This document shows positions 1 to 64,000 of a DNA stretch of 64,000 nucleotides, in pieces. The stretch covers positions 95,029 through 159,028 of the forward strand of contig QHTE01000048.1 in NCBI GenBank assembly GCA_003220685.1, written 5' to 3'. The stretch comes from Candidatus Rokuibacteriota bacterium. Its GTDB lineage: Bacteria; Methylomirabilota; Methylomirabilia; Rokubacteriales; CSP1-6. Within the stretch, counting starts at the first letter, position 1. Each line of letters opens with the position of its first letter. The position numbers were made by a program, and so were the translations under genes. The notes beneath the pieces are model-generated. The model saw only the letters and a list, made by a program, of their open reading frames with translations, was not told where the DNA came from and searched no databases.

Positions 1-1
1 T

Positions 2-409
2 GTGACGAGCCAGCCCGTGCTGGCGCTCCCGAACGGCTTCGGCCGCAACGGCCTGCCGCTCGGGATGCAGATCGTCGGGCGGCCGTTCGGCGAGGAGACG
101 ATCCTGAAAGTCGGGCACGCCTACGAACGCGCCACCGAGTGGCACGCGCAGCGCCCGCGTCTCGTGCCGGGCGCCGCGGCGCCCGACGTGACGCCGCCGC
201 CGGTGCTGTCCGAGCCCGCCGATCGGGTCGACGCCGAGACGCGCGACCTCTGCGTGAAGGCCGCGCGGCGCACGGGGCTCCCGCTCGACGATCTGATGCT
301 GGCCCAGCTGCTGGAGGGCGCGCCGTACGCGCTCGAGATGGTGCGGCGTCTGCGCCGCGACCACGACCTCGCGCACGAGCCGGCGAACGTGTTCAGCTTC
401 CCGCGGTAG
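2..409 (+). CDS. amidase-signature family amidase, C-terminal part (5' end cut by window edge), with a ~75-aa C-terminal extension
   Basis: ORF is open to the window edge. '...LPLGMQIVGRPFGEETILKVGHAYE' is a typical amidase C-terminal core. The extension '...GLPLDDLMLAQLLEGAPYALEMVRRL..HEPANVF' resembles DUF4089/AtzG-like domains (from memory). Stop TAG at 407-409. Confidence 0.7.
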   Translation: MTSQPVLALPNGFGRNGLPLGMQIVGRPFGEETILKVGHAYERATEWHAQRPRLVPGAAAPDVTPPPVLSEPADRVDAETRDLCVKAARRTGLPLDDLMLAQLLEGAPYALEMVRRLRRDHDLAHEPANVFSFPR

Positions 410-491
410 CGCGTCCGCCGAGGCCGGAGAATCGAGCACCCGGCGCCACGATCGTCCGGGAGACGCGCGATGGGCCTGCGGGCGCGCCGGG

Positions 492-1397
492 TTAGGTCGT
501 CCGGGGATCGAGCGCGTCGCGCAGGCGGTCGCCGACCAGATTGATCGCGAGCACGGTCAATAGTATTGCGAGCCCTGGCAAGGTGGCGAGCCACCAGGCG
601 ACCGTGACGAAGTCGCGCCCGAGCGAGATCATCTGGCCCCACGTCGGGTACGCGTTGCCCGAGCCCACGCCGAGGAACGAGAGCGCCGCCTCGGCCAGGA
701 TCGCCTGGGCGACCTGCAGGGTCGACATCACGACGATCGACGACATCGTGTTGGGCAGGACGTGCCGGACGACGATGCGCGGCCGGCCGACGCCGATCGC
801 CCGTGCCGCCTCGACGAACTCCTTCTCGCGCAGCGCCATCACCTCGGCCCGCACGACGCGCGCGTAGCGCTCCCAGCCGGTGAGGCCGAGCACCACGATG
901 ATCGTGAGGAGGCTCGGCCCGAGCGCGGCCACGAACGCGAGCGCCAGCAAGATCTGCGGGAACGAGAGCGAGACGTCCACGACAGTGCCGATGACCGTAT
1001 CCACCGTGCCGCCCAGGAATCCGCTCGCCAGCCCGGCCGCCACGCCGACGACGAGGCTCACCAGGACGGCCGCCACCCCGACGAGCAGCGAGACGCGGGC
1101 CCCGTGGACGATCCGGCTCAGCACGTCGCGCCCGACCTGATCGGTGCCGAGCGGATAGGCGGCATTGCCGCCGGCCTGCCACACCGGCGGCGTGAACCGG
1201 CGGAGCAGCGACTGCTTGGCCGGATCGTGCGGCGCGACCCACGGCGCGGCGACCGCGACGCTCACCATCGTCAACAAGATAAGCGAGCCGACGAGCGCGG
1301 CCGGGTTGAGCGCGAACCTCCGCCAGGCGCGCGAGCCGCTGGCGCCCGGTAGCGCGACCTCGTAGGCGACCGCGGTCCGTGGCAGCGTGACGGCCAT
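492..1397 (-). CDS. ABC peptide/nickel-type permease, DppC/OppC-like
   Basis: 301 aa from MAVTLPR. 'YPLGTDQVGRDVLSRIVHGARVSL' is the DppC-type N-terminal motif, followed by a multi-TM BPD permease core. The ATG overlaps the upstream stop (ATGA at 1397). The longer ORF-track N-terminus is Arg-rich junk. Confidence 0.9.
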   Translation of the reverse strand: MAVTLPRTAVAYEVALPGASGSRAWRRFALNPAALVGSLILLTMVSVAVAAPWVAPHDPAKQSLLRRFTPPVWQAGGNAAYPLGTDQVGRDVLSRIVHGARVSLLVGVAAVLVSLVVGVAAGLASGFLGGTVDTVIGTVVDVSLSFPQILLALAFVAALGPSLLTIIVVLGLTGWERYARVVRAEVMALREKEFVEAARAIGVGRPRIVVRHVLPNTMSSIVVMSTLQVAQAILAEAALSFLGVGSGNAYPTWGQMISLGRDFVTVAWWLATLPGLAILLTVLAINLVGDRLRDALDPRTT

Positions 1398-2311
1398 CAG
1401 CGAAGCCTGACCGTGGGGTTCAGGTAGACGTAGAGTACGTCCACGAAGAGATTGACCGAGACGATGATCATCGCGAGCAGGAACACGCCCGCCTGCACGA
1501 TGGGGAAGTCGAGCTGTCGGATCGCGCCGACGATCAAGCGACCGACGCCGGGCACCGCGAACACGCTTTCGGTCAGCACCGCGCCGCCGAGGAGGAGCCC
1601 GAACTGCAGGCCGATCACGGTCACGATCGGGAGCGCCGCGTTGCGAAGCGCGTGGCGGCAGATCACGAGCCACTCGGAGAGGCCCTTGGCCCGCGCCGTC
1701 CGCACATAGTCGAGGTTGATCACCTCCAGCATGCTCGACCGGATGATCCGCATGAAGAGCGGCGTCGTGAACGCCCCGAGCGTCACCGCCGGCAGCACCA
1801 TCGACGACCACGTACCCCAGCCCGAGACTGGCAGGAGCCGCCACTGCACCGCGAAGAGCAGCATGAGCATGATGCCGATCCAGAACACGGGCATGGACTG
1901 GCCGAGGAAGACGACCACCGTGGCGGCGTGGTCCCCGACCGTGTTGCGGAAGACCGCGCTGTAGATGCCGACCGGGACGGCGACGGCGAGAGCCAGCGCG
2001 ACGGCGAGGCACGTCAGCGCCAGGGTCGTCGGCATTCGCTCGACGACGAGCCGGAACGCCGGCTCGCGATGGAAGAACGACCGGCCGAAATCCCCGCGTG
2101 CCGCGTTGCCGACGAAGCGCACGAACTGGGTCGACAGCGGATCCGACAGCCCGAGCGCCTCGCGCAGCTTGGCCCGATCGGCCTCGGCAGCCTCCGGCAT
2201 GATCAGGGCGACCGGGTCGCCGCTCGCGTGGAGGATCGAGAACGTCACCAGCGACACGCCGAGGCAGACGACGACGAACCGGAGGAGGCGCCGGATCAGG
2301 AACGCCGACAC
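1397..2311 (-). CDS. ABC peptide-type permease, DppB/OppB-like
   Basis: 304 aa. 'MSAFLIRRLLRFVVV...GDPVALIM' is the typical DppB N-terminus, and the C-terminus ends '..VDVLYVYLNPTVRLR'. Confidence 0.9.
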   Translation of the reverse strand: MSAFLIRRLLRFVVVCLGVSLVTFSILHASGDPVALIMPEAAEADRAKLREALGLSDPLSTQFVRFVGNAARGDFGRSFFHREPAFRLVVERMPTTLALTCLAVALALAVAVPVGIYSAVFRNTVGDHAATVVVFLGQSMPVFWIGIMLMLLFAVQWRLLPVSGWGTWSSMVLPAVTLGAFTTPLFMRIIRSSMLEVINLDYVRTARAKGLSEWLVICRHALRNAALPIVTVIGLQFGLLLGGAVLTESVFAVPGVGRLIVGAIRQLDFPIVQAGVFLLAMIIVSVNLFVDVLYVYLNPTVRLR

Positions 2312-2332
2312 GGCGCCGCCTCCCTCAGCGCC

Positions 2333-3862
2333 TCAGCTCGCCGGCTTTGCCGCGAAGAGCCAGAGCCACTCGTCGGGACGGGCCTCGTACGCGACCTTCC
2401 TCGAGATGCCGAGCGTGTCGTTCTGCGTCCACAGGAAGACCGAGGGCGCCTCCTCGCGGATCATCCGCTGGATCTCGGCGTAGATCCGCTTGCGCTTGGC
2501 CGGATCGACGCTCGAGCGCCCCTCGTCGATCAGCTTGTCGAGCCCCTCGACGCGCGCGTAGTGCTTGCCGATCCAGCCGCCGGGCTCCGTGTGGTAGAGC
2601 GGGTGCAGCACCGCGTCGGCGTCGAAGACGCTGTAATTACCCCAGCTGCCGTACTGACCGTTCGTCGCTTTACCCTCGGCCTGGAAGTACTTGTTCCACG
2701 CCGGGCCCGGGTCCCACATCTTCACCGTCGTGCGGAGCCCGACTTCGGTGAGCATCTGCCCGAGCGCCTCGAAGTGCGGGCGAAAGTCAACAAAGGCGCT
2801 GTGCATGGTGATGTCGACGCCGTTGGGATATCCGGCCTGCGCCAGGAGCTCCTTGGCTTTCTTGGGGTCGTACGGGTACGGCGGCACCGACGGGTCGAAC
2901 CCGAACGCGGGCGGCTGGACAACCGTCGCGACCTGCTTGCCGAGGCCCGCCATCATCTTCTGGATCATCGACTGCTTGTCGATGGCATAGTTCGCGGCCT
3001 GGCGTGCCGCCTTCTTGTCGAACGGGGCGCTCCGCATGTCGAGGGACATGTAGTGCACGCGCAGGATCGGCGTCGTGCTGATCCGCGTCTGGGGATGACT
3101 CTTGAGGTCGGGCAAGAGGTCGGCGTTGACGTTGCGGATGATATCGACGCCGCCGGTCTTGAGCTCGGCCACCGAGGTCGCGACCTCGGGGATCGCCCGG
3201 AACACCACGTACTTGAACGCGGGCCTCCCGCGCCAGTGCTGGTCGAATGCCTCGAGCCGAATGTGCTGGTCGCGCTTCCACTCCACGAGCTTCCAGGGGC
3301 CGGTGCCCACGGTCGCCGTGCTGCCGAACGCCTCCTCGCCGACCTTCTCGACGTGCTTCTTCGGCACGATCGGGAAGAACACCAGGCGCTCCAGCAGGAG
3401 GGGGAAGGGCTTGTCGGTAGCCAGCTGGATCGTGTCCGCGTCGACGATCTTCACTTCCTTGATCGCCCGGACGTTGCCGTACTGGGGCGACTTCTTCTTC
3501 TCCGAGCCGGGCTCCAGCACCCGATCGAACGAGAACTTCACGTCCTCGGCCGTCATGGTGGAGCCGTCGTGGAACTTGACGCCACGGCGGAGCTTGAACT
3601 CCCACGTCGTGTCGTTGAGTGCCTTCCAGGAAAGGGCCAACGAGGGCTCGAACTCGAGCTTTGCGCTGCGATGCAGGAGCGAGTCGAACATGTTGATGTT
3701 GACGAGGATGCCGGCGCGCTCGAAGTGCATGTGGGGATCGAGGGTCGTCGCGTTCGACGCCAACGCGACCGTGAGCGTGTCCTTGCCTTGCGCCCCGGCG
3801 CCGATCGGGACGACGAGCGCCGCGAGAATCAGGGCCACCATGAGGGTGAGCCAACGTTTCAT
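2333..3862 (-). CDS. ABC transporter substrate-binding protein, family 5 (DppA/OppA-like)
   Basis: Start taken at MKRWLTLMVALIL (signal peptide) with AAGGAGG 5 nt upstream. Family-5 SBP motifs are present (..WKALNDTTWEFKLRRGVKFHDGS..). Confidence 0.9.
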   Translation of the reverse strand: MKRWLTLMVALILAALVVPIGAGAQGKDTLTVALASNATTLDPHMHFERAGILVNINMFDSLLHRSAKLEFEPSLALSWKALNDTTWEFKLRRGVKFHDGSTMTAEDVKFSFDRVLEPGSEKKKSPQYGNVRAIKEVKIVDADTIQLATDKPFPLLLERLVFFPIVPKKHVEKVGEEAFGSTATVGTGPWKLVEWKRDQHIRLEAFDQHWRGRPAFKYVVFRAIPEVATSVAELKTGGVDIIRNVNADLLPDLKSHPQTRISTTPILRVHYMSLDMRSAPFDKKAARQAANYAIDKQSMIQKMMAGLGKQVATVVQPPAFGFDPSVPPYPYDPKKAKELLAQAGYPNGVDITMHSAFVDFRPHFEALGQMLTEVGLRTTVKMWDPGPAWNKYFQAEGKATNGQYGSWGNYSVFDADAVLHPLYHTEPGGWIGKHYARVEGLDKLIDEGRSSVDPAKRKRIYAEIQRMIREEAPSVFLWTQNDTLGISRKVAYEARPDEWLWLFAAKPAS

Positions 3863-3972
3863 GAGGTCCTCCTTGCGGATGGTTCGGTGACGATACAACA
3901 ATCCGGGGGCCGAGTGGAAGGGCGGGGACCGCCTGCCTCTCTTTTAGGCTAGAATCCCGCGAGGGAGGCACC

Positions 3973-4731
3973 ATGAACATCCGACCCAATCGCGTCAAGC
4001 AGAAGCTCGCCGCCGGCCACGTCGCCACAATCGTCGCCGGCACCAACGAGCCGGACCTGATCGATCAGCTCGGCGCGCTCGACGTCGACGGCATCTGGCT
4101 CGAGGGCGAGCACGGCGGCGTCGACTATGCCGACCTGGGCAACCTGACGCGCGCCTGCGATCTCTGGGGCAAGACGTCGGTCGTCCGCGTGATGGACAAC
4201 GACTACGCCACCATCTACCGCACACTCGACCGCGGGGCCCAGGCGATCGTGGTGCCGCACGTCAACAGCCACGCCGAGGCCGAGTCGGTCGTCGCCGCCG
4301 GCAAGTTCGCCCCGCTCGGCAAGCGCGGCATGTACACGAGCCGCCAGGGCTTCGGCGTCGACAACTATCTGAAGACCGCCAACGACCAGAGCCTCCTGAT
4401 CGTGCTGATCGAGGACATCGTCGCCGTCCGCGCCCTCGACGAGATCCTCAAGGTCGACCACATCGACTGCTTCTTCGTGGCGCCGAGCGACCTGGCGACC
4501 TCGATGGGCCAGATCGGCAACACGGGGCATCCGGAGGTCCAGCAGACCATCGACGGCGCGATCAAGAAGATCGTCCAGTCCGGCCGCGTGGCCGGCACGC
4601 TCGTCAACGTCGGCAACGTCGAGCGCTACACGCGGCTTGGCGTGCGCGTGGTGATGACGAGCTTCTTTCCGTGGATCCAGGCGGGCGCCAGGGAGCTGAT
4701 CGAGCGCGCGGCGGCGGGCGCACGCGGTTGA
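3973..4731 (+). CDS. HpcH/HpaI family aldolase
   Basis: 252 aa with a GGGAGG RBS. '..VDGIWLEGEHGGVD..', '..AIVVPHVNSHAEAE..' and '..FFVAPSDLATSMG' match the HpcH/HpaI aldolase/citrate-lyase fold. Confidence 0.85.
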   Translation: MNIRPNRVKQKLAAGHVATIVAGTNEPDLIDQLGALDVDGIWLEGEHGGVDYADLGNLTRACDLWGKTSVVRVMDNDYATIYRTLDRGAQAIVVPHVNSHAEAESVVAAGKFAPLGKRGMYTSRQGFGVDNYLKTANDQSLLIVLIEDIVAVRALDEILKVDHIDCFFVAPSDLATSMGQIGNTGHPEVQQTIDGAIKKIVQSGRVAGTLVNVGNVERYTRLGVRVVMTSFFPWIQAGARELIERAAAGARG

Positions 4732-4747
4732 CGCGGGCGCTGATCTG

Positions 4748-5692
4748 ATGACAACCGTCGAGACCGCGCTGGGTCCGATCGCCACGACCGAGCTCGGACC
4801 CACCTTGATGCACGAGCACGTCGTCACGCGCTCGCCGGGCGTGCAGGAGAACTGGCCCCACCTCTGGGATCGCAACGCCATCCTGAGCATCGCCGAGCGC
4901 AAGATGGCCGAGCTCTACCGCCGCGGGATCCGCTCGATCGTCGACCTGACCACCGTCGATCTCGGCCGCGACATCGATCTGATCCTCGGGGTCGCGCGCC
5001 GCTCGCGTGTGCACATCGTCGTCGCGACCGGCGTGTGGTGGATGCCGCAGCGCTACTTCAGCGCCCACGGCGTCGACGCGGTGGCCGATCTGTTCATCCG
5101 CGACATCACGCAGGGGATCGGCACCAGCGGCGTGAAAGCCGCCATCATCAAGTGCGCCACCGACACGGCCGGGGTGACGCCGGTGATCGACAACGTCCTG
5201 CGCGCTGCCGCCCGCGCCCAGAAAGCGACCGGCGTGCCGATCTCGACGCACACCTGGGCGGCCGGCCGTACGGGTGAGCTGCAGCAGGCGATCTTCGCCC
5301 AGGAGGGCGTCGATCTGCGCCGCGTCATCATTGGCCACAGCGGTGACAGCGAGGATCTCGGCTACCTCCGCGGGCTGATGGAGCGCGGGAGCACGATCGG
5401 GATGGACCGTTTCGGGCTCGAGAGCTTCCTGTCGACGCCGAAGCGGGTCGAGGTGCTGGCGCGCCTCTGCGCCGAGGGCTACGCGGGCAAGATGGTCCTC
5501 TCGCACGACGCCAACTGCTGGACGGACATGCTCTCCGAGGAAGCCAAGCTTCGGACCCGGCCGCAGTGGCACTACAACCATATCTCCGACGACATCCTCC
5601 CGGCGCTCCGCAAGGCGGGCGTCAAGGAGGATCAGATCGAGCAGATGCTCATGCGGAATCCCCGGGCGATCTTCGAGGCGAAGAGCGCGTGA
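4748..5692 (+). CDS. phosphotriesterase family protein (PTE/PLL-like amidohydrolase)
   Basis: 314 aa. 'GPTLMHEHV' is the N-terminal His-x-His metal motif. The rest shows a TIM-barrel amidohydrolase pattern ('..IIGHSGDS..', '..VLSHDANC..'). Confidence 0.85.
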   Translation: MTTVETALGPIATTELGPTLMHEHVVTRSPGVQENWPHLWDRNAILSIAERKMAELYRRGIRSIVDLTTVDLGRDIDLILGVARRSRVHIVVATGVWWMPQRYFSAHGVDAVADLFIRDITQGIGTSGVKAAIIKCATDTAGVTPVIDNVLRAAARAQKATGVPISTHTWAAGRTGELQQAIFAQEGVDLRRVIIGHSGDSEDLGYLRGLMERGSTIGMDRFGLESFLSTPKRVEVLARLCAEGYAGKMVLSHDANCWTDMLSEEAKLRTRPQWHYNHISDDILPALRKAGVKEDQIEQMLMRNPRAIFEAKSA

Positions 5693-6028
5693 CGCGGCTC
5701 GTCCTCGTCGCCGCTCTGGTCGTTGTCCTCGGCGCCGTCGAGGCGGGCGCCGAGCCGACGGGCTCTGCGCTTCCCGGGCTCGAGCCCTACGACGAGCTCA
5801 TGACCGCGCTGCTCAAGAAGTGGGACGTCCCCGGCGCCGGGCTCGCGGTCGCCCGCGGGGGCAGGCTGCTCCTGGTGCGGGGCTACGGCCTTCGCCTGGG
5901 TCGTCACGTTCAATGGCCGTCCCCAGGACAAGAACGGCTTCAGAGGCGATGTCGACCGCGGTTTGGCGGAGGCCAAGCGCAGGGTGAAGGCGTGGGCGGA
6001 CGGCGATCTGTTCGGACGCCACCAGTGA
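5689..6028 (+). pseudogene. remnant of a beta-lactamase-related serine hydrolase (internal deletion plus frameshift)
   Basis: GTG at 5689 overlaps the PTE stop (GTGA). The N-terminal stub is a signal peptide plus 'LLKKWDVPGAGLAVARGGRLLLVRGYG'. From about 5888 the +1 frame reads 'AFAWVVTFNGRPQDKNG...WADGDLFGRHQ*', a typical family C-terminus. About 300 aa of core are absent. Confidence 0.5.
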
Positions 6029-6034
6029 GGCATC

Positions 6035-7015
6035 ATGGCTGATATCCCGATCACCCTGACCTGCGCCGACTACGCGCGCGTCATGCCGCTCGCGGTCGGT
6101 CACGTGAAGCCCGCGAACATCGCGCTCACGGTGATCCTCGGCAGCCGCGGCTCGTGGCCCGCGCGCGCCGAGATGCTCCGGCGCGCCGTGCAGGACCCGG
6201 CGGTGCAGGGCGGTGAGTGGTCGATGGCGCAGTACCTCTACCGCATCGACAACGGCGACCGCCGCTACGTCGGCATTCCCGTCTTCCCGCTGCGCAACTT
6301 CACGGCGCGCGACCTCTACATCCGCCGAGGCGGTTCGATCAGATCGGCGGCCGATCTGGCGGGCAAGCGCATCGGCATGTACAGCTACACCGCGAGCGGG
6401 TCCATCTGGTACCGCCACTTCCTGCGGTTCATGGGGCTCGACCCGTCGGCGATCGAGTGGTGGATCGGCGACATCGATACGCCGTGGTCGGCGCCGATGG
6501 ACCAGAGCCTGCCGCCCGGGGTGAAGGCGCCCGCCAGGGGGCGCTCGTTGTCGGACATGCTGATCGCCGGCGAGCTCGAGGCGATCTACAGCCCGCCGCG
6601 CCCGGCGGCCTATCACCCGAGGACCGGCCCGATCGTGCGCCTGTTCCCGGACTTTCGCCTGGTCGAGCAGGAGTACTTTCTCAAGACGGGGGCGTTTCCT
6701 CCGCAGCATCTGATCGTGCTCAGGCGCGAGGCGTGGGAGGCGAACCGCTGGATCGCGCGAAGCCTCACCGAGGCGTTCAGCGCCGCCAACGAGTGCTTCA
6801 CCGCCGCGCAGAAGGGCTTCCCGTACGCGACGCCGTGGCTCGAAGCCGAGCTCGAGGACACGGCGGCGGTGATGGGAGAAGACTTTCACCCGTACGGACT
6901 CGAGCGCAACCGGGCGCAGATCGACACGTTCGCGGGCGAGGCGTTCCAGCTGGGCCTGACGAGCCGGCAGATCACGCCCGAGGAATACTTCGCCGATTAC
7001 CTCCAGGGAGGTTGA
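6035..7015 (+). CDS. NMT1/THI5-like periplasmic-binding-fold protein (4,5-dihydroxyphthalate decarboxylase-like)
   Basis: 326 aa with no signal peptide. 'ITLTCADYARVMPL..G.V.P' at the N-terminus and 'GKRIGMYSYTASGSIWYRHFL' resemble proteins annotated as PhtD-like (from memory). Confidence 0.6.
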   Translation: MADIPITLTCADYARVMPLAVGHVKPANIALTVILGSRGSWPARAEMLRRAVQDPAVQGGEWSMAQYLYRIDNGDRRYVGIPVFPLRNFTARDLYIRRGGSIRSAADLAGKRIGMYSYTASGSIWYRHFLRFMGLDPSAIEWWIGDIDTPWSAPMDQSLPPGVKAPARGRSLSDMLIAGELEAIYSPPRPAAYHPRTGPIVRLFPDFRLVEQEYFLKTGAFPPQHLIVLRREAWEANRWIARSLTEAFSAANECFTAAQKGFPYATPWLEAELEDTAAVMGEDFHPYGLERNRAQIDTFAGEAFQLGLTSRQITPEEYFADYLQGG

Positions 7016-7022
7016 GCGAGCC

Positions 7023-7985
7023 ATGGCGATCATTCTGGGAAGCGGCGCGCATCGCTACGAGGTCGTCGACACCTGGGCGAAGCTGCCGCCCGGGCAGGAG
7101 TTCAACGCCGACGTCGCCGCCGTCGGCGTCGACACGCAGGATCGGGTGTACGCGTTCAATCGCGGCCGCCACCCGATGGTCGTGCTGGACCGCGACGGCA
7201 ACTTCCTGCGCTCGTGGGGCGAGGGGTTGTTTCCCCGCGCGCACGGCGTGCACATGGCGCCGGACGACACTCTCTGGCTGACCGACGACGGCGACCACAC
7301 CGTCCGCCACTGCACGCTCGACGGCAAGGTGCTGCTGACCATCGGCGTGCCCGGCAAGCCGAAGCCTTACATGAGCGGCGAGCCGTTCCATCGCTGCACC
7401 CACACGGCGTTCTCGCCCCGGGGCGATCTCTACGTCTCCGACGGCTACGGCAACTCGCGCGTGCACAAGTTCGCGCCGAACGGCACGCTGCTCTTCTCGT
7501 GGGGCGAGCCGGGCACCGATCCGGGCCAGTTCAACATCGCGCACAACATCTGCTGCGACGCCGACGGCTGGGTCTACGTCGCCGACCGCGAGAACCATCG
7601 CATCCAGGTCTTCGACGGAGACGGCAAGTTCGAGACGCAGTGGATCAACATGCACCGGCCCTCGGGTCTCTACATGGAGCCGCGCCCGCAGGGCCGTTTC
7701 TACGTCGGCGAGATCGGGGGCGGCATGGGCGTGAACTACGACATGCCCAACATCGGGCCGCGCGTGAGCATCTACAGCCACAAAGGCGAGCTGCTGGCGC
7801 GGCTCGGCCAGCGCCCCGCCGGGCTCGAGCTCGGTCAGTTCATCTCACCGCACGGGCTCGCCGTCGACTCGCGCGGGGACATCTACGTGGGCGAGGTGTC
7901 GTACACGAACTGGGGCAATCGCTACAAGGGCCAGGCGCACCCGCCCGGGCTGCGCAGCCTGCAGAAGCTCGTTAAGGTGCGCTGA
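7023..7985 (+). CDS. NHL-repeat six-bladed beta-propeller protein (peptidyl-alpha-hydroxyglycine lyase-like)
   Basis: 320 aa. Repeated '..G.F..PHG(V/L)..D..G..YV.D..N.R(I/V)..F' NHL-type blades, e.g. 'YVSDGYGNSRVHKF', 'YVADRENHRIQVF', 'GQFISPHGLAVDSRGDIYVGE'. Confidence 0.75.
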   Translation: MAIILGSGAHRYEVVDTWAKLPPGQEFNADVAAVGVDTQDRVYAFNRGRHPMVVLDRDGNFLRSWGEGLFPRAHGVHMAPDDTLWLTDDGDHTVRHCTLDGKVLLTIGVPGKPKPYMSGEPFHRCTHTAFSPRGDLYVSDGYGNSRVHKFAPNGTLLFSWGEPGTDPGQFNIAHNICCDADGWVYVADRENHRIQVFDGDGKFETQWINMHRPSGLYMEPRPQGRFYVGEIGGGMGVNYDMPNIGPRVSIYSHKGELLARLGQRPAGLELGQFISPHGLAVDSRGDIYVGEVSYTNWGNRYKGQAHPPGLRSLQKLVKVR

Positions 7986-7994
7986 GCCCCTTCG

Positions 7995-10178
7995 CTACAC
8001 CAGCGTGACGTTCTTGAGCGGCAGGGTGCGCACCGGCTTGCCGGTCGCGGCGAAGATAGCGTTGAGCACCGCGGGCGTCACCACGGAGATCGTCGGCTCG
8101 CCGACGCCGCCCCAGAAGTCGTGCGACGGGACGATCACGGTCTCGACCTTCGGCATCTCGGCCAGGCGCAAGAGCTGGTAGCGGTCGAAGTTCAGCTCTG
8201 TCATCCGCCCGTTCTGCACCGTGCACTCGCCGTAGAGCGCGGCGCTCAAGCCGTACGCGACCGAGCCTTCGACCTGGGCGGCGATCTGGTCGGGATTGAC
8301 CGCATGGCCGCAATCGAGCGCCAGCACCATGCGGTGCACCTTGACCTTGCCCTCACCGCTCACCGAGACCTCGGCGATTGCCGCGGAGTAGCTGCCGTAT
8401 CCCATGAACTGGGCGATCCCACGATGCACGCCGGCCGGCAGCGGCTTGCCCCAGTCGCCCTTGGCGGCCGCGGCGTTGAGGACGGCGAGGTGCTTGGGAT
8501 GCTTGCTCATGAGGGCGCGGCGGAACTCGAGCGAGTCGGCGCCTGCGGCCCTAGCGACCTCTTCGATGAAGCATTCCATATAGACGGCGTTCTGATTGGT
8601 GTTGACCCCGCGCCAGGGCCCGACCGGCACGTGCGTGTTGCGCATCACGTACTCGATGAGCAAGCTCGGCACGGTGTAGCCGAGCTGCGCGTCGCCGGGC
8701 TTGTCCGTGTATCCCTGGAGCTGGCGGGCGTCCTGACCGTTCGTGACCAGCGCCGGGTTCACGAACGCGTTGATCGACTGGCCCGAGATGCGAACGTGCA
8801 GTCCGACGAGCGCGCCCTTGTCGTCGAGGCCCGCGGCGAGCTTGCACTGCGAGATGGGCCGGTAGAAGTCGTGCCCCATGTCCTCTTCACGCGACCAGAT
8901 CATCTTGACGGGGACATCGGGGAAGTGCTTGGCGATGTTGACGGCCTGGCGGACGTAATCCTGATTGCCGCCTCGCCGGCCGAAGCCGCCGCCCAGGTCG
9001 TGCCGGTAGACCTCGCACTTCGCCAGCGGAACCCCCGACTGCTCGGACAGGGCGGCCAGCGACGCCTCCGAGTTCTGCGTCGCCACCCAGCACTCGGCCC
9101 GCTCGGCCGAGAGCTTCACCGTGCAGTTCATGGGCTCCATCGTCGCGTGCGCGAGGAACGGCGTGCCGTACACCGCTTCGACCTTCTTCGCCGCACCCTG
9201 GATCGCGGCGATGGCGTCGCCTTCGTTGCGGAAGGCGTAGACGTCCTTCGCCGCCAGTCCCTCCTCGAGGTGCTTGCCGATCGTCGCGCTCGACTGCGAG
9301 GCGCCCGGTCCTTCGTCCCAGACGATCGGGAGCGCCTCGAGCGCCGACCTGGCCCGCCACCACGTATCGGCGACGACCGCGATCGTCGAATCGTTCACCT
9401 TGACGACGCGGCGAACGCCGGGCCGGCCCGAGATCTTCGCCTCATCGTAGCTCACGAGCTTGCCGCCGAACACGGGGCAGGCCTTGATCGCCGCGTGCAG
9501 CATGCCCGGCAGCTTCACATCGATCGCGAACACCTTGCTGCCGTCGAGCTTGTCGGCCGTGTCGAGCCGCTTCATCGGCTTGCCGGCGATCTTCCACTCC
9601 TTCGGATCCCTGAGCTTGATGCTCTTGAGGTCCGGCGGCGTCAGCTTCGCGGCGGCCGCGGCGACCTTGCCGTAGGTCGTCCTGCGCCCTGTGCCGGCGT
9701 GAGTGATGACCCCGTCGGCGACGCTGACCTCGGCGACCGGCACCTTCCACTCATCGGCCGCCGCCTGCAGCAGCATCATGCGCGCGGCCGCGCCGCCGCG
9801 GCGGACGTAGTCGTGCGAGGTACGGATGCCGCGGCTGCCCCCGGTCGCCATCTCGCCCCAGACGCGCTCGCGCGCGAGGTTCTGACCGGGGGTGATCGAC
9901 TCGGTGGCGACCTTCTTCCAATCGCACTCGAGCTCCTCGGCGACGAGCTGGGCCAGGCCGGTCCGCGTCCCTTGCCCCATCTCCGAGCGCGCGATGCGAA
10001 TCACGCAGGTGTCGTCCGGCTTGACGACGACCCAGGCATTGACCTCGGCGGCGGCTGCGGTGCCCTGGGCCTCGGCGGCTCTGAGTCCGAGCGGCATGCG
10101 GATCCCGACGGCCAGGCCGCCGCCCGCGGCGGCCGTGCCGACGATGAAGCGACGTCGAGAGAGCTTTATGTCTTTCAT
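7995..10178 (-). CDS. molybdopterin-dependent aldehyde oxidase/xanthine dehydrogenase family large subunit (IorB-like), Tat-exported
   Basis: 727 aa. Twin-arginine signal 'SRRRFIVGTAAAGGG'. 'GGGFGRRG' and the Mo-hydroxylase domain order are typical of isoquinoline oxidoreductase beta-type subunits. Confidence 0.9.
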   Translation of the reverse strand: MKDIKLSRRRFIVGTAAAGGGLAVGIRMPLGLRAAEAQGTAAAAEVNAWVVVKPDDTCVIRIARSEMGQGTRTGLAQLVAEELECDWKKVATESITPGQNLARERVWGEMATGGSRGIRTSHDYVRRGGAAARMMLLQAAADEWKVPVAEVSVADGVITHAGTGRRTTYGKVAAAAAKLTPPDLKSIKLRDPKEWKIAGKPMKRLDTADKLDGSKVFAIDVKLPGMLHAAIKACPVFGGKLVSYDEAKISGRPGVRRVVKVNDSTIAVVADTWWRARSALEALPIVWDEGPGASQSSATIGKHLEEGLAAKDVYAFRNEGDAIAAIQGAAKKVEAVYGTPFLAHATMEPMNCTVKLSAERAECWVATQNSEASLAALSEQSGVPLAKCEVYRHDLGGGFGRRGGNQDYVRQAVNIAKHFPDVPVKMIWSREEDMGHDFYRPISQCKLAAGLDDKGALVGLHVRISGQSINAFVNPALVTNGQDARQLQGYTDKPGDAQLGYTVPSLLIEYVMRNTHVPVGPWRGVNTNQNAVYMECFIEEVARAAGADSLEFRRALMSKHPKHLAVLNAAAAKGDWGKPLPAGVHRGIAQFMGYGSYSAAIAEVSVSGEGKVKVHRMVLALDCGHAVNPDQIAAQVEGSVAYGLSAALYGECTVQNGRMTELNFDRYQLLRLAEMPKVETVIVPSHDFWGGVGEPTISVVTPAVLNAIFAATGKPVRTLPLKNVTLV

Positions 10179-10179
10179 G

Positions 10180-10638
10180 TCACGCCTGCTTCCGTCCGGC
10201 CGCCATGTGCACCGCCTCCCGGATGCGCTGATACGTGCCGCAGCGGCAGATGTTGGTCATGGCGTCGTCGATGTCGTGATCGGTCGGTTTTGGCTTTCGC
10301 TTGAGGAGAGCCGACGCCGCCATGATCTGCCCGGACTGGCAGTAACCGCACTGCGGCACGTCGAGCGCCGCCCAAGCTTTCTGGACGGGGTGAGAGCCGG
10401 TGGCCGACAGGCCTTCGATGGTGACGATCCGATCCGTGGCCTTCACGCTCCCCACGGGAAGGACGCAGGTGCGCACGACCTGGTCGTTGATGTGCACCGA
10501 GCAGGCGCCGCACTGCGCGACGCCGCAGCCGTACTTGGTGCCGGTCAGGCCGATCTGCTCGCGGATGACCCAGAGGAGCGGTGTGTCGGCTTCAACCTGC
10601 ACGTCACGTACCCGCCCATTGATATTGAGCTTTGCCAT
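10180..10638 (-). CDS. (2Fe-2S)-binding small subunit of the Mo-hydroxylase (IorA-like)
   Basis: 152 aa. Cys clusters '[11 protein letters not shown]' and 'CGYCQSG...CRCGTY'. It ends 1 nt upstream of the large-subunit start. Confidence 0.9.
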
Positions 10639-10669
10639 CAGCGTCCTCCCGTGGCGCGATCCTCGCAGA

Positions 10670-11518
10670 TCACCGATGCTCGAGCGAAACCTGCTCGGCG
10701 TACGAGGCGCGGTAGCCCTCGTAGGAGCGGGCGTAGGCGGCGCGGGCCTGCTCGTCCATGTCGGCTTTCGGTGCCGGCTCGAGCTCGAAGTGGCCGTACG
10801 TGTCGACCCCGCGGACGAGCATCGCCGGAGTCTTGTGCTTCACGCCCAGATGCCCGACCGAGGTCGGGACGTAGCTGATCGCCAGACCGATGCGGCGGCC
10901 GTGCGAGCGATTGGGCTCTGAACGGTGCAGGCAGAGCGTGTGGTGCAGCGAGAACTCGCCCGCGCGCAGGGGAGCGTGGACCGCGGGCGCGTCGTCGACC
11001 TCGCCGACGATCGCCTGGCCGGCGCGGTTCACGCTGCCGGCCACGACGCCGGCGCGATGCGGCCGCTGGCCCCCGTGATGACTGCCGGGCAGGAACTCCA
11101 TGCAGCCGTTCTCCGCCGTCGCATCGGTCAGGGCGAGCCACGCGGTCACGTGCACGTACGGGCGTAGCCCGAAGTAGGTCGCGTCCTGGTGCCAGGCGGC
11201 GATCGCCGCGCTCTCGGGCTCCTTGATGAACCACGTCGAGGTGTAGACGAGGATGTCCGGGCCGATCAGGTCCTCGACGGCGTCCAGGATCGCCGGATGA
11301 CGCGTGAGCGCGTGCACCCACGACAGCAGGACGTGCGTACGCGACCGGTAGCGCGCGTCGGTCCGGTCGGAGGTGAGCGGTCCACCCACCGTCGCCTCGA
11401 ACGCCTCGAGCTTTCGAAGGCAGGCGGCGGCTTCCCCGCGCGTGAGCGCGGCGTTCGGCGAGAGGAATCCGTCGCGCGCGTAGGCGTCGACCTGGGCCGG
11501 CGACAGCGTTTTCGGCAT
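10670..11518 (-). CDS. phytanoyl-CoA dioxygenase (PhyH) family Fe(II)/2OG oxygenase
   Basis: 282 aa. 'WHQDATYF..', '..[11 protein letters not shown]..' and '..[13 protein letters not shown]' match the PhyH HxD...H pattern. Confidence 0.85.
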
Positions 11519-12052
11519 CTACTTCATCCGGTCCTTGATCTTGGCCAGCGCGGCGCGCGCGCATTCCTCGTCGAATTGCCCGCCGGGCGCGCCGCTCACG
11601 CCGATCGCGCCGATCGGTGTCTCGCCGGCCTTGATGGTGACACCGCCGACCGCGTAGGTCACGTTGGGCAGGGGCGTCTGCGGCACGGTGGTCGGCGGAT
11701 TCTTGCCGATCCGGTCGGCGACTTCCTTGGTGCTGTTCTCCTTGCGGGCCAGGGTGAGCGAGGCGGCCGAGTAGGCCTTGTAGAACGCGTTGTCGAGCGT
11801 GTGGATCGGCGCCCCGTTGCCGCGCAGGAGCGCCTGCCGCACGCCGTCGAGGTCGACGACCACCGCCGTCACCGTGTAGCCCTTCTGCGCGCAGGCCGCG
11901 ACCGACTCGCCCACGAGCTCGTTCGCGAGAGCGGCGGACAGCTTCTGGGTCGTGACCAGGCCCGGGGCCGCAGTCTGGGCCGAAGCATCGACCGCCGCGC
12001 CGAGCATCAGGACCGCGAAGACCGCGAGAGTCGTTGCGAGGGCTCGCGACAT
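11519..12052 (-). CDS. GlcG/HbpS-like (DUF336) heme-binding-type protein, secreted
   Basis: 177 aa from MSRALATTLAVFAV (signal peptide) with a GGGGAGGA RBS. 'GGVTIKAGETPIGAIGVSGAPGG..DEECA' is the DUF336 signature. Confidence 0.75.
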   Translation of the reverse strand: MSRALATTLAVFAVLMLGAAVDASAQTAAPGLVTTQKLSAALANELVGESVAACAQKGYTVTAVVVDLDGVRQALLRGNGAPIHTLDNAFYKAYSAASLTLARKENSTKEVADRIGKNPPTTVPQTPLPNVTYAVGGVTIKAGETPIGAIGVSGAPGGQFDEECARAALAKIKDRMK

Positions 12053-12093
12053 GCCGTCCTCCCCAGTGAGGTGCTGGTGCGCATGGTAGCAGA

Positions 12094-13296
12094 TCATCCT
12101 TCGATGCGCGGGTCGGCGAGCCGCGAGCCGCCCTGGCGCGGCAGCCCGACCGCGATGAGGAACCCGAGCGCGTTGCTGCCGGCCGAGATCAGCACCGCTG
12201 TTCGATAGCTCTGCGTCACGTCGAAGAGCCGGCCCGCGGCGATCGGCAGGACGATCGCGGCGGCGCACCAGGCGATGTAGAGGCGGCTCGCGATCCGTCC
12301 GTACAGGGCACGCCGCCAGTAGACCGCCACCGCCGCCGCCGTCAGGCCGGAGATCAAGCCGTAGCCCACGCCCACGAGGGCGAGAGACAGCACCGACACA
12401 CGAGGTCCGGGCCACAGGGTCAGCGCGACGTTGCCCGCGAGCGCGACGGCATGAGCGCCCGCGGCCACCGTGGGGATGGTGAGCCAGTCGACCATCCACC
12501 CGCCGCCGAGCCGCGCCGCGGCGATCGCGCCCGTGATGAACGTCGTGCCGTAGACGGCCAGGGAGGTGGCGCCGCCGTAGGAGGTGATGATGCCCGCGGC
12601 CTGGCTCAGCACCATGAGCCCGGCGGATGCCGCCAGGAAGAAGACGAGCCAGAGCTGCCAGAACACGAGCCGGCGGCGCTCCGCGGAATCCGGCGCCTCG
12701 GCGCTCACCGCCGCCCCGAGCGTCACACCGGATCGCGCGATCAGCCACGCGCTGAGCGTGCCGGTGGCGCCGAGCACGGCGGCCAGCGCCCAGAGCGCGG
12801 CGCGCACGCCGAGCGCGTCGACGCACCAGCCGAAGAGCGGCGCGGCGAGCATCGCGCCCGCCGGGAGGAGGCTCACGACGTAGCCGTTCGCCAGGCCGTG
12901 GCGTCGGGTCACCGCCAGGTTCACGGCCTGCTGCACGAGGATGTAGCTCGCGCCGCCGCCGGCGCCGAAGAGAACGCCGTACCCGACCGCGAGCTGGGTC
13001 AGGCCGCCCGCGGTCGCGGCGAGCGCGACGCCCGCGGTGCTCGAGACGGCGCCCGCCGCGACCAGCGTCGGCGGCGACGCGAGGCGAGCGACGTAGGGCG
13101 TCAGGTTCATCCCGACGCCGAACCCGGCGGCCGCGAGCGCGAAGACGAACGCGAGATCGGCGCGGCTCAGCCCGAGCAGCGCCTCTAGCGGCTTCAGGAA
13201 CACGCTGAACGCGTAGAGCGAGCCGATCGGCAGGTTGAGCGCGGTGGCCGCCGCGACCACGCGCCACGCGCTGGGCCTGACGCTGGGGTCGCTCAC
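12094..13296 (-). CDS. MFS transporter (oxalate/formate antiporter-like)
   Basis: 400 aa from GTG 13296, with about 12 hydrophobic segments. The remaining 520 aa of the 923-aa ORF are antisense to the LLM and hydrolase genes and are low-complexity. Confidence 0.8.
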   Translation of the reverse strand: MSDPSVRPSAWRVVAAATALNLPIGSLYAFSVFLKPLEALLGLSRADLAFVFALAAAGFGVGMNLTPYVARLASPPTLVAAGAVSSTAGVALAATAGGLTQLAVGYGVLFGAGGGASYILVQQAVNLAVTRRHGLANGYVVSLLPAGAMLAAPLFGWCVDALGVRAALWALAAVLGATGTLSAWLIARSGVTLGAAVSAEAPDSAERRRLVFWQLWLVFFLAASAGLMVLSQAAGIITSYGGATSLAVYGTTFITGAIAAARLGGGWMVDWLTIPTVAAGAHAVALAGNVALTLWPGPRVSVLSLALVGVGYGLISGLTAAAVAVYWRRALYGRIASRLYIAWCAAAIVLPIAAGRLFDVTQSYRTAVLISAGSNALGFLIAVGLPRQGGSRLADPRIEG

Positions 13297-13335
13297 GCCG
13301 AGGAAGTATAATCCCTGGGCCACGGGAGGGTCGGG

Positions 13336-14223
13336 ATGAAGATCGGCGTGATCTTTCCTCAGACCGAGTGCGGCACCGACGTCGGCGCCATCGCCGAGTT
13401 CGTCCGCGCCGTCGAGGCGATGGGCTTTGACCACCTCTTCGTCGCCGATCACGTCCTGGGCGCCGACCCGAGGTTTCATTCGCACCCGTCGCTGGTCAAC
13501 TACTCGCACGAGAGCGTGGTCCACGAGTCGCTGACGTTGATGGCCTACTTCGCCGCTGTGACCCGGCGGATCACGCTGGCGACCGGCATCTTGATCCTGC
13601 CGCAGCGGCAGACCGTGCTCGTCGCCAAGCAGGCGGCCGAGATCGACGTGCTGAGCGGCGGCCGGCTGCGCCTCGGGGTCGGCGTGGGCTGGAACGCGGT
13701 CGAGTTCGAGGCGCTCAACGAGACGTTCGAGAACCGGGGCCGGCGCAGCGCGGAGCAGGTCGCGGTCATGCGCGCGCTGTGGACGCAAGAGGTCGTCGAC
13801 TTCCGCGGCGAGTTCCACCGGATCGATCACGCCGGGTTGAATCCGATGCCGATCCAGCGGCCGATTCCCGTCTGGTTCGGCGTGGGCAGCCGCGACCACG
13901 CGGTGCCGCCCGAGGCGGCGCTCAGGCGGATCGGACGGCTCGCCGACGGGTGGAGCCCGAACTTCACCCCGGACGACCAGGGGCGGGCGCTCGTCGCGCG
14001 CGTGCACGGCTACGCGCGCGAGGCGGGCCGCGATCCCGACCGGATTCCGCTCGAAGGACGCATCCGTCTCGCCGGCCAGAGCCCCGAGGGCTGGACGAAG
14101 CAGGTGGACGCGTGGAAAGCCATCGGCGCCGCCTCGGTCATCGCCGAGCCGCGCGGGGCGGGCCTCAAGTTTCCGCAGGGACATCTCGACGTGCTGCGCC
14201 GGTTCAAGGACACGGCCGTCTAG
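13336..14223 (+). CDS. LLM-class (luciferase-like) F420-dependent oxidoreductase
   Basis: 295 aa. 'MKIGVIFPQTE...FDHLFVADHV' and 'LSGGRLRLGVGVGWN' are typical of the probable F420-dependent LLM family. Confidence 0.85.
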   Translation: MKIGVIFPQTECGTDVGAIAEFVRAVEAMGFDHLFVADHVLGADPRFHSHPSLVNYSHESVVHESLTLMAYFAAVTRRITLATGILILPQRQTVLVAKQAAEIDVLSGGRLRLGVGVGWNAVEFEALNETFENRGRRSAEQVAVMRALWTQEVVDFRGEFHRIDHAGLNPMPIQRPIPVWFGVGSRDHAVPPEAALRRIGRLADGWSPNFTPDDQGRALVARVHGYAREAGRDPDRIPLEGRIRLAGQSPEGWTKQVDAWKAIGAASVIAEPRGAGLKFPQGHLDVLRRFKDTAV

Positions 14224-14250
14224 GCCGGGAGCCAAGCCAGGAGGACGACG

Positions 14251-15003
14251 ATGCCAGTCTTCACGCGCCCCGATGCCGAGATCTCTTACGAAGTGCACGG
14301 GTCGGGTTTCCCGCTGCTGCTGTTCGCCCCGGGCGGGCTCCGCTCGCAGCTCGACTACTGGCGTCAGAGCCCGAGCAATCCGTCGGCTCCGCCGCCCTGG
14401 ATGAATCCGATGGCCGACCTGTCGAGCCGCTTCACCGTGATCGGCATGGACCAGCGCAACGCCGGCAAATCGCGCGGCCTCGTGACCGAGACCCACGGCT
14501 GGCACACGTACGCGAGCGATCACCTGGCGCTGATGGACCACCTCGGCCATCGCCGCTTTCACGTCATGGGCGGCTGCATCGGCAGCAGCTTCTGTCTGAC
14601 CCTCTGCGAGATGGCGCCCGAGCGGGTCACCGCCGCCGTGCTCCAGAACCCGATCGGCCTTCACGAGAACCGCGACACGTGGGACGAGGCGGTCAGCGGC
14701 TTCGCCAAGACCATGCTCGAGCGCGACCCGTCGCTGACCCCCGAGACCATCCAGAAATTCGGTCACAACATGTTCGGCGGCGAGTTCGTCTTCTCGGTGA
14801 GCCGCGACTTCGTGCGGCGCTGCAAGACGCCGCTCCTGCTGCAGCCCGGCACGGACAAGCCGCATCCGGCCGAGACTAGCGCCGAGATCGCGCGCCTGGC
14901 GCCGAATCTACAGATCCAGAAAGACTGGCGCGGCCCGACGCACCTGGCCGAGTCGATTCGCATGGTCACGGAGTTCCTGACGCGCCATACGCCGAAGTCA
15001 TGA
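14251..15003 (+). CDS. alpha/beta hydrolase with a Cys in the nucleophile elbow
   Basis: 250 aa. 'PLLLFAPGG' is oxyanion-loop-like. The nucleophile elbow reads 'HVMGGCIGSS' (G-x-C-x-G rather than G-x-S-x-G). Confidence 0.75.
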   Translation: MPVFTRPDAEISYEVHGSGFPLLLFAPGGLRSQLDYWRQSPSNPSAPPPWMNPMADLSSRFTVIGMDQRNAGKSRGLVTETHGWHTYASDHLALMDHLGHRRFHVMGGCIGSSFCLTLCEMAPERVTAAVLQNPIGLHENRDTWDEAVSGFAKTMLERDPSLTPETIQKFGHNMFGGEFVFSVSRDFVRRCKTPLLLQPGTDKPHPAETSAEIARLAPNLQIQKDWRGPTHLAESIRMVTEFLTRHTPKS

Positions 15004-16340
15004 ACGACACGCCGACCGGAGAGACCGTCGAGCTCTTGCGGCAGCTGATCCGCAACCAGTGCGTGAACGACGGCAGCGTGGCCTCCGGTCAGGAGGCGCG
15101 CAACAGCGACACGCTGCGCGCGTACCTCGAGGGCAGCGGCCTCGACATCGACGTCTACGAGCCCGACGGCGCGCCCGGCCGCGCGAGCCTCGTGACCCGC
15201 ATCGAGGGCACCGATCCCGCTGCGCCGACCTTGTGCCTGATGGGCCACACGGACGTCGTCCCGGTCACCCCCGCGCACTGGACGCGTGACCCGTTCGGCG
15301 GCGAGGTGGTGAACGGGGAGGTCTGGGGACGCGGCGCGGTCGACATGCTGAATCTCACGGCCTCGCAGGCGGTCGCGCTCAAGACGCTGGCCCGGCGCGG
15401 CTGGAGGCCGCGCGGCACCCTGGTCTACCTGGCGTGCGCGGACGAGGAGGCGGGCGGCGCGCTCGGCGCCGGCCACGTCTGCAAGCGGCACTGGGACGCG
15501 CTGCGCGCGGACTATCTCCTGACCGAGAACGGTGGCACCGTCACCGCGCACGATGGCCAGCTGAACGTCACCGTGCACGTCGGCGAGAAGGGCGTGGCTT
15601 GGCGGCGCCTCCGGGTGAAGGGCACGCCTGGCCACGGCTCGATGCCGTACGGCGCCGACAACGCGCTGATCAAGGCCGCGCACGTCGTCACGCGTCTGGC
15701 GGAGTATCGCCCGGCGCCCTACGTGAGCGATCTCTGGCGCGGCGTCGTCGCCGCACTCGATCTCGACGCGGCCGCGAAGGAAGCGCTGGTCGATCCCTCG
15801 CGCGTCGACGAGGCGATCGCCGGGCTGCCCGCGAGCCTGGCCCGGTCGGCGTGGTCGGCGACGCACACGACGTTGTCGCCGAACATGTGCCGCGCCGGCG
15901 TCAAGACCAACGTGATTCCCGACGTCGTCGACATCGAGGTCGACATCCGCACCATTCCGGGCGACAACGAGGACGAGGTGCGCCGCCACCTCGACAAGGC
16001 GCTGGGCGACCTGTCGGAGGAAGTCGCGGTCGAGAAGCTCTTCTCCAAGCAGGCGTCGGTCTCGCCCACGGGCACCCCGCTCTGGGACGTGCTCGGCCGG
16101 GTCGTCGACCGGCACTACCCCGGGGCGAAGCTCTTGCCGCGGCTGATCGTCGGCTTCACCGACGCACCCTACTTCCGCGAGCACGGGGCCGTCGCCTACG
16201 GCTTCGGCCTCTTCTCGCGCGCGCTGACGGCCGAGGCGATGTCGGGGCGCTTCCACGGCAACGACGAGAGGATCGACGTCGAGTCGCTCGCGCTGACCAC
16301 GCAAGCCTGGCTCGACACGTGCGAGCTATTCCTGGGCTAG
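15000..16340 (+). CDS. M20 family metallopeptidase/deacylase (ArgE/DapE/CPG2-like)
   Basis: 446 aa. The ATG overlaps the upstream stop (ATGA). 'LMGHTDVVPV', 'RGAVDMLN' and 'ADEEAGG' are M20 metal-site motifs. Confidence 0.85.
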   Translation: MNDTPTGETVELLRQLIRNQCVNDGSVASGQEARNSDTLRAYLEGSGLDIDVYEPDGAPGRASLVTRIEGTDPAAPTLCLMGHTDVVPVTPAHWTRDPFGGEVVNGEVWGRGAVDMLNLTASQAVALKTLARRGWRPRGTLVYLACADEEAGGALGAGHVCKRHWDALRADYLLTENGGTVTAHDGQLNVTVHVGEKGVAWRRLRVKGTPGHGSMPYGADNALIKAAHVVTRLAEYRPAPYVSDLWRGVVAALDLDAAAKEALVDPSRVDEAIAGLPASLARSAWSATHTTLSPNMCRAGVKTNVIPDVVDIEVDIRTIPGDNEDEVRRHLDKALGDLSEEVAVEKLFSKQASVSPTGTPLWDVLGRVVDRHYPGAKLLPRLIVGFTDAPYFREHGAVAYGFGLFSRALTAEAMSGRFHGNDERIDVESLALTTQAWLDTCELFLG

Positions 16341-17264
16341 CGGGCGCGGGTCGCGGTGGTTCGCTCGACGCGGCGTGACGAGCTCGACGAGGGTATTGGC
16401 CAGGAGCGCCGCCAGGATCAGGGCGCCGCCGGCGAGTGAGGCCGCCTCCGGGCGCTCACCCAGCACGAGCCAGACCCAGAGCGGGCCCAGCACGGTCTCG
16501 AGCAGGCCGATCAGCGAGGTCTCCGCGGCCGGAATCAGCCGCGCGCCGGTCATGAAGAGCAGAAAGCCCGCGCCGAATTGCCCCACGCCGAAGAACGCCA
16601 GCAGCGCGAAGTCGCGCGGCGAGATCGAGAAGGGCTCCGCCAGCGGCAGCGCGATCAGCGCCGTGAACGCCGTCGCCAGCGCCGCCGCCGGCGCCATCCG
16701 GATCTCCGGGTGCCGCCGCACCAGGACCGTCGCGACGGCGAAGCTGGCGGCCATGACGATCGCGAGCAGGTCGCCGAGCACGGCGCCGCGAGCGTACGAG
16801 CTCGACACCATCACCACCGTGCCCGCGAGCGCGACGCCCATGGTCGCCCAGGTGCGCAGCGCGACCCGCTCGCCGAGCCAGACCCAGCCGAGCAGTCCCG
16901 CCACGTAGGGTCCGGTGGCCATGAGGATGAGCGTGTTGGCCACGGACGTGTGGGCCAGCGAGAAGATGAAGCACGTGGAGGCCGTCGCCATGCAGAGCGC
17001 GACGATCACGACGGGGCGTCCGCCCTCGCGCCATTGAGCCACGATGCCGCGGCCCCGGACGGCCCAGAGCACGAGCGCCAGGAACAGCGAGGCGAACAGG
17101 CTCCGCCAGAGGCTGGTGGTCCAGGGGCTCGTGGCGACGAGGCGAACGATGAGCCCGCCGCTGCTCCAGCAGACCGCTGCGCAAGCCACCAGCAGGGCGC
17201 CGCGCCGTGTGGCGGGCGTCGCGTGATCCCGCCGCGTCGCGCTCCCGGCGATACTTGACCGCAT
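16326..17264 (-). CDS. EamA/DMT family transporter
   Basis: 312 aa with about 10 TM segments and duplicated EamA-like halves. The 3' end overlaps the convergent M20 gene by 15 nt. Confidence 0.8.
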   Translation of the reverse strand: MRSSIAGSATRRDHATPATRRGALLVACAAVCWSSGGLIVRLVATSPWTTSLWRSLFASLFLALVLWAVRGRGIVAQWREGGRPVVIVALCMATASTCFIFSLAHTSVANTLILMATGPYVAGLLGWVWLGERVALRTWATMGVALAGTVVMVSSSYARGAVLGDLLAIVMAASFAVATVLVRRHPEIRMAPAAALATAFTALIALPLAEPFSISPRDFALLAFFGVGQFGAGFLLFMTGARLIPAAETSLIGLLETVLGPLWVWLVLGERPEAASLAGGALILAALLANTLVELVTPRRANHRDPRPLAQE

Positions 17265-17330
17265 TCTGGGCCGCGGGCTAGTCTACAGCACTCGTCACCA
17301 CGACTACGAACCCCGGAGCGGAGGCTCTGA

Positions 17331-18929
17331 ATGCAACGTCCCCGATTCGAGGCATATAGCGCGTTCAACCTGATCGCCGTCGCGCTGATCCTCATCGCCG
17401 CGACGTCGACGGCGATCCCGTTCGCGGCGCCGGCCGGCGCCGCGGCCAAGGGCAAGCTGGTGCTCGCCTGGCACGCCGGATTCGCATCGCGCTGGCTCGA
17501 CCCGCAGGAGCACGACGGCACCGCGACGCCCGACAACTTCTTCACCGCGATCCACGACGCGCTGATCAAGAATCAAGGTACCGAGCTCTACGACCATCCG
17601 GCCCTGGCCGAGCATTTCTCGGTCGCCCCCGACGCCAAGAGCGCGACGTTCACGCTGCGCCGAGGCACCAGGTTCCACAACGGTGATCCGGTGACGCCAC
17701 AGGACGTGAAGTTCAGCTACGAGAACTACCGCGGCGCCAAGGCCGACGTCTTCAAGAAGAAGACCGAGCGCGTGGACATCGTCGACGATCGCACGATCCG
17801 TTTCGTCTTCAAGGAGCCGTTCCTCGACTTCGCCATCCTCTTCGGCACCGCCAACGTCGCGGGCCCCGCCTGGGTGGTGCCCGAGAAGTACTACAAGCAG
17901 GTGGGCCCCGACGCCTTCAAGCAGAAGCCGATCGGCGCCGGACCCTACAAGCTCGTGCGCCACGAGCCCGGCGTGCGTGTCGAGCTGGAGGCCTTCGACG
18001 GCTACTACCGTCCGGTCAACGCCAAGCAGCTGGTGATGATCGCCGTGCCGGAGGCGGCCACCCGGGTCGCCATGCTCGAGCGCGGCGAGGCGGACATCGT
18101 CTACAACGTCCCCGGCGAGCTCATCACCAAGGTCGGGAAGCTTCCGGGCGTCACCCTGGCGCCCGTGCTGTCCGGCTCGTTCTTCATCGAGTTTGCGGGG
18201 TTCCAGGATCCGAAGAACCCGTTTCACGACAAGCGCGTGCGCGAGGCGGTCAGCCTGGCCGTCGACCGGCGCGCCATGAACCAGGCCGAGACCGCGGGCA
18301 TGGGCAAGCCGACCGGCAACTGGATCAACAACGACGTCCAGTACGCGATCGAGTGGCCCGAGTTCCCGCGGAACGTGGACCGAGCCAAGCAGCTCCTGCG
18401 CGAGGCGGGCTATCCCAACGGCTTCGACGTCGACTGGGTCACGCCGCTGCCCACGTTCTATTCCCGCGGCGAGCGTCTCATCGCGCAGCTGCGCGAGGTC
18501 GGCATCCGCGGCCGGCTTCAGACCATGGAGCGCGGCATCTATTTCCAGCGCCTGCAGGCCGGTCTCAAGGAGTTCCCGGGGACCCAGATCATCCTGCACG
18601 GCGTCCGGATCGCCGGGAGCTGGTCGTTCTGGTATGAAGGCCACTTCAAGTGCGGTGGCTTCAACTCGCGCGACCGGATCTGCGTGAAGGATCTCGACGG
18701 CAAGTTCGACCAGTACGAGCGGTCGACCAACCCGGCGGAGCGCAAGAAGCTCGCCGAGGAGATCCAGCGCGGCATCCTCGAGAATTATTACCTCGTGCCG
18801 GTGTTCCGCCACGCGTTCGTCAACGCGATCGGTCCCCGCGTGGTGCTGCAGAAATGGCAGGACGTCTTCCCGACCATCACCACGGGTTACGCGTATCCCT
18901 GGGAAGACATCAAAGTGAAGGACCAGTAA
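17331..18929 (+). CDS. ABC transporter substrate-binding protein, family 5
   Basis: 532 aa with a signal peptide. 'TFTLRRGTRFHNGDPVTPQDVKFSYE' is the family-5 signature. First gene of a five-gene transporter operon. Confidence 0.9.
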   Translation: MQRPRFEAYSAFNLIAVALILIAATSTAIPFAAPAGAAAKGKLVLAWHAGFASRWLDPQEHDGTATPDNFFTAIHDALIKNQGTELYDHPALAEHFSVAPDAKSATFTLRRGTRFHNGDPVTPQDVKFSYENYRGAKADVFKKKTERVDIVDDRTIRFVFKEPFLDFAILFGTANVAGPAWVVPEKYYKQVGPDAFKQKPIGAGPYKLVRHEPGVRVELEAFDGYYRPVNAKQLVMIAVPEAATRVAMLERGEADIVYNVPGELITKVGKLPGVTLAPVLSGSFFIEFAGFQDPKNPFHDKRVREAVSLAVDRRAMNQAETAGMGKPTGNWINNDVQYAIEWPEFPRNVDRAKQLLREAGYPNGFDVDWVTPLPTFYSRGERLIAQLREVGIRGRLQTMERGIYFQRLQAGLKEFPGTQIILHGVRIAGSWSFWYEGHFKCGGFNSRDRICVKDLDGKFDQYERSTNPAERKKLAEEIQRGILENYYLVPVFRHAFVNAIGPRVVLQKWQDVFPTITTGYAYPWEDIKVKDQ

Positions 18930-18938
18930 CCGGACGGC

Positions 18939-19859
18939 ATGTCGCAGTTCATCATCCGGCGCGTGCTGTACAGCGTCGTCACGCTCCTCATCCTGAGCGC
19001 GACGATCTTCTTGATCGTGCGCCTGACGGGCGACCCTGTCGCGCTCATGGCCGAGGCGAGCGCGCGCCCCGAGGACCTCGAGCGGATCCGGCACCAGTGG
19101 GGACTCGACCGCTCGTGGCCGGTGCAGTACGTGACCTTCATGCAGAACGCGTTCACGGGAGAGCTCGGCAAGTCCTTCAATTACCGGCTCCCCGTGAGCG
19201 AGCTTTACTTTCAGCGGCTGCCCAACTCGCTGACGCTCGGGTTGGCCGCCACGCTCATCTCGCTCCTGATCGGCATTCCGGCCGGTATCATCTCGGCGGT
19301 GAAGGTGAACAGCGGCTGGGACACCGTCGCGAAGGGCGTCGCGCTGCTCGGCCTCTCGATCCCCGGCTTCTGGCTCGGCCTCGTGCTGATCCTCGTGTTC
19401 TCGGTCTGGCTCCGGTGGCTGCCGACCTCCGGCTCGGGCGACTGGCGCCACGTCGTCATGCCGGCGCTGGCACTCGGCTGGTACTTCGCGGCGTCGATGC
19501 TGAGGCTCACCCGCTCGAGCATGCTGGAGGTGCTCGGCAGCGAGTACATCAAGCTCGCCCGGCTCAAGGGGCTCCCGGACTTCGTGGTCATCGCCATGCA
19601 CGCGTTCAAGAACGCGCTCATTCCGGTGTTCACCCTGGCCGGCGTCAACATGGTTGTGATGGTCAATGCCGCGGTCATCATCGAGGTCATCTTCGCGTGG
19701 CCCGGTATCGGCCGGCTGCTCTACGAAGGCATCTTCCAGCGCGACTTCCCGCTGGTCCAGGGCGTGGTGGTCATGGCCGGCTTCATGATCGTCGTGATCA
19801 ACCTGCTGGTGGACATCCTGTACGCCATCATCGATCCCAGAATCAGGCTCACGCGATGA
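18939..19859 (+). CDS. ABC peptide-type permease, DppB-like
   Basis: 306 aa. 'MSQFIIRRVLYSVVTLL...TGDPVALM' and the C-terminus 'VDILYAIIDPRIRLTR'. Confidence 0.9.
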   Translation: MSQFIIRRVLYSVVTLLILSATIFLIVRLTGDPVALMAEASARPEDLERIRHQWGLDRSWPVQYVTFMQNAFTGELGKSFNYRLPVSELYFQRLPNSLTLGLAATLISLLIGIPAGIISAVKVNSGWDTVAKGVALLGLSIPGFWLGLVLILVFSVWLRWLPTSGSGDWRHVVMPALALGWYFAASMLRLTRSSMLEVLGSEYIKLARLKGLPDFVVIAMHAFKNALIPVFTLAGVNMVVMVNAAVIIEVIFAWPGIGRLLYEGIFQRDFPLVQGVVVMAGFMIVVINLLVDILYAIIDPRIRLTR

Positions 19860-19876
19860 GCACGAGGTAGCCGACG

Positions 19877-20785
19877 ATGGCGACCATTCCGGCGAATACC
19901 AGGCTCGCCGCGGAACGGACCTGGACCGGCCGGCTCGCCGCACTCGTCAAGGCGGCGCGCGAAGCGCCCCTGGCCGTGGTCGTCATTCTCGGCGGGCTGA
20001 TTCTCGTGGCGGCCCTCGCCGATCTGATCGCGCCGTACGACCCGACCCTGCCGGTGAAGGGAGCCGAGATCTTCGCCCCGCCGTTCTGGATGGAGGGCGG
20101 GAGCCTGGCGACGCCGCTCGGCACCGATTTCCAGGGCCGCGACATCTTGAGTCGTCTGATCTACGGCGCGCGCGTGTCGCTGATCGTCGGGCTGATGGGC
20201 ACGCTCGTGGCCGGCGGCATCGGGACCGCGCTCGGCATCGTCTCCGGCTACCTGGGCGGCTGGGTGGACCAGATCATCATGCGCGTGACCGACGCCTGGC
20301 TCGCCCTGCCGGCGATCGTCTTCGCGATCTTCCTCGCGGCCATGATCGGCCCGAGCATGTGGAACATCATCGTCATCCTGGGCGCGGTGTACTGGACGCG
20401 CTATGCGCGTGTCATCCGCGGCGAGGTGCTGAGCCTGCGCGAGCGCGACTTCGTCAAGCTGGCCGAGATCGCCGGCGCCAGCAAGCTGCGCGTGATCAAG
20501 AAGCACATCCTGCCGAACGTCCTGAACACGGCGACGGTACTGGCGAGCCTCACCGTCGGCGTCGTCATCATCGCCGAGGCCTCGCTCAGCTTTCTCGGCG
20601 TCGGCGTACCGCCGCCGCAGCCGGCGTGGGGCCTCATGCTCTCGGAGGCGCGCCCGACCTTGATGGCGGGCCAGTGGTGGCTCACGGTGTTTCCGGGCGC
20701 GTGCATCCTCCTGATCGTCCTCGCGACACAGCTCTTCGGCGACTGGCTGCGGGTCAGGCTCGATCCCCAGACGAGAAACCTCTAG
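19877..20785 (+). CDS. ABC peptide-type permease, DppC-like
   Basis: 302 aa. 'PLGTDFQGRDILSRLIYGARVSL' motif and a BPD permease core. Confidence 0.9.
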   Translation: MATIPANTRLAAERTWTGRLAALVKAAREAPLAVVVILGGLILVAALADLIAPYDPTLPVKGAEIFAPPFWMEGGSLATPLGTDFQGRDILSRLIYGARVSLIVGLMGTLVAGGIGTALGIVSGYLGGWVDQIIMRVTDAWLALPAIVFAIFLAAMIGPSMWNIIVILGAVYWTRYARVIRGEVLSLRERDFVKLAEIAGASKLRVIKKHILPNVLNTATVLASLTVGVVIIAEASLSFLGVGVPPPQPAWGLMLSEARPTLMAGQWWLTVFPGACILLIVLATQLFGDWLRVRLDPQTRNL

Positions 20786-20796
20786 GCTTGGGGGCC

Positions 20797-21786
20797 GTGG
20801 CGCGGGACGCGGTTCTTCAGGTCGCCGGCCTCCAGACGCACTTCTTCACGTTCGGCGGCACGCGCGTCGTCCGCGCGGTGGACGGCGTCGACTTCACGCT
20901 GCGTGAAGGCGAGACCCTCGGGCTCGTCGGCGAGTCGGGGAGCGGGAAGACGACCACCTGCCTCTCGATCGTCGGGCTCCTGCCACGCGCCGCCCGCATC
21001 GTGGGCGGCGCGGTCGTCTTCGAGGGCGAGGATCTCACGCGCAAGAGCCAGCGTGAGCTCAGGCGGATCCGCGGCCGCCGGATCGCCGTCATCCTGCAGG
21101 ACCCGATGGCGTCGCTGAACCCGCTCTTCACGATCTTCCGCCAGGTGGCGGAGCCCGCGTTCTTCCACCAGCGCCTGCGGGGCCGCTCGCTGCGCGAGCG
21201 CGTGCAGAGCCTGCTGCGCGCCGTCCGGATCCCGTCGCCGGAGTGGCGCATGCGCGAGTATCCGCATCAGATGAGCGGCGGCATGCGCCAGCGCATCGTC
21301 GGCGCCATCGCGCTGGCCGGCGGGCCGCGGCTCGTGATCGCCGACGAGCCGACGACCAACCTCGACGTCACGATCCAGGCGCAGTACCTCGACCTCCTGA
21401 AGGACATCCAGCGCGACACCGGCGTGGCCCTGATCTTCGTGACGCACAACCTTGGCATCGTCGCGAAGATGTGCGACCGGGTCGCCGTCATGTACGCGGG
21501 CAAGATCGTCGAGCAGGCGGCGGTGCGCGAGCTCTTCGACGCCCCCAAGCATCCCTACACGCGCGCGCTGCTCGGCTCGATGCCGAAGCTCGGCAGCAAG
21601 GAGCCGCTCTATTCCATCCGCGGCCAGCCCCCGAACCTGGCCAATCTTCCTCCGGGCTGCTCGTTCCATCCGCGCTGCCCCGACGTCATGCCGCGCTGCA
21701 TGACCGAGGAGCCGCGCGACTTTCGGCCGGGCGACGGGAGCGTCGCCCGCTGCTGGCTCCTCGGCGATGTCCTCGCCCGTCCTTGA
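20797..21786 (+). CDS. ABC transporter ATP-binding protein, DppD/OppD-like
   Basis: Walker A 'GESGSGKTT', signature 'MSGGMRQR', Walker B 'LVIADEPT'. Start placed at GTG 20797; TTG 20788 is an alternative. The upstream 146 aa of the ORF overlap the permease. Confidence 0.85.
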   Translation: MARDAVLQVAGLQTHFFTFGGTRVVRAVDGVDFTLREGETLGLVGESGSGKTTTCLSIVGLLPRAARIVGGAVVFEGEDLTRKSQRELRRIRGRRIAVILQDPMASLNPLFTIFRQVAEPAFFHQRLRGRSLRERVQSLLRAVRIPSPEWRMREYPHQMSGGMRQRIVGAIALAGGPRLVIADEPTTNLDVTIQAQYLDLLKDIQRDTGVALIFVTHNLGIVAKMCDRVAVMYAGKIVEQAAVRELFDAPKHPYTRALLGSMPKLGSKEPLYSIRGQPPNLANLPPGCSFHPRCPDVMPRCMTEEPRDFRPGDGSVARCWLLGDVLARP

Positions 21787-22735
21787 AGTCCGGGCCCTGA
21801 CGAAGCACTTTCCCGTGCGGCGCACGCTGCTCGGCGGCCCGGCGAGGCTCGTGAAGGCCGTGGACGGCATCGATCTCGCCATCGGCGCCGGCGAGACGCT
21901 CGGGCTCATCGGCGAGTCCGGCTGCGGGAAGACGACGACCTCCAAGCTGATCCTGCGCCAGGAGACGCCGACCTCCGGGACGATCAGGTTCGAGGGGCGG
22001 GACATCGCGAGCCTCAAGGGCGCCGACCTCATGGCGTACCGGCGCGCGGTACAGGTCGTGTTCCAGGACCCGTTCAGCTCGCTGAGCCCGCGCATGCGCG
22101 TGGGCGACATCATCGCGGAGCCGCTCGAGATCCACACCGACCTGCCGCATGCGGCGATCGAGGAGCGCGTTGGCCGAGTGCTCGAGCTGGTCGGCCTGGC
22201 GCCGGACGTCGCGCCGCTGTTCCCCCACGAGTTCAGCGGCGGGCAGCGGCAGCGCATCGCGATCGCCCGCGCGCTGGCGACCGACACGCGGCTCATCGTG
22301 CTGGACGAGCCGGTCTCCGCGCTCGACGTGTCGGTCCGGGCCCAGATCATCAACCAGCTCGAGGCGCTGCAGAAGAAGCTCGGCGTGAGCTATCTCTTCA
22401 TCGGCCACGACCTCGCCACCGTCGCGCACATCAGCCACCGGATCGCGGTGATGTACCTCGGCAAGATCGTCGAGACGGCGCAGAGCGACGCCTTGTGCGC
22501 GCGCCCGATGCATCCCTACACGCAAGCGCTCTTCGCCGCCGCGCTGCCCTCGCATCCGGACGACCGCGCGCCGGACAAGCCGATCACCGGCGAGGTACCG
22601 AGCGCCCTCAGCCTGCCGTCAGGGTGTCGCTTCCATCCGCGCTGTCCGTCGGCGATACCGGTCTGCTCCCAGACCGAGCCCGCCCTGCGGCGCCGCGAGG
22701 GCGGCGGCGAGGTGGCCTGCCACCTCTACCCGTAG
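21767..22735 (+). CDS. ABC transporter ATP-binding protein, DppF/OppF-like
   Basis: 322 aa. 'GESGCGKTT', 'FSGGQRQR', 'LIVLDEPVSALD', and an oligopeptide C-terminal domain 'GCRFHPRCP'. Confidence 0.9.
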   Translation: MSSPVLEVRALTKHFPVRRTLLGGPARLVKAVDGIDLAIGAGETLGLIGESGCGKTTTSKLILRQETPTSGTIRFEGRDIASLKGADLMAYRRAVQVVFQDPFSSLSPRMRVGDIIAEPLEIHTDLPHAAIEERVGRVLELVGLAPDVAPLFPHEFSGGQRQRIAIARALATDTRLIVLDEPVSALDVSVRAQIINQLEALQKKLGVSYLFIGHDLATVAHISHRIAVMYLGKIVETAQSDALCARPMHPYTQALFAAALPSHPDDRAPDKPITGEVPSALSLPSGCRFHPRCPSAIPVCSQTEPALRRREGGGEVACHLYP

Positions 22736-22747
22736 GCCCGCAGTCTG

Positions 22748-23842
22748 CTACTCTCCGACGTCGACGATGGCGATGACCGGCCCGCCTCCCTGCGGTCCCT
22801 GGTGCATCGCGTCGACCGAGACGAACACGGCCGGATCGCCGATCGCGGCTGCCGCGACGCCGCCGACGGCGGCCTTGGAGTGGCGGTGGTGGTGCACGTC
22901 GGAGTCGTCGAGCATGATCTGACGCCGCCCGCGCAGCTTGGCGCGATGGTCGGCCTCGGACTTGATGAAGCAGTTGACCAGGCGCCCCCTGAGGTCCTCC
23001 GCGCGCGCCCGCTCCGGCAGGTCGAGCCCGGCGTTGCGGATCGCGGCGTAGATGCCGTCGATGTCGAGCGCGTCCTTCATGACGCTGTGACCGATGCCGT
23101 AGCGCCCGCCCGCGCCCGCCCTGTTGCCCATCAGGATGATCTGCGCGCGCGTCAGCTCGACGCCCGAGGAGCAGGAGGCGACCGACGAGTAGAGATCGAG
23201 GTCCTTGCAGATCTGCTCGGCGCGCGGCATCGGCAGCTCGCCGAGGGCGACCGCGATGCCGAGACCGGTGGTACCGTTCGACACGCCCATCGAGTCGTGC
23301 ACCTCGCAGGCCACGGTCTTGCCTCGGCGCTTGGCGTTCTCCACCCAGTCGACGGTGAGGAGCGGCGTCTTGGTCTGGACGTAGTGCACGTCCCTGGGGT
23401 CCTCGATGCCCGCGTTCTTCATCGCCGCCTTCACGCCCTCGGCCACGATCTCGACCATGCGCGGGCGGCCGATGTCCTCGGGCTGGAGCTCCGCGCTCAT
23501 CGCGGTGCCGATCACCAGGCGCGCCTTGTCGGCCGTGCCTTTCCGGTCGTTCCGCGCGAAGACGGTCGCGTGCGGCGTGATGACCCCGTCGCACCCGCCC
23601 GACCACACCATCGGGATCGTCGCGACCTCGGCCTCGCTGCGCTTACCGTGCTTGAGCAGCACGCGCCGGAAGGCGTGGTCCGCGAGCAGGCGGGTGAAGT
23701 CGTTGACCCCGCCGTTGCCCTCGGTCTTGCCCACGACAGCGACGACCTGGTCGGCGGTGAACTGGCCCGCCAGGATGCGCTCCTCGAGGCCGGAGGCGTC
23801 CTGTACGCTCTTGAGCTCGACCTTCGCTACTTCGACGGCCAT
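22748..23842 (-). CDS. ring-opening amidohydrolase, cyanuric acid amidohydrolase/barbiturase (AtzD/TrzD) family
   Basis: 364 aa, the AtzD-like length. '[16 protein letters not shown]' matches the family N-terminal motif as I remember it. The internally three-fold-repeated layout is consistent with the Toblerone fold. Confidence 0.8.
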
Positions 23843-23873
23843 CGTGTCTGTCTCCTCTTGCGGTGCCGCGCGA

Positions 23874-24626
23874 TCAGAGCGGTCGGGGCGCGACCCGGAT
23901 CCCGTCTTCGACGGAGAGGTCGACGCGCAGGACCGCGCCGACCTGATCGCGGCCGCCCCAGTCCGTGACGGGCGCGCCCGCGTAGCAGGCGACCACGCCG
24001 CCCTGGCTGACGTCGGTCTGGACGTGCTGGTGGCCGAGCGCGAGGTAGTCCCAGCCCGTGTCGCGAATCTCGTCGGCGAAGATCGGCGACGAGCGATCCG
24101 GCCGCTGCCGCGCCTCGTAGAAGAAGCCGTGGGCCATCGCCAGGTGCCAGCGTCGGTCGTCGCGCCCGGGAATGTGCGCGAGCGGCTGGAACCCCGGCTC
24201 GTGCTCCTCCATCGCCCGGCCCCAGACGACGGCGTCGAGCTCGGGGAAGTCGACGACCTCGCCGTTCAGCCGGCGGATCACGCGGACGTGGCTGAGCCCG
24301 GCCGCGAGATCGTGGCGATCGTGGATCGCGTTCGTGTAGAGCGCATCGTGGTTCCCGGGCAGGATGACGACCGGCTGTCGGAGCCGCGCGAGCTCGGCGC
24401 GCACGAAGTCGATGGCCTCGTCGGACACGCGGTTGTGATCGAACAGGTCGCCGGCGATCAGCACGAGATCGGCGCGGTCGCTCAGCGCGCGATCGACGAT
24501 GCGCGACAGGACGCGCCGGACCCTCGCCTGGTGCGCGGCTTGCTGGCGCGCGTCGCCGTAGCCGTCGCTCTCGAGGTGGACGTCGGCGGTGTGCAGCACT
24601 CGCAAGGGGCGTCGAGAGGAGGACAT
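23874..24626 (-). CDS. metallophosphoesterase (calcineurin-like)
   Basis: 250 aa from [11 protein letters not shown]. Motifs 'HTADVHL', 'AGDLFD', 'GNHD', 'GHQH'. The start was chosen to leave room for the divergent gene at 24650. Confidence 0.8.
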
Positions 24627-24649
24627 GGCAGCAGCATGCCACATTTCCG

Positions 24650-25099
24650 TTGCATAATGCCGGCATGGCTCCTTCCGTCGCGACACCCGAGGACTGGCTG
24701 CGCACGTTCGAGGCCGCGGTCCGCGCCCGCGACTTCGCGGGCGGCCGCAAGCTGTTCGCCACCGACGCGGTGGCCTTCGGTACCTGGGCCCGCACCGTGG
24801 CGGGCCTGGACAACATCGTCCGCGAGCAGTGGCAGAACGTCTGGCCCCGCATTCGCAATTTCCACTTCGAGTCGGACACGAGCGTGCGCGCGTCGGGCGA
24901 CAGCGCGTGGATCGCCGGCGGCTGGCTCACCGAGGTCACCGGACCCGACGGCCGGCCCTTCACGCGCCCGGGCAGGGGCACCTTCGTGCTCGAGCGGCGC
25001 AGAGGGAAATGGCTCGCGGTGCACAGCCACTTCTCGCTCTTGCCGTCGCAGTCCGAGACGGCCCACGGGCGGCTGCCGACCGACGCCGCGCGCTCGTGA
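24650..25099 (+). CDS. NTF2-like/SnoaL-like (DUF4440/DUF3225-type) small protein
   Basis: 149 aa (alternative ATG at 24665). 'WLRTFEAAVRARDF...LFATDAVAFG' and the C-terminal 'GRGTFVLERRRGKWLAVHSHFS' are typical of the cone-shaped NTF2 fold. Confidence 0.6.
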   Translation: MHNAGMAPSVATPEDWLRTFEAAVRARDFAGGRKLFATDAVAFGTWARTVAGLDNIVREQWQNVWPRIRNFHFESDTSVRASGDSAWIAGGWLTEVTGPDGRPFTRPGRGTFVLERRRGKWLAVHSHFSLLPSQSETAHGRLPTDAARS

Positions 25100-25596
25100 G
25101 CGCCGTCCGGGTGCGCCCGGCGCGCCTCGAGGAAGCGGCGATCCTCGCCGAGATGGCCAACGACCTGAACGACCACGTCGGGATCCACGGCCGGCCGTTC
25201 ACCGCGGAGCGGGTGCGCACCGACGGCTTCGGCGCGCCCGCCGCGTTCACGCCGCTGGTCGCCGACCTCGACGGGGCGGTGGCGGGCTACGCCTTCTTCA
25301 CCCTGGGCTACAACACGGACATCGCGGCCCGCGCGATGTGGCTCCACGACATCTTCGTGAAGCCGGCGGCGCGCGGGCGCGGCGTCGGCCGCGCCCTCAT
25401 GGCCGCGGTGGCGGCGGAGACGCTGCGGCTGGGCGGACGTTCGCTGGAATGGGGCGTGCACTCCGCCAATGCGGGCGCGCTCGAATTCTACCGGCGCCTC
25501 GGCGCGGCCGGCGGCGAGGCGCGCATCATGGGCCTGGCCGGCGAGCGGCTGCGCGCGCTCGCGAGCGGCGCGCGATCGGACTCGGCCGCGTCATGA
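25096..25596 (+). CDS. GNAT family N-acetyltransferase
   Basis: 166 aa from a GTG that overlaps the upstream stop (GTGA). 'LHDIFVKPAARGRGVGRALM' is the acetyl-CoA binding motif A. Confidence 0.8.
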   Translation: MSAVRVRPARLEEAAILAEMANDLNDHVGIHGRPFTAERVRTDGFGAPAAFTPLVADLDGAVAGYAFFTLGYNTDIAARAMWLHDIFVKPAARGRGVGRALMAAVAAETLRLGGRSLEWGVHSANAGALEFYRRLGAAGGEARIMGLAGERLRALASGARSDSAAS

Positions 25597-26682
25597 GTCA
25601 GGCGCGAGCGTCATCCTCCAGATCTCGACGTCGTACACGATGTTTCCGCTCTCAGTGGCCGACGTGATCGCAGCGAATCCGGTCGCGTCGTCGGTGATCG
25701 CGACGGTGGCGTAGGCCTTCGCGCCCGTCGCGGCGACGCGCACGCTCTTCCGCGTCAGGTCGAAGACACGCATGCCGCGCCGGTCGCCGGTGGGCGCGAG
25801 CAATCGGCCGTCCTCGGTGAAGCGGGGCGAGCCGGTCGGCGGGCCCGAGGCTTCGGGATGCGCGTCGGAAAGAAGCTCGGCGCCCGTCGTCACGTCCCAG
25901 GCGTAGACCGTCCCCTCGATCGTGACCGCGGCAGCGCGCGAGCCGTCGGGCGACAGCGCCACCACGACCGCCCACACCTCCGGTGGCGGCATACCGGCAG
26001 GCGGCGGACCCGGACGACGAGAGCGACCGACCGAGAACTGGCGGATCGGCGTCGCCGCGACCGGGTCCCAGACCGTGACGCCCCCCTCGTGCCCGGCCGT
26101 GACGAGCCTCGTTCCGTTCGCCGACAGATCGAACGCGGTCATGACCTCGCTATGGGGACTCGTGATCCGGCTCGACGCGAGACGCGTTCCGAGATCGACG
26201 ACGACGACCTCGCGCTCGCACATGACCGCCAGGTGCTCGCCCGCGCCATCGAACCGCAATGCGAGGCAGCGCCCCATGGGCATAGACGCGACCTCCACCC
26301 ACGTGGTCCCGTCCGGGCGCCAGAATCGCAGCGCGCCCTCACCGGAGCGACCGAGGGAGACGAGTAGATCCCCGGAGGGAGCAAACGCGAGGTCCACGAT
26401 TGCTTGACGGGGTCGGATGGGGCCGAACGTGGCTGGTCCCGTGCCGTCCGCAGGCGACCAGACTCGGATCGAGCCGTTGCGCTGGCCGGTCGCGACGCGG
26501 CTCGCATCGCGGGTGACGGCGATCGTGTCGACGAACGCGCCGGCCGTGTTCACCTCGGCGATCTCCGCCACACGGGCGGCCAGCGGTCGCGCCGGCGGCG
26601 CCTCGCGGCAGCTGCTCGCGAGGAGGGCTGCCCCGAAAGCCATGGACACAATCGCGAGCCCGGCTGTCGTGGCACGCCTCAC
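25591..26682 (-). CDS. WD40-like beta-propeller lipoprotein
   Basis: 363 aa. Signal peptide with lipobox 'LLASSC'. Repeated 'DG..L.T.G.DG.(V/I)R(V/F)WD'-like blades, e.g. 'GSIRVWSP', 'GGVTVWDP', 'GTVYAWDV'. Confidence 0.7.
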   Translation of the reverse strand: MRRATTAGLAIVSMAFGAALLASSCREAPPARPLAARVAEIAEVNTAGAFVDTIAVTRDASRVATGQRNGSIRVWSPADGTGPATFGPIRPRQAIVDLAFAPSGDLLVSLGRSGEGALRFWRPDGTTWVEVASMPMGRCLALRFDGAGEHLAVMCEREVVVVDLGTRLASSRITSPHSEVMTAFDLSANGTRLVTAGHEGGVTVWDPVAATPIRQFSVGRSRRPGPPPAGMPPPEVWAVVVALSPDGSRAAAVTIEGTVYAWDVTTGAELLSDAHPEASGPPTGSPRFTEDGRLLAPTGDRRGMRVFDLTRKSVRVAATGAKAYATVAITDDATGFAAITSATESGNIVYDVEIWRMTLAPDS

Positions 26683-26699
26683 CCGAAAATCTTACGACG

Positions 26700-27632
26700 G
26701 TGGTCGTGCGCGGAACGAATCTGCCGTATCGTGCTCTGGTGATCGTCCACCTGGTCGACGGGACCTACGAGCTGTTCCGCTACTTCCTCTCGCCGGCAGC
26801 GGCGTTCGAGCGGACCGCGCCCGAGGAGCTGCGCGCGGTGCGCGGCGTCGTGACCTCGATGCTCGGCATGCTCGAGGGGGGCGCCACCCATCTGGGCGTG
26901 GCCACGGACCACGTCATCGAATCGTTTCGCAACGGGCTCTGGCCGGGCTACAAGACCGGCGAGGGGATCGACCCGGCTCTCCTCGCCCAGTTCGAGCCGC
27001 TCGAGGACGCGCTGAGGGCGCTCGGCGTCGTGGTCTGGGCGATGGTCGAGTTCGAGGCCGACGACGCGCTGGCCGCCGCCGCGGCCGTGGCCGCCGCCGA
27101 CCTCCGCGTCGAGCAGGTGATCGTGTGCACGCCGGACAAGGATCTGGCGCAGTGCGTGCGCGACGACCGCGTCGTCCAGCTCGACCGGCGCACCCGCGAG
27201 GTCCGCAACGAGTCGGGTGTCCGGCAGAAGTTCGGCGTCTCGCCGGCGTCGATCCCCGATTGGCTGGCGCTCGTGGGCGACAGCGCCGACGGCTTTCCGG
27301 GCTTGCCGGGCTGGGGCGCGAAATCCGCCGCGACCGTGCTGGCGCGATATCAGCGCCTCGAGCAGATTCCCCGGCGCGCCGAGCAGTGGGACGTGCCGAT
27401 GCGCGGCACCACGCGGCTGGCGACGACCCTGGTCGAGCAATGGGAGCGCGCGCTGCTGTTCCGCCGTCTGGCGACCCTGCGCGCGGACGCGCCGATCGGC
27501 GCCGCCGTGGACGCGCTGCACTGGACCGGGCCGCGCGGCGAGTTCGCGGAATGGGCCAAGCGTCTGGGCGCGCCGATGCTGCAGGAGCGCGCGGTGAAGC
27601 TGGCGGCCGAGCGCGCCGCGGTCGGTCGCTGA
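26700..27632 (+). CDS. 5'-3' exonuclease / flap endonuclease (PIN-like plus H3TH domains)
   Basis: 'HLVDGTYELFR', 'EADDAL' and 'LVGDSADGFPGLPGWGAKSA' are 5'-nuclease motifs. GTG 26700 is the ORF-track start; GTG 26739 (VIVHLVDG) is an equally plausible start. Confidence 0.85.
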   Translation: MVVRGTNLPYRALVIVHLVDGTYELFRYFLSPAAAFERTAPEELRAVRGVVTSMLGMLEGGATHLGVATDHVIESFRNGLWPGYKTGEGIDPALLAQFEPLEDALRALGVVVWAMVEFEADDALAAAAAVAAADLRVEQVIVCTPDKDLAQCVRDDRVVQLDRRTREVRNESGVRQKFGVSPASIPDWLALVGDSADGFPGLPGWGAKSAATVLARYQRLEQIPRRAEQWDVPMRGTTRLATTLVEQWERALLFRRLATLRADAPIGAAVDALHWTGPRGEFAEWAKRLGAPMLQERAVKLAAERAAVGR

Positions 27633-27686
27633 GCGGGAGCGCCTGCGCGTCCGCCCCGAAGGTCAGCGCCTCCCGGCGGCCCCCGG

Positions 27687-28568
27687 TCAGGTTTGCAGAT
27701 CTCCGACCGCGGCGGACAGCGCTTCGAGCTCCGCCCGCCACGACTTCGGCGCGACGACCGGCCGCACGACGAACTTCGAGAAGCCGACCCCGATGAACCG
27801 CTCGATGACGGCGCGCAAGGCCGGCAAGCCCACCGGCGTGAGCTCGACCGATCGGGGACGCCGGGCGGTCATCACCTTGGCCATCTGCGGGTCGATCGGG
27901 TCGCGGGCGTAGCCGAGGCTGACGCCGAAGTGCTCGGGGCTGATCGTGCGCCCGGCCCGCGCCGCGACGTCCTCGATCACGGCGCGGCCCGCCCTGGCCT
28001 CCTCGGGCGTGCACTGCGAGGGCAGCCAGCCATCCGAGAGCCGCCCGCACCGCTCGAGCGCCGCGGGCACCGTGCCGCCGAGCCACACTTCGAGCGGCTG
28101 CTGGATCGGCAGAGGCCAGAGCTTCACGTCGCGAAAGCTCCCGGCGACGCCGTCGTAGCTGAGGGTCTCGCCCGCCCAGAGGCGCCGCAGGAGCGGCAGC
28201 GCTTCGTCGATGAGCGCGCCGCGGCGCTTGGGCTCGAGGCCGATGGCGTCGCGCTCGGGCGCGTAGGTGAGCCCGGGAACCAGGGTCACCAGCAGCCGCC
28301 CGTTCGACAGCACGTCCAGGCTCGCGAGCTGCTTGGCGAGCCGCACGACGTTCCGTCCCGGGAGCAGCATCGTCGTGCCGATCTTCAGCCGCGGATTGCT
28401 GGCGGCGGCCCATGCGAGACCGACCACCGGATCGAACACCTGGCCCGTCAGCACCTCCGAGAGCCAGAGCGAGTCGAATCCCATGTCGTCGAGACCCGTG
28501 ACGAGCTCGGTCAACGCGCCGGTCGAGGCCGATGCGCCGCCGATTCCCACACCGATTCGGATCTTCAT
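27687..28568 (-). CDS. LLM-class F420-dependent oxidoreductase
   Basis: 293 aa. 'MKIRIGVGIG...FDSLWLSE' and 'LSNGRLLVTLVPG' fit the luciferase-like monooxygenase fold. Confidence 0.85.
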   Translation of the reverse strand: MKIRIGVGIGGASASTGALTELVTGLDDMGFDSLWLSEVLTGQVFDPVVGLAWAAASNPRLKIGTTMLLPGRNVVRLAKQLASLDVLSNGRLLVTLVPGLTYAPERDAIGLEPKRRGALIDEALPLLRRLWAGETLSYDGVAGSFRDVKLWPLPIQQPLEVWLGGTVPAALERCGRLSDGWLPSQCTPEEARAGRAVIEDVAARAGRTISPEHFGVSLGYARDPIDPQMAKVMTARRPRSVELTPVGLPALRAVIERFIGVGFSKFVVRPVVAPKSWRAELEALSAAVGDLQT

Positions 28569-28586
28569 GTCTCCCTCGTCCTCCTC

Positions 28587-28898
28587 CTAGAGAGCCACCG
28601 AGAGTCCCGCGTCGACCGTCAGCACCTGGCCCGTGACGGCGGTCGCGCTCGGCAGATCGGTGATGTCGAAGGCCGTCGCGAACGCGCCGGGAATGCTCTT
28701 CGCCACCGCGTCGGCTCGCTGCGCGTCGCGGCCGTTGATCCCGACGACGGCGCCGGCGGCCGCCATGCCCCGCGCGATCTCGAGCCCGAGCCCCCGGGTC
28801 GCGCCGGTGATCAGCGCGACGCGGCCGGTGAGCGAGAAGCGTTCGAGCCCCGATCCGAGCGGACGCGTCATTGACAGGCGTCTCTCCGATTCTGACAA
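28587..28898 (-). pseudogene. short-chain dehydrogenase/reductase remnant (in-frame internal deletion)
   Basis: 103-aa ORF. SDR N-terminus 'LTGRVALITGATRGLGLEIARGMAAAGAVVGINGRD...AFDITD' is joined directly to the SDR C-terminus 'AVTGQVLTVDAGLSVAL'. The ~150-aa catalytic core (S...YxxxK) is missing. Confidence 0.55.
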
Positions 28899-28932
28899 TA
28901 GGCTACCTCATCGGGGGGAAAGGTGTGACGCG

Positions 28933-29638
28933 ATGACGGCCACGAGGACCCGCAAGGACTTTTCCGTGTTCGACTGCGACAGCCACGTCGTGGAGCCGCC
29001 GGCGGTCTGGGGCGAGTACGTCCCGGCCCGAAGCCGCGCCTGGATCAAGACGCAGTTCTGCTCCCACACCGACAGCGACCTCCTCTTCATCAACGGGCGC
29101 GTGGTGCCGGCGGCGCGCGAGCGCTCGAACGCCGCCGAGGTGGGCTGGGCCCGCTGGGACAAGCGCGAAGTCGGCAAGCTCACTCCCGGCACCGCGGCCT
29201 GGCAGGCGAAATTCGGACGCCTGCTGGGCTGCCGCGACCCCCGCGCGCGGCTCGACGACATGGACGCGCTCGGCACCGATCAGGTGATGCTGTTCCCCAC
29301 GTGGTGCGTCCGGCTGGCGCTGGTGCGCAGCGCGGAGGCGGCGACGGTGCTGGCGCGCGCCTAACGAGCGCTGCTTCATCGGCTTCGAGTCGGACGAGAC
29401 GCTGGTCTATCGGTTGTGGGACGTCTTCCAGGACGTCGCGATCTGGTCGTCGGACTATCCGCACCACGACGCGGAAGACGCCTGGGAAGGCCTGGGCCAC
29501 ATGGCGGAGCTCGGCGTGCCCGCCGAGGCGCAGCGCAAGCTGATGGGCGAGAACGCCCGCCGGCTCTACGGCATCGAGCCCGTACTGGCGATCAAGGAGC
29601 GGATCGAGCAGTACGAGCCCGCGATCCTGCCCTGGTAG
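28933..29638 (+). pseudogene. amidohydrolase-2 (ACMSD-like) family remnant (internal deletion plus frameshift)
   Basis: N-terminal part 'FSVFDCDSHVVEPP...DALGTDQVMLFPTW...VLARA' stops at TAA 29362-29364. The +1 frame continues 'NERCFIGFESDE...IWSSDYPHHD...RRLYGI' to 29638. The middle of the barrel is missing. Confidence 0.6.
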
Positions 29639-29654
29639 AGCCGCCGAGACGGCG

Positions 29655-31277
29655 CTACGACCCCGGCCGGGGGATCGCGAAGATGGTCACCGTGGCCGGC
29701 GCCGTCGGCGCGCCCCAGAAGTACGTCGCGCTTCCCGAGGTGGCGGCCACGTATTGCCGGCCGCCCGCCTGATACGTCACGACGCCGCCGTTCATAGGAC
29801 CCGGAACGTTGAATCGATGCAGCACGGCGCCGTCACGCGCGTCGAGGACGAGGAACGTGCCATCGAGCTCGCCCGTGAAGAGCAGGTCGGCCGACGTCGC
29901 CACGATCGCGGCGAGCATCGGGCGGCGTGAGGCGTAGCGCCAGCGAATCGTTCCGGTCGACGCGTCGATGGCCGTCAGCCAGCCGCGCGCCTGCTCCAGC
30001 GGCTCGGGTGACCAGCGCCCGCCCACGTAGTTCCGGCCCGGCACGTGCTGGAGGGTCTCCGCCTTCCTGAAGACGCCGCACCACTCGACCGAATTCACGT
30101 AGAGCGTGTTGATGCGCGGATTGAAGGCGGGGCCGTTCCACTGCACGCCGCCCAGCACGCCCGGACACACGTACACGCCCGCCGTGGTGAGCGGGACATC
30201 GACGTTCTCCCGTCGGGTCACCGCTACCTGATAGAGGTGCGCGCGTGTCTCCCGATCCAGGACGTGGAGCAGCCCATCCTTGCCGACCACCGCCACGAGC
30301 TGACGCCGCACGCCGTTGACCTCGGCGCTGAAGAGGGGGCTCGTCTGGGTCAGGTCCCAGTCGTGGAAGTCGTTCGGCACGGCCTGGTAGTGCCACACGA
30401 GCTTGCCGCTGCGTACGTCGAGGACGACCATGGAATTCGTGTAGAGGTTGTCGCCGCGCCGGACGTCGGTGTAGAGATCGGGCGCCGGATTGCCGACGGG
30501 GACGTACAGCAGTCCCCTGGCGGGGTCGAGCGAGAACGGCGTCCACACCGCGCCGCCGCCGGTGAGCACGTCCGTCGCCGACCACGTCTCGGCGCCGGGC
30601 TCGCCCGGTCTCGGCCGCGTGTTGAATCGCCACACCTGTTCGCCGTTCTCCAGACGGAAGGCGCCGACCCACCCCTTGATGGGTACTTCGTTTCCCGCCG
30701 GCCCGGCGATCACCAGATCCTCGACGAGGACCGGCGGCATCGTGAAGGTCTCTCCGATGTCGCCGTTCGCCGCCGCCCGCTCCCAGAGGAGTCGTCCACT
30801 CTCGGCGTCGATCGCCAGGAGATAGCCGTCGAGCGTGCCGCGGACGATCTTGCCTTCCTTCACGGCGACGCCGCGGCTCTGCGGCCAGTTCTCTCGGGCC
30901 TTGGGCACCCAGTCGTGTCGCCAGCGAACCTGGCAGGTCGCGGCATCGAGCGCGATCGTGGCGTGTGAGGTGGTGAGATACATGACGCCGCGGTAGACGA
31001 TCGGGTTCGTGTGAAACGGGCGGATCCCCCCGATCTCGTACGAGCACACCGGCCGCAAGGACGGTGCGTTCTCGGGCGTGATCTGCGTGAGCTCGACGAA
31101 GCGCTGTCCGCCGTAGTCATGGTTGGGCAGCAGCCAGTCCGACGCGTTGGAGGCCGCGGCGTTGAGCTCTGCCTGGGTCGGTCCTTGCTGCGCGCCGCCC
31201 GGCAGCACAACGAGCCCGACGAGCAGCCCGCTGACCACGAGGGTGAGCCCCGGCCATCGCCTCCCCACGCGGGTCAT
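29655..31277 (-). CDS. PQQ-dependent dehydrogenase (quinoprotein, methanol/ethanol dehydrogenase family), secreted
   Basis: 540 aa from MTRVGRRWPGLTLVV (signal peptide). 'DWLLPNHDYGGQRF', 'GLLYVPVGNPAPD' and 'HDWDL' are eight-bladed PQQ propeller motifs. The upstream 250 aa of the ORF are junk. Confidence 0.85.
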   Translation of the reverse strand: MTRVGRRWPGLTLVVSGLLVGLVVLPGGAQQGPTQAELNAAASNASDWLLPNHDYGGQRFVELTQITPENAPSLRPVCSYEIGGIRPFHTNPIVYRGVMYLTTSHATIALDAATCQVRWRHDWVPKARENWPQSRGVAVKEGKIVRGTLDGYLLAIDAESGRLLWERAAANGDIGETFTMPPVLVEDLVIAGPAGNEVPIKGWVGAFRLENGEQVWRFNTRPRPGEPGAETWSATDVLTGGGAVWTPFSLDPARGLLYVPVGNPAPDLYTDVRRGDNLYTNSMVVLDVRSGKLVWHYQAVPNDFHDWDLTQTSPLFSAEVNGVRRQLVAVVGKDGLLHVLDRETRAHLYQVAVTRRENVDVPLTTAGVYVCPGVLGGVQWNGPAFNPRINTLYVNSVEWCGVFRKAETLQHVPGRNYVGGRWSPEPLEQARGWLTAIDASTGTIRWRYASRRPMLAAIVATSADLLFTGELDGTFLVLDARDGAVLHRFNVPGPMNGGVVTYQAGGRQYVAATSGSATYFWGAPTAPATVTIFAIPRPGS

Positions 31278-31490
31278 TCTCGTCCCCCCACCCCCCAAAG
31301 TTACCGGCGCACGCGCACGCGGCTGGCTCTCCGTTACCGCGCGGACGGCATGTGTGTCAAGGGCGTACCGGGCACCAGGAACTATGAGCGCCTCGCACGC
31401 TTGGGGCCGCTGCGGTATCATCCCGTTCTCGATACCTCGGTGAGCATTCGCGGCGAGGCCAGGACGTGATGGGACGAAAGGAGTAGCGCG

Positions 31491-33659
31491 ATGACGGCGA
31501 TGACGAGAGCGCTGTGGCTCGGCGTGGCGGGAGTAGCGATTGCCCTGATCAGCGCGGGCTCGGTGGCGAGGCTCGGCGCCCAGCAGCCCAGCGTCGGCGC
31601 GGTGCCGATCGACGCCGACGACATCGGCGGCGTGGTGACTGGGCCGAGCGGGCCCGAGGCCGGCGTCTGGGTGATCGCCGAGACCACCGGGCTTCCCACC
31701 AAGTTCGCGAGGATCGTCGTCACCGACGACCAGGGGCGCTACGTGGTGCCCGATCTTCCGAAGGCGAAGTACACGGTGTGGGTGCGCGGCTACGGTCTCG
31801 TCGATTCGGCGAAGGTCGACGCCGAGCCCGGCAAGCAATTGAATCTCCGCGCGGTCCCGGCGCCGAACGCCGCCGCGGCGGCGCAGTACTACCCCGCCAT
31901 CTACTGGTACTCCATGATGAAGATCCCCGACGCCGACCAGTTCGGCGGCAAGAGCAACATTCCGGCGAACATCACGCAGAGCGACTGGCTCACGGTGGTG
32001 AAGAACCGCGCCTGCGTCGGCTGCCATCAGCTGGGCCAGCTGTCGACGCGGACGATCCCCGCCTCGCTCGGGGAGTTCGACTCAGGGGAGAAGGCGTGGA
32101 TCCGCCGCGTGCAGTCGGGCCAAGCCGCGACCTTCATGCTGAACCCGCTCACGCAGGTGCTCGGCGGCGTGCCGTTCAAGTATTACGGCGACTGGACCGA
32201 TCGCATCGCCAAGGGGGAATTGCCGCACAGCAAGCCGCCGCGGCCGCAGGGCGTCGAGCGCAACATCGTCGTCACGACATGGGAATGGGGCGACCCGAAG
32301 AAGTATCTGCACGACCTGATCGCGTCGGATCGTCGCTACCCGACGGTCAACGGCTACGGCAAGCTCTACGGCTCGCCGGAGTACGCGACCGACGACTATC
32401 CGATCCTCGATCCCAGGACGCACACCGTGACGACCTTCAGGGCTCCGGTGCGCGACGCCGACACGCCGGAAGCGCTCGGGCCCGGGCACGCCGCGCTCGA
32501 GAAGCCGATGGCGCCCTCGCCCTACTGGGGCGACGAGAAGCTCTGGGACACGAAGGCCAACAACCACAACGGGATGTTCGATCGCAAGGGCCGCGTCTGG
32601 TTCGCAGCGACGGTGCGGGGGCCCAAGAATCCCGACTTCTGCCAGAAGGGCTCGGACCATCCCTCGGCGAAGCTGTTTCCGCTCGAGCGCACGAACCGCG
32701 CGCTCACCTTCCTCGATCCGAAGACGATGAAGTACACGTTCGTCGATACGTGCTTCCAGACGCACCACCTGCAGTTCGGCTACGACGCCAACGAGACCGT
32801 GTGGACCAGCGGCGGCGGCCCGGTGGTCGGCTGGGTCAACACCAAGATGTTCGACGAGACCGGCGACGCGGCGAAATCGCAGGGGTGGACCGCGTTCGTC
32901 CTGGACACGAACGGCAACGGCAAGCGCGACGAGTACGTCGAGCCCGATCAGCCGGTCGATCCGACCAAGGACAAGCGGATCGCCGGCGGTTTCTACGCGG
33001 TGATGCCGAGCCCGGTCGACGGCTCGATCTGGGGCTCGGTCGGCGTGTTCGGCGGCACCGCCGCGGTCGTGCGGCTCGTGCCCGGCTCGAATCCGCCCGC
33101 GACCGCGCTCGCCGAGATCTACAACGTGCCGAAGCCGTACTTCGGGATCCGCGGCGCCGACATCGACAAGCAGCGTGTCGTGTGGGCGTCGATGGGGAGC
33201 GGCCACATCGGCAGCTTCGATCGGCGCAAGTGCAAGGGACCGCTCAACGGACCGAAGGCCACCGGCGACCACTGTCCCGAAGGCTGGACGTTCTATCGGT
33301 ATCCGGGTCCGGGCTTTCAGGGGATCGGCGAGAACAGCGCCGAGTCGAGCTACTACACGTGGGTCGATCAGCACAACACGTTCGGCCTCGGCGAGGACGT
33401 GCCGATGTCGACCGGTAATCTGAACGACGGCCTGATCGCGCTGAAGGACGGCAAGATGGTCGTGCTGCGCGTCCCGTACCCGCTGGGGTTCTACGCCAAG
33501 GGCTTCGACGGCCGCATCGACGATCCGGCGGCCGGCTGGAAGGGCCGCGGGCTCTGGACGACCAGCGGCGACCGGGCGCCGTGGCTCATGGAGGGCGGCA
33601 AGGGCAAGAAGCCGATTGCCGTCCACTTCCAGCTGCGACCCGACCCGCTGGCGCACTGA
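31491..33659 (+). CDS. secreted CarboxypepD_reg-like domain / single CxxCH heme-c motif / beta-propeller protein, function unknown
   Basis: 722 aa. Signal peptide, then an Ig-like 'GVVTGPSG..VWVIAE...DDQGRYVVPDLPKAKYTVWVRGYG', then the heme motif 'CVGCH', then a long C-terminal propeller-like region. Confidence 0.7.
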   Translation: MTAMTRALWLGVAGVAIALISAGSVARLGAQQPSVGAVPIDADDIGGVVTGPSGPEAGVWVIAETTGLPTKFARIVVTDDQGRYVVPDLPKAKYTVWVRGYGLVDSAKVDAEPGKQLNLRAVPAPNAAAAAQYYPAIYWYSMMKIPDADQFGGKSNIPANITQSDWLTVVKNRACVGCHQLGQLSTRTIPASLGEFDSGEKAWIRRVQSGQAATFMLNPLTQVLGGVPFKYYGDWTDRIAKGELPHSKPPRPQGVERNIVVTTWEWGDPKKYLHDLIASDRRYPTVNGYGKLYGSPEYATDDYPILDPRTHTVTTFRAPVRDADTPEALGPGHAALEKPMAPSPYWGDEKLWDTKANNHNGMFDRKGRVWFAATVRGPKNPDFCQKGSDHPSAKLFPLERTNRALTFLDPKTMKYTFVDTCFQTHHLQFGYDANETVWTSGGGPVVGWVNTKMFDETGDAAKSQGWTAFVLDTNGNGKRDEYVEPDQPVDPTKDKRIAGGFYAVMPSPVDGSIWGSVGVFGGTAAVVRLVPGSNPPATALAEIYNVPKPYFGIRGADIDKQRVVWASMGSGHIGSFDRRKCKGPLNGPKATGDHCPEGWTFYRYPGPGFQGIGENSAESSYYTWVDQHNTFGLGEDVPMSTGNLNDGLIALKDGKMVVLRVPYPLGFYAKGFDGRIDDPAAGWKGRGLWTTSGDRAPWLMEGGKGKKPIAVHFQLRPDPLAH

Positions 33660-33681
33660 TCGGAATCGGGCGCGACGATCC

Positions 33682-33713
33682 GACGCGGGGCAGCCCAGGA
33701 GCTGCCCCGCGTC
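33682..33713. terminator. perfect 13-bp inverted repeat (hairpin) between convergent genes; candidate bidirectional terminator
   Basis: GACGCGGGGCAGC-ccagga-GCTGCCCCGCGTC lies in the 79-bp gap between the stops at 33659 (+) and 33739 (-). There is no U-tract on either side. Confidence 0.4.
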
Positions 33714-33738
33714 GTCGTCGCCGACGTCCTCGGCGACC

Positions 33739-35448
33739 TTAGTAGTACGCCCCGAACGTCGTCATCTTCCCCACGTCCGGATACAGCACACCCGCCGCCG
33801 CCCTGACGGACGAGCGCGGCGTGTACCAGATCGCGCCGTCGCGCGTGATCGCGAGCTTCGGCTGATCCGTGGTCTGAGGCGTCGGGTAGTACGTGAATTT
33901 CTCGGTCCTCGGATCGAAGCGGATCAAACAGCCGCCCTGGCCGCCGTCGCTGATCCAGATCTGGTCGTGTCGATCCGGCCACACGTCGTAGGGCTCGGAG
34001 AAGGGCATGGGGATGTCGTACTCGACGATCCTGCCGGTTTTCGGGTCGAGCTTGCCGAGCTTGCCGCTGCTGAAGCCGCCGTACCAGACGACGCCGGCCG
34101 AATCGACCCCGAGTCGGCGGATCGTCGTCGGCTGCGTGCGCGCGTCGTACTCCGTGAACTTCTCGGTTCTCGGGTCGAACCGCGCGATCCTGCCCCGGCG
34201 GAACTCGGCGAACCAGACGTTCTCATCGCGGTCGAGGGCGATGCCGTAGGGCGCGGCGCCGGAAGTCGGAACTTTCCATACCCGGGCGGTCTCGGTCTTG
34301 CGATCCCACTTGCCGAGCATGTCGCCGCCGATCACGGTGAACCATACATTGTCCTTCGAGTCGACGATCGGCGTGTGGCCGCGAGCGCCCTGGCTCCGAC
34401 CGGTGGAGTCCATTGGATATCGGATCATCGAGCCCGTTTTGGGGTCGAGCCGGCCGAGGTGGAAGCCGACGGTCTCGGCCCAGAATACGTGGCCGGCGCG
34501 GTCGACGGTGAGACCATGCGGATCAGCCCTCGAATCGGGCATCGTGAAGTCTTTGAACTCGGCGGTGCGCGGGTCCACGCGACCGATCCGGTTGGGGATG
34601 CTGCGGTCGGTGTACCAGACGTTGCCGTCGGAATCGAAGTGCGGCTCCTGCGTCCGCCGCTGCTTGTTGGCCGCATCGAGCTGGCGGTCGAGCGGCAGGT
34701 AGTATTCGATGTACATCGCCTTGCCGAGCACGGTTTCGTCCACAGGGAACTCCGCGTCGACCTTCAAGGCGCGCTTCGTGCTGGTGGGACCGTAGTTCCT
34801 GGCGAGGTACGCGATCACGGTCTCGCGGTCCTTCGCGCTGAACGTGCCGGCGGGAATCATGGCGCCGCGCGGCGCCGTGGGACTCAGCATCAGATCTACG
34901 AAGTGGGTCCACTGTGTCTCGTGATAGGGCCGGCTCGGCAGGAAATTCTTGCCGTGGCAGTTCACGCAGGTCTTCTCGACGAGATCGCGGCCCGGACCGG
35001 CCGGATAGAGCTCGTCGTACGACACCAGGGTCGCGCCCTCGATGCGCGCGGAGAACCCGAACGCGCCCTGCTGCACGGGTTGTGCTGCTTCCTCGCGCAG
35101 TGAGAAGTTCAGCGTCTCTTTCGCCCCGACAGCAAGCGTGAGGCTCTTCGTCTCGGCGGCGAAACCCGGCTTGCGGACCGTGACTTCGTAGCGGCCGGGA
35201 AAGAGGTTGACGGCGCGGTAGCGCCCGCCGCTCGTGTAGACCATGAACAGGACGTTCTTGTCCACGTTCATGAGATGCACCGGCGCCGCCTTGAACGGCC
35301 TGGGCGCCTCGACCGTGCCCGACACGGCGGCCGTGCCCGCAATCGGCGCCGCGTCCTGAGCGCCCGCGGGCGCGATCGTCCTCGTTCCGCCGAGCATCGT
35401 CAGGCCGATCGCGAACAACGTCGTCAAGATTCGCCCCCTCGTACCCAT
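33739..35448 (-). CDS. secreted CarboxypepD_reg-like / CxxCH heme-c / Vgb-like beta-propeller protein, function unknown
   Basis: ATG 35448 with GGAGG about 9 nt upstream. Signal peptide, 'SGTVEA...GRYRAVNLFPGRYEVTVRKPGF', heme motif 'CVNCH', and repeated '..G.VW(F/Y)(T/A)...G.(I/L)GR.DP.T' blades. Confidence 0.7.
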   Translation of the reverse strand: MGTRGRILTTLFAIGLTMLGGTRTIAPAGAQDAAPIAGTAAVSGTVEAPRPFKAAPVHLMNVDKNVLFMVYTSGGRYRAVNLFPGRYEVTVRKPGFAAETKSLTLAVGAKETLNFSLREEAAQPVQQGAFGFSARIEGATLVSYDELYPAGPGRDLVEKTCVNCHGKNFLPSRPYHETQWTHFVDLMLSPTAPRGAMIPAGTFSAKDRETVIAYLARNYGPTSTKRALKVDAEFPVDETVLGKAMYIEYYLPLDRQLDAANKQRRTQEPHFDSDGNVWYTDRSIPNRIGRVDPRTAEFKDFTMPDSRADPHGLTVDRAGHVFWAETVGFHLGRLDPKTGSMIRYPMDSTGRSQGARGHTPIVDSKDNVWFTVIGGDMLGKWDRKTETARVWKVPTSGAAPYGIALDRDENVWFAEFRRGRIARFDPRTEKFTEYDARTQPTTIRRLGVDSAGVVWYGGFSSGKLGKLDPKTGRIVEYDIPMPFSEPYDVWPDRHDQIWISDGGQGGCLIRFDPRTEKFTYYPTPQTTDQPKLAITRDGAIWYTPRSSVRAAAGVLYPDVGKMTTFGAYY

Positions 35449-35493
35449 CGCAATGCCCCTCCGGTCCAACGTGTCCCTCGATCTACCCGTGAC

Positions 35494-36660
35494 CTACCAG
35501 AGACGCCGGCTCGCCAGACGTGCGCCCTCCGCGAGCATGCGGAACTTCTCCCACATGATGCTCGGGTGCACGCGCGCGGTCGCGAGCCCCTGCGCAAATC
35601 CACAGTCGACGCCGGCGATGACGTTCTCGCGCCCGACGAGCCGCGCGTAGCGCACGATCCGCTCCGCGATCAGCTCCGGGTGCTCGACGCAGTTCGTCGT
35701 GTGGGCGACGACGCCCGGGATGAGGATCTTGCCCTCCGGGAGCTTGACCCGCTCCCAGACGTGATACTCGTGCTCGTGGCGCGGGTTCGCAGCTTCGAGC
35801 GAGAAGGCCCCCGCCTTGATGCTCAAGATCACCGGCGCGATCTCCTCCAGCGGCGCGTCGGTCGTGTGGGGCCCGTGCCAGCTGCCCCAGCACATGTGGT
35901 AGCGCACGCGGTCTTCCGGAAGCCCGGCGAGCGCGTAGTTCAGCGCTTCGATGCGCACCATCGCGAATCGGCGGTACTCCTCGGGCGACGGCGCTGGATC
36001 CATCGAGTCGTACTCGGTCACCATGCGCGGGTCGTCGATCTGCAAGATGAAGCCGGCGTCGACGATCATCTTGTACTCCACCCTCATCGCGTTGGCGAGC
36101 GCCCCGAGGTAGTCCTCCTCGGTCTTGTAGAAGTGATTCGCGCGCTGCAATTCGATCGTCCCGGGCGCGACGGCGGGAATGAACGCCTCTTCGAAGCTCC
36201 GGCCGTGCAGCGCCGCCGTGAAGTTGGCGAGGTCCGTCTGGACCGCCGTCGAGCCGCGATAGGCGATCGGCCCGGTGCACATCGAGTTCGCCATCGAGGT
36301 CGTGCCGCCTTGCACGCCGCCCTCGATCTCGCGGTACGCCTCCGCGAATCGGCGCCGGTCCCGGCTCCTCGTCGTCCCGCCGCCGCGCCCGGGCAGGTCG
36401 TTGCGCGTCTCGAAGCCGGTGAGGCGATCGGTGATGTACTGCGCGAAGCCGGATTTCGAGTACTCGCCGTCGCTCGGGACGTCGATGCCGCACTCCTCCT
36501 GCATCCGCACGCCCTCGGCCACGTGACGGGCCAGGATGGCGCGGTCGCCGGCACTGAACGGGGCGCCGTCCGCTTTTCGGCGAAGTATCTCGACCATCTC
36601 GGCCGGCCGGACCAGGCTGCCGACGTGGGTCGTGAGGATGCGGCTCCCGCTGCGCTTCAC
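35494..36660 (-). CDS. cobalamin-independent methionine synthase (MetE) C-terminal-domain-like protein
   Basis: 388 aa from GTG 36660, which overlaps the upstream stop (GTGA). 'ILTTHVGSLVRP', 'HMCWGSW' and 'GVDCGF' match the MetE/UROD-like family. Confidence 0.8.
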   Translation of the reverse strand: MKRSGSRILTTHVGSLVRPAEMVEILRRKADGAPFSAGDRAILARHVAEGVRMQEECGIDVPSDGEYSKSGFAQYITDRLTGFETRNDLPGRGGGTTRSRDRRRFAEAYREIEGGVQGGTTSMANSMCTGPIAYRGSTAVQTDLANFTAALHGRSFEEAFIPAVAPGTIELQRANHFYKTEEDYLGALANAMRVEYKMIVDAGFILQIDDPRMVTEYDSMDPAPSPEEYRRFAMVRIEALNYALAGLPEDRVRYHMCWGSWHGPHTTDAPLEEIAPVILSIKAGAFSLEAANPRHEHEYHVWERVKLPEGKILIPGVVAHTTNCVEHPELIAERIVRYARLVGRENVIAGVDCGFAQGLATARVHPSIMWEKFRMLAEGARLASRRLW

Positions 36661-37163
36661 TGATAGGTTACCCCGGGTAGCGGATGAGCCACGGCCTCTT
36701 CGAGACTCTGGGCCCGGCGCCATTGCTCCGCCGGCCGGCTCTTGCCGTCCGCTCCGATCTGATCCATCGAGGCGTACAGCTCGATGTTGAACCCGTCGGG
36801 ATCCTTGAACTCGATGCCCGGATTGCCCCCCGGGCCACGACGTCCTTCGTAGACGATCGGCACACCCCTGGCGCGGAGAAACTCGCGGATCTGGAACAGC
36901 TCGGACACGGTGCCGACCTCCAGGGCGCAGTGGTGAAAGCCGGGTTGCCCCTCTCGGCGCGGCTCGAGGGGGCTCTCGGCCGGCACCAGCGCGACGGTGT
37001 GATGGTCCGACGCGTTGCGGAGAAAGACCATTCCACGCTCGTTGCGATCGGACACGTGGAACCCCATGATCTCTCCCCAGAACTTCGTGGTCCGCTCGAT
37101 GTCGCTCACCGTGAACACGACGTGGCCCAGTTTCTTCACCCTGACCGGTGTCTCGCGCGGCAT
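36657..37163 (-). CDS. VOC family protein (glyoxalase/bleomycin resistance/extradiol dioxygenase fold)
   Basis: 168 aa from MPRETPV with a GAGGAGGA RBS 7 nt upstream. 'KLGHVVFTVSDIERTTKFW' and 'GFHHCALEV' are VOC beta-alpha-beta modules. Confidence 0.8.
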   Translation of the reverse strand: MPRETPVRVKKLGHVVFTVSDIERTTKFWGEIMGFHVSDRNERGMVFLRNASDHHTVALVPAESPLEPRREGQPGFHHCALEVGTVSELFQIREFLRARGVPIVYEGRRGPGGNPGIEFKDPDGFNIELYASMDQIGADGKSRPAEQWRRAQSLEEAVAHPLPGVTYQ

Positions 37164-37336
37164 GTCTCGGTCCTCCTCGCGTCGTACGGTGTCCGTCATT
37201 TTGTGTCGGCGGCTGGGCGTCGTCAACAGCCGCCCGCATCGCGCCGATCGGGTCCGACACACAGGGTATACTGCGCCTCTGCACATTCGGCGCGACCGAG
37301 CGATATCGCCGAGCGCCTGCACAGAGGAGGAATCGC

Positions 37337-37610
37337 GTGCGTGCGACTGCCGATAACCTGCGACGTTTGACCGGCGCGATCGTGAAGGCGGGCGGGAGCG
37401 CCGCCGTGGAGGCCGACCTCGTCGCCGAGCACCTGGTGCGCGCCAATCTGATGGGCCACGACAGCCACGGCGTCGGCATGATCCCGACATACGTCCGCCA
37501 CCTGAAGGCCGGGCTCGTCGTGCCGAACACGCGCGCGCTGGGCCGAGATCCTCGCCGCGGCGGAAGCGGTCGGGATGTCGCGCGCCGAAGCCGCGGCGCT
37601 GGGCGCCTGA
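37337..37610 (+). pseudogene. Ldh_2 family (malate/L-lactate/ureidoglycolate dehydrogenase-like) remnant (internal deletion plus frameshift)
   Basis: GTG 37337 with an AGGAGG RBS. The N-terminal 'LRRLTGAIVKAGGSAAVEADLVAEHLVRANLMGHDSHGVGMIPTYV' is the Ldh_2 signature. After about 37538 the +1 frame gives a short C-terminus 'WAEILAAAEAVGMSRAEAAALGA*'. About 250 aa are missing. Confidence 0.5.
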
Positions 37611-37643
37611 TCCGCGTCGCCCTCGAATGACGGGACGCCGGCT

Positions 37644-38519
37644 CTAGAACGGCAGGTCGATCTGGTGCGCCCGGAAGAACGTCGCCACGGCCGCCGTCCA
37701 GAGCGGCGTCCCGGCGGCCGAGGGATAGACGCCGTGGCCGCGATTCTCGGGAAACGGCGGTAGCATCACGAAGTCGCCGCGCCCGCCAGCGGCGCGGAAG
37801 CTCTCGAACCAGAGCTTGGCCGCCGCCGGGCCGATGAACGCGTCGTTCTCCGCGTAGAACCACAAGACCGGGACCGCGACGTCCGGCGCGATCGACGCGA
37901 ACAGCCTGGCCACGGGATCCGGCGCGCAGGGCAGCCCCGGATGCGTGTCCGGGCGGCCGCCGCGACCGGGCGCGAACGCGAGCACGGCGACGAGACCGTC
38001 CGGGCGCTTCGACGCGGTGTAGATCGACGCGAACCCGCCCGAGCTCTGGCCGACGAGCAGCCAGTGCCGGCGATCGAGATCGGATTGGGTCTTCGCCCAC
38101 TCGATCGTCGCAAGGAGATCCAGCGCCGCGCCTTCCCCCGCGCGGCGGAAGTCCGGGCTCTTGCAGGTGCCGTACGAGTCGCCGAACGTGTCTCCGCCGC
38201 TGGCGCCGTAGCCGCGTCTCACCGGGACGACCACCGCGTAACCGCGCCTCACCCACTCGCGGATCGGGTTCAAGGCCCGAAACCGGCCGATCGTGCGATT
38301 CGCTTCCGGCGTGGTCGCGGTGCCGTGGCTCATCACGATCCACGGAAACGGTCCCCAGGCGCGCGGCCGGTAGGTCGTGACCACGATTGTCGCGTGCGCG
38401 GCCGGCACCGACACGCTGTGGATCTCCTCGCGGAGCGACGCGTCGATCGGATCGGCGGCGCGCGCGACCGAGACCGCGCACGCGCCGACCGCCAGCGCGA
38501 CGAGCAGGCCCTTGATCAC
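37644..38519 (-). CDS. secreted alpha/beta hydrolase (dienelactone hydrolase/prolyl-oligopeptidase-like)
   Basis: 291 aa from a GTG that overlaps the upstream stop (GTGA). Signal peptide 'VIKGLLVALAVGACAVSVARA'. Nucleophile elbow 'GQSSGG'. Confidence 0.75.
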   Translation of the reverse strand: MIKGLLVALAVGACAVSVARAADPIDASLREEIHSVSVPAAHATIVVTTYRPRAWGPFPWIVMSHGTATTPEANRTIGRFRALNPIREWVRRGYAVVVPVRRGYGASGGDTFGDSYGTCKSPDFRRAGEGAALDLLATIEWAKTQSDLDRRHWLLVGQSSGGFASIYTASKRPDGLVAVLAFAPGRGGRPDTHPGLPCAPDPVARLFASIAPDVAVPVLWFYAENDAFIGPAAAKLWFESFRAAGGRGDFVMLPPFPENRGHGVYPSAAGTPLWTAAVATFFRAHQIDLPF

Positions 38520-40786
38520 GTGTCGAGCGCCGCCCTGACCCTCGGCGCCGTCACCGGCAGGTGGCGCGCGGCGGCGTCGCCCACGGCGGCGGCCACGGCG
38601 TTCGCAACCGCGGCGCCGACACCCGACGTTCCGGCCTCTCCGGCGCCCTTGACGCCGAGAGGATTCGAGGGCGCGGCGGACTCGTGGACGAGCAGCTCGA
38701 CCGCGGGCACGCGCGCCGCGGTCGGGATCGCGTAGTCCATGAAGGTGCCGGTGAGGAGCTGGCCGCTCGCGTCGTAGACGAGCTCTTCGAGCGTGGCGTG
38801 GCCGATGCCCTGGACGACCGCGCCTACCAGCTGGCCTTCGACGATCGTCGGATTGAGCGCGCGCCCCACGTCGCACAGGACGAAGTGCGTCTCGGGACGC
38901 ACCTCGCCGGTCGTCACGTCGACGCCCACCACGGAGAGGTGGACCCCGAACGAGCCGATGGCGCGCGTGGTTTCGTGACGCCACTCGGCCTCGAGCGGAC
39001 CGCCGGCGAGCGCGGCGATCTCGCGCAGCGAGCAGCGCCGGTCCGGCACGCCGCGCACGAAGGCGGCGCCGCCGTCGAGCTCGATGTCGGCCGCGCTCGC
39101 CTCGAAGTGTCGTGCCGCGAGCGCCGCGATCTGCTCGCGCAGTCGCGTCGACGCCTGGTACACCGCGGAGCCGGCCATCACGGCGGAGCGGCTCGCCGAG
39201 CTACCGACGCCGTGCGGCATCCAGCGCGTGTCGCCCAGGTGCACGGCGATGTCGCCCGGCGGCACCTGAAGGACCTCGGCGCAGACCTGGGCGAGCGTCG
39301 TCGGAAGCCCTTGACCGAGCGACGTGGAGCCCGCGGCCAGCTCGACACGCCCGTCGGCGGTCAAGCTGACCCGGGCGCTCTCGAACGGGCCGGTGCCCGA
39401 GGTCTCGATGACGGCCGCGAGACCGACCCCGTATCGCACGTCGCCGCCGGCGGCGTTGCGCGCGCGACACGCGGCGCGGCGCTCTTCGTAACGGCCGGCC
39501 TTCAGCGCGTGCTCGAAGATCGCGCCGAAGTCCTCACCCGCGAAGTCGGCGCTCCGTCCGGTGACCGCCCCTGCCACGGTGTCGACGGTGTGCGGCTCCT
39601 CGCCGGGCCGCGCGAGATTGCGGCGGCGGATCTCGGCCGGGTCGAGCCCCGAGCGCCGGGCGAGCAGATCGAGCACGCGCTCGCGCACGAACGTGCCCTC
39701 GTAGAAGCCCGGCGAGCGGACCGTGCCGGTCGGGGTCTTGGTGGTCATGACGCAGGAGACGCGGCAGCGATAGCTCGGCCAGCGGTACGGTCCCGGCAGG
39801 TACGAGGCCGTGAGCGCGGCGGCCCAGACGCCGTGCGTGCGGAGATGGCCGCCCATCACGTTGACGAGGACGGCGTCGAGCGCCAGCAGCCGCCCGCGCT
39901 CGTCGGCGGCCGCCGCCACCGACCACTGCTGCTCGCGCGAGTGATTGATCGAGAGAAAGTGCTCGCGTCGGTCCTCGACCCACTTGATCGGTCGGCCCAA
40001 GCGTCGCGCCAGGTGCGGGATCAGGAAGTCTTCGGGATAGAACTCGCCGCGCGCGCCGAACCCGCCGCCGACGTCCGACTCGGCGAAATCGATCCGCGCC
40101 TCGTCGACCCCGAGCATGCTCGCGAGCGTGCGGCGATTGAAGTAGGGAACCTTCGTCACGCCCCACACCGTCAGGCGCCCGCCGCCGGCCTCCCACTCGG
40201 CGAGCAGCCCACGCGGCTCCATGGGCGCCGCCGTCTGGCGCCCGATGGAGAGCCGGTCGCTCACGACGAACGCCGCGTCCCGCAGCGCGCCGTCGACGTC
40301 CCCGAGCGCGGTGGTCCACGAGTCGGCCACGTTGCCCTCGGGGAAGAGCGGCGGCCCGCCATCGCCCGGTTCGCCGGGGGTGACGAACGCCGAGAGCACG
40401 TCGTACTCGACGTCGACCTGCTCGCGCGCGTCGATAGCAGCGGCGCGATCGGTCGCGACGACGACCGCCACCGGCTGACCCGCGTAGCGGACCGTGTCGC
40501 CGGCCAGCGGCGGCTGGAGATAGGCCGCATGCGCCGGCTTGCCGGCCTGCCGAAGCGGAATCGTCGGCACGCCCGCGAGGTCGGCGGCTGTCAGGAGGGC
40601 CAGCACGCCCGGGCGGGCGAGGGCGCCCCGCCCGTCGATGCGGCGCAGGCGCGCGTGAGCGTGGGGGCTGCGCACGATGACCGCGTGCGCCATGCCCGGC
40701 CGGACCAGGTCGTCCACGTACCGTCCGCCGCCGACGAGCAGGCGCGGATCCTCGAGTCGCTTGATCGGGAGGCCGATGAACCTCAC
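38516..40786 (-). CDS. xanthine dehydrogenase/CoxL family molybdopterin-binding large subunit
   Basis: 756 aa. 'IKRLEDPRLLVGGGRYVDD' N-terminus, 'GGGFGARG', 'GQG..T' and 'GVKGAGEAGT' motifs. No adjacent 2Fe-2S or FAD subunit genes. Confidence 0.9.
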   Translation of the reverse strand: MRFIGLPIKRLEDPRLLVGGGRYVDDLVRPGMAHAVIVRSPHAHARLRRIDGRGALARPGVLALLTAADLAGVPTIPLRQAGKPAHAAYLQPPLAGDTVRYAGQPVAVVVATDRAAAIDAREQVDVEYDVLSAFVTPGEPGDGGPPLFPEGNVADSWTTALGDVDGALRDAAFVVSDRLSIGRQTAAPMEPRGLLAEWEAGGGRLTVWGVTKVPYFNRRTLASMLGVDEARIDFAESDVGGGFGARGEFYPEDFLIPHLARRLGRPIKWVEDRREHFLSINHSREQQWSVAAAADERGRLLALDAVLVNVMGGHLRTHGVWAAALTASYLPGPYRWPSYRCRVSCVMTTKTPTGTVRSPGFYEGTFVRERVLDLLARRSGLDPAEIRRRNLARPGEEPHTVDTVAGAVTGRSADFAGEDFGAIFEHALKAGRYEERRAACRARNAAGGDVRYGVGLAAVIETSGTGPFESARVSLTADGRVELAAGSTSLGQGLPTTLAQVCAEVLQVPPGDIAVHLGDTRWMPHGVGSSASRSAVMAGSAVYQASTRLREQIAALAARHFEASAADIELDGGAAFVRGVPDRRCSLREIAALAGGPLEAEWRHETTRAIGSFGVHLSVVGVDVTTGEVRPETHFVLCDVGRALNPTIVEGQLVGAVVQGIGHATLEELVYDASGQLLTGTFMDYAIPTAARVPAVELLVHESAAPSNPLGVKGAGEAGTSGVGAAVANAVAAAVGDAAARHLPVTAPRVRAALDT

Positions 40787-40812
40787 TGGAAGAGGGATGG
40801 TACCATCCGCTC

Positions 40813-41096
40813 GTGCAATGGGGGCGCACCGTCACCGTGATCGGCTGCCACGTCGGCGGCGAGGACAACCACGTGATCGTCGGCGGCGTGCTGCCGCCGC
40901 CGGGCGCCACGATGTTCGAGAAGAAGCGCTACCTCGAGACGGAGCGATCGCCGCCGAGGTCGTCGTGGGCGGACGGCCGGGCATCGTCCCCACGATCGCC
41001 GGGCAGGCGTGGATCACCGGCGTCTTCCAGCACGGCTCCAACCCGTCCGATCCCTTCCGCCACGGCTTCACGTTGCCCGACATGTGGTTCGCCTGA
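40813..41096 (+). pseudogene. proline racemase/4-hydroxyproline epimerase family remnant (internal deletion plus frameshift)
   Basis: N-terminus 'TVTVIGCHVGGEDNHVIVGGVLPPPGATMFEKKRYLETE' matches the family 'IDSHTGGEPTR.V.GG' pattern. From about 40945 another frame reads 'AIAAEVVVGGRPGIVPTIAGQAWITGV...DPFRHGF..*' (the family C-terminus), with its stop at 41094-41096. Confidence 0.55.
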
Positions 41097-41112
41097 CCGA
41101 GGAGGATTTCGC

Positions 41113-42141
41113 ATGAGCACGCATCCGGCGCTGGACCTGTCCCACACGGCGATGAGCGAGGACGAGGCGCTGCGCTTCCTCGACGGCCATCGCATCCGCA
41201 TGGGGAGCCGCACGATGGACCCCAAGGCGCAGATCGTGGGCGAGTTCGTCAAGTCCATCCGCGTGCCGGGATACTATCCGCCGCTGCCCGAGCTCAGGCA
41301 GCAGCTCCGCGCGATGGTCAACTTGATGGACGAGCCCGCGCCCGAGCTGGCGCGGGTCGAGGACATCCGCATTCCCGGACCGGCCGGCGAGATTCCCGCT
41401 CGCTTCTATTCGTCGACCGCCGCGAAGACGCGGGAGCCGGCCGTCGCGTACTTCCACGGCGGCGGCTGGGTGCAGGGCGATCTCGAGACCCACAACGGGC
41501 TCTGCGCGCGGCTGGCCAAGCACGCTCGTGTGCTCGTCGTAGCCGTCGACTATCGGCTGGCGCCCGAGAACAAGTTCCCGGCGGCGGTCGAGGATTGCTT
41601 CGCCGCGTATCGCTGGCTGCGCGAGAAGGGCCGCGACCTCGGCGCCGACACCGCGCGCATCGCGGTGGCCGGCGATTCGGCCGGCGGCAACCTCTCCGCC
41701 GTCGTCTCGCAGCTCGCCGCGTCGGCGGGCATGCCGGTGCCGACGTGTCAGGCGCTCATCTATCCGGCCGTCGACGCCTCGCTCGAGACGGACTCGCACC
41801 GTGAGCTGGTCGACGGGCACGTGATCCCGCGCGAGCGCATCATCTGGTACATGCAGCAGTACCTGAGGAGCGACGCGGACCGGGCCGACTCGAGGTGCTC
41901 TCCGCTCCGCGCGGCGAGCCTCACGGGCCAGCCGCCGGCCATGATCGTCACCGCCGGCTTCGACCCACTCCGCGACGAGGGTCGGGCGTACGGAGAACGG
42001 CTGCGCGAGGCCGGCGTAGACGTCGTCTACCGCGAGTATCCCGGCCAGATCCACGCGTTCGTGTCGCTGACGAAGGCGATCCCGCAGGGCATGGCCTGCA
42101 CGCTCGAGATCGCTGACTTCCTCCGCCGGCGTCTGGGCTGA
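41113..42141 (+). CDS. alpha/beta hydrolase fold-3 esterase/lipase (HSL family)
   Basis: 342 aa from MSTHPAL with a GAGGAGGA RBS. 'YFHGGGW' oxyanion motif, 'GDSAGGN' nucleophile elbow, and 'DPLRDEG..' plus 'HAF' for the acid and His. Confidence 0.85.
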   Translation: MSTHPALDLSHTAMSEDEALRFLDGHRIRMGSRTMDPKAQIVGEFVKSIRVPGYYPPLPELRQQLRAMVNLMDEPAPELARVEDIRIPGPAGEIPARFYSSTAAKTREPAVAYFHGGGWVQGDLETHNGLCARLAKHARVLVVAVDYRLAPENKFPAAVEDCFAAYRWLREKGRDLGADTARIAVAGDSAGGNLSAVVSQLAASAGMPVPTCQALIYPAVDASLETDSHRELVDGHVIPRERIIWYMQQYLRSDADRADSRCSPLRAASLTGQPPAMIVTAGFDPLRDEGRAYGERLREAGVDVVYREYPGQIHAFVSLTKAIPQGMACTLEIADFLRRRLG

Positions 42142-42144
42142 GCG

Positions 42145-42822
42145 ATGACCTTCTCTCTGATCGGGCGGTGCGAGCGCAGCGGCATGTTCGGGGTCGCGAT
42201 CTCGACCAGCGAGATGGCGGTCGGCTCGCGCTGCATCCACGTGGCCCCCAATGTCGGCGCCATCATCACGCAGGCCAGCACCAATCCGCGTCTCGGTCAT
42301 CTCGGTCTGAATCTCTTGCGCGACGGCTATTCGGCGTCGCGCGTTCTCGACGAGATCGCCGCGAGCGACCAGTACGTCGAGCGCCGGCAGCTTGGCTGTC
42401 TCGACGTCACCGGCCTGGGCGTGGCGCGAACCGGCTCGGGGAACCGGCCGTGGGCGGGTCATCGCGTCGACCGCAACGTGGTCGTGGCCGCCAACGCCGT
42501 CGTCGGCGCCGAGGTCGCCGACTCGATGTTCGACGCGTTCAAGCGCGGCGCCGATCTTCCGCTGTGGGAGCGCCTCCTGCGATCGATCGAGGCCGGGAAG
42601 GCGGCCGGCGGCCAGCCCGACGGCGAGACCTCCAGCGGGCTCTACGTCGTCGACCGCGACATCTACCCCATGGTCGACCTGCGCGTGGATCTACACCCGT
42701 CGCCCGTCGCCGAGCTCCGCCGGCTGGCCGACGCGTACTTTCCGCTGGTGTCGTACTACAACCTGCGCCCGCGCGATCCCAACGTGCCGCCGGCCGCGGA
42801 ATGGCTCGCAGGCCACCGATAA
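42145..42822 (+). CDS. DUF1028 family (Ntn-hydrolase-like) protein
   Basis: 225 aa. The 'MTFSLIGRC...GMFGVAISTS' N-terminus and 'LLRSIEAGKAAGGQ' are typical of DUF1028 (from memory). Confidence 0.75.
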   Translation: MTFSLIGRCERSGMFGVAISTSEMAVGSRCIHVAPNVGAIITQASTNPRLGHLGLNLLRDGYSASRVLDEIAASDQYVERRQLGCLDVTGLGVARTGSGNRPWAGHRVDRNVVVAANAVVGAEVADSMFDAFKRGADLPLWERLLRSIEAGKAAGGQPDGETSSGLYVVDRDIYPMVDLRVDLHPSPVAELRRLADAYFPLVSYYNLRPRDPNVPPAAEWLAGHR

Positions 42823-42875
42823 GGGCCCAGCGGGTCCTTCTCGGCGGCCTGCAGGTGGTGTCTCTGGCGAGATGC

Positions 42876-43490
42876 TCACGCGAGCATGGTGAGGGTCTGG
42901 TGGAGCGTGCGGACGCGGGCGTACATCTTCATCGACTTGTCGAGACTGTAGGCGTGAGCCGCGGCGTCGCTGCCCCAGCAGCACTCGCGGACGACGACGG
43001 TGTCGAGGTCCATGCTGAAGGCCTCGCGCACGCTGGTCTCGACGCCGCGGTTGGTGGCGCCGCCGCCGATGACGAGCGCCGTCCGGCGCAGCAGCCAGAG
43101 CAGCTCGGCCGCGCCGGTGCCGTAGAAGGCGCTCGGCCGGCGCTTGAGGTAGACGTAGTCCTGGGCACGCGGCGCGATCTCGTCCGGGAAGCCGGCGTCC
43201 GGGGTACCCTCGACACAGTTGGTGAGCGACGGTACGCCCGTCTCGGCGCTGAGATCGGTCGGCAGCAGCACGACGTCGGCGCCGTCGGCCCGGCTCACCG
43301 GGGTGGTATAGATGACGGGCATCGCGCGCGCCCGGCACGCGGCGATCAGGGTGACCCAGGCGTCGAGCACCGGCCGCATCGCCGCGCGGCGTGCGGGGTC
43401 GGCCGGGGTGAGGGCGCGGCGGCAGGCGTCGTACACGATCAGGGCGGCTCGCGAGGTGTCGATGCGGTCGGTGCTGGCAGTCATACTCAT
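42876..43490 (-). CDS. isochorismatase-family cysteine hydrolase
   Basis: 204 aa. 'ALIVYDACR', 'KRRPSAFYGT.L..LL' and 'LVIGGGATNRGVETSVREA' show the isochorismatase fold pattern. Confidence 0.8.
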   Translation of the reverse strand: MSMTASTDRIDTSRAALIVYDACRRALTPADPARRAAMRPVLDAWVTLIAACRARAMPVIYTTPVSRADGADVVLLPTDLSAETGVPSLTNCVEGTPDAGFPDEIAPRAQDYVYLKRRPSAFYGTGAAELLWLLRRTALVIGGGATNRGVETSVREAFSMDLDTVVVRECCWGSDAAAHAYSLDKSMKMYARVRTLHQTLTMLA

Positions 43491-43527
43491 GCCCGGATTC
43501 TAATCCGGCGCGACGTGAGGTGATCCG

Positions 43528-44334
43528 ATGACAGACACGAAGCCCGGGCGCGCGCACCTCATCATGGGTGGCTTTCCGCCCGGATCACAAGCCGGCCACG
43601 ATCACGACTACGCGCGCCTGCGGCTCCTCGGCCTCCTGGCGGAGCGCGAGATTCCGGCGTCGGTCGCCAACGACTTCGCGGACGTCGAGAAGTGGCTGCC
43701 GGTGAGCCGCTTCTTGCTCACGTACGTGGCCGGCCCGTATCCAGACACCGCGCAGTGCCGCGCCATGAAGCAATGGCTCGAAGCCGGCGGCCGCTGGCTC
43801 GGCCTGCACGGCACCAGCGGCGGCCGCGCCGAGCGGGTGGAAGGCTCGCGGCAGCGCCGGACCGTGAAGACCGAGCACCACGCGCTTCTCGGGAGCTATT
43901 TCCTGACTCATCCGCCGATCTGCAAGATCCGCGTCGACGTGACCGGCGACACGAGCCTGACGCGCGGGCTCGGCGCCTCGTTCGTCGTCGAGGACGAGCC
44001 GTACTTCATCGAGCTCCAGGACCCCAAGTCGACGCGGGTCCTGCTGACCGCGGACTACGGCCCGGGCGCCACGTCGCCCACCATCGGCACGCTGTATCCC
44101 TCCGACACGTCGCTCCAGCCCGACGGCAGGACGCGCGTGCTCGGCTACACGCGCGCGGTCGGCGGCGGCGGCGTCACCTACGTGGCGCTCGGCCACTGCC
44201 ACAATTCCGCGATCAGAGCGTCGCGCGTCGTCGATCCGACCGACACGACGCCGCTGACGTTCCGCGGCTCGTGGGAGAGCGACGCGTTCGCGACCCTGCT
44301 GCGCAACGCCATCGCATGGGGGATGGGGGGCTAA
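43528..44334 (+). CDS. ThuA-like domain protein (class I glutamine amidotransferase-like fold)
   Basis: 268 aa. 'GGRWLGLHGTSG' and 'YVALGH' are ThuA-type motifs. Confidence 0.7.
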   Translation: MTDTKPGRAHLIMGGFPPGSQAGHDHDYARLRLLGLLAEREIPASVANDFADVEKWLPVSRFLLTYVAGPYPDTAQCRAMKQWLEAGGRWLGLHGTSGGRAERVEGSRQRRTVKTEHHALLGSYFLTHPPICKIRVDVTGDTSLTRGLGASFVVEDEPYFIELQDPKSTRVLLTADYGPGATSPTIGTLYPSDTSLQPDGRTRVLGYTRAVGGGGVTYVALGHCHNSAIRASRVVDPTDTTPLTFRGSWESDAFATLLRNAIAWGMGG

Positions 44335-44422
44335 CGCGCGTTTCCGCTGAAACGTCTCAGCGCGTCGACCTCTTGCACCCGCCGGCGGGCGGTGTGAGAA
44401 GCTGACAGAAAGGAGAGCGACG

Positions 44423-44671
44423 ATGACCGACGACGCGGTGAAGGCAGAGCTGGAGCGACTCAGGACCGAGAACGCCGCGCTGAAGGCCCAGTCCTCACGC
44501 GGCGTCTCGTTGAAGGTCAGCGAGAAGGGCGGCGTGTCCGTCTACGGGCTCGGCCGGTTTCCCGTCACCCTCTACAAGGAGCAGTGGATCAAGCTGCTCG
44601 ACCTGGCCGACGACATCCGCGCCTTCATCAAGGCGCACGACGCCGAGCTGAAGGCCAAGGAGCCTCGCTGA
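44423..44671 (+). CDS. small hypothetical protein (N-terminal coiled coil)
   Basis: 82 aa with an AAAGGAG RBS about 8 nt upstream. 'KAELERLRTENAALKA' is heptad-like, followed by 'VSEKGGVSVYGLGRFPVTLYKEQW'. I recognise no family. Confidence 0.5.
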   Translation: MTDDAVKAELERLRTENAALKAQSSRGVSLKVSEKGGVSVYGLGRFPVTLYKEQWIKLLDLADDIRAFIKAHDAELKAKEPR

Positions 44672-44867
44672 GGCGGCGCCGCGCCGCTCGCTCGGGCGGC
44701 CCGACCACGGTCGCACCCGTCCGTCAACGATAGCAGGTGAGCCTCGTCCCGGGCGAGATTTGCCGAGGCGAGGCCCGAGCCCGCGCGCATGCAGCACAAG
44801 CACGTCCGTCATTTCATCGATCTCGTCTACGCGGCCCTCTAGAGTATCCTGACACGGAGCGGCCTCC

Positions 44868-46682
44868 GTGAAGCTACGCACGCACCTGATCTTGCTGATC
44901 CTGGCCACGGTCGTGCCCGCCGTTCTGTTCGCGGTCGGGCTGATCGTGTACCACACGCGCCTCGAGCGGTCGTCGCTCGAGCGCGGCATGCGCGACACCG
45001 CGCGCGCCCTGGCGCTGGCGCTCGACCGGGACATCAACGACATCAAGACGAGTGTCGAGACGGCGAGCGCGTCGCGATATCTCGATGGCCCCGTCGATCT
45101 CGCGCATTTCTACGAAGAGGCGGCCACGGTGTCGAAGGGCTTCGGGGGCTGGGCGGTCCTGTCCGATCCCTCGGGCCGGCAGGTCCTGAACACCAGCCGG
45201 CCACTGGGATCGGCACTGCCGATCCCCACGATGGCGGGCCTCGAGATGATGAGGAGCGTCGCCGACGGCCGAAAGACCGTCGTGTCCAACGTGCTGGTCG
45301 GCGCCGTCGGCCGCCAGCCGGCGGTGATCGTCTCGGCGCCGGTCATCCGTGGCGGTCAGGTCCGCTACGTCCTCGACTTCCCGTTCCCGCCGACCCAGTT
45401 CACCAAGCTGCTCCAGGAGGCGTCGCTGTCGCGGGGCTGGATCGCGCTGATCACCGATCGCGACGGCGGTGCGGTCGCGCGGGTTCCGGACCCCGCGAGC
45501 TTCGTGGGACGCAAGGAAAACCAGGCATGGACAGCGCAGACCACGAGCGCCGACGAGGGATTCATCAAGGGCGAGCTGATCAGGGGCCCGTCCGTGTACG
45601 CGGCCTACAGCCGCTCGAGGGAGACCGGGTGGGTCGTCGGGGTGGCCGCGCCCGTCAAGCTGATCGATGCGGGGATCCGACGGTCGATGCTCGCGTTGTC
45701 GAGCGGCGGGCTGCTCCTGCTCGCCATCGGGTGCGGTCTCGCGTATGTGCTCGGCAAGCGTATCGCGGCGCCGATCGTCGCGCTCGCCGACTCGCTGAAG
45801 GCCGAGCCCGAGGCACCGCTGCCGTCCGCGCAGTCGCGCGTGTCGGAGGTGGAGGATCTGCGCCGGGCGCTCGAGGACGCGCGGGCCGCGGCGCGCCAGG
45901 CCGAGCAGGCGCATGCCGCGCGGCGCGAGGCCGAGGCCGCCAACCGGGCGAAAGACGACTTCCTCGCCGTGCTGTCCCACGAGCTCCGCACCCCGCTGAA
46001 CGAGACGCTCGACTGGGTCCGGATGCTCCGGTCCGGCCGCCTGGAGGGCGGCGCCGCCGCGCACGCGCTGGAAGTGATCGAGCGCAACGTCACTCGGCAA
46101 AGCCGGCTGATCAGCGATCTGCTCGACGCCAGCCGAATCGTCTTCGGTCGTCTCGAGCTCAGCCAGCAGGCCGTGGACCTCCCGGCGCTCGTGGCGAGCG
46201 TGGTGGAGTCGTTCCGGCCGTCCGCGGAGATCAGAGGGATCAGCTTGAAGTCCGAGCTCGACCCCGCCACCGGCCCGGTGAACGGCGATCCCGATCGATT
46301 GCGTCAGGTGGTCGAGAACATCCTCGACAACGCGGTCAAGTTCACGCCGACGGATGGCGCCGTGACCGTAGAGCTCGCGCGCGACGTCGACGCGCGCCTC
46401 ACCGTGTGCGACACCGGACGTGGCATCGACGCCGAGCTCCTGCCGCACATCTTCGAGCGCCTCGAGCAGTCCGACGGCACGAGGACCCCCGGGCACGACG
46501 GGCTCTGCCTCGGGCTCGCGATCGTCCGACACCTCGTCGAGCTCCATGGCGGGCGGGTGAGCGCCGAAAGCAACGGCGTCGGGCAGGGGGCGACGTTCAC
46601 CGTCGTCTTGCCGATCGTCGCCGCGGCGGTGGAGGACGGCGAGCCTTTGGACGGTGAGCCTCCGGCCGGTGAGCGGGTGTGA
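44868..46682 (+). CDS. sensor histidine kinase (periplasmic Cache-like sensor, HisKA, HATPase_c); no adjacent response regulator
   Basis: 604 aa from GTG. Two TM segments flank a ~270-aa sensor. H-box 'FLAVLSHELRTPLN', N-box 'ILDNAVKFT', G-boxes 'DTGRGI' and 'GLCLGLAI'. Confidence 0.85.
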   Translation: MKLRTHLILLILATVVPAVLFAVGLIVYHTRLERSSLERGMRDTARALALALDRDINDIKTSVETASASRYLDGPVDLAHFYEEAATVSKGFGGWAVLSDPSGRQVLNTSRPLGSALPIPTMAGLEMMRSVADGRKTVVSNVLVGAVGRQPAVIVSAPVIRGGQVRYVLDFPFPPTQFTKLLQEASLSRGWIALITDRDGGAVARVPDPASFVGRKENQAWTAQTTSADEGFIKGELIRGPSVYAAYSRSRETGWVVGVAAPVKLIDAGIRRSMLALSSGGLLLLAIGCGLAYVLGKRIAAPIVALADSLKAEPEAPLPSAQSRVSEVEDLRRALEDARAAARQAEQAHAARREAEAANRAKDDFLAVLSHELRTPLNETLDWVRMLRSGRLEGGAAAHALEVIERNVTRQSRLISDLLDASRIVFGRLELSQQAVDLPALVASVVESFRPSAEIRGISLKSELDPATGPVNGDPDRLRQVVENILDNAVKFTPTDGAVTVELARDVDARLTVCDTGRGIDAELLPHIFERLEQSDGTRTPGHDGLCLGLAIVRHLVELHGGRVSAESNGVGQGATFTVVLPIVAAAVEDGEPLDGEPPAGERV

Positions 46683-46744
46683 CCTTCACGGCAGCCCGGC
46701 GCCGGCGGTAGACTTCTGGCGCTGAGCAAACAGGAGGCCCGACG

Positions 46745-47308
46745 ATGAACGCGACCCCGACGTTCGGACGCTACGCCGAGATTCCCGTCGACCAGATGAC
46801 CGCCGAGCAGAAGGACGGCTACCGCTTCCTGGTCGACGGCCCGCGCGGCCGCCTGCCGGGCCCGTACAAGGTGTGGGTCCACAACCCGAAGCTGCTTCGC
46901 GCCGCCGCCCCGCTCGGCGAGCATTTCACGCCCGGCAAGTCGACGTTGACCGAGCGCGAGCGGGAGATCGCGGTGATCGTGATCACCAGCAAGTGGAATT
47001 CGGCCTATCCCGCCGCCGCCCACGAGAAGCGCGGCAAGGAGGTCGGCCTGCCCGCGCCGGCGGTGGAGGCGATGATGGCGGGCCTTCCAGCGTCGTTCGC
47101 GGATCTGCGCGAGCAGGTCGTCTACGAGCTGGCGACGACGCTCGCCAACGGGCGGTTGCTCTCTCAGGGGCTCTACGACCGCGCGGTCAAGGCGCTCGGC
47201 CACGAGAGCATCACCGACGTGGTCGTGCTGATGGGCTACTACACGGCCGTCTCGCTGACGATGAACGTCTACGCCGTACCGGCTGGAGCTCCCGGCCTGG
47301 CCCGCTGA
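46745..47308 (+). CDS. carboxymuconolactone decarboxylase (CMD/AhpD-like) family protein
   Basis: 187 aa. 'LTEREREIAVIVITSKWNSAYPAAAHE' is typical of the CMD family. Confidence 0.8.
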   Translation: MNATPTFGRYAEIPVDQMTAEQKDGYRFLVDGPRGRLPGPYKVWVHNPKLLRAAAPLGEHFTPGKSTLTEREREIAVIVITSKWNSAYPAAAHEKRGKEVGLPAPAVEAMMAGLPASFADLREQVVYELATTLANGRLLSQGLYDRAVKALGHESITDVVVLMGYYTAVSLTMNVYAVPAGAPGLAR

Positions 47309-47326
47309 GGAGCGCGGAGCGAATCC

Positions 47327-47701
47327 ATGATCGAATACCGGCTCGACGCCGCGCGCTCGATCGTGTACGTGAGGCCCAAGTCAGCGCTCGAGCGCGACGA
47401 CTTCGTGAAGCTGGCGCGAGCAGTCGATCCGCACATCGAAGCGACGGGCGGGCTCGCCGGGCTCATCATCGAGATCTCCGCGTTTCCCGGCTGGGACAGC
47501 CTCGGCGCGATGGCGGCCCACTTCCGCTTCGTACGAGACCATCACGAGCGCATCCGCAAGGTCGCCGTCGTGACCGACTCCCCGCTGGGTGCCGTCGCGG
47601 AACGTCTGGCATCCCACTTCGTGTCGGCGGAGATCAGGCATTTTTCGGCTGGACAGGTCGAGGCCGCCAAGCAGTGGATCCTGGCTTCAGCGCGACCCTA
47701 G
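47327..47701 (+). CDS. STAS/SpoIIAA-like (DUF3478-type) protein
   Basis: 124 aa. 'LIIEISAFPGWDSLGAMAAHFRFVRDHHERIRKVAVVTDS' matches the SpoIIAA-like family as I remember it. Confidence 0.7.
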   Translation: MIEYRLDAARSIVYVRPKSALERDDFVKLARAVDPHIEATGGLAGLIIEISAFPGWDSLGAMAAHFRFVRDHHERIRKVAVVTDSPLGAVAERLASHFVSAEIRHFSAGQVEAAKQWILASARP

Positions 47702-49399
47702 GTCTCGCTCGGCGTCCATCAGAAGGTCGTCGAACGACGACGGCACCTCGACAGTGCGCCCGACGACGCCGGGGCTGTAGCCCTGGAGCCAGTAGCTGTT
47801 GGTCGGGTGCCCGCCGCCCGCGACGACGACGATGAAGTTGTCGGGGCTGGCGGTGATCGGCCAGGGATCGAGCGCGATGCTTTCACGCACGACCTTGCTC
47901 GCGTCGATCTCGAGCCACGCCGGGCAGCCGGCGCGGCGTAGCTGCTCGGTCGGGATGCGCGAGTGCTCCCACAGGAACTCGCGGATCGCCGCCTTCGTCC
48001 AGCCGAGGCCGGCCATCGTGTTCGCCACGACGCCGGGGAGCATCAGGATGCCCGGCGTGCCGTGCTCGTAGCCCGCGAGGCCGGGCATGTTGGGCACGCG
48101 CATGAAGTCGGCCATGCGGTACATGCCCTGCAGCGCGTCTTCTTCCGGGGTTTCCTTCTTCGCGCCGCGCCGGCGGATGTTCGTGGCGCCGTTGGCGAAC
48201 GCGAGCGAGATCGAATGCTGACTCCGCGCGAAGGCGTGGCGCTCGGTCCCGTGCGGCGCCCAGCCCGGCGGAAGATTCGCTTCGTCTTCCGCGAAGACGA
48301 CGTTCGTGTACCGCACGCCGCCGTAGTTGGCCATGGTGCCGATGCCGGGCAGGGCGCCGCCGACGTTCTGCTGCAGGAGCCGCAGCGCGCGGCCGATGCT
48401 GGCGCCCGCGGGCCGCTGCGGGTCCGGGCCGAGGCAGCCGAAGCCGGCGTTCAGCCGGATCTGGGCGCCGATGGGGCCGTTGACGATCACCACCGGGAAG
48501 GCGCTGCCCGACGCGGCCTGCAGCTGCGCGCTCCCTGACGCCGGATCGAGGAACGCGTCGACCGCGGCCACGAGCACCGGCAGATACTCGGGCCGCCCGC
48601 CCGACATCGCCAACGCGATCGCGCAGGTCTCGATCGTGGTCACGCCGCCGCGGGGCGGGAAGATGCCGATCCGTCGTGAGCGCGGCTGCGTCGCGCCGCG
48701 AAGGATCCAGTCCACTCGCTCGCGCGTCGGGGGCCAGAGCGGAAGCCCGTCGCCCCAGCGATTCGCGAGCATCAGGTTGTTCGCTCGCGCGAAGGCCTCG
48801 TCCATGCTCGCGCCCCGAACCTTGATCGGCGGCGCCTCGGCCGCGCCGGCGCCGCCGAGGGTCGAGCGCCAGCGCGTGAGCCCGTCGTAGAACTCGCGCT
48901 TGCGCGCCTCGACCGGGGAGATATCGCTCCCGGGCAGGAACATCTCGATGGGGAAGGTGACCATCGCCGCGTCGGGCGCCAGGCCGAGCCCGGCCACCGC
49001 GTTCGTCATGACCCCGACGAAATCCGCGCGGGTCAGGGTGACGGTTGGAATTCCCAGCGCTTCGAGCCTAGCGGCCGCCCGGCCGCATGCAGTGGCGCAG
49101 GACCCTCAGGCCGCGTTGCCGATGATGACGGCGTCGACCCCACTCTGCTTGACCTGCGCGGCCGTCTCCTCCGAGCCGATCACCGCGTTGCCCTGCGGGA
49201 AGGCGTCGAGCGGCAGCACCTCGATGCCCGCGAAGTCGGCCTCGAGCAGCTGTTTCAGGAGCGGCAGCATGCGGTACGCCTGCCACTGATCGTTGCTGAC
49301 GAAGCCGATGCGCTTGCCCTCGAGGGCGGCGACGCGCGGGGCAAATGGCTGCTTCACCTCGATCGCGCCTGACGGATCGTGGAACTCGAGCGTGACCAT
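47687..49399 (-). CDS. selenoprotein: GrdB C-terminal-like 'UGSC' Sec domain (UGA-Sec at 49106-49108) fused to a ~380-aa domain of unknown function
   Basis: ORFs 49106..49399 and 47687..49009 are in one frame with no stop in the 96 nt between them. Read-through gives 'GVDAVIIGNAA-U-GSCATACGRAAARLEALGIPTV', parallel to this window's GrdB 'GVDAVILTST-U-GTSTRCGAAITRELERAGLPTV'. GGGGGA RBS precedes ATG 49399. Confidence 0.65.
49071..49086 (-). promoter_or_regulatory. candidate SECIS-like stem-loop downstream of the UGSC UGA
   Basis: Sense strand GCGGCC-GGGC-GGCCGC begins 20 nt 3' of the UGA at 49106-49108. Its position fits a bacterial SECIS, but the structure was not modelled. Confidence 0.3.
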
Positions 49400-49417
49400 G
49401 CGCTTGTCCCCCTTGGG

Positions 49418-50566
49418 CTACCGCTTGATCTTCAGGAGCTTCGCCGCCGTCTCCCCCAGCATCGCCCGCCGATCGGCATCGCTGAAGCCCGGCGCTTTCA
49501 GGATGTGGTCGATCGACTTGTCCTGCCACGGGATCGGATGGTCGGTGCCGACGACGAGCTGGCTCACGCCGACTTCGGCGGCCAGATGACGCAGCGCCTC
49601 GGAGGTGAAAACCAGGGTGTCGTAGTACATCGTCTTCAGATACTCGGTCGGCTTCTTCTTCAGCTTGATGCCCGTGTCCATGTCGGGCGCGACGCGCAGG
49701 CTGTTGTCCGAGCGCGCGGCGTACGACGGCAGGTAGCCGCCGCCGTGGGCCGAGCAGATCTTGAGGCCGGGGAACCGATCGAGCGTGCCCTCGAAGATCA
49801 GGTGCGAGAGCGCGATCGTGGTGTCCAGCGGGTTGCCGATCGTGTTCGCCAGCCAGCCGTTGCCCTTGAGCCGCGTGGCCAGGTCCGGCGTGCTCTGCGG
49901 ATGGATGAAGATCAGGACGCCGAGCTGCTCGGCCTTGGCCCAGAACGGATGGAACTTCGGGTCGGAGAACTCATCGCCGGCGACGCTCGCGCCGACGGCG
50001 GCGCCGCGCAGGCCGAGCTTCTTCACGCCCTCCTCGAGCTGCTGCACCGCGAGGTCCGGGAACTGCAGGGCGACGGAGGCGAACGCGACGAAGCGATCCG
50101 GATACTTTCCGCAGAACTCGGCGAGCCGCTCGTTCTGGATCTTGACCACCTGGGTCGCGAGGTCGCGCTCGGCCCGATACCACGCCGGGTTGATGCTGAG
50201 CGCTTCCATGTCGATGCCCTGGGCGTCCATCTCGCGGATGCGCCGGGGGCCGACCTCGTTGATCCCGGGCCCACGGTGGTCTTGCACCTTCAGCCCCAGC
50301 AGCGCGTACGCCTCGGGGATCACGCAATGGGCGTGCACGTCGATCGTCTTCACGCGGCGTCCGCCGACCACGACTTCGCGGCGCCGACCGGTCATCGCCG
50401 TCGCCGGGCTCGACTGGCCCGATTTCGGGCGCGCTTTGCCCCGCGTGGCGGCGGGCGCCTTGGCCCGAGCTCGGGCGCGCGCCGCACCGAGCAGCTCGCA
50501 CTCGATGAAGGCGATGTCAGCCATGACGCCGGCGGTACTGCTGTCGAACGCTGTCCGCGTGCTCAT
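49418..50566 (-). CDS. amidohydrolase-2 family protein (ACMSD-like metal-dependent hydrolase/decarboxylase)
   Basis: 'KTIDVHAHCV', 'FIHP', 'ICSAHGGG' and 'LVVGTDHP' match the PF04909-type barrel. The N-terminal ~55 aa are low-complexity, so the true start may be the internal ATG near 50395. Confidence 0.8.
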   Translation of the reverse strand: MSTRTAFDSSTAGVMADIAFIECELLGAARARARAKAPAATRGKARPKSGQSSPATAMTGRRREVVVGGRRVKTIDVHAHCVIPEAYALLGLKVQDHRGPGINEVGPRRIREMDAQGIDMEALSINPAWYRAERDLATQVVKIQNERLAEFCGKYPDRFVAFASVALQFPDLAVQQLEEGVKKLGLRGAAVGASVAGDEFSDPKFHPFWAKAEQLGVLIFIHPQSTPDLATRLKGNGWLANTIGNPLDTTIALSHLIFEGTLDRFPGLKICSAHGGGYLPSYAARSDNSLRVAPDMDTGIKLKKKPTEYLKTMYYDTLVFTSEALRHLAAEVGVSQLVVGTDHPIPWQDKSIDHILKAPGFSDADRRAMLGETAAKLLKIKR

Positions 50567-50622
50567 CGCTATCCCCCCAGGAGCAGTTTCGGCTGCAAGC
50601 GCGGCCTATCATAGTGCATCGC

Positions 50623-51921
50623 TCAGCCCTCGCGTCGTCCCGAGTGCGGCGGCATGGCGAGCTCCGCCGGCTTGCGCCGGCAGACGTCGACGGCGGTCAC
50701 CGCCAGCACGCGCGTGACCCTTTCCATCTCGCTCACGAGCACGCACGCGTCGTCCTCGTCGGCGTTGCCGCGAATCGTCGCGGGGCCGTAGAGCAGACAC
50801 GGGATGCCGGCCTTCCAGAGGTGGCACGTGTCGTCGGCGCTGTACGAATGCGGCAGCACGGCGCCGATGGCCTTCGGCTCCTGGCCCGTCACGGCGCGAT
50901 AGCTCCGCGCCACCGCCTGCACGATTGGCGCGTCGGTCGGCATGTCGAACGGATCCATGACGAGGCGCCGGCGCCCCTTGAAGCTGGCCGGCGGCGGAAT
51001 CTCGATCTCGTAGCGGAGATCGGGATCGAGCGCCGCGACCGGATCGAGCGCGCGGCGGATGTCGGCGACGATGCCGTCGACGGTTTGCCCCGGCACGAAG
51101 TGAACGTCGACCAGGATCGTGCACAGATCGGGCACGTACGGCGGCTCGACGAGCACGTAGTCCCGGCCGCGTCCGCCGAGGACGCTGCCGACGTTGAGCC
51201 GCGGGAACGCGGGGAGGTCGGGCCGCGGCGTGTGGCGAAACTCGACGTGCTCGAGCGCGCGGACGATGGCCGTCATCTTCTGCACCGCGTTCACCGTGCC
51301 CTCGAGGCGTCCGATGTGTCCGGTTACTCCGTAGGCATGGATCGCCATGTGCGCGATGCCCGAGTGCACCGTGACGAGGTTGTCGGCGCCGAACGGCTCG
51401 GCGACCACCGCGGCGTCGGTGCGCAGGCCGCTCTGCATCAGGTAGTGCGTGCCCTCGCCGCCTTGCGTCTCGCCCGCGACGCACGCGACGACGAGATCGC
51501 CGGCGCGCCGGACGCCGGAGCGCCGAACGGCCTCGGCGGCCATGATGATGCTGGCCAGGCCGCCCTTCATGTTCTGCACGCCGTGGCCGTACAGGCGGTC
51601 GCCCTCGAGGCTCGGCGTCCACGGGTCTCGCCTCCACCGGCGGGTGAGGGCGTTGATATCCGTGTGGCCGTTGAGCATGAGGCTCGCCCCGCCGCCGGTA
51701 CCCCGCAAGGTGGCGATCGTCTGCAAGCGCCCGGGCTCGATCTCTTGCAGGTCGACGTCGTAGCCGCGGCGGCGGAAGAAATCCTCCAGGAACCGGGCAA
51801 CGGGCGTCTCTTCGGTCTTGAAGCTCGGGATGCGAATGAGATCGCTGGCGAGATCGATCAGCTCGCGCCGACCGACGCGCGCCAGCACGGCGTGCATCGG
51901 CGCATCCATCGCCTGACTCAC
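50623..51921 (-). CDS. M20 family metallopeptidase/deacylase (ArgE/DapE-like)
   Basis: 432 aa. 'LMLNGHTDI', 'GHGVQNMKGG' and 'VAGETQGGEG' are M20 motifs. Confidence 0.85.
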   Translation of the reverse strand: MSQAMDAPMHAVLARVGRRELIDLASDLIRIPSFKTEETPVARFLEDFFRRRGYDVDLQEIEPGRLQTIATLRGTGGGASLMLNGHTDINALTRRWRRDPWTPSLEGDRLYGHGVQNMKGGLASIIMAAEAVRRSGVRRAGDLVVACVAGETQGGEGTHYLMQSGLRTDAAVVAEPFGADNLVTVHSGIAHMAIHAYGVTGHIGRLEGTVNAVQKMTAIVRALEHVEFRHTPRPDLPAFPRLNVGSVLGGRGRDYVLVEPPYVPDLCTILVDVHFVPGQTVDGIVADIRRALDPVAALDPDLRYEIEIPPPASFKGRRRLVMDPFDMPTDAPIVQAVARSYRAVTGQEPKAIGAVLPHSYSADDTCHLWKAGIPCLLYGPATIRGNADEDDACVLVSEMERVTRVLAVTAVDVCRRKPAELAMPPHSGRREG

Positions 51922-51934
51922 CGGCCAGCGCCGA

Positions 51935-53185
51935 TCAAACGAAGGTGAGCGGCTCGACGTGGGCTTCGCCGCGCGCGAAGCGGCCGATGTCGAGCGGGCC
52001 GGCGTCCATCGTCACGGCGTGGCCGTGGGCGAGCATCTCGGCCATCAGCTGCCCCGCAATCGGGCCGTGCATGAAGCCGTGGCCGCTGAAGCCCGCGATG
52101 ACGTGCAGGCCCGTGACGCCGGGCACGGCGCTGACGATGCCGGTCTGGTCCGGCGTCATCTCGTAGAGGCCGGCCCACGCGCGCATCAGCTCGGCGTCGG
52201 CGAGGGCCGGCGCGCGGTGAATCGCGCGCTCGATCAGCGCGGGCTCGAGGCTCCGGTCGATCTCGGTGCTGAAGCCGTCGGGCTCGTCGCGCCGTCCGTG
52301 GCCGAGCAGGAGCCCGGGCCCCTCGCGGCGCAACGAGAAGTTCGTGTGCGGGTCGATGATGAACGGCGTGGCGGCCGGGATGCGTGAGGCCGGGAACGGT
52401 GCGGTCATGAACTTGTGGCGCCGGTGGGGGCTCACGGGAATGTCGACGCCGGCGAGCCGGCCGACCACGCCCGACCAGGCGCCGGTCGCGATGACGGTGG
52501 CGCGCGCCTCGAAGGTCCCGGCCGCGGTGGTCACGCCGCGCACGCTGTCGCCGTCCCGCAAGAAGCCGTGCACCTCGTGCTGCTGCTTGATCGTCACGCC
52601 GAGATCCCGCGCGCGCGCCGCGATCGCGGTCGCGCAGAGATACGGGTCGGCGTAGCCGTCGCGCGGCGTATAGGTGGCCCCGAGCAGATCGTCGGTGTTG
52701 AGATAGGGGCAAAGCGCGCGCGTCGCCCCGGCATCGAGCAGCTCGACGCGCACGCCGAGGCTCCGCTGGAGCCCGACGCTGCGTCGCGCGACCGCCAGCT
52801 CCGGCTCGCTCCCGATCAGGATCAGGTAGCCGTGCTGACGGAAGTTGGGATCGACGCCGAACTCGTCCTTGAAGCGCTCGTAGGTGACGATGCTGTGCGT
52901 CGTCAGCTCGATGCCCAGCCGGTTCGCGTACTGGTGGCGGATGCCGCCGCTCGCGAGCGCCGTCGAGCCGGAGCAGACGGTGTCGCGCTCGAGCACGGTC
53001 ACCGGGCCCACGCCCAGGCGGGCCAGATGGTACGCGGTGCTCACGCCCATGATGCCGGCGCCGACGATCACGACTTCCGCGGTGTGCGCCACGCCGCCAC
53101 CATACGGCAAGCGCGAGCCGGGCTCAACCCGATCGGCTTGAACCGGCGCGGCAAGACGGCGATCATGGCCCGGCGAGGAGGGCAC
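51935..53185 (-). CDS. FAD-dependent oxidoreductase (DAO family; sarcosine oxidase beta / D-amino-acid dehydrogenase-like)
   Basis: Rossmann motif 'VVIVGAGIMGVSTAYHLA' and C-terminal 'GFSGHGFMHGP'. The start is uncertain: ATG 53185 lies 5 nt from the divergent amidase, and GTG 53092 is the alternative. Confidence 0.8.
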   Translation of the reverse strand: MPSSPGHDRRLAAPVQADRVEPGSRLPYGGGVAHTAEVVIVGAGIMGVSTAYHLARLGVGPVTVLERDTVCSGSTALASGGIRHQYANRLGIELTTHSIVTYERFKDEFGVDPNFRQHGYLILIGSEPELAVARRSVGLQRSLGVRVELLDAGATRALCPYLNTDDLLGATYTPRDGYADPYLCATAIAARARDLGVTIKQQHEVHGFLRDGDSVRGVTTAAGTFEARATVIATGAWSGVVGRLAGVDIPVSPHRRHKFMTAPFPASRIPAATPFIIDPHTNFSLRREGPGLLLGHGRRDEPDGFSTEIDRSLEPALIERAIHRAPALADAELMRAWAGLYEMTPDQTGIVSAVPGVTGLHVIAGFSGHGFMHGPIAGQLMAEMLAHGHAVTMDAGPLDIGRFARGEAHVEPLTFV

Positions 53186-53190
53186 CCGAG

Positions 53191-54588
53191 ATGGCGACGA
53201 TCGATCCTGTCTGGGCCACGGTATCGGAGCTGTCCCGCGCGTTCGAGGCGCGTACGCTTTCCCCGGTCGATGCCGTCGGGGCGCTGCTCGAGCGGATCCG
53301 CCGGCGCGATCCGGCGCTGCACGCGTTCATCGCAGTCTACGACGCCGACGCGCGGCTCGCGGCCGAGGCCGCCGACAAGGCCATTCGATCGGGGCATCGC
53401 ATCGGACCGCTTCACGGCGTCCCGATCGCGCTGAAGGACCTCGTCGACCTCGAGGGTCGCGTCACCACCGGCGGGTCGAAGGTGTGGGCCGAGCGCGTGT
53501 CGCCGACGACCGCCACGTTGGCGCAGCGGCTCATGGCCGCCGGGATGATCGTGCTCGGCAAGACGCACACGGTCGAGTTCGCCATGGGGAGCTGGGGGAC
53601 CAACACGCACATGGGCACACCGCGCAACCCGTGGGACCTCGCGGTGCATCGCACGCCGGGCGGCTCGTCCAGCGGCTCGGGGGTCGCGGTCTCCGCCGGT
53701 CTGGCGCCCGTCGCGATCGGCACCGATACGGGCGGCTCCGTCAGGATTCCCGCGGCGTGGTGCGGCATCGTCGGCCTGAAGGTGACGGCCGGCCGGATCA
53801 GCACGTACGGCGTCCTGCCGCTCAGCTCGACGCTCGATACGCCCGGCCCGCTGGCGCGCTCGGTCGAGGACGCGGCGCTGATCTACCGGGCGCTCAGCGG
53901 GCCCGACCCGCGAGATCCGCAGACGCTCGCGTGGACTCCGGTCGATCCGCTACCCGCGTTGCGCCGCGGCGCCGCGGGATTGCGTCTCGCCGTCTTGCCC
54001 GACGCCGAGCGCACGGGTGTCGAGAAGGAAGTGCTGGCCGCGTACGAGGCCGCGGTCGGCGCGCTCGCCGGGCTCGGAGCCCAGATCGTCCGCGTCGAGT
54101 TTCCCCGCCGCCTGAGCGACTACGCCAAGGCGACGGGCACGATCATCGGTGCCGAGGGCTATCGCTTCGTCGGTCACCTGGTCGACGACCCGGCGCTGCC
54201 GACGGACCCGCACGTGCGACCGCGCATCCAGCTCGGTAAAGCCATCTCGGCGCGCGACTACTTGCTGGCGCTGGCGCAGCGCGAAGAGGACAGGCGCGAG
54301 TTCGCCGCGGCGCTCGGCGGCGTCGACGCGATCCTGACGCCGACCGCGCAGACCGCGGCGATTCCCATCGATCGCGCCGACCAGTCGGGCACGGCAGCCC
54401 ACTTCACGCGGCCGGGCAACTATCTCGGCCTCTGCGGTCTGGCGATCCCCAGCGGCTTTTCGACGGACGGCCTGCCGCTCTCGCTCCAGATTCTCTGCCA
54501 CGCCGGAGAGGAAGCGACGGCGCTGCGCATCGGCTGGGCCTACGAGCAGGCCACGAGCTGGAAGGCGCGCCGGCCGCCGGAGCCGTGA
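53191..54588 (+). CDS. amidase (amidase-signature family, GatA-like)
   Basis: 465 aa. 'GVPIALKD' and 'GGSSSGSGVAVSAGLAPVAIGTDTGGSVRIPA' give the Ser-cisSer-Lys signature. Confidence 0.9.
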   Translation: MATIDPVWATVSELSRAFEARTLSPVDAVGALLERIRRRDPALHAFIAVYDADARLAAEAADKAIRSGHRIGPLHGVPIALKDLVDLEGRVTTGGSKVWAERVSPTTATLAQRLMAAGMIVLGKTHTVEFAMGSWGTNTHMGTPRNPWDLAVHRTPGGSSSGSGVAVSAGLAPVAIGTDTGGSVRIPAAWCGIVGLKVTAGRISTYGVLPLSSTLDTPGPLARSVEDAALIYRALSGPDPRDPQTLAWTPVDPLPALRRGAAGLRLAVLPDAERTGVEKEVLAAYEAAVGALAGLGAQIVRVEFPRRLSDYAKATGTIIGAEGYRFVGHLVDDPALPTDPHVRPRIQLGKAISARDYLLALAQREEDRREFAAALGGVDAILTPTAQTAAIPIDRADQSGTAAHFTRPGNYLGLCGLAIPSGFSTDGLPLSLQILCHAGEEATALRIGWAYEQATSWKARRPPEP

Positions 54589-54618
54589 GCCAGGCGGCTG
54601 AGAAAGGTCCAGCTTCCT

Positions 54619-55137
54619 TTATCGGCCGCCTGGGCGCGAGGTCACGTGCCCGCAGCGACTACACGTACGATTCGCCTCCGAGCCGTAGAACTCCTCGTAG
54701 GCGCGCGACACCGGGTCCTCGCGATAGTCGGCGACCTGCTTGACGCTCTGGTGCAGCTGTGCGCCGCACTGGTCGCAGTACCAGGTGAAGCGATCGCTCT
54801 CGCCGGCCCGCCGCTTGCGCTCGAGCACGAGCACGAACGCGTCGGGCGAGAAGCGCGGCGAGTGCGGCGTCCCCGCGGGGCAATAGACGATCTGGCCCTC
54901 TTTGATCACCGCGATCTTCTCGTCGCCCTCCGGCGTCCGGTAGTGGAGGTCCATGTCGCCCTTGATCATGTACATGACCTCGTCGCTCGGATCGCTGTGG
55001 AACTCGCTGCGAAACTCGCGGCCCCGCGCGACGAACGCGATGCTGTCGGGCGCCTGCCACAGGACCGTGTTGGGGCGGCCCGAGGCGCGGATCGTGCTCA
55101 TGACCTGACCCAGGTCGACCGCTTTCATCTCATCCAT
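54619..55137 (-). CDS. 3-hydroxyanthranilate 3,4-dioxygenase-like cupin with a C-terminal CxxC...CxxC site
   Basis: 172 aa. AAGGAG RBS inside the end of the upstream gene. 'EFHSDPSDEVMYMIKGDMDL', 'PAGTPHSP', 'WYCDQCG' and 'CSRCGH' match bacterial HAAO as I remember it. Confidence 0.8.
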   Translation of the reverse strand: MDEMKAVDLGQVMSTIRASGRPNTVLWQAPDSIAFVARGREFRSEFHSDPSDEVMYMIKGDMDLHYRTPEGDEKIAVIKEGQIVYCPAGTPHSPRFSPDAFVLVLERKRRAGESDRFTWYCDQCGAQLHQSVKQVADYREDPVSRAYEEFYGSEANRTCSRCGHVTSRPGGR

Positions 55138-55139
55138 GA

Positions 55140-56693
55140 CTACTCCTTGGTCACGTTCTCGACCCTCAGGTCGAAACCACTCGGGTGGAGCCGGAAGCCC
55201 TTCACGCTCGCGCGCGTGGCAACCACCTGGACCTCGTGGTCGACGAAGACCATGGGCGCGTCCTCGACGATCAGCCGCTGCGCCCGGCGATAGAGCTCGA
55301 CGCGCCGGGCGCGCTCGCCGGTCTGACGGGCCTGCACAAGGAGCTGGTCGACCTCGGGATTGTTGTAGTTCGACCGGTTCGGCAGCGGCGTGTTCTTCGA
55401 GTAGAAGAGCGGGTACATCGAGAGATCGGGGTCCTCCGACTTCAGGAACCAGGAGAGCACGAACAGCGCCGGCGCCTCGGCGCGCACCTTGCCGAGGTAC
55501 GAGCCCCACTCGAACGTCTTCAGCTGCGCCTTCACGCCCACGGCCGCCAGGTTCGCCTGGATCACCGTCGCCATCTCGACCGGCGCCTGCATCCCGGAGC
55601 CGGACTCCGGCACCCACAGGTCCGTCTCGAGGCCGTTGGGATAGCCGGCCTCGGCCAGGAGCTTTCGCGCGGCGGCGGCATCGTAGGGGTACTTGCGCAC
55701 GTCCGGCTCGAACGCCCACGTGCCCGGGAGCAGCGGGCCGATCGCGGGGATCCCCGTGCCCTTGAGGATGTCGCGGGTGATCGCCTCGCGGTTCACGGCG
55801 TGGCTGAAGGCCTGGCGCACGCGGCGGTCGGTGAACGGCTTCTTGTCGACGTTGAACCCCACGTACCACACGGTGAGCCCCGTCGCCTTGTGCACCGTGA
55901 CGCCCGAGTGTTTCTCGAGCCGCGCGACGAAGTCGGGCGGGATCGGCAGGATCAGATCGACGCCGCCCGTCAGCAGCTCGGCCACGCGCGCGTTGGCCTC
56001 GGCGAGGCCGCGGTAGACCAGGGTCTGCGGCTTGCCCTTCGCGCCCCAGTAGTCGTCGTTGCGGCGCAGCACGAGGCGGCTGCCGCGCTCCCAGGACTCG
56101 ATCTTGTAGCGGCCGCTGCCGACGGGCCTGGCGTCGAAGTCGGCCGGCGACTTCGCGAAGGCCGTCGGGCTCACGATCGCGCAGTTCGGCAGCGCGAGCA
56201 GCGCCAGCAGGGAGCCCGTCGGATACTTCAGCTGCAGCTGCACCGTCTGAGGATCGAGCACCTCGACCGCCTTCACGCTCGCGAGGTAGCCGGTGACGAA
56301 CGTCCACTTGCCGCTCTTGGCGTGCGGGTGCGAGGGATCGATGACGCGGTCGAAGGTGAACTTGACGGCCGAGGCGTCGAGCGGCGTCCCGTCGTGGAAG
56401 CGGACGCCGCGGCGCAGCTTGAACGTCCACGCCAGCCCATCGGCCGAGGTGGTCCATGACTCCGCGAGGCCGGGGACGATGTCAGTGCTGTCGGCGGCGG
56501 TGGCAACGAGCGTCTCGAAGATCTCGGCGGTCACGCGCAGGGTGTGGATACCGAGCGCCTGACCAGGATCGAGCCCCGGCGGCTCGGCCTCCATGCCGAC
56601 CACGAGCACGTCGCGCGGCGTCTGCGCCGGGATCGGGGTCGCGAGCAGCACGCTGGCCAGCATGGCTGCGGCGAACGGAGCGAATCGCGGCAT
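55140..56693 (-). CDS. ABC transporter substrate-binding protein, family 5 (orphan; no adjacent permease or ATPase)
   Basis: Start at MPRFAPFAAAMLASVLL (signal peptide). 'WTFKLRRGVRFHDGTPLDASAVKFTFDR' is the family-5 signature. Confidence 0.9.
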   Translation of the reverse strand: MPRFAPFAAAMLASVLLATPIPAQTPRDVLVVGMEAEPPGLDPGQALGIHTLRVTAEIFETLVATAADSTDIVPGLAESWTTSADGLAWTFKLRRGVRFHDGTPLDASAVKFTFDRVIDPSHPHAKSGKWTFVTGYLASVKAVEVLDPQTVQLQLKYPTGSLLALLALPNCAIVSPTAFAKSPADFDARPVGSGRYKIESWERGSRLVLRRNDDYWGAKGKPQTLVYRGLAEANARVAELLTGGVDLILPIPPDFVARLEKHSGVTVHKATGLTVWYVGFNVDKKPFTDRRVRQAFSHAVNREAITRDILKGTGIPAIGPLLPGTWAFEPDVRKYPYDAAAARKLLAEAGYPNGLETDLWVPESGSGMQAPVEMATVIQANLAAVGVKAQLKTFEWGSYLGKVRAEAPALFVLSWFLKSEDPDLSMYPLFYSKNTPLPNRSNYNNPEVDQLLVQARQTGERARRVELYRRAQRLIVEDAPMVFVDHEVQVVATRASVKGFRLHPSGFDLRVENVTKE

Positions 56694-56728
56694 GGGACCC
56701 TTATAGCTCCCGCGTGCGCGTGGCGCAA

Positions 56729-57376
56729 TCATCGCCGTCGCAGCTGCCGCAGCTCACCGAGGGTCATGGCCGGAATGGTCACGCCGTTGCTGGCCATCCA
56801 TCCGGCCATCGACTGGCTGTTCGGCCAGGGCACGGTCTTCGTCATGATCCAGTCGCCCTCGACGACGTGCTCCCGTCCGAGCACGCGAAACGCGAACGAG
56901 TCGGGGGTGATTCGCTTGGCGGACAGGTCGAATTGCGCTCGGTCCTCCTCCACCTTGCGCATGTCCCACGCCGGGGGGATCGCGCCCACGCCGTCCGGGA
57001 AGCCCTTGGCCATCAAGCTCAGCACGAGGATCATGACGTGCGCGACTCGAGCCTGGTACTTGACGCGAAACGCTTCGGCGTCCTGAGCGCCGTGGACGCC
57101 GAAGAACAGGAACGTGGAGTCGGGCTGGGTCAGGTGCAGGATCTTTCGCGCTCGGGTGGCGGAGAGGTCCTCGAACAAGACTTCGTTATTCGTGAAGACC
57201 GAAAAGTTGTAGGTCCCCGTCGCGTCCTCGCGGACCGCCCTCGTCACCCGCATCTTGACCTGCCCCATGCAGCCCAGATCGGAGCAGCCCTTCCAGGTGA
57301 CGAGCGGCGACTGGGCCTCGAGGGATACCGGGAGCGCGAGCAGGCACCCGAGGGCAACGAGAGTTCTCGGCCGCAC
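56729..57376 (-). CDS. secreted hypothetical protein
   Basis: 215 aa from GTG 57376. Signal peptide 'VRPRTLVALGCLLALPVSLEAQ'. I recognise no family. The codon pattern is consistent with coding. Confidence 0.55.
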   Translation of the reverse strand: MRPRTLVALGCLLALPVSLEAQSPLVTWKGCSDLGCMGQVKMRVTRAVREDATGTYNFSVFTNNEVLFEDLSATRARKILHLTQPDSTFLFFGVHGAQDAEAFRVKYQARVAHVMILVLSLMAKGFPDGVGAIPPAWDMRKVEEDRAQFDLSAKRITPDSFAFRVLGREHVVEGDWIMTKTVPWPNSQSMAGWMASNGVTIPAMTLGELRQLRRR

Positions 57377-57389
57377 GCCCGCACCGCGC

Positions 57390-58052
57390 TTACTTGGTCG
57401 CGAAGCAGTAGAAGAGGCCGTTGCCTCCCGTGCTCTTGAGATCGTTCTGGCTACAGCCGCCGTCGGGCCCGCGCGAGGGATGCGACGAGTTCCAGGACTT
57501 CGACGCGTCGTCGTCGCGCAGCCCCTGTCGATCGTGATGGCCGACCATCGCCGCGCCCTGGCCGCTCTTCGTCCAGTTGCCGCAGGTGCGGTCCTCGCCC
57601 GCCGCAAACGCGGTGCCGTCCGGCTGGGAGCCCGTCAGGATGTCGTGCATGTTCGGCGTGTCGCCGCGCCCGTTGACCGTCTCGCCCTTCTCGGTCAGCG
57701 CCGTCTGCTTGTTGATGTTGTTGTTGCCGTGCAGCTCGGCCAGGTCCTTGGCGACGATGATGCCCTTGGCGTTCTTCCATGGGCCGCTACCGATCCGGTC
57801 GTGCGCGTTGACCGCGCCGGGGCCCTGCGTGCTCAGATACGCCTTCCAGGTCTTGGCGCCGGCGCCCGCCGTCGCGCCGAGCAGCTGGCAGAGCTGGTCG
57901 GCACCCACGAGGCCGCCGAGGTTCCCGCCCTTGCCGGGGCCAGCGCTGGTGATGAAGAAGCCAATCTCGGACTGCTGCGCCTGGCCGGTGCTGCCGCCGA
58001 GCGAGAGCAGCGCCGCCGACACGCCAACCGACAGCCAAATTCTCGGGCTCAT
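57390..58052 (-). CDS. secreted Gly/Cys-containing hypothetical protein (possibly DUF1554/lectin-like)
   Basis: 220 aa with a signal peptide. 'FFITSAGPGKGGNLGGLVGADQLCQ' and the C-terminal 'GLFYCFA' recur in secreted proteins of unknown function (from memory, weak). Confidence 0.6.
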   Translation of the reverse strand: MSPRIWLSVGVSAALLSLGGSTGQAQQSEIGFFITSAGPGKGGNLGGLVGADQLCQLLGATAGAGAKTWKAYLSTQGPGAVNAHDRIGSGPWKNAKGIIVAKDLAELHGNNNINKQTALTEKGETVNGRGDTPNMHDILTGSQPDGTAFAAGEDRTCGNWTKSGQGAAMVGHHDRQGLRDDDASKSWNSSHPSRGPDGGCSQNDLKSTGGNGLFYCFATK

Positions 58053-58081
58053 TCGGGTCTCCTTGTAGGGTCGTCGCGCGG

Positions 58082-58549
58082 TCAGGCCGTCGCGCCGGCG
58101 CGCCGCGCTTCGCGCAGGCCCGCGAGGATCGCCTCGCGGTCGAGGCTCATCTCCATCAGCGCGACCTGCGCCTCGTACACGTCCGCCGGCACCTGGTCGC
58201 GTACTTCCGGCTCGAACACGTGAAACACGGGGAGCCCCAACGGGACTCCGGCCAACGGGCCCGCGTAGGAGGGATCGCCGGCGACGACGGTCTGGGCGAG
58301 CGTCTGCGTGCTCTCGGCATCGGGCGTGCCGAGAAGGACCACCACGCCATTGCCGTGCTCGTCAGCGACTCGCTTCACCGCCGCCTGATCCTCCAGGCCC
58401 ATGGCGCCCGCCGCGGTTCAGACGTAGCAGGCGGTCAGGGTCAGCACCACCTCGGCGCCCGCGCGACTGGCGCACTCCGCCACCGCGGGGCCCGGCACGC
58501 CGTCGCGCTCACCGAGCGCGATGACCTTCTTGCCTCGAAGTTCCATCAT
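58082..58549 (-). CDS. grdA: glycine/sarcosine/betaine reductase complex selenoprotein A (UGA-Sec at 58418-58420)
   Basis: ORFs 58418..58669 and 58082..58402 are in frame. The joined product '[80 protein letters not shown]' matches GrdA, including the CxxU motif. AAAGGAG RBS. 155 aa. Confidence 0.85.
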
Positions 58550-58712
58550 GTGGCTCCTTTCTAATGGGGGACCCGCGAGGGGTCCCCCATACCCCTCCAC
58601 GCTCGCCAGCGCCCCGGCGGAGCCGTGGCGCTGGGCCTTTCTAGATGGGGGACCTAGACGGGTCCCCATACCCCTCCACGCTCGCCAGCGCCCCGGCGGA
58701 GCCGTGGCGCTG
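58550..58712 (-). repeat. tandem direct repeat (84 + 79 nt) of a two-hairpin element between grdC and grdA
   Basis: Units are 58550-58633 and 58634-58712, with a ~49-nt core that looks identical on reading. Each unit has the hairpin CAGCGCC-N13-GGCGCTG plus a second hairpin: ATGGGGGACCC-CTCGC-GGGTCCCCCAT (perfect 11 bp) in the grdA-proximal unit, bulged in the other. Each unit ends in TAGAAAGG. Confidence 0.8.
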
Positions 58713-58730
58713 CTCGACCACCGGCGGAGG

Positions 58731-60203
58731 TCACGTGCTGCCGGCGTTGCGCTCCAGGACGAGGGAGAGCCCGTCCGGCAGCTGCGTCATGCGTCCCAGG
58801 AACAGACTACCCTTGCCCGCGAACATCGTGCGCGTGAGGCGGCCCTCGGTGAGCGCGCGTCGCGCGTGACCGAGATACGGGATCGCCGAGGCGATGTGGC
58901 CCTGGGTCGGCGAGAAGCCCGGCATGCCCCGCGCGCGGACGAAGTCGTCGATGCTCTCGCGCGCGATCAGCTTCTCGACCACGGCCAGGCTCGCCAGGGT
59001 GCGGTAGTTGTTGAGCGGGACGTTGCCGCTCCCCGCGGGCTCGGTCGCCTCGGGGTTGTGTAGCTCGAGCGAGAACCGGTCCACGTCGAGCAACGTCAGT
59101 CCCACGCGGCCGAGCGGCTCGCTGTAGAGCGCCTTCATGACCGCGAGCGGCGCCGAGCCCGAGGCGACCTCGTGGCGGCCGATCGCGTCGAGCCGCAAGG
59201 TGGGCGAGACGCCGTCGTCGCGCGAGACGTGCGCGGCGAAGCCGGCGAGCACGTCCTCGACGATTGGCATCGCGTGCTTGACGTGCCCCTGGAATTTCAT
59301 CCCGAGCTTCGCCAGCGAGCCACCCGCCAGGACGACCACGTCGTCGTGCAGGCCGCTGCGGACCAGGGCCCCGGCCAGCATCAACGCGTGCATCGGCCCG
59401 CTGCAGAACGCCTTGACATCGCTGCCGGTCGCGCGGCCGCAGCCTGCCCATTCGGCCACCGCCTTGGCGACGTTGCCGCCGCCGCGCTGGTAGCGATCGC
59501 CCACCGCCTCCTCGCCGCAATTGATGACGTAGCGGACGTCGGCGGACGCGATCGCCCCGGGTCGCGCGAGCAGGTGACGCAGCGCCAGCGCCGCCGTTGC
59601 CTTGCACGCGAGATTCTCCAGCAACACCTGGCCGGTGAGCGTGTCGTCCTCGTCGTGCCCGGGCAGCATGGCGCCGAGGAGCCGGCCGTCCGCGCCTACG
59701 ATTCGCAGCGCGCGGTGCCGCTCGACGCGCTCCTCGAGCACGGCCGCGGTGACGCCGGGCGGTACGGTCGGGCTGCCGGCGGCGCGACCGATGACCGGGT
59801 GCGCGTCGAGCGCGCTTCGCGCGCGGTCGGCCAGCTCGCGGTCGAGCCCGAGCAGCTGGAAGCCGTCGCAGGCGGCCAACAAGCCGAAAAACTCGTCCTC
59901 GGGCATGATCTCGCCGTCGGGACCGAAGCGCGCCGCCCTCTCGATCGGATGACGATGCCAGGGAGTCGGCCGCGCCGCGAGCTCGTCCACCCCCATGTTG
60001 CCGATGAACACCTGGTTCGGCGCGTAGGCCTGCGCGACGTCCCAGGCGCGCAGATGCGGTCGCAGGAAGTCGATCGGGTCGTGCACCTCGCGCAGGACCC
60101 GCAACGGCTTGGAGCCGAGCCGGACGAGGCTCGGCACGTGCGCGAGCACGAGCGAGACCGCGCGAATGACGGGCATCCCGTCCGACGTCACGCGAGGCAT
60201 CAT
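58731..60203 (-). CDS. grdC: glycine/sarcosine/betaine reductase complex component C, beta subunit-like (thiolase-like fold)
   Basis: About 490 aa. '[24 protein letters not shown]' resembles the GrdC N-terminus as I remember it. '[15 protein letters not shown]' is a thiolase-like Cys region. ATGATG at 60198-60203 overlaps the araC stop; ATG 60176 is an alternative start. Confidence 0.8.
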
Positions 60204-60976
60204 ACCCTCTGGCTGGCTCGCAGCGCACGATAGCGCGCGGGTGTCAGCCCGAAGGCGGACTTGAACGCGCGGGTGAAATGCGCCTGATCGGCGAAGCCGG
60301 CGTCGCACGCCACCTCGACCAGGGCCCGCCGCCGGTGGATCAGCTCCCGCGCCAGGTCGAGCCGCCGCATGAGCAGATACCGGTACGGGCTTGTGCCGAA
60401 CATCATCCGGAACTGGCGGGCCAGATCGTAGCGGGTCAGTCCCGTAACGGACTCCAGCTCCGCCGAACGCACGACCCGAGTTCTCTCGGCGTCGAGGAAG
60501 CGGCGAGCGCGCTCGAGGGCGGCGGCATCGACGCGCCGCGAGGCTCGGGATGGCTGTCCCCCGCGTTCGGCGGCGAGCAGGCCTTCGGCCAGATCGACGA
60601 CGAGGCCGTCCACCGCCAGGGGCTCCGTCGGGAGTCGGAAGGTGGCGTCAATGGCGTGGGCCAACCTCGCGCTCGTCGACACCGGATCGCCCACGAACGG
60701 CAGCGGGCAGGCGCGGCCGCGGAGCGTTCGCAGCGCTTCGGCGAGCTGCGAGGGCTCCACGTAGACGATCCGATAGCCGAACCCCTCGGCGGTGCCGGCG
60801 CGGCCGTCGTGGGCCTCGTCCGGGTACAGCACGGCGACCTGGCCCGGCAGGCACGCCCGCGCCGCGCCCCGATAGTCGAAGACCTGGACGCCGCTGTCGG
60901 TCAGGCCGATCGCGTAGGTATCGTGACGATGCTTCTCGTATGCCCGGCCGGCGAACCACGCGCGGAACAGCTCCAC
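60200..60976 (-). CDS. AraC family transcriptional regulator (AraC_N-like sensor plus HTH_18)
   Basis: C-terminal 'LTRYDLARQFRMMFGTSPYRYLLMRRLDLAR..L....VACDAGFADQAHFTRAFK' is the AraC HTH. N-terminal 'GVELFRAWFAGRAYEKHRHDTYAIG'. Start placed at GTG 60976; GTG 61075 is possible. Upstream ORF-track residues are junk. Confidence 0.8.
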   Translation of the reverse strand: MELFRAWFAGRAYEKHRHDTYAIGLTDSGVQVFDYRGAARACLPGQVAVLYPDEAHDGRAGTAEGFGYRIVYVEPSQLAEALRTLRGRACPLPFVGDPVSTSARLAHAIDATFRLPTEPLAVDGLVVDLAEGLLAAERGGQPSRASRRVDAAALERARRFLDAERTRVVRSAELESVTGLTRYDLARQFRMMFGTSPYRYLLMRRLDLARELIHRRRALVEVACDAGFADQAHFTRAFKSAFGLTPARYRALRASQRV

Positions 60977-61064
60977 GCCCTCGGCCGGCCTGGCGCTGGC
61001 GATCCAGCCGCCGATCGGGTCCCCGCAAGATCGTTCAAGACCCGCGCCGCCCGATCTGGTCTCC

Positions 61065-61685
61065 TTGGTAGGCACTGGAGACAAGAGTACGACTACGGAG
61101 CAACTCGTCGCGTTCCTTCTCTTCGCGGTGGTGGCCGCGGTCACGCCCGGCCCCAGCAACATCATGGTGACGGCCGCCGGGGCGAACGCCGGCCTCCTCA
61201 AAGGGCTTCCGTGCCTCTTGGGTGTCGCGACCGGCATGGGGCTCATGATGTTTCTGGTGCCGCTGGGGCTGGGGAGCGTCGTCCTCGGCCATCCCCTCGT
61301 GCTGAAGACGCTCAACTGGGGCGGCGCGGCGTTCCTGCTCTGGCTCGCGTGGAGGATCGCGACCTCGATCGGTCTCGAAACGACTCGAGAGCCCCAGCCC
61401 GTCGGCTATTTCAAGGCTGCGGCTTTTCAGTGGGTGAACCCGAAAGCGTGGCTCGTGAGCGCGAGCGCGGCGGGAACGTTTCTCAGCGCGGGGGCGGGGA
61501 GCCCGGTCGTGCAGTCCGTCTATCTCGGCGGGCTGTTCTTCCTCGCGGCGCTGCCGAGCTGCTTCGTGTGGCTGGCGTTCGGCGCCACGGTCCAGCGCAT
61601 GCTCCGGAGCCCGCGCCGGCTCCGGGCGTTCAACGTCGCGATGGGGGTGCTCCTCGCCGTCTCGATCGTCCTCATCGCCGCGTAG
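61065..61685 (+). CDS. LysE/RhtB family amino-acid exporter
   Basis: 206 aa from TTG. 'LLFAVVAAVTPGPSNI' is the LysE N-terminal motif, with about 6 TM segments. Divergent from araC. Confidence 0.8.
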   Translation: MVGTGDKSTTTEQLVAFLLFAVVAAVTPGPSNIMVTAAGANAGLLKGLPCLLGVATGMGLMMFLVPLGLGSVVLGHPLVLKTLNWGGAAFLLWLAWRIATSIGLETTREPQPVGYFKAAAFQWVNPKAWLVSASAAGTFLSAGAGSPVVQSVYLGGLFFLAALPSCFVWLAFGATVQRMLRSPRRLRAFNVAMGVLLAVSIVLIAA

Positions 61686-62379
61686 ACTCGCGGCCCCCCT
61701 CGCGAGTCTCCACCGGGCTCTGACCGGCGCTCGTCGCCGTCTCGGGCGCCAGCGGAATGACACCGCCCGGCTCGCCGGCCAGGATCCAGTCGATGAGCAG
61801 GCGATAGCGGTCCGTCGGCACGGCGCCAACCAGCGAGAGCTTCTCGTTGAGGACGACCGTCGGCAGGCCGGACACGCCGAACCACGCGGCACCCTCGGCG
61901 CAGTCCCGCAGCACGGCCTCGTACGCCTCGCCGGCGTAGTCGGCCTCGAAGCGCGCCGGATCGAGCGCGGTCTCGCGGAGAAGGGTGCGCAGCACCTCGG
62001 GGCGCGAGATGTCGAGGTTGTCGCGAAAATGCGCGGTGAAGAGGCGCTCGTGAAACCGTTCGAACGCGGCTTCGCCCTGGAGCTCGGCGCACTTGGCGGC
62101 TGTCAGCGCCGGGACGCTCGAGGACGGCAGCGGGGTGTCGATCGCCGGCGGGACGAAGAACGCGCGCGGCTCCTCGGCGCCGACGCGCTGCCGGCCCTCG
62201 CGCGTCTTCTGCGTGACGCGCCGGTCAGGCTGCTCGCCGGGAATCAGCGGGAAGGTCCGCCAGTGGAGCCTGACGCGCTCGCCGTAGGCCCGCTGGATCT
62301 CGCGAAGCCGCACCGCGGCGTTGTAGCACCAGGGGCACAGGTAGTCGGAGAAGACGTCGAGCCGGACGGGTGCCGTCAT
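61672..62379 (-). CDS. DsbA/FrnE-like thioredoxin-fold oxidoreductase (CPWC active site)
   Basis: 235 aa. 'LDVFSDYLCPWCYNA' N-terminal motif. The ATG overlaps the grdB stop (ATGA at 62376-62379). Confidence 0.8.
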   Translation of the reverse strand: MTAPVRLDVFSDYLCPWCYNAAVRLREIQRAYGERVRLHWRTFPLIPGEQPDRRVTQKTREGRQRVGAEEPRAFFVPPAIDTPLPSSSVPALTAAKCAELQGEAAFERFHERLFTAHFRDNLDISRPEVLRTLLRETALDPARFEADYAGEAYEAVLRDCAEGAAWFGVSGLPTVVLNEKLSLVGAVPTDRYRLLIDWILAGEPGGVIPLAPETATSAGQSPVETREGGRESTRR

Positions 62380-63695
62380 TCGCGCCCGAACACCGTGGGT
62401 TTCGCGACCTCGGTCCGGAGCGCTTGCAGCGCCTGCTCGACGATGCGCCGCCGCAGCGCCTTCTCGTCCTCGGGCGAGAGGTCCGCGCTGCCGAGCGGAT
62501 GGATGATGCCCGCGGCGGACACGATGCGATTGGCGCCGACCATTACCGCGACCGGCGTCATGGTCGAGACCTGCACCGTCGGCAGCCCCGCCCGCTCGAG
62601 CTCTCGCGTGATCGCTGCGCCGCAGCGAGTGCTGGTGCCTCAGGTGGAGGTGAGGATGACGGCGTCGACGCCGGCCGCGCGCAGCTTTTCCGCGATCTCG
62701 CGGCCCATGCGCGCGCTCTGGGCGAGCGTGGTCGCGACGCCGACCGTTGAGTAGATGGTTTCATGCAGCTTGCCGATGGCGCCGCTCTGCTCCAGCTCGC
62801 GGGCGACGTCGACCGGGACCAGACGGTGCGGATCCTGCTTCACCCAGGTCGTGTCGTAGCCGCGATGAGGATTGTCGTACTGGGCCGCGTCGAGGCTCGA
62901 CTTGCCCTCGATGCTGTAGGCGCCGTAGCGCGTCGCGTTCAGCGCCTCGATGCCGTCGGGGTTGCCGCGCGGGACCAGGCCGCCGTCGGTGACGAGCGCG
63001 ATCGTCGCGCCGGCGAGCGTCTTGACGAGCCGCGGCGCGGCGACGGGCGGAAACGCCGGTCTCGGGACCTCGGTCGTGAAGGCGCGGCCGGCCAGCTTGT
63101 CGAGCAGCATCGCGACGGCGCGGTCGGCGGCGTTGGCGCCGGCGACGATATTGCGCGTCACACCGCGGGCGAAATATCCGTGAGCTGCCGGGGCGCCGAT
63201 CGCCTCGCCGCGGGCGAGCTTCAGCCCGAGCGCGACGAGCCGCTGCACTTCCGGGAGCATGCGCGTGGCCTCCGCGCCGGTCTGGACGACGTAGACCTGA
63301 CGGCGGTAGAGCTCGACGCCGGGATTCTCGGCGTGCATGCCGGTGACGGTCGGAATCTTCAGCTCGGCCTGCGCGGCGGCGCAGAGCGCGCCGCACGCGA
63401 CGCCGTAGCGGCCCGCCAGGAACGCGGGCCCCGCGACCAGCAAATCGGGGCGCGCCGCGGCGACCAGCGCGACCAGCTCGGTGGTCGCGCGCTCGGCCTG
63501 CTCGGCGGCGTAGTTGTCGCCACAGATCACCGTCGCGACGACCGTGCCCGCGTCGCCGAGCGCCTGCTGAACGGCCCGCGCGGCGCCGATGGCGCCGTCG
63601 ACCACCTGCGGCCCGACGCCGGCTTTGTCCTCGCCGCCGAGCTGGCCGAAGAACTGGTTGAGGTAGCAGACAACCCGCAAGGTCTCAGCTGCCAT
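62376..63695 (-). CDS. grdB: glycine/sarcosine/betaine reductase selenoprotein B-type subunit (UGA-Sec at 62640-62642)
   Basis: ORFs 62640..63698 and 62376..62576 are in frame with no intervening stop. 'LRVVCYLNQFFGQLGGEDKAG' at the N-terminus and '..AVILTST-U-GTSTRCGA..' match GrdB. About 439 aa. ATG 63695 overlaps the upstream stop (TGATG); GTG 63698 is an alternative. Confidence 0.85.
62612..62628 (-). promoter_or_regulatory. candidate SECIS-like stem-loop downstream of the grdB UGA
   Basis: Sense strand TCGCTGC-GGC-GCAGCGA (7-bp stem) begins 12 nt 3' of the UGA at 62640-62642. Not modelled energetically. Confidence 0.3.
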
Positions 63696-64000
63696 CACCG
63701 CACCTCCGCCATCACTCTGGTCGCCCCGACCTGCTCGATCGCGCCGCAGAGCCCGCCGTAGGTGGCGCGCGTCTCGCCCAGGAGCTTCGACGCGAGATCG
63801 TCGGCGCCGATCACGCGGTCCATCGCCGGCAAGGTGATCGGCTCCTGGCTGCTCCCGACGTTCACCAGCGCGTCGACTCCCGGAAAATCGAAGAGCAGCA
63901 TGCCCTCCGCGCTACCGTCGGTCGACATGTCCTCGACGACGGCCGTCGTCTTGACGCCGAGGGCTTCGCACTGCGCGGCCGCCTGCGCCATGTCGACGTG
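63695..64000 (-). CDS. grdE: glycine/sarcosine/betaine reductase component B proprotein (GrdE/GrdG/GrdI-type), C-terminal part; continues beyond the window
   Basis: The frame is open to the window end. '..QCEALGVKTTAVVEDMSTDG...VNVGSSQEPITLPAMDRVIG' resembles the GrdE-family C-terminal region as I remember it ('..CKALEEAGIKTV...GNANEVITLPPMDKVIG'). Its stop overlaps the grdB start. Confidence 0.65.
   Translation of the reverse strand, partial: HVDMAQAAAQCEALGVKTTAVVEDMSTDGSAEGMLLFDFPGVDALVNVGSSQEPITLPAMDRVIGADDLASKLLGETRATYGGLCGAIEQVGATRVMAEVR

Follow-up and report, generated by a model that had tools for sequence, protein, structure and literature searches.

One gene, grdA, occupies a region that routine gene calling divides into two, and it very probably encodes selenoprotein A of the glycine/sarcosine/betaine reductase family, with the UGA at 58420-58418 decoded as selenocysteine (Sec) in a C-Y-V-U centre. 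The gene is located on the minus strand of a 64,000-nucleotide stretch of DNA from Candidatus Rokuibacteriota (contig QHTE01000048.1), which we call the window. The single-gene reading with Sec is based on the presence of one TGA in an otherwise continuous frame, on one profile match that extends over both halves, and on the alignment of this TGA with that of the grdA gene of Peptoclostridium acidaminophilum. The assignment of the UGA to Sec is argued for by the occurrence of TGA in 76 of 76 loci and of TGC in two homologues, by the use of TGA as a normal stop in nearby genes, by the presence in the same cluster of a second gene with a Sec-type TGA together with grdC and grdE, and by a hairpin that fits the bacterial SECIS model. 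The interpretation of the first-pass annotation, which had proposed a single selenoprotein A gene split at a UGA, is therefore supported.

The elements of the gene, all of them on the minus strand, are the following, with coordinates measured from the first nucleotide of the window.

58082-58549 (-): grdA (selenoprotein A) coding sequence, 155 codons including Sec; the alternative start is the second ATG, at 58546.
58418-58420 (-): in-frame TGA, putative Sec, residue 44; column shared with P. acidaminophilum grdA, occupied by TGA in 76 of 76 loci and by TGC in two metagenome homologues.
58418-58429 (-): C-Y-V-U redox motif (CxxU), TGC TAC GTC TGA, read from the sequence; CxxU is given as the GrdA motif in PMC13188914.
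58554-58560 (-): Shine-Dalgarno-like AAAGGAG, 4 nt before the ATG at 58549 and 7 nt before the ATG at 58546.
58383-58398 (-): candidate SECIS hairpin of grdA, GCCUG-GAGGAU-CAGGC; stem of 5 bp, loop of 6 nt with G first, 24 nt past the UGA, -8.6 kcal/mol.

The frame runs from the ATGATG at 58549-58544 to a terminal TGA at 58084-58082, and its sole interruption is the TGA at 58420-58418. The sequence around the internal TGA is ACC GCC TGC TAC GTC TGA ACC GCG GCG GGC GCC ATG GGC CTG GAG, in which the Cys codon of the redox motif corresponds to 58429-58427 and the ATG that follows the TGA to 58402-58400. The list of open reading frames presents this region as an 83-aa ORF (58418-58669) ending in TLTACYV and a 106-aa ORF (58082-58402) beginning with MGLEDQ; both the list and the sequence agree with the first-pass statement that the two share a frame and are parted only by TGA ACC GCG GCG GGC GCC. 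The AAAGGAG that had been proposed as a ribosome-binding site ahead of the ATGATG is also present, at 58560-58554, with CCAC between it and the two ATG codons. Public gene calls for the N-terminal fragment use either ATG, resulting in 42 or 43 aa, and most of them take the second one; the true start of grdA may be this second ATG, at 58546. The opening 40 or so codons of the 83-aa ORF are spurious and lie outside grdA, since they fall inside a tandem-repeat insertion that is absent from relatives and the family model begins at residue 4 of MMELRGKK. A scan for promoters and terminators around grdA found none.

When the two ORFs are joined, the product (154-155 aa) matches the Pfam family PF04723 (GRDA) with 191.7 bits, compared to a cut-off of 22, with its residues 4-149 aligned on positions 1-147 of the 147 of the profile, and the NCBIfam equivalog NF040748 with 194.3 bits, compared to a cut-off of 130. 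It is a single GrdA profile match (E = 1e-57) that runs across the TGA and covers both halves, so the product belongs to the GrdA family as a full-length member above cut-off, and the claim that the two ORFs are a split GrdA holds. The window gene presents the CxxU motif with its in-frame TGA at the Sec column of the family. A sequence search of the PDB returned no solved structure related to GrdA.

The grdA gene of P. acidaminophilum (formerly placed in Eubacterium; megaplasmid NZ_CP007453.1), which was found via a search of the plasmid collection, is annotated in RefSeq as a single CDS for the "glycine/sarcosine/betaine reductase complex selenoprotein A" (WP_084481378.1). Its product has 158 aa, compared to 155 aa in the window, and the two proteins are 54% identical over 151 aa, with one in-frame TGA at residue 44 in each. 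The comparison with the GrdA of a characterized organism that the first-pass annotation had recommended therefore places both TGA codons in the same column. The P. acidaminophilum protein reads TECFV-U-TAAGAMDLE where the window protein has CYV-U and GLE, and C-x-V-U-TAAGAM is common to both; the CxxU motif and TAAGAM flank that the first-pass annotation had ascribed to clostridial GrdA are thus found in the window as C-Y-V-U-TAAGAM, the same as in the annotated protein apart from its CFV. Both genes adjoin genes of the selenoprotein B type, although the window grdA comes after grdC, whereas that of P. acidaminophilum, at the one locus examined, comes after grdG-grdF, a transporter gene and a peptidase gene. 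Unlike clostridial GrdA, the window gene belongs to an uncultured Rokubacterium with 70% GC.

To describe the conservation of the TGA column, grdA was scanned for in one genome per species, which gave more than 555 loci, and the best 80 were retained. The codon count combines these best 80 loci with those fetched earlier and with the window, and considers only the loci with a locatable TAAGA[ML][DG]LE. In all 76 of the readable grdA loci, the codon before this motif is TGA and the motif is C-x-V-TGA. These loci represent Candidatus Rokuibacteriota, Chloroflexota, Deltaproteobacteria, Acidobacteria, Actinobacteria, Entotheonella, and cultured Clostridia. According to GrdA, the nearest named genomes are Candidatus Rokuibacteriota MAGs, with 93-96% identity, and soil-metagenome contigs and the MAG GCA_009771575.1 share at least 99.7% identity with the window. 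A second, divergent grdA type is present in other Rokubacteria MAGs (L059 and L090), with 56-59% identity to the window GrdA and the sequence TAAGAL[GD]LE, which indicates the existence of at least two Grd-type systems in Rokubacteria.

Among the 120 best database homologues, 72 start just past the Sec region, as M[G/D]LE, which indicates that gene finders cut them at the same place. The full-length homologues with a readable motif among the same best 120 are 39, and at the Sec column they show W (34), G (2), or C (3). The W and G residues are best explained as TGA translated under genetic code 4 or 25, an artefact of the chosen table. At the DNA level, a Cys codon (TGC, in CFV-C-TAAGAM) was verified in two metagenome GrdA homologues (positions 268-732 of L094 and 387-857 of L095), so that this column holds a Sec/Cys pair, the classical signature of a selenocysteine site. 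A paper from 2005 stated that no Cys homologues of GrdA were known (PMC1088965), which lends the Cys forms some minor interest.

Three other readings of the internal TGA were considered. According to the first of them, translation would stop at the UGA to release a polypeptide of 42 aa and re-initiate at the AUG at 58402 to produce another of 106 aa, with no Sec inserted. This lineage does have an ATG 15 nt past the TGA, but it is not preceded by a Shine-Dalgarno sequence, and the Met that it encodes at the head of the 106-aa ORF is replaced by Leu (CTT/CTG) in many homologues, so that no separate start is conserved for the C-terminal half. Re-initiation would also cut apart the catalytic CxxU/CxxC centre, whose Cys forms are single continuous proteins. 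We regard two separate polypeptides as highly improbable. The second reading takes the TGA as a real stop, with grdA being a pseudogene or the stop an assembly or sequencing error. It would be in line with the public gene calls, all of which give two fragments, and with the Sec machinery not being found in the window; yet independent assemblies with 99.7-99.9% identity contain this TGA as well, the TGA is conserved in 76 of 76 loci across phyla together with the protein sequence of both halves, and the annotated selenoprotein A of P. acidaminophilum shares the codon. This conservation effectively refutes a real stop or an error, to which we give almost no credence. That the host reads TGA as Trp or Gly (genetic code 4 or 25) is barely conceivable, since the 36 homologue records with W or G at the Sec column are set against the use of TGA as the normal stop of 9 of 14 neighbouring genes, including grdA, grdB, grdC, and grdE, which means that the code is not reassigned, and against a GC3-guided scan in which no other credible read-through TGA appeared, ordinary gene junctions aside.

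Decoding of the UGA as Sec would be expected to depend on a SECIS element. The bacterial SECIS model considers an apical loop of 3-9 nt, a stem of 4-16 bp, a G in the first two loop positions, a distance of 16-37 nt from the UGA to the loop, and an energy not above -7.5 kcal/mol (PMC13188914). The hairpin at 58383-58398 agrees with all four bSECISearch criteria given in PMC13188914, although its loop, GAGGAU, departs from the commonest G[G/U] pattern of the consensus bacterial SECIS, and its register is not the one seen in most other grdA lineages, where the loop is centred 2-3 nt further upstream. The first-pass annotation had suggested looking for a SECIS here; the hairpin found fits the model, but it is not statistically distinctive, as a simple implementation of the criteria also accepts 21% of positions taken at random from the 70% GC window, and 21% of all its UGA triplets. 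Likewise, the minimum free energy fold of the 74 nt that follow the grdA UGA is not more stable than those of shuffled sequences (z = +0.31), and the same is true for the fold after the UGA of the selenoprotein B gene described below. Fold stability alone says nothing in DNA with 70% GC.

The comparison between species provides a modest positive signal for a SECIS. A hairpin with its loop 22-26 nt past the UGA is present in 46 of 67 unique grdA sequences, compared to 3-26 of 67 at shifted control positions. The stems vary by grdA lineage, with GGAUC/GAUCC, UUGACC/GGUCAA, and GCCUG/CAGGC among their forms, and in L013 and L014, which are close relatives, the hairpin at 58383-58398 is weaker or missing. 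Covariation analysis of three hairpin registers in 62 distinct grdA sequences gave 61-70% pairing for each register, none of them with significant covariation. It is plausible but unproven that the hairpin at 58383-58398 is a SECIS, in which case it would be the element bound by SelB. A search of the whole window against Rfam at the gathering threshold gave no matches, and around grdA permissive E-values gave only chance-level ones; thus, no curated RNA family covers either the candidate SECIS or the repeat upstream of grdA.

No tRNA genes, including tRNA-Sec, were found in the 64-kb window, and tblastn searches with E. coli SelA, SelB, and SelD gave no match for selA, selB, or selD, either in the window or at the loci of related Rokubacteria. 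In a few other phyla, these searches did locate the genes next to grdA, which shows that the method works. Rokubacteriales are placed by GTDB within Methylomirabilota. A Methylomirabilota MAG with 63 predicted selenoprotein genes has been described (PMC13188914). This MAG, the second in-frame TGA of the cluster, and the SECIS-model hairpin that accompanies it are indirect support for a capacity to decode Sec. The GC3-guided scan, which examined the window for further read-through TGAs, recovered grdA and missed the selenoprotein B site at the thresholds used. Its four other candidates turned out to be ordinary adjacent genes in the same frame.

The grdA gene is part of a minus-strand cluster with the order grdE-like gene, selenoprotein B gene, DsbA-like gene, LysE gene (on the opposite strand), AraC-type regulator gene, grdC, a structured spacer of 170 nt, and grdA. 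Besides grdA, its relevant features are listed below.

58561-58730 (-): grdC-grdA spacer, structured (z = -3.4), with a 79-nt tandem duplication (copies at 58585-58633 and 58664-58712); no Rfam match.
58731-60200 (-): grdC (component C, beta subunit), directly upstream of grdA; NF040746 584.7 bits, cut-off 450; start taken from a 489-aa public gene call.
61672-62379 (-): DsbA-like thioredoxin-fold gene with a CPWC motif; Pfam DSBA 86 bits; its start overlaps the stop of the selenoprotein B gene.
62376-63698 (-): selenoprotein B homologue (GrdB/GrdF/GrdH family), 440 codons; Pfam GRDB 453 bits; TIGR01918 516 bits, full length.
62612-62628 (-): candidate SECIS hairpin of the selenoprotein B gene, UCGCUGC-GGC-GCAGCGA, 18 nt past the UGA, -10.7 kcal/mol; fits the SECIS model.
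63695-64000 (-): 3' end of a grdE/grdG-like proprotein gene (component B alpha/gamma); Pfam Gly_reductase; runs off the window.

The grdE/grdG-like gene is complete, with 420 aa, in the near-identical contig L001. The DsbA-like gene is located at a position in which one might expect a thioredoxin, and its conservation does not extend to the other clusters from outside the Firmicutes.

The selenoprotein B gene, located 4 kb upstream of grdA, is likewise interrupted in frame by a TGA, at 62642-62640, in the context ILTST-U-GTSTRCG. Its motif, U-G-T-S-T-R-C, corresponds to UxxSxxC and not to the canonical UxxCxxC. In the 53 loci examined, the motif is UxxCxxC in 29, UxxSxxC in 17 (the window included), and UxxGxxC in 7, that is, S or G in 24 of 53. 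The product reaches 516 bits with the broad TIGR01918 model and is below the cut-off of every substrate-specific one: 492 of the required 800 bits for GrdF, 472 of 602 for GrdB, and 456 of 775 for GrdH. Because the B subunit scores below the glycine-, sarcosine-, and betaine-specific cut-offs, we leave the substrate unassigned.

In Clostridium cadaveris (L067), the clostridial operon has the order trxB-trxA-grdE-grdA-grdB-grdC-grdD, and this Firmicutes order is found in 19 of the 19 loci that bear grdD. The window shares with this operon homologues of grdE, grdA, a Sec-bearing B gene, and grdC, all of them well above noise. It differs from the operon in its order (grdE-grdB ... grdC-grdA), in having no grdD, trxA, or trxB within reach, in the DsbA-like gene that comes after B, and in its B subunit, which has UxxSxxC instead of UxxCxxC and fits no glycine-, sarcosine-, or betaine-specific model. 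With the GrdD, TrxA, and TrxB of C. cadaveris as queries, no grdD (component C alpha), trxA, or trxB turned up in the window, nor at a distance of up to 10 kb from grdA in about 40 loci (41 for grdD) from outside the Firmicutes. In these loci, grdC is immediately upstream of grdA, and only grdE, grdB, grdC, and grdA are conserved. The canonical complex is thus incomplete in this neighbourhood, and grdD may be elsewhere in the genome; in P. acidaminophilum, too, grdA is separate from grdC and grdD at the examined locus. The open literature that was searched contained nothing specific on the absence of grdD.

The spacer between grdC and grdA varies in the number of copies of its repeat, with two copies in the window, L001, L005, and L006, one in L002-L004, and none in L012-L014. 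Among the fetched loci, the 79-nt repeat is confined to this position between grdC and grdA. In the window, the ribosome-binding site of grdA sits at the end of the second copy.

With respect to the genes that surround other grd clusters, creatininase genes flank the cluster of a Rokubacterial relative (L007, a complete contig of 5.6 Mb) at 10516-11349 and 19581-20324, and an M24 peptidase gene, possibly a creatinase, is present in the sarcosine reductase locus of P. acidaminophilum (L093, 6480-7718). These are hints that some grd clusters are linked to the breakdown of creatinine, creatine, and sarcosine.

By analogy with the clostridial enzyme, whose biochemistry underlies the following scheme (Andreesen 2004, as summarized in PMC13188914), the Grd proteins of this lineage would be expected to work as follows. 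The substrate-specific protein B, encoded by the grdE-like and selenoprotein B genes (62376-64000), would bind the amino-acid substrate, free the amine, and load GrdA with a carboxymethyl group at its selenol. Attack by the neighbouring Cys of CxxU would then leave GrdA as a mixed selenide-sulfide, and the two-carbon unit would pass to protein C (grdC), to be released as acetyl phosphate. Finally, the oxidized GrdA would be re-reduced by a thioredoxin-type dithiol, for which the DsbA-like protein is a candidate reductant in this lineage.

It is also conceivable, although we consider it rather unlikely, that the window and the approximately 40 non-Firmicutes loci (Chloroflexota, Deltaproteobacteria, Acidobacteria, Actinobacteria, and Entotheonella) represent a distinct branch of Grd-type selenoenzymes, characterized by having only grdE + grdB and grdC-grdA and a B subunit that often has UxxS/GxxC and fits no substrate model. 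If this were true, the branch might use another substrate, and its two-carbon release or its re-reduction might bypass the clostridial steps that involve GrdD and thioredoxin.

The open literature searched makes no mention of glycine, sarcosine, or betaine reductases in Rokubacteria, and it contained nothing specific on selenocysteine in them. The grdA gene described here is a new member of a long-known selenoprotein family, which curated models would name automatically, and it is a textbook case of a gene that gene finders routinely split. Our results correct a routine annotation error, in which all public copies of the gene are divided into fragments of 42 and 106 aa, and they document genes for a putative Sec-dependent Grd-type reductase in soil Rokubacteria, an uncultured phylum. 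The biochemical principle is unchanged by this finding; the neighbourhood of the gene, which lacks grdD and trx genes and includes a selenoprotein B with a variant motif and a DsbA-like partner, may be of modest interest for the study of Stickland-type reductases outside the Firmicutes.

Follow-up and report, generated by a model that had tools for sequence, protein, structure and literature searches.

A Grd-type selenoenzyme cluster lacking GrdD, with a putative FrnE-like redox partner, in an uncultured soil Rokubacterium

Introduction

The genome of an uncultured soil Rokubacterium (Candidatus Rokuibacteriota) carries a Grd-type selenoenzyme cluster on the minus strand, with lysE alone on the plus strand. 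The locus raises the question of whether such a cluster is a glycine reductase and what might reduce its selenoproteins. The original prediction described an atypical glycine-reductase-type locus without grdD, trxA or trxB, in which a DsbA-like CPWC protein in the trx position could be the reductant for GrdA. We examined this computationally in the whole stretch of DNA analyzed (64 kb, here called the window) and in related genomes. The underlying observations stood, and the interpretation stood only in part, with the substrate, the peculiarity of the missing GrdD and the trx position needing revision. The reading that we favor overall, with moderate confidence and from sequence comparison, is that of a functional Grd-type selenoenzyme that does without GrdD and has a FrnE-like redox partner encoded in its operon. 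In this reading, the locus is part of a large lineage of non-clostridial Grd clusters with GrdC but no GrdD.

Results

Gene order and genomic setting

The predicted gene order (Table 1) was borne out by reading of the window sequence, as were three start/stop overlaps, TGATG at 63693-63697 (grdE/grdB), ATGA at 62376-62379 (grdB/DsbA-like), and ATGATG at 60198-60203 (araC/grdC). The same junctions again overlap, or nearly so, in other Rokubacterial species, and the overlaps are thus not a matter of chance. Both grdA and grdB contain an in-frame TGA selenocysteine (Sec) codon. The lysE gene is convergent with the FrnE/DsbA-like gene and divergent from araC, which is called as a 258-amino-acid (aa) gene product in sister contigs. 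The lysE gene is also found in related loci L008, L009, and L011, and a same-strand NitT/TauT-type ABC transporter stands in its place in L012, L014, and L015.

Table 1. Features of the Rokubacterial locus and O2-dependent neighbors in the window
Feature	Position	Strand	Remarks
PhyH	10670-11518		O2-dependent neighbor
PQQ dehydrogenase	29655-32027		listed among O2-dependent neighbors
3-HAO	54619-55137		O2-dependent neighbor
Secreted Cys-rich protein (220 aa), function not assigned	57390-58052	-	30 nt downstream of grdA; weak DUF1554 match below cut-off
grdA (selenoprotein A, about 155 aa)	58082-58549	-	Sec TGA 58418-58420; CxxU motif CYVU (CYVUTAAG)
Tandem repeat, 79-nt module x2	58556-58712	-	grdC-grdA spacer; TRF period 79, 2.0 copies, 92% match
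grdC (protein C beta subunit, thiolase/FabH-like)	58731-60200/60203	-	ATGATG 60198-60203 spans araC stop
araC regulator (cupin sensor domain + HTH)	60200-60976	-	PF02311 + PF12833; stop overlaps grdC start
lysE (LysE/RhtB-family exporter)	61065-61685	+	PF01810, 70 bits
FrnE/DsbA-like thiol-disulfide oxidoreductase (235 aa)	61672-62379	-	ATG overlaps grdB stop; PF01323, 86 bits
grdB (selenoprotein B, 439 aa)	62376-63695	-	ATG overlaps grdE stop; Sec TGA 62640-62642
grdE' (partial, 101 codons, 3' end)	63695-64000	-	stop TGA 63695-63697; PF09338, 36 bits

The region beyond position 64000 was read from six sister contigs encoding an identical DsbA-like protein. Directly upstream of 64000, these contigs hold the remainder of grdE, a 2-hydroxyacid dehydrogenase gene 9 nt upstream of grdE, and then a divergent Amidohydro_2 gene; neither grdD nor trx was found there. 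Of the O2-dependent enzymes named in the original prediction, 3-HAO, PhyH, and the PQQ dehydrogenase were located in the window, as were two luciferase-like monooxygenases, and the host is probably a facultatively aerobic soil bacterium of high G+C content. SECIS hairpins could not be separated from background in the G+C-rich sequence of the locus.

Each copy of the tandem repeat module contains two G+C-rich hairpins, the second of which immediately precedes the ribosome-binding site of grdA. The module is present in 0, 1, or 2 copies across strains and species, the consensus fold has three compensatory pairs, and no Rfam family matched the repeat. The Cys-rich gene is kept after grdA in L007 to L010 and is a conserved neighbor only with the lysE/araC version of the operon, and its membership in the system is doubtful.

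Absence of GrdD and thioredoxin genes

Searches by tblastn, and with HMMs made from the canonical proteins, detected no GrdD, TrxA, or TrxB homologue across the 64-kb window, in agreement with the original prediction. GrdC without GrdD had been regarded as a peculiarity of this locus, but it proved to be the norm among the 80 closest species genomes with a GrdC, which span Chloroflexota, Desulfobacterota, Bacilli, Entotheonella, Latescibacterota, and others. By tblastn and HMM, GrdD was found within +/-10 kb in none of the 80, whereas all three canonical controls (Enterococcus gilvus, Acetoanaerobium noterae, and Photobacterium) have grdC-grdD plus trxB-trxA. The GrdD HMM still picked up a remote housekeeping PlsX in one case (L044), a sign of its sensitivity. 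In the GrdC tree, the canonical, GrdD-associated proteins and the GrdD-less proteins were split in 50 of 50 bootstraps.

The missing operon trx genes are likewise common, with trxA present in only 30 of the 80 loci, trxB in 15, and neither in any Rokubacterial locus. About half of the GrdD-less loci of other phyla have neither a trx gene nor a FrnE-like gene, which indicates that an operon-encoded reductant is not required, and a housekeeping thioredoxin may serve as reductant. Within each related genome the GrdD and trx searches covered 10 kb on either side, and genes for GrdD, thioredoxin, and thioredoxin reductase could lie in other parts of the genome.

A FrnE-like redox protein coupled to grdB

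The CPWC motif of the FrnE-like protein occupies residues 15 to 18 (encoded at 62326-62337), leaving no room for a signal peptide, and the protein was therefore assigned to the cytoplasm. The nearest solved structure is that of the cytoplasmic FrnE of Deinococcus radiodurans (5CNW, E 3e-10). Proteins of the DsbA fold often act in oxidation or isomerization and not in reduction, and D. radiodurans FrnE is described as a stress-related disulfide isomerase (PMC6627142). The gene lies directly after grdB in every Rokubacterial locus covering the region, with dN/dS values of 0.10 to 0.21, and its predicted standing as a conserved, translationally coupled operon member was upheld. In two sister species (L012 and L014), a TGA (Sec) codon replaces that of Cys15 to give UPWC, and this switch at the nucleophilic residue fits a redox role. 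The position of the gene is not strictly that of trx; in sister phyla, trxA usually adjoins grdC. Of 71 non-Rokubacterial loci, 30 have trxA beside grdC. A Desulfobaccales metagenome-assembled genome (MAG), which is of another phylum, encodes a FrnE-like selenoprotein, and none of 80 metagenomic relatives of this protein has a grd neighbor, and the FrnE-like family as a whole is thus not Grd specific. The best reading is that the operon carries its own small redox protein, FrnE-like, as the partner of the Grd-type selenoenzyme, and we infer that this protein may reduce GrdA.

Alternatively, and in our view less probably, the FrnE-like protein could serve in protection or repair. As a disulfide/selenenylsulfide isomerase, it would maintain the function of the Sec and Cys residues in GrdB and GrdA in an O2-exposed cell, while housekeeping thioredoxin provides the catalytic electrons. 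The description of the D. radiodurans protein as an isomerase (PMC6627142) is in line with this. In Rokubacterial GrdB the first Cys of UxxCxxC is lost, and this CxxC is described as protecting Sec from oxidation (PMC10838667). The FrnE-like gene is coupled to grdB and not to grdA, many O2-dependent enzymes are encoded in the neighborhood, and related FrnE-like selenoproteins are stand-alone genes. However, other phyla in which GrdB has the same UGTSTRC motif have trxA and no FrnE-like gene. The Sec/Cys switch at the attacking residue suits an electron donor and a protector alike.

Substrate of the protein B-like subunits

The grdE-like gene encodes the alpha subunit of protein B, the substrate-specific component, and is 420 aa long when complete in sister contigs; one full-length gene (L002:5854-7116) scores 305 bits against PF09338. 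Its pyruvoyl-forming Asn-Cys self-cleavage site is missing, the sequence LRGFM---GRSVTTW being aligned to SGNC|VSACDK of canonical GrdE. Cys242 of GrdE is the source of the pyruvoyl group (PMC9908766), and neither GrdI nor FarE has the cysteines or is made as a proprotein (PMC10838667). The GrdE-like protein cannot form the pyruvoyl cofactor, and its substrate is therefore probably neither glycine nor sarcosine, each of which seems unlikely from the alignment. In lacking the site, the protein resembles the betaine-type GrdI or the fluoroacetate-type FarE. Loss of the site argues against glycine short of excluding it, and a role in substrate binding has been suggested for a second carbonyl, located in GrdB (PMC9908766, discussion). 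The label of glycine reductase given to the locus at the outset is thus probably wrong, the Asn-Cys site being missing.

The GrdB protein matches its family models (PF07355, 452 bits; TIGR01918, 516 bits) and falls under every equivalog cut-off, with 472 versus 602 bits for glycine, 492 versus 800 for sarcosine, and 456 versus 775 for betaine. In its Sec motif, TSTUGTSTRC, a Ser stands where the canonical UGTCTRC has its first Cys. GrdA scores 194 bits against NF040748 (cut-off, 130) and also matches PF04723, and GrdC scores 585 bits against NF040746 (cut-off, 450) and also matches PF19364. The invariant GrdC Cys258 (numbered from MPVIRAV; Cys266 of the 489-aa product) aligned with Cys112 of FabH (PDB 8vdb).

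The scores of GrdA and GrdC, both above the equivalog cut-offs, would suit an ordinary glycine or sarcosine reductase with grdD, trxA, and trxB elsewhere on the chromosome and the DsbA-like, LysE, and AraC genes as incidental insertions. Housekeeping thioredoxin systems are to our knowledge universal, and the inspection covered the window plus 10 kb. This explanation is nevertheless quite improbable given the lost pyruvoyl site, a GrdB below all three substrate-specific cut-offs, the contrast in grdD between related genomes and canonical controls, and a DsbA-like gene that all Rokubacterial species examined have kept, coupled and subject to purifying selection.

Intactness of the genes

An aerobic-type neighborhood, and split grdB or FrnE-like matches in some long-read MAG loci (L008, L012, and L015) that may represent frameshifts, could suggest decaying, unexpressed relics, but that reading is effectively refuted by the selection analysis, since dN/dS among Rokubacterial species is 0.04 to 0.25 for all six genes (0.04 to 0.15 for grdA), indicating purifying selection, both Sec codons and the frames downstream are kept in all species (and each TGA in all 80+ loci compared), soil metagenomes hold hundreds of GrdC variants of 82 to 100% identity, and the split matches are confined to assemblies, for which indel errors are the simpler explanation. 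The cluster is an intact but cut-down glycine-reductase machinery whose substrate is probably not glycine.

Discussion

Proposed mechanism

A mechanism can be drawn up by homology at every step, the missing Asn-Cys site of the GrdE-like protein being the one element shown directly. The pair of GrdE-like protein and GrdB would bind a substrate of the type X-CH2-COO-, more likely one in which X leaves readily, for example a quaternary or tertiary ammonium (e.g., betaine) or another alpha-substituted acetate. Sec352 of GrdB would displace X, and the carboxymethyl group would then move onto the Sec of GrdA. GrdC, whose invariant Cys is the presumed homologue of the acyl-accepting Cys in FabH, would produce an acetyl thioester from the carboxymethyl-selenoether, with GrdA left oxidized in the form of an Se-S bond. 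Without a PlsX-like GrdD, we speculate that the acetyl group leaves probably as acetate or acetyl-CoA and not as acetyl phosphate. The FrnE/DsbA-like protein, with CPWC here and UPWC in sister species, would re-reduce the Se-S bond of GrdA, GrdB, or both, filling the operon-encoded role that TrxA holds in many sister-phylum clusters. The AraC-type regulator would control araC-grdC-grdA and the divergent lysE exporter.

Comparison with known systems

The clostridial glycine reductase of Eubacterium acidaminophilum, Clostridium sticklandii, and C. difficile comprises protein B (GrdE/GrdB), GrdA, protein C (GrdC/GrdD), and TrxA/TrxB. The locus shares with it GrdA (CxxU selenoprotein), GrdB (STUG selenoprotein), a GrdE-family subunit, and GrdC, and the selenoether-relay chemistry is presumably alike. 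In contrast, the Rokubacterial operon is without GrdD, trxA, and trxB, its GrdE-like protein is without the Asn-Cys site, its GrdB has UGTSTRC in place of UGTCTRC, and its host is a high-G+C and probably facultatively aerobic soil bacterium.

In the betaine reductase GrdH/GrdI (e.g., E. gilvus pCR1A, L087), the alpha subunit likewise lacks the pyruvoyl-forming cysteine, and the substrate therefore needs no Schiff base. However, the GrdI motif SGSFMP(C/S)SSK is unlike the Rokubacterial RGFM---GRS, which has a 3-residue deletion, and the betaine score of GrdB given above is that of the GrdH model. The Rokubacterial locus is also without a BCCT/OpuD betaine transporter, and the E. gilvus locus, unlike it, retains GrdD and TrxAB. 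The fluoroacetate reductase FarB/FarE of Synergistota (NF053623; PMC10838667) is a precedent for Grd protein B paralogues with a nonprocessed alpha subunit, an altered CxxC beside Sec, and a nonamine X-CH2-COO- substrate. Yet the FarE score, 165 bits, falls far short of the cut-off of 675, Far uses the canonical GrdA and protein C of its host (PMC10838667), and a radical-SAM enzyme and an antiporter accompany it.

FrnE of D. radiodurans (DR_0659) and the FrnE-type selenoproteins share with the locus protein a DsbA fold, an N-terminal CPWC, the lack of a signal peptide, and Sec/Cys variants. The C-terminal CxxxxC tail of D. radiodurans FrnE is missing from the Rokubacterial protein; identity is low, and the Rokubacterial gene sits translationally coupled inside a grd operon. 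Lastly, the D-proline reductase PrdABC has a pyruvoyl-dependent PrdA, is without GrdA and GrdC, and uses an unrelated partner, PrdC, which is RnfC-like rather than DsbA fold and carries Sec or Cys depending on the species (PMC3091704). Still, it is a Grd-related selenoenzyme in which a dedicated electron transfer protein takes the place of thioredoxin and no acyl phosphate is formed, the same logic that we propose here for the Rokubacterial locus.

Organization and functionality of the locus

The locus, from an uncultured soil phylum, is best read as a Grd-type system that is GrdD-less and non-pyruvoyl and that has a FrnE-like Sec/Cys oxidoreductase embedded in its operon. The gene order and strands given in the original prediction were all present in the sequence, and the three start/stop overlaps that it described are real: TGATG between grdE and grdB, ATGA between grdB and the DsbA-like gene, and ATGATG between araC and grdC. 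The gene for a secreted Cys-rich protein that follows grdA is kept at that position in four further Rokubacterial genomes with the lysE/araC version of the operon.

Features of the grd-type locus and two further genes of the window
Feature	Position	Strand	Evidence or remark
grdE-like, partial	63695-64000	minus	3' part of gene
grdB-like	62376-63695	minus	PF07355, 452 bits; TIGR01918, 516 bits (cut-off 65)
DsbA-like (FrnE-like)	61672-62379	minus	PF01323, 86 bits (cut-off 25.6)
lysE-family	61065-61685	plus	family profile match
araC-family	60200-60976	minus	AraC_binding and HTH_18
grdC	58731-60200	minus	NF040746, 585 bits (cut-off 450)
79-nt tandem repeat, two units	58556-58712	minus	between grdC and grdA
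grdA	58082-58549	minus	NF040748, 194 bits (cut-off 130)
Secreted Cys-rich protein, 220 aa	57390-58052	minus	no family assignment; 30 nt past grdA
AtzD/TrzD ring-opening amidohydrolase	22748-23842	minus	cyanuric acid/barbiturate type, 461 bits
Phosphotriesterase-family protein	4748-5692	plus	

The grdA gene encodes the CxxU motif CYVUTAAG, with an in-frame TGA at 58418-58420 as expected for selenocysteine, and grdB has its Sec in an STUG motif (TSTUGTSTRC, in-frame TGA at 62640-62642). The hairpins obtained by SECIS folding 3' of both UGA codons were no better than those of shuffled sequence in this 71% G+C DNA. Scans detected no tRNA or tRNA-Sec in the window and no promoter or terminator between 57200 and 62500. 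The AF2 models were of too low quality for a fold search, both for GrdC (pLDDT 43, built on 24 close homologs) and for the FrnE-like protein (pLDDT 40, built on a single sequence).

A reading of these genes as relics was rejected on two grounds: dN/dS values between Rokubacterial species were 0.04 to 0.25 for the dehydrogenase, GrdE-like, GrdB, FrnE-like, GrdC, and GrdA genes, and the TGA codons of GrdA and GrdB were kept in every locus examined. Matches to grdB and the FrnE-like gene were split or partial in long-read MAGs (L008:6736-7788, L012:5434-6751, and L015:5866-7231), probably reflecting indel errors rather than pseudogenes. Between a sister contig with a full-length grdE-like gene (L002) and the Rokubacterial locus L009, synonymous divergence was 0.08 in grdB and the FrnE-like gene and 0.22 to 0.34 in the flanking dehydrogenase, grdC, and grdA. 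The low values suggest that lineages have recently exchanged the grdB-frnE segment by recombination.

An exact-match search showed that six contigs from soil metagenomes or MAGs encode the same DsbA-like protein. Upstream of 64000, sister contigs carry the grdE-like gene in full (420 aa); 9 nt upstream of it lies a D-2-hydroxyacid dehydrogenase gene, and then a divergent Amidohydro_2 gene. Neither grdD nor trxAB lies just upstream of 64000 in six sister contigs, in keeping with the original prediction, which had seen neither in the window. Its placing of the locus among O2-dependent enzymes was likewise borne out, with 3-hydroxyanthranilate dioxygenase, PhyH, PQQ dehydrogenase, and two luciferase-like monooxygenases nearby. 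Its GrdC homologs assign the window to Candidatus Rokuibacteriota (Rokubacteria/Methylomirabilota). GrdC variants are many in soil metagenomes, and the best 120 of 6,848 matches were all 82 to 100% identical. Elsewhere in the window, the AtzD/TrzD amidohydrolase and the phosphotriesterase-family protein sit amid peptide ABC transporters, a set that suggests the scavenging of nitrogen from heterocycles or xenobiotics.

The repeat between grdC and grdA

The 79-nt unit folds as two G+C-rich hairpins, the second of which ends 3 to 10 nt before the grdA Shine-Dalgarno sequence. Two copies occur in the window and in some strains, and a single copy is carried by L009 and by further strains of the window's species; outside the window, the module was located at L002:12081-12261 and L009:10531-10618. 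Two analogous units, doubled independently, are found at L012:11450-11632 in a Rokubacterial species with an ABC transporter version of the operon, and six other species lack the 79-nt module. The module has no further occurrence in the window and shows a few compensatory base changes. No Rfam family matched the whole window at the gathering threshold, and at an E value of ≤1 the grdC-grdA spacer matched nothing beyond a Chlorobi-1 fragment that was judged a chance hit, so a glycine riboswitch or other known RNA was rejected. The repeat is probably a stem-loop module of the mRNA, specific to the lineage, that would affect stability or the expression ratio.

A clade of GrdC proteins without GrdD

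GrdD is the acetyl-phosphate former of the classical system. We surveyed 80 GrdC-bearing loci, the best matches in collections with one genome per species. Nine were from Rokubacteria or Methylomirabilota (83 to 89% identity) and the other 71, at 46 to 56% identity, included Chloroflexota/Dehalococcoidia, Desulfobacterota, Entotheonella, Latescibacterota, Microthrix, Armatimonadota, the Bacilli Lentibacillus, Cytobacillus, Alkalihalobacillus, and Ammoniphilus, and others. Three large replicons in the plasmid collection, from Enterococcus gilvus (trxB-trxA-grdA-grdC-grdD-grdI-grdH), Acetoanaerobium noterae, and Photobacterium sp., served as canonical controls. GrdD and thioredoxin genes were sought with a tblastn panel and with HMMs built from the canonical proteins.

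By both methods, GrdD was matched only in the controls, in all three of them; it had no match in the 80 related loci, the six sister contigs, the 64-kb window, or the 10 kb past it. The GrdD HMM did pick up a weak match in locus L044, which was rejected as GrdD because it belongs to a housekeeping plsX-fabG cluster; since so remote a PlsX was still detected, the sensitivity of the HMM was judged adequate. TrxA was present in 30 of the 80 loci and TrxB in 15, and both were without a tblastn or HMM match in the window and in all Rokubacterial loci. The commonest order in the GrdD-less loci was grdE-grdB-grdC-(trxA)-grdA. In a neighbor-joining tree, all 50 of 50 bootstraps set the three GrdD-associated GrdC proteins apart from those of the 80 GrdD-less loci, and mean GrdC identity was 45% between the two groups and 55 to 57% within them.

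The original prediction was sound in its observation and partly supported in its interpretation. It had listed GrdC without a GrdD partner among the atypical traits of this locus; with GrdD in 0 of 80 relatives, this is a property of the clade. The literature searched yielded no discussion of GrdD-less clusters and no paper linking glycine reductase with Rokubacteria, and the clade appears to be large, diverse, and undescribed there. One member comes from Lentibacillus kapialis, an aerobic halophilic Bacillus relative, with the order grdE(GrdI-like)-grdB-grdA-trxB-grdC-trxA and no grdD (L074:5859-16619). A YedE-like transporter gene, selD, and selB come directly after its grd genes, together forming a compact selenium-utilization island.

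The substrate-specific subunits

The canonical GrdE proprotein is cleaved at an Asn-Cys site, the Cys becoming the pyruvoyl group (Cys242 in C. difficile) (PMC9908766). In all Rokubacterial GrdE-like proteins, the canonical SGNC|VSACDK aligns with LRGFM---GRSVTTW, with a three-residue deletion and no Cys. The betaine-type GrdI and fluoroacetate-type FarE also are without the pyruvoyl-site cysteines and are not proproteins, and in FarB the CxxC beside the GrdB-type Sec is altered (PMC10838667). Rokubacterial GrdB has UGTSTRC in place of UGTCTRC. It scored under the equivalog cut-offs of the glycine model TIGR01917 (472 bits; cut-off 602), the sarcosine model NF040794 (492 bits; cut-off 800), and the betaine GrdH model NF040795 (456 bits; cut-off 775), and the GrdE-like protein scored far under the GrdG and FarE cut-offs. 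On these motifs and scores, the substrate-specific subunit is predicted not to be of the glycine type. A GrdE homolog was seen in 51 non-Rokubacterial GrdD-less loci, of which 8 had the Asn-Cys type, 4 had the GrdI type, and 39 had other cysteine-free variants; most of the GrdD-less clade therefore has an uncharacterized substrate specificity.

The neighboring genes were considered as substrate pointers. The upstream 2-hydroxyacid dehydrogenase matched glyoxylate reductase, PGDH, and FDH about equally. In L012, L014, and L015, a NitT/TauT (SsuA-like) ABC transporter, made up of an ATPase, a permease, and an SsuA-like binding protein (L012:7443-9995, L014:7443-9992, and L015:7246-9786), lies between the DsbA-like gene and grdC, giving one uninterrupted long operon; lysE and araC take its position in the lineage of the window. 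The transporter is a possible handle on the substrate. It scored under all equivalog cut-offs. The dehydrogenase is generic, and neither candidate names a substrate.

The FrnE-like protein

The DsbA-like protein has no signal peptide, its CPWC motif occupies residues 15 to 18, and there is no C-terminal CxxxxC tail and no Cys in the last 70 residues. The closest solved structures by PDB match are those of the cytoplasmic FrnE of Deinococcus radiodurans (5CNW/5CP1). Its gene follows grdB, overlapping it or a few bases off, in every Rokubacterial genome covering the region (L008, L009, L011, L012, L014, L015, and the window's own lineage), with a dN/dS of 0.10 to 0.21. In the window (TGC at 62335-62337), L008, L009, L011, and L015, the first CPWC cysteine is encoded by TGC or TGT; in L012 (6793-6795) and L014 (6142-6144) it has a TGA codon, preceded by a start and 14 upstream codons kept in frame. 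The L012 and L014 operons have three selenoprotein genes each; gene callers cut their UPWC proteins to 209 aa.

The FrnE-type selenoproteins form a family already known to be widespread (e.g., PMC6627142). A UPWC protein, 31% identical, is encoded directly after grdA in a Desulfobaccales MAG (L028, 11955-12581), the one such case outside Rokubacteria. Eighty metagenomic relatives of this protein (L090-L169) are 55 to 91% identical and have TGA in 78 cases, and none has grd genes beside it or any conserved neighbor whatever. A general linkage of FrnE-like selenoproteins to Grd was therefore rejected, and L028 was dropped as independent support. As a stand-alone gene, this FrnE-like UPWC family occurs widely in metagenomes from sediment and peat. 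Copies about 90% identical (90 to 92% in DNA) have the gene alone in common between unrelated flanks, which suggests mobility or a hypervariable context. The FrnE-grd linkage is solid only in Rokubacteria.

Proposed mechanism and implications

We propose that a substrate of the type X-CH2-COO- would bind GrdE-like/GrdB without Schiff-base activation, that the Sec of GrdB would displace X, and that the carboxymethyl group would pass to the Sec of GrdA. GrdC, whose invariant Cys258 aligns with the acyl-accepting Cys112 of FabH, would then make an acetyl thioester, leaving GrdA as Se-S. According to PMC9908766, which cites Andreesen 2004, the classical PlsX-like GrdD forms acetyl phosphate. Without such a protein, the acetyl group would probably leave as acetate or acetyl-CoA. 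The FrnE-like protein would recycle the Se-S of GrdA and/or GrdB. Sec/Cys alternation at the attacking CxxC residue is a classic mark of a catalytic redox residue, and it supports the original prediction in so far as the DsbA-like protein would be a redox partner within this system. In the main rival view of this recycling step, housekeeping thioredoxin is the donor and the FrnE-like protein serves for protection or repair.

Recycling by the FrnE-like protein also enters a broader reading, possible though rather doubtful, in which the GrdD-less clusters are a distinct, phylum-spanning selenoenzyme class, largely outside classical strict anaerobic fermenters, most with non-pyruvoyl alpha subunits cleaving as yet unnamed alpha-substituted acetates. 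GrdC alone would end the reaction at acetate or acetyl-CoA, not acetyl phosphate, and in Rokubacteria a dedicated FrnE-type Sec/Cys oxidoreductase would have displaced thioredoxin, as a third operon selenoprotein in some species.

Grd enzymes, in textbooks the energy-conserving Stickland reductases of anaerobes, have to our knowledge hardly been known outside Firmicutes and a few other anaerobic groups. A noncanonical form may be widespread, given that the closest GrdC relatives sampled beyond the classical fermenters have no GrdD and mostly a non-pyruvoyl subunit. These features imply unknown substrates and possibly a different product. The physiological role in uncultured bacteria that abound in soil and sediment could therefore be another one, such as assimilation or detoxification in place of ATP gain. 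Current pipelines label such genes glycine reductase or betaine reductase, probably a mis-annotation that may mislead metabolic reconstructions, e.g., of trimethylamine production or reductive glycine pathways. The FrnE-like Sec/Cys partner offers a concrete hypothesis for thioredoxin-independent recycling of selenoprotein A.

Comparison with known systems

Compared with the Grd complex, GrdA, selenoprotein B, and GrdC are present here, and GrdD and an operon TrxA/TrxB are absent. The Asn-Cys self-cleavage site of glycine (GrdE/GrdB) or sarcosine (GrdG/GrdF) reductase is missing. As in the betaine reductase GrdH/GrdI, the alpha subunit is of the unprocessed type, but its motif is unlike that of GrdI. 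The DsbA-like protein, lacking the CxxxxC tail that is reportedly a defining feature of D. radiodurans FrnE, resembles that protein in its DsbA-like domain and its N-terminal C(U)PWC.

Follow-up and report, generated by a model that had tools for sequence, protein, structure and literature searches.

The grdC-grdA spacer of a Rokubacteria genome most probably holds two tandem copies of a dispersed, hairpin-forming repeat

The analysed window, a 64,000-nt stretch of a metagenome-assembled genome (MAG) of a Candidatus Rokuibacteriota bacterium, encodes on its minus strand the beta subunit of component C of glycine/sarcosine/betaine reductase (GrdC) and, downstream of it, selenoprotein A (GrdA), both of which match the relevant equivalog profiles above their cut-offs (Table 1). 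The grdC reading frame is closed by a TGA (58731-58733), while grdA starts at ATG 58549 and specifies selenocysteine (Sec) by a UGA at codon 44, within the motif CYVUTAAG. GrdC relatives taken from named genomes, with 83-89% identity, are proteins of Candidatus Rokubacteria (Rokuibacteriota) MAGs. A grdB-like selenoprotein gene (62640-63698), which runs on past a UGA, accompanies grdC and grdA in the same genome (G000), and between it and grdC lie two minus-strand ORFs (60200-61315 and 61672-62379), one of which encodes an AraC-type HTH C-terminal domain (E 2e-12) and the other a thioredoxin-like protein weakly similar to the Rcas_1661 (seleno)lipoprotein family (E 2e-11). The subject of this study is the 181-nt spacer (58730-58550) that separates grdC from grdA.

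Table 1. Features of the grdC-grdA region; H1 and H2, hairpins 1 and 2; CM R1, covariance model of the repeat family; units are named by their position relative to grdA
Feature	Position	Strand	Basis and remarks
grdC (glycine/sarcosine/betaine reductase component C, beta subunit)	58731..60173	-	NF040746 equivalog, 584.7 bits (cut-off 450)
13 nt of spacer, CCTCCGCCGGTGG	58718..58730	-	5' of the array and free of it; from the sequence
Distal unit	58638..58717	-	H1 58686-58712, linker GCGAGCGTGGAGGGGT, H2 58645-58669, tail CTAGAAAGGCC; CM R1 89.1 bits, E 3e-15
Proximal unit	58558..58638	-	H1 58607-58633, linker as in the distal unit, H2 58564-58590; CM R1 72.4 bits, E 1e-11
Shine-Dalgarno sequence (SD) of grdA, AAAGGAG	58554-58560	-	native flank; occurs in the element-less spacers L002, L005 and L088
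grdA (selenoprotein A, 155 aa)	58082..58549	-	translation; NF040748 equivalog, 194.3 bits (cut-off 130)

Tandem Repeats Finder delimits an array at 58556-58712 (period 79, 2.0 copies, 92% matches, score 270), which is by far the strongest among the 18 tandem arrays of the window, and a repeat search shows that a 49-nt core is 100% identical at 58585-58633 and 58664-58712. A preliminary description of this region, made by reading the sequence, had proposed two head-to-tail units with an identical core of about this size, two hairpins in each unit and a structure-preserving difference in the second hairpin, and our results agree with it in all three respects. In both units H1 reads CAGCGCC-A-CGGC-TCC-GCCG-G-GGCGCTG, while H2 has a perfect 11-bp stem with a 5-nt loop in the proximal unit and a shorter stem with one bulge in the distal unit. 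The predicted folding energies are -43.2 kcal/mol for the distal unit and -50.6 kcal/mol for the proximal unit (z -2.1 and -3.2, respectively), and -111.8 kcal/mol for the whole spacer (z -3.4), in the predicted fold of which the SD of grdA is unpaired. The same description had the array fill the whole spacer and start with H1. Most of the spacer is indeed filled and H1 is as described, but 13 of the 181 nt are free on the 5' side, and the unit as defined by the repeat family begins at TCGAG (58717), 5 nt further upstream. The free 13-nt stretch may be a diverged remnant of the 5' leader of the family; at its position the related locus L003 reads GGAAGCGTGG, which resembles the family leader GCGAAGCGATCT.

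The array belongs to a dispersed family. Short-word BLASTN of the spacer against its own genome detected related two-hairpin units on five other contigs, and with BLASTN, nhmmer and a covariance model taken together, 16 copies at about 13 unrelated loci were found in this 6.09-Mb Rokubacteria MAG (the nhmmer profile converged at 16 hits, and the covariance model R1, built from 14 copies, recovers those 16). The copies have in common the two hairpins, the linker TCCGAGCG, a run of G residues and the tail CCCCCCAT followed by A/T-rich bases, and are therefore related by descent rather than being convergent terminators; the linker and loop sequence that they share contradicts unrelated origins. 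In the family as a whole, H1 is GCGCC-a-CGGC-loop-GCCG-g-GGCGC, the linker TCCGAGCG with the G-run follows, H2 has the form GGGGGGCC-loop-GGCCCCCC-AT, and a short A/T-rich tail ends the unit. Many copies that appear single carry an extra H2 17-20 nt upstream, and the full family unit is therefore H2-leader-H1-linker-H2; the grdA copies are without the 5' H2. A second tandem array of the family in the same genome (C37:238787-238952, 2-3 units with a spacing of 86 nt) immediately follows the stop of a gene on the opposite strand. As the family has no match in Rfam or in the searched literature, which also contained nothing relevant on repeats or glycine reductase of Rokubacteria, it appears to be undescribed.

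Two other views of the dispersed copies were considered and set aside. H2 on its own is not a high-copy solitary REP sequence, since strict matching locates just 13 loci in 6.1 Mb and loose matching about 45. A composite transposon, suggested by two inverted copies that lie 8.6 kb apart on contig C23 and have identical 12-nt leaders, was rejected because the two copies cease to be similar about 45 nt upstream of the unit; what this pair shares upstream is just the upstream H2 and the leader.

The repeat is common among relatives of the window genome, all of which are MAGs. The R1 model finds 6-62 copies per genome in each of 17 genomes of the genus, and is positive in most other genera of the GTDB family. 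In a phylum sample of 251 genomes from 68 genera, it detects the repeat in 104 genomes belonging to 38 genera, almost all within that one GTDB family. In the relative G005, many of the 55 copies are arranged head to tail in arrays of 2-5 units, the period being about 87-90 nt. Tandem duplication is a habit of the repeat family. Arrays are of one orientation throughout, the only inverted neighbour pair seen being that at L101. Clean pairs of filled and empty sites occur at other loci, the informative ones being L109/C83, L119/C118, L095/C15 and L096/C50; in several other filled/empty comparisons, the global MAFFT alignment was too poorly registered for junctions to be placed. At two sites of the window genome (C15:97452-97507 and C50:84670-84785) a solo H2 (GGGGGCCC-loop-GGGCCCCC) is found where G005 has a full H2-H1-H2 unit (L095 and L096, respectively). 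These sites look like products of deletion via recombination between flanking H2 modules, an indication that recombination of this kind lengthens and shortens the arrays.

Pairing within the hairpins is maintained across the family. When 45 distinct copies were aligned to R1, 96.2% of the cells were in standard pairs and 7 pairs were changed on both sides, one of them being AU in 19 copies, CG in 19 and GC in 3. None of 500 shuffles reached the observed pairing values, and sliding the partners lowered pairing to 47-61%. A G-U pair is frequent as well (34 of the 45 copies). Since pairing and covariation hold in all the dispersed copies, the hairpins are maintained family-wide. Covariation, proposed earlier as a check on the regions upstream of grdA, is thus present across the family; it supports a structured repeat and says nothing about grdA in particular. 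An alternative fold had been noted between the linker GAGGGG and CCCCTC of the proximal H2: the pairing is possible, but it is a family-wide feature and not specific to grdA, and as the columns of the G-run and of the C-rich arm of H2 are nearly invariant, covariation gives no support either way.

The copies lie almost exclusively at the 3' ends of genes. Those of the window genome and of the genomes of the genus are all intergenic. In terms of a crude GC3-based ORF filter, both neighbours could be called at 22 of the 27 G005 sites, of which 12 lie between convergent genes and none between divergent ones, while the co-directional sites comprise 4 in sense orientation (as in grdC-grdA) and 6 in antisense. 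The stop codon of an opposite-strand gene falls within a few nucleotides of the 3' end of the element at about 15 of the 27 G005 sites, and the same pattern is seen at 5 of the 13 loci of the window genome. The distance is very often 0-4 nt (…GGCCCCCCAT followed at the boundary by NTA…), as noted at sites among L092-L121 of G005 and at C37:293162, C76:92330, C19:154383 and C63:73548 of the window genome; TAA or TAG is also frequent in the A/T-rich tail when it is read on the sense strand. Placement next to stop codons may reflect an insertion preference for them or the supply of new stops by the element itself. A distribution of this kind at gene 3' ends is classic for REP-like elements and is equally expected from selection against insertions in promoters and ORFs.

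A comparison of the same spacer in other Rokubacteria indicates that the element is an optional component of this junction. Of about 14 loci, 7 lack it in front of grdA, namely L001/G008 (spacer of 12 nt), L002/G011 (stop and start overlapping in ATGA), L005, L007, L008, L009 and L088/G002. One full copy is present in L003/G014 and, together with an upstream H2 remnant, in L089/G015; decayed copies reduced to the G-run and H2 occur in L004/G010, L085/G003 and L090/G016; and two tandem copies of a sequence type of their own are found in L006. Empty spacers also carry the grdA SD (L002 AAAGGAGCGACATGATGG, L005 GAAGAAAGGAGCAAGGCATG and L088 TAGAAAGGACCCTCTATG), and the AAAGGAG sequence, regarded at first as the end of the proximal unit, is therefore native flank. 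In a nucleotide tree of grdC and grdA, the window sequence groups with the empty L002 and the single-copy L003 with 100/99 support, so that the element is missing even from a close relative. At least six changes between presence and absence are needed on this tree, and a single clade of element-bearers is rejected (AU p = 7e-56). This makes it a facultative element, subject to turnover at the grdC-grdA site; it is dispensable in the relatives, and has been gained or lost there repeatedly. One old insertion followed by many losses and repeated insertion beside the stop codon fit the tree equally well.

The relationship between the copies of close relatives points to the way in which the array was formed. 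The single copy of L003 and the proximal unit have in common the derived GGAGGGGTATGGGGGACCC and the junction CCATTAGAAAGGA...CACATGATGGA, and the L003 copy is therefore orthologous to the proximal unit, the second unit having arisen later. The sequence between the two units, CTAGAAAGGCC, reproduces the 3' flank TAGAAAGGAGCC, the duplication having taken a part of the SD along; the AGAAAGG between the units is thus derived from the flank and indicates that the second unit arose by local duplication and not by a second insertion. A complication is that the 49-nt core is identical in both units while H2 differs at several positions, a pattern not expected of units that were simply duplicated and then diverged uniformly, so that gene conversion or template switching at the hairpins must be invoked.

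Arrival of the element has evidently rewritten the last codons of grdC together with its stop, as far as can be judged from a comparison of GrdC tails. GrdC of the window ends with ...ERNAGST before the stop, and that of relatives without the element with ...ERNGAS. Longer C-terminal tails (ERNGARAGTA, ERNGANAGAA and ERNGARPSTA) are seen in element-bearing relatives, compared with ERNGAS in the empty ones (grdC 3' ends of L084, L087, L089 and L090 vs. those of L086, L088 and L005). In L006 (4384-4630; CAVUPM010000003.1, a Rokubacteria MAG), the grdC frame is free of stops through both copies and into the grdA ATG (…VERNPRALEPVGMTSGATAAPGRPEPPGG…SREENHMELRGKK…). This could mean a GrdC-linker-GrdA fusion; such an open frame could also arise by chance in a sequence of 76-82% GC, with a rough estimate of about 1 in 6.

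Open frames within the spacer of the window were considered as leader peptides and rejected. The 30-nt mini-ORF of 9 codons noted in the preliminary description is present at 58590-58561, but its ATG is not conserved, most family copies having CTTGGGGGG instead of ATGGGGG. The grdA frame, for its part, is open upstream to an ATG within the distal H2 (ORF 58418..58669, minus strand), and gene callers may on this account add a 40-codon N-terminal extension to GrdA from ATG 58669. This ATG is likewise not conserved in the family, and open frames are expected at more than 70% GC. The start of GrdA at ATG 58549 is favoured because the spacers of relatives are short.

Taken together, these results indicate, with a probability that we put at about 0.85, that the spacer consists of two tandem copies of a non-coding interspersed repeat of Rokubacteria, about 80 nt long, which is REP/MITE-like and not dedicated to grdA. 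The following history would be consistent with the comparisons. One copy would have entered, or have been inherited in, a tight grdC-grdA junction, which in element-less relatives has a spacer of 0-45 nt and is probably translationally coupled. With the insertion, GrdC would have acquired another C-terminal tail and its gene another stop codon. Once the lineage had separated from that of L003/G014, a segment of about 80 nt, comprising the element and 8-10 nt of its 3' flank (TAGAAAGG), would have been duplicated in place, and H2 of the two copies would have diverged later with the stem kept; in general, units are probably added to the arrays and removed from them through recombination or slippage between palindromic H2 modules. 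As to consequences, the element may be expected to break the stop/start coupling of grdC and grdA, and with a structured spacer of 181 nt grdA would initiate from its own accessible SD. By analogy to REP sequences inside operons, stable hairpins between the two cistrons might form a barrier to decay or a partial block to transcription and thereby shift the GrdC:GrdA ratio.

The preliminary description had offered several readings of the spacer, one of which was a cis-regulatory RNA (attenuator, riboswitch-like or translational operator). If specific to grdA, such an RNA would respond to a ligand or a protein. The position immediately 5' of the grdA SD, the stable structure, and the alternative pairings available to the G-run with the C-rich arm of H2 and to the H2 arms of the two units are in keeping with such a role, which is nevertheless very improbable, as the same element is found in either orientation at about 13 unrelated intergenic loci of the same genome, a kind of dispersal that the description itself had named as grounds for refutation, and is missing from the orthologous spacers of L001, L002, L005, L007-L009 and L088, while it has no Rfam match, the ATG of its mini-ORF is not conserved in the family and the SD next to it is native flank. 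Still less probable is the view of the element as a scar, left behind when a rearrangement took grdD out of its place between the two genes. In its favour, grdD (component C alpha subunit, NF040747) was not found in the window assembly, where the best hit scored 28.9 bits at a cut-off of 350. The supposed scar is, however, a genome-wide repeat; sister Rokubacteria have element-less grdC-grdA junctions, and among 80 loci of Chloroflexota, Desulfobacterota, Latescibacterota, Entotheonella and others, roughly half have grdA directly after grdC, less than about 120 nt away.

A reading that deserves more weight, though we consider it improbable on balance, is that of an exapted RNA-level module of 3' ends and intercistronic spacers (a terminator devoid of a U-tract, a hairpin that stabilises or processes mRNA, or a site bound by a protein), retained for tuning the GrdA:GrdC ratio; translation would be uncoupled and one stretch of the transcript shielded. 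Strong conservation of structure, near-exclusive 3'-end placement and family-wide persistence could reflect a host function instead of selfish spread, and retention by selection may account for the occupation of the spacer in about half of the relatives. More specifically, none of the 22 fully called sites is divergent where about 25% would be expected (0.75^22, roughly 0.002), but purifying selection against insertions in promoters and ORFs also gives such placement. Compensatory changes maintain the hairpins, and the common G-U pair favours the fold of the G-rich strand, which is the mRNA sense at grdA; orientation relative to adjacent genes is, on the other hand, mixed, and there is neither a U-tract nor a terminator call. 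Finally, the repeat persists across 38 genera, no RAYT being found in the 17 genomes of the genus, and in the 7 occupied spacers of about 14 relatives H2 always ends 17-22 nt before the ATG, whereas its absence from closely related genomes and its decay in three others show it to be dispensable for grd function. A broader form of this idea, in which H2-H1-H2 is a host-maintained RNA/DNA module of one Rokubacteria family that spreads independently of RAYT/IS200, marks gene 3' ends and operon junctions, and is kept at grdC-grdA in half of the lineages as a setter of the GrdA:GrdC ratio, maybe serving as an in-frame GrdC-GrdA linker in L006, is more doubtful again.

In a permissive scan of 57900-59100 with Rfam 15, only chance-level fragments of at most 15 bits, far below the gathering scores, fell within 58556-58717, and the only hit with E below 0.1 was a sub-threshold one outside the spacer (snoZ6 at 57944-58003, 24.8 bits vs. 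the gathering score of 35). A consensus scan of 57300-60400 returned no promoter and 0 terminator-like sites. The tail of the element, AU(C/G/U)UA, is not U-rich, and an intrinsic terminator was rejected on the ground that the GC-rich hairpin is present while the U-tract is missing. A search for PF01797 (Y1/IS200-like tyrosine transposases, RAYT), the gene of which is typically flanked by REPs in REP-RAYT systems, gave no hit in the window genome (87.6% complete) or in any of the 17 genomes of the genus (six relatives at least 95% complete), with 6 of 14 control genomes positive. A strict REP-RAYT system was rejected on this result and on the arrangement of the units in direct arrays instead of inverted REPIN doublets; the earlier suggestion of a REP/MITE-like element is thus right in kind, the repeat being dispersed, structured, intergenic and array-forming, but not in the sense of that system. 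No mobilising enzyme was identified in this search, which covered Y1 transposases. Full units begin and end with a palindromic H2 in a manner resembling terminal inverted repeats, while the 5' CGAGG and 3' CCCCCCAT ends are not inverted repeats of each other, and no target-site duplication is evident at grdC-grdA, L109/C83 or L119/C118, where flanks have diverged and junctions are uncertain by several nucleotides. As no enzyme, target-site duplication or clear terminal inverted repeats were seen, we infer a mobile element from the distribution of the copies only.

The features of interest are the absence of a RAYT, the composite H2-H1-H2 unit, the direct arrays and the turnover at one junction; a new mechanism is not among them. 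For annotation, tandem hairpins in front of a selenoprotein gene mimic a riboswitch or attenuator, and flagging the family avoids false calls of regulatory RNA in Rokubacteria MAGs and accounts for odd C-terminal tails and shifted stops of neighbouring genes. In biological terms, the family is a REP-like population of an uncultured high-GC soil phylum, with no RAYT, the transposase thought to maintain REPINs, found in the genus. The turnover of copy number (0, 1, 2 or decayed) at one operon junction provides a natural series for the effects of the element on expression of grdC and grdA, two genes that have to supply their products in different amounts.

Several known systems resemble the Rokubacteria repeat in part. 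With intrinsic terminators it has in common a GC-rich stem-loop just past stop codons, often serving two convergent genes, but it consists of two distinct hairpins with a conserved linker, its copies are related by descent, and it occurs inside an operon and has no U-tract. MITEs such as Correia/NEMIS of Neisseria and ERIC/IRU of enterobacteria are non-coding, hairpin-folding elements of roughly 100 nt in intergenic or intercistronic positions, which are co-transcribed with their neighbours, can affect how mRNA is processed, and are not found in every one of a set of related genomes. The Rokubacteria repeat is likewise non-coding, about 100 nt long, intergenic or intercistronic, hairpin-forming and variable in presence. 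It differs from them in that no target-site duplication or ordinary terminal inverted repeats are seen (only palindromic H2 ends), no parent insertion sequence was identified, and its tandem arrays are unusual for MITEs.

The mycobacterial interspersed repetitive units (MIRUs), reportedly described by Supply et al. in 1997, are tandem units of 40-100 nt in intercistronic spacers of operons. They occur in a high-GC genome and vary in copy number between close relatives; they are described as uniform in orientation with the operon and as containing small ORFs, which overlap the stop and start codons on either side. Presence of 0, 1 or 2 Rokubacteria units in the same spacer among relatives and the arrays of 2-5 units in G005 are reminiscent of MIRUs, from which the repeat differs by its mixed orientation (4 sense and 6 antisense), by a unit length (79/80 nt at grdC-grdA) that is no multiple of 3, by an open frame through the units in L006 only, and by the lack of sequence similarity.

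There is a further parallel with the REP/BIME sequences and REPIN-RAYT systems of Proteobacteria, which are short GC-rich imperfect palindromes in tens of copies, confined to extragenic positions, most frequent past stop codons, between convergent genes and within operons, clustered in arrays, inherited vertically within a lineage, and subject to compensatory changes that keep the hairpins (Bertels & Rainey 2011, PMC3116915, PMC3337134). All these features are common to the Rokubacteria repeat. It is distinguished by the absence of RAYT/Y1 from the 17 genus genomes and by units in direct tandem arrays instead of inverted doublets; and, while a REP is a single palindrome of 20-40 nt, the Rokubacteria unit is a composite H2-H1-H2 structure of about 80-125 nt, hosted by an uncultured phylum.

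Follow-up and report, generated by a model that had tools for sequence, protein, structure and literature searches.

The closest described systems are the glycine-reductase-type enzyme pairs GrdB/GrdE (glycine), GrdF/GrdG (sarcosine) and GrdH/GrdI (betaine), the latter from Peptoclostridium acidaminophilum and Acetoanaerobium sticklandii. In C. sticklandii, the selenocysteine (Sec) is residue 350 of 436 in GrdB and residue 352 of 440 in GrdH (PMC3091704). GrdI and FarE lack the cleavage cysteines and are not proproteins (PMC10838667), and the role of the pyruvoyl group of GrdE is debated (PMC9908766). The fluoroacetate reductase FarB/FarE of Cloacibacillus porcorum acts on an acetate with a leaving group, for which no Schiff base is needed, and borrows GrdA and GrdC (PMC10838667).

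The locus compared here with these systems comes from an uncultured soil bacterium, a member of Candidatus Rokuibacteriota (Methylomirabilota). The window is the whole 64-kb stretch of DNA analysed, and the features concerned are all located on its minus strand:

63695–64000, minus strand: C-terminal 101 codons of the partner subunit gene (GrdE/GrdG/GrdI family; PF09338, Gly_reductase), cut by the window end.
62376–63695, minus strand: complete gene for a selenoprotein B subunit of the GrdB/GrdF/GrdH family, with its ATG at 63695–63693 (translation, TIGR01918, PF07355, tblastn).
62640–62642, minus strand: UGA predicted to be read as selenocysteine, in the motif LTST-U-GTSTRCGA (TGA at the same column, 37 loci).
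62612–62628, minus strand: putative SECIS hairpin with a 7-bp stem and a GGC triloop (minimum-free-energy and centroid folds, covariation, SECIS_4 resemblance).
61672–62379, minus strand: gene for a DsbA-like thioredoxin-fold protein with a CPWC motif and no signal peptide (PF01323, 86 bits).
58731–60203, minus strand: GrdC, beta subunit of protein C (NF040746, 584.7 bits, cut-off 450), starting at 60203, 60200 or 60176.
58082–58549, minus strand: GrdA, selenoprotein A, 155 amino acids, with its UGA at 58418–58420 in CYV-U-TAAGA (NF040748, 194 bits, cut-off 130; PF04723).

The open reading frame 62640–63698 opens at a GTG at 63698, although the ATG at 63695 is more likely to be the start, because it overlaps the TGA of the upstream partner gene (63695–63697). 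From this ATG, a frame of 351 codons ends in VDAVILTST (AAGVDAVILTST) at the TGA at 62640–62642. Beyond it, the same frame reads GTSTRCGAAITRELERAGLPTVQV...HPLG...FGRE and continues for 87 more codons to the TGA at 62376–62378, with no further in-frame stop in between. The read-through product has 439 residues with Sec as residue 352, comparable to the Sec positions of the C. sticklandii GrdB and GrdH proteins, and the stretches expected after residue 352 include GTSTRCGAAITR... and GTSTRCGAAITRELER.... An earlier note, made from the DNA letters, had described a GrdB-type gene split at this UGA, with a frame free of other stops down to 62376 and a total of about 439 amino acids; translation confirmed each of these statements. 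The two adjacent frames are very probably a single selenoprotein gene, mis-split by gene callers.

The weight of the evidence for read-through comes from conservation, as 37 related loci have kept the TGA together with the hairpin and the reading frame that follow it. In all 37 of the 37 readable loci, which span Rokubacteria, Binatia, Syntrophobacteraceae, Anaerolineales, Halanaerobiaceae, Clostridia and Synergistaceae, a TGA is present at the Sec column within an ST-U-GT motif; the mismatch in this column for which the earlier note had proposed to look was seen in no relative examined. Family models match the read-through protein end to end, which bears out its assignment as a selenoprotein-B-type subunit: TIGR01918 yields 516.1 bits (cut-off 65.45), with protein residues 8–437 on model positions 1–430/431, and PF07355 yields 451.9 bits. 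Matches in relatives obtained with tblastn cover residues 1–440. Purifying selection acts on the 87 codons downstream of the UGA, where substitutions are mostly in third positions (for example 2/2/25 and 2/1/26 by codon position).

The best 120 database proteins are all 346–359 amino acids long, that is, they end at the Sec codon. On the face of it, close homologues thus end where the earlier note had said that they should not, but these short proteins are a gene-caller artefact, because their DNA runs on in frame, with conserved protein sequence beyond the TGA. The split gene call in the window is one more instance of a selenoprotein cut in two. If the TGA were a true stop, the locus would encode a truncated protein of 351 residues with an independent small reading frame downstream, or would be a decaying pseudogene. 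The end of every database gene call at the Sec codon would agree with this, as would a GTG at 62576 that could open a 66-residue frame; however, the tail is most conserved in the 21 codons between the TGA and this GTG (GTSTRCGAAITRELERAGLPT), where the catalytic motif of the family is located, the TGA is kept across phyla, the substitutions are biased to third positions and the family model aligns through the site to position 430/431. A true stop is thus very improbable. Reassignment of TGA to tryptophan or glycine, with an ordinary residue at the site, has no specific support and its probability is negligible: TGA ends 23 of the 38 confident reading frames of the window, this gene included, and, being the commonest ordinary stop, is therefore not reassigned, while this is the column in which the family is known to carry Sec (PMC3091704).

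The hairpin noticed earlier at 62612–62628 is real and located where it had been placed. It extends from U62628 to A62612, with seven Watson-Crick pairs and a GGC loop, and its first base is separated from the UGA by 11 nucleotides. It is folded in both the minimum-free-energy and the centroid structures. Perfect hairpins of at least 7 bp that start 8–20 nucleotides downstream are found at only 1.6% of positions, and at 10 of the 657 TGA triplets of the minus strand. The folding energy of the 45-nucleotide stretch is ordinary for DNA of 72% G+C (z = 0.13 versus shuffles); energy alone therefore proves nothing, and it was rejected as SECIS evidence. In an alignment of 29 distinct sequences, 96% of the cells are paired, with compensatory changes at two stem pairs (C-G to U-A in seven sequences and U-A to A-U in two), and all relatives examined, among them the Firmicutes loci with above-threshold scores, keep the spacing between UGA and hairpin.

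In Firmicutes grdB and grdH, the element at this site is SECIS_4 (Rfam RF01990), which matches the same site at 58–62 bits in five Firmicutes loci. In the window, a site-restricted search gives a SECIS_4 match at 62611–62632 of 20.3 bits (E = 0.008–0.016), against a gathering score of 38, and the search of the whole window at the gathering threshold returned no SECIS match. The hairpin shares with SECIS_4 a 6-bp stem and a GGN triloop in the same register, and 19 of 22 positions are identical to the consensus, two of the three differences forming one compensated pair. Unlike in the model, the outer 2-bp helix is missing. SECIS prediction, which the earlier note had suggested, thus indicates a hairpin that is conserved with covariation and SECIS_4-like, though below the gathering score.

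No tRNA-Sec, selA, selB or selD was found in the 64-kb window or in the fetched Rokubacteria loci, and a tRNA-Sec search of the window plus 38 loci found none. We infer Sec decoding in the source organism; for one Methylomirabilota metagenome-assembled genome, 63 predicted selenoprotein genes have been described, a number said to raise the upper bound for bacteria (PMC13188914).

The selenoprotein gene is translationally coupled to the GrdE-family partner upstream and to the DsbA-like gene downstream, the ATG of which overlaps its stop codon (ATGA). The partner segment in the window is 100% identical to the end of a 420-residue protein of a related locus (L001). This full-length partner scores 226 bits with the GrdG model (cut-off 780) and 172.7 bits with the FarE model NF053623 (cut-off 675). 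In the alignment, a methionine (RGF-M-GRS) and a 3-residue deletion are located where GrdE has its cleavage cysteine, and the whole protein contains only three cysteines. In two other loci, L026 and L030, this column lies in SGN-C-VxAC, with the cysteine at residues 240 and 242, respectively, while the GrdI of locus L036 has a phenylalanine; residue 242 of L030 matches Cys242 of C. difficile GrdE (PMC9908766). GrdE has Asn-Cys...Cys in this region, whereas the partner in the window lacks the Asn-Cys self-cleavage site, and therefore no Cys-derived pyruvoyl group is expected. The earlier note had called the partner a proprotein of the GrdE, GrdG or GrdI kind. Its place in the GrdE family stands, but, judging from the alignment, it is probably not self-cleaving; in the comparison with these three proteins it lacks the cleavage cysteine as GrdI does, but falls far short of the GrdG cut-off and is only 29% identical to the L036 GrdI.

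GrdA and GrdC are encoded 2–4 kb from the grdB-like gene, and Rokubacteria loci keep grdC and grdA together as a pair. The tblastn alignments of GrdA cross its UGA at 89–97% identity in relatives, and an Rfam E-value search around this UGA found no SECIS family. GrdD was found neither in the 64-kb window nor within 10 kb in any non-Firmicutes locus (tblastn with the L026 GrdD as query): matches are present in L026 and L036 only, with none in the Rokubacteria, Binatia, Syntrophobacteraceae and Anaerolineales loci, and a grdD gene may be located in other parts of the genome. The cluster contains no thioredoxin and no thioredoxin reductase. The DsbA-like gene immediately follows grdB in each of the 27 Rokubacteria loci in which this stretch is available, and does so in none of the other lineages. 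Its first cysteine codon is TGC in the window, while among 25 relatives it is TGA in 15 and TGC or TGT in 10. It resembles DsbA-like selenoprotein form 1 (PF01323, UxxC; PMC13188914) in that the gene after grdB belongs to PF01323 and in the TGA at the first position of xPWC in those 15 of 25 relatives, but differs in that the copy in the window is the cysteine form (CPWC). A fixed place after a grdB-family gene is not mentioned for form 1 in that review (PMC13188914). The DsbA-like protein is a candidate redox partner.

Other neighbours give weak hints about the substrate: an AraC regulator near the cluster (matched through its HTH domain only), a LysE exporter that separates the cluster's two halves, a D-2-hydroxyacid dehydrogenase directly upstream in the closest relatives only, and hydantoinase and xanthine-dehydrogenase-type neighbours in the nearest relative outside Rokubacteria. 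The neighbourhood of the deltaproteobacterial locus gave no useful hint. Neither a farA transporter (MFS antiporter) nor a farC radical-SAM gene is adjacent to the grdB-like gene. The junction at 28587 proved to be that of two ordinary neighbouring genes.

The window protein shares with the glycine and sarcosine enzymes the family model, the Sec column, the type of SECIS (SECIS_4) and its distance from the UGA, and a neighbouring gene for a GrdE-family subunit, but it is below both equivalog cut-offs: 471.9 bits with TIGR01917 (glycine GrdB; cut-off 602.2) and 492.1 bits with NF040794 (sarcosine GrdF; cut-off 800). With NF040795 (betaine GrdH) it reaches 456.2 bits (cut-off 775), and with TIGR04483 (PrdB) 91.7 bits (cut-off 300), the latter through its C-terminal half only; PrdB has about 240 residues, compared with 439 here. 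Assignment of a substrate by NCBIfam equivalogs thus failed for the window protein, while the controls worked (L026 passes as GrdB with 649.3 bits and L036 as GrdH with 781.9 bits). The name GrdB is consequently sound for the family, but not in its glycine-specific sense. In bootstrapped neighbour-joining trees, the Rokubacteria clade is recovered in 100 of 100 replicates, and the groups defined without it in 87 (GrdH) and 77 (GrdB) of 100. The deep branches lack resolution, with groupings with P0123, P0124 and P0127 at 0–2% support; the placement against GrdB, GrdF, GrdH and PrdB called for earlier therefore gave a solid clade without recovering its sister group, and assignment by tree failed as well. 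The earlier view that the substrate class cannot be assigned from the sequence holds, since all four cut-offs are missed and the protein belongs to a clade of its own.

Instead of UxxCxxC, the window protein has U-GT-S-TR-C, with a serine for the first cysteine. The resulting UxxSxxC is also found in all Rokubacteria "a" copies, in Syntrophobacteraceae and in Anaerolineales, and the Binatia proteins lack both cysteines. FarB also departs from UxxCxxC (PMC10838667), and the motif is therefore a variable, not an absolute, feature of the family. FarB/FarE thus offers a precedent for an altered CxxC, as well as for an unprocessed partner, but one cysteine of the CxxC is kept in the window protein, and the partner is far below the FarE cut-off. 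A sequence search of the PDB found no solved homologue.

A canonical, glycine-specific GrdB, serving Stickland-type glycine reduction or the reductive glycine pathway, would fit the family match, the presence of GrdA and GrdC nearby, the label "glycine reductase" that JGI pipelines give to many close homologues, and an identity of 46–47% to the bona fide GrdB of L026, slightly above that to GrdH (42–43%). We consider it improbable, as TIGR01917 is missed where the L026 control passes, the partner is without the Asn-Cys cleavage site of the glycine and sarcosine enzymes, GrdD, thioredoxin and thioredoxin reductase are missing from the cluster, and the protein does not group with those of L026 and L030 in the tree.

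As a betaine reductase, in which a GrdH works with a GrdI-like partner, the enzyme would let Rokubacteria convert the osmolyte glycine betaine into trimethylamine and acetate. The length of about 440 residues, the ST-U-GT motif and the Sec position, 352 of 439, close to that of C. sticklandii GrdH (352 of 440; PMC3091704), are as in GrdH; the partner, like GrdI, appears unprocessed (PMC10838667; here from the alignment), without self-cleavage cysteines, and sharing of GrdA and GrdC would be expected. However, the identity to the model-passing L036 protein is only 42–43%, the NF040795 score is the lowest of the three (456 versus 775, with the L036 control at 782), and 87 of 100 bootstraps recover a GrdH clade that excludes the Rokubacteria clade. 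The low identity of the partner to the L036 GrdI and the lack of a betaine transporter in the cluster also argue against it. Further differences are UxxSxxC in place of UxxCxxC, the lack of GrdD or a thioredoxin system alongside, and the host, which belongs to the high-G+C soil Rokubacteria and is not a fermenting Firmicute. Betaine reduction as such is therefore an unlikely, but somewhat better, candidate than a glycine-specific enzyme.

Without a pyruvoyl group, and outside the GrdB, GrdF, GrdH and PrdB groups, the protein is therefore likelier to act on a substrate that needs no Schiff base; the step from a missing pyruvoyl group to a substrate other than glycine relies on a correlation across five characterised systems. 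As far as sequence comparison can tell, betaine or another acetate with a good leaving group would be a more likely substrate than glycine or sarcosine.

The gene very probably encodes the Sec-bearing subunit of a substrate-specific protein B in a glycine-reductase-type complex. From the chemistry of characterised family members, we infer the following steps. SelB with Sec-tRNA would bind the hairpin and insert Sec352. Within the B complex, the selenolate would attack the bound X-CH2-COO- substrate at C2, expelling X and forming a carboxymethyl selenoether; the carboxymethyl group would then be transferred to the Sec of GrdA and released reductively onto GrdC as an acetyl thioester. The oxidised GrdA would be reduced again by a thiol/selenol oxidoreductase, a role that probably falls here to the DsbA-like protein rather than to thioredoxin. 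GrdD, the alpha subunit of protein C, makes acetyl phosphate in characterised systems; with no GrdD nearby, the canonical mechanism lacks support here for its final step.

Earlier work has already documented the family and its recoding mechanism, as well as the richness of Methylomirabilota in selenoproteins, and the locus opens no long-standing question. A literature search retrieved nothing specific that links Rokubacteria to glycine reductase or selenocysteine, and the locus places glycine-reductase-type selenium chemistry in this widespread, uncultured soil lineage. Public protein sets for the whole clade lack the catalytic residue and the 87 residues that follow it, because the best 120 entries all stop at the Sec codon. 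The module consists of a UxxSxxC selenoprotein B, a partner of the unprocessed type, a DsbA-like Sec/Cys oxidoreductase, and GrdA and GrdC, with no GrdD nearby. This design, with no pyruvoyl group expected, no GrdD nearby and a DsbA-like Sec/Cys protein of its own, hints at a substrate and an electron supply different from those of the Stickland enzymes. Tentatively, and with some doubt, it may be a reductase for a substrate beyond glycine, sarcosine, betaine, D-proline and fluoroacetate, which would run in non-fermenting soil bacteria with the DsbA-like protein instead of thioredoxin and with an end product other than acetyl phosphate. The selenoprotein B family comprises at least 306 clusters at 50% identity, and most of those placed in the tree are outside the characterised groups. 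If this reading is true, the Rokubacteria clade would be an accessible representative of a large and unexplored group of C-X bond reductases.

On the minus strand, the reading frame starting with GTG 63698 ends in ...AAGVDAVILTST at TGA 62640–62642; ATG 63695 is the likelier start, because the upstream gene's TGA overlaps it. Past TGA 62640–62642 the frame stays open, reading GTSTRCGAAITRELERAGLPTVQVSTMTPVAVMVGANRIV...HPLG...FGRE up to the TGA at 62376–62378. Translation thus bears out the earlier note, which described a selenoprotein B-type subunit hidden as two reading frames split at a UGA. Counted from the ATG, the product has 439 residues, the recoded codon being residue 352. The read-through sequence scores 516 bits against NCBIfam TIGR01918 (glycine/betaine/sarcosine/D-proline family reductase selenoprotein B), covering model positions 1–430 of 431, and 452 bits against Pfam GRDB. 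A single reading frame encodes this grdB-like protein, a member of the selenoprotein B family; the finding is genuine, and as to the family the first reading was correct. The UxxCxxC motif appears as UxxSxxC in the grdB-like protein.

When one genome for each GTDB species was scanned, 43 related loci came up, and the region is readable in 37 of them. All 37 have a TGA at the same column, within the motif ST-U-GT(S/C)(T/S)R(C/S)G, followed by a frame that is open to a stop about 87 codons on. The region is frameshifted in three nanopore assemblies, in which motif scans still recovered the TGA motif. Among the loci are about 25 Rokubacteria/Methylomirabilota MAGs (74–99% identity) and members of the Binatia, Syntrophobacteraceae, Anaerolineales, Halanaerobiaceae, Clostridia and Synergistaceae (42–50% identity). 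Over the 87 codons that follow the UGA, the relatives differ from the window overwhelmingly in third positions (for example 2/2/25, 2/1/26 and 5/2/24 at codon positions 1/2/3), which is the signature of translated, constrained sequence; the tail is under purifying selection. Reassignment of the TGA codon is excluded, since TGA is the commonest ordinary stop in the window, closing 23 of 38 confident reading frames, and also ends the grdB-like gene. The best 120 database proteins all stop at 346–359 residues. Close homologs ending at the UGA, which the earlier note had named as evidence against its reading, are thus formally present, but their ends are judged to be a gene-caller artefact because the DNA behind these proteins continues in frame. 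Searched exhaustively with HMMER, 1.84 billion representatives gave 306 clusters at E <= 1e-30, the majority of which end at the Sec codon. Four family proteins of 774–798 residues (P0136, P0140, P0160 and P0222), which also end at the Sec codon, carry the GrdB-like part C-terminally, preceded by some 430 additional residues, and appear to be fusions of partner and selenoprotein B.

The hairpin after the UGA is located exactly where it had been proposed, U62628 pairing with A62612, and contains seven Watson-Crick pairs and a GGC loop, with a distance of 11 nt between UGA and stem. In E. coli fdhF, a 17-nt minimal stem-loop 11 nt after the UGA suffices. Over the 45 nt that follow the UGA, the folding energy is nothing unusual for DNA of 72% G+C (z = 0.13); a hairpin of this quality follows only about 1.5% of the TGA triplets on this strand. 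Across 29 distinct sequences, 96% of cells in the seven-pair helix are paired; shifting the 3' partner by one to three columns lowers this to 16–70%. Covariation is seen in two pairs, C-G changing to U-A in seven sequences and U-A to A-U in two; in the latter, a codon changes from Cys to Ser and an Ala codon makes the matching change synonymously. Rfam SECIS_4 (gathering score 38) matches exactly this site in five Firmicutes loci, with 58–62 bits; two of these were scored against NCBIfam, L026 passing as GrdB and L036 as GrdH. The window scores 20.3 bits against the model core, below the gathering score, with GCACUCGCUGCGGCGCAGCGAU aligned to GUACUCGUUGCGGUGCAACGAU; the two agree at 19 of 22 positions, and of the three differences two form a compensated pair. 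The outer 2-bp helix of the model is missing from the window hairpin. UGA and hairpin are both conserved.

The nearest locus, L001, is 99% identical and belongs to a grassland-soil MAG of Candidatus Rokuibacteriota. The grdB-like gene and its partner are coupled, with the genes for GrdA and GrdC close by:

63695–64000, minus strand: partner gene (GrdE/GrdG/GrdI family), last 101 codons only, identical to L001
62376–63695, minus strand: grdB-like gene, its ATG overlapping the partner stop
61672–62379, minus strand: DsbA-like CPWC gene, directly after the grdB-like gene (overlap ATGA)
between the DsbA-like gene and grdC: LysE-type exporter gene, on the other strand, and AraC-type regulator gene
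next in minus-strand order, minus strand: grdC (585 bits, cut-off 450)
58082–58549, minus strand: grdA, selenoprotein A (NF040748, 194 bits, cut-off 130)

The order partner, grdB, dsbA, grdC, grdA is kept in Rokubacteria. GrdA is also split by an in-frame TGA (58418–58420), downstream of which no Rfam SECIS family matched. The grdC-grdA spacer contains a perfect 49-nt direct repeat (58585–58633 and 58664–58712, period 79 nt), with no other copy in the window and zero copies expected by chance. A D-2-hydroxyacid dehydrogenase gene (glyoxylate-reductase-like; L001 3326–4261) lies upstream of the partner on the same strand and would fall just past the window end. It is present in the eleven closest relatives (also L002, L004, L006, L007, L009, L011, L016, L024, L025 and L041), in most of them about 10 nt from the partner, and absent from more distant Rokubacteria. 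No tRNA-Sec or sel genes were found in the window or the fetched loci, save for a tRNA-Sec gene (L036 19487–19577, Rfam 72.6 bits) about 8 kb from the betaine-type grdH of a Clostridiales genome; such linkage was seen in no Rokubacteria locus. A Methylomirabilota MAG is predicted to have 63 selenoprotein genes, reported in a 2026 review as a new bacterial upper bound (PMC13188914). The window holds a further candidate selenoprotein gene at 47687–49399 (minus strand, TGA 49106–49108), MVTLEF...SGVDAVIIGNAA-U-GSCATACGRAAARLEALGIPTV..., with the frame open for 472 codons on and a GC3 of 0.92 in both parts. It aligns across the TGA (residues 27–148) to the NCBIfam UGSC-family (seleno)protein with 49 bits, below the cut-off of 125, and its long C-terminal part has no Pfam match.

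Directly after grdB, all 27 Rokubacteria loci that cover this stretch have a DsbA-family gene, present there in no other lineage; its product looks cytoplasmic. In 15 of 25 Rokubacteria relatives (L002, L003, L006–L008, L011–L013, L015, L018, L019, L021–L023 and L039) the xPWC motif begins with a TGA codon, and in the other 10 with TGC or TGT; the window has TGC. This Sec/Cys pair at the redox motif marks the protein as an active oxidoreductase; UxxC selenoproteins of the DsbA-like type are already listed as a family (PMC13188914). The cluster contains no thioredoxin or thioredoxin reductase gene. We infer that the DsbA-like protein may re-reduce oxidised GrdA in thioredoxin's place, or guard the Sec of a selenoprotein B minus its first protective Cys.

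The grdB-like protein reaches no equivalog cut-off among the models for GrdB (472 bits, cut-off 602), GrdF (492, 800), GrdH (456, 775) and PrdB (92, 300), while the controls L026 and L036 pass with 649 and 782 bits, respectively. In a neighbour-joining tree with 100 bootstraps, the phylogenetic check proposed in the earlier note, the Rokubacteria form a separate clade (100/100) outside the GrdH and GrdB groups, which are recovered without this clade in 87/100 and 77/100, respectively; the sister group of the clade was not recovered. Some Rokubacteria have a second selenoprotein B and partner pair, 41–46% identical to the first, with a UGTCNRC motif (L011 3481–5960; L013 1432–3976; L022 3956–6507; L023 6919–9526; L025 2057–4539; L035 15292–17983). 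Its partner likewise has no cleavage Cys. In L035 this second pair stands in line with grdC-grdA; the window and its closest relatives, L001 and L002, do not have it.

Comparison of the partner with its counterparts, also proposed earlier, used the full-length sequence from L001, which falls below the cut-offs for GrdG (226 bits, cut-off 780) and FarE (173 bits, cut-off 675). Partners in GrdB-type loci contain SGN-C-VxAC, with the Cys at residue 240 or 242, the same site as the pyruvoyl-forming Cys242 of C. difficile GrdE (PMC9908766). The Rokubacteria partner, with three cysteines in total, has RGF-M-GRS and a three-residue deletion at that site; the GrdI of L036 has no Cys there either. GrdI and FarE, without these cysteines, are not proproteins, the reason given being substrates that need no Schiff base (PMC10838667). 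As the partner lacks the cleavage Cys, like GrdI and FarE, glycine or sarcosine specificity of the grdB-like protein appears unlikely, by a correlation that spans five systems; the role of the GrdE carbonyl itself is debated (PMC9908766).

The nearest relative outside Rokubacteria, P0123 (53% identical), adjoins genes for hydantoinase A/B and a xanthine-dehydrogenase-type molybdoenzyme (L044 729–9781), and L002 has hydantoinase-like genes about 8 kb downstream. These neighbours hint at a possible N-heterocycle or creatinine-type catabolism. Genes for amide and N-heterocycle catabolism are abundant in the window (22751–24265, 38519–40831 and 49421–54585), among them those for an AtzD/TrzD ring-opening amidohydrolase, a xanthine-dehydrogenase-family molybdoenzyme, an amidohydrolase_2, an M20 peptidase, a DAO-type FAD oxidoreductase, an amidase and a 3-hydroxyanthranilate-dioxygenase-like cupin.

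GrdD was found only in two Firmicutes loci; neither the 64-kb window nor the DNA up to 10 kb from the gene in any Rokubacteria, Binatia, Syntrophobacteraceae or Anaerolineales locus contains it. In L026, GrdC and GrdD are fused as one 841-residue reading frame (5956–8481). GrdD is said, in work of Kohlstock et al. from 2001, to carry the acetyl-thioester Cys and to form acetyl phosphate. Modelled on the characterised enzymes, Sec352 would be inserted in a SelB-dependent manner, its selenolate would attack C2 of an X-CH2-COO- substrate with release of X, the carboxymethyl group would pass to the Sec of GrdA, and reductive release would give an acetyl thioester on GrdC; GrdA might then be re-reduced by the DsbA-like protein.

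Family naming already extends here, the NCBI pipeline giving the Methylomirabilota homolog P0026 the family name, and non-pyruvoyl partners are already known in GrdI and FarE. A grdB-type enzyme in Rokubacteria and this cluster design are not documented in the literature searched. The cluster may represent a sixth substrate class that has an electron donor of its own and lacks the acetyl-phosphate step, a reading that we put forward tentatively.
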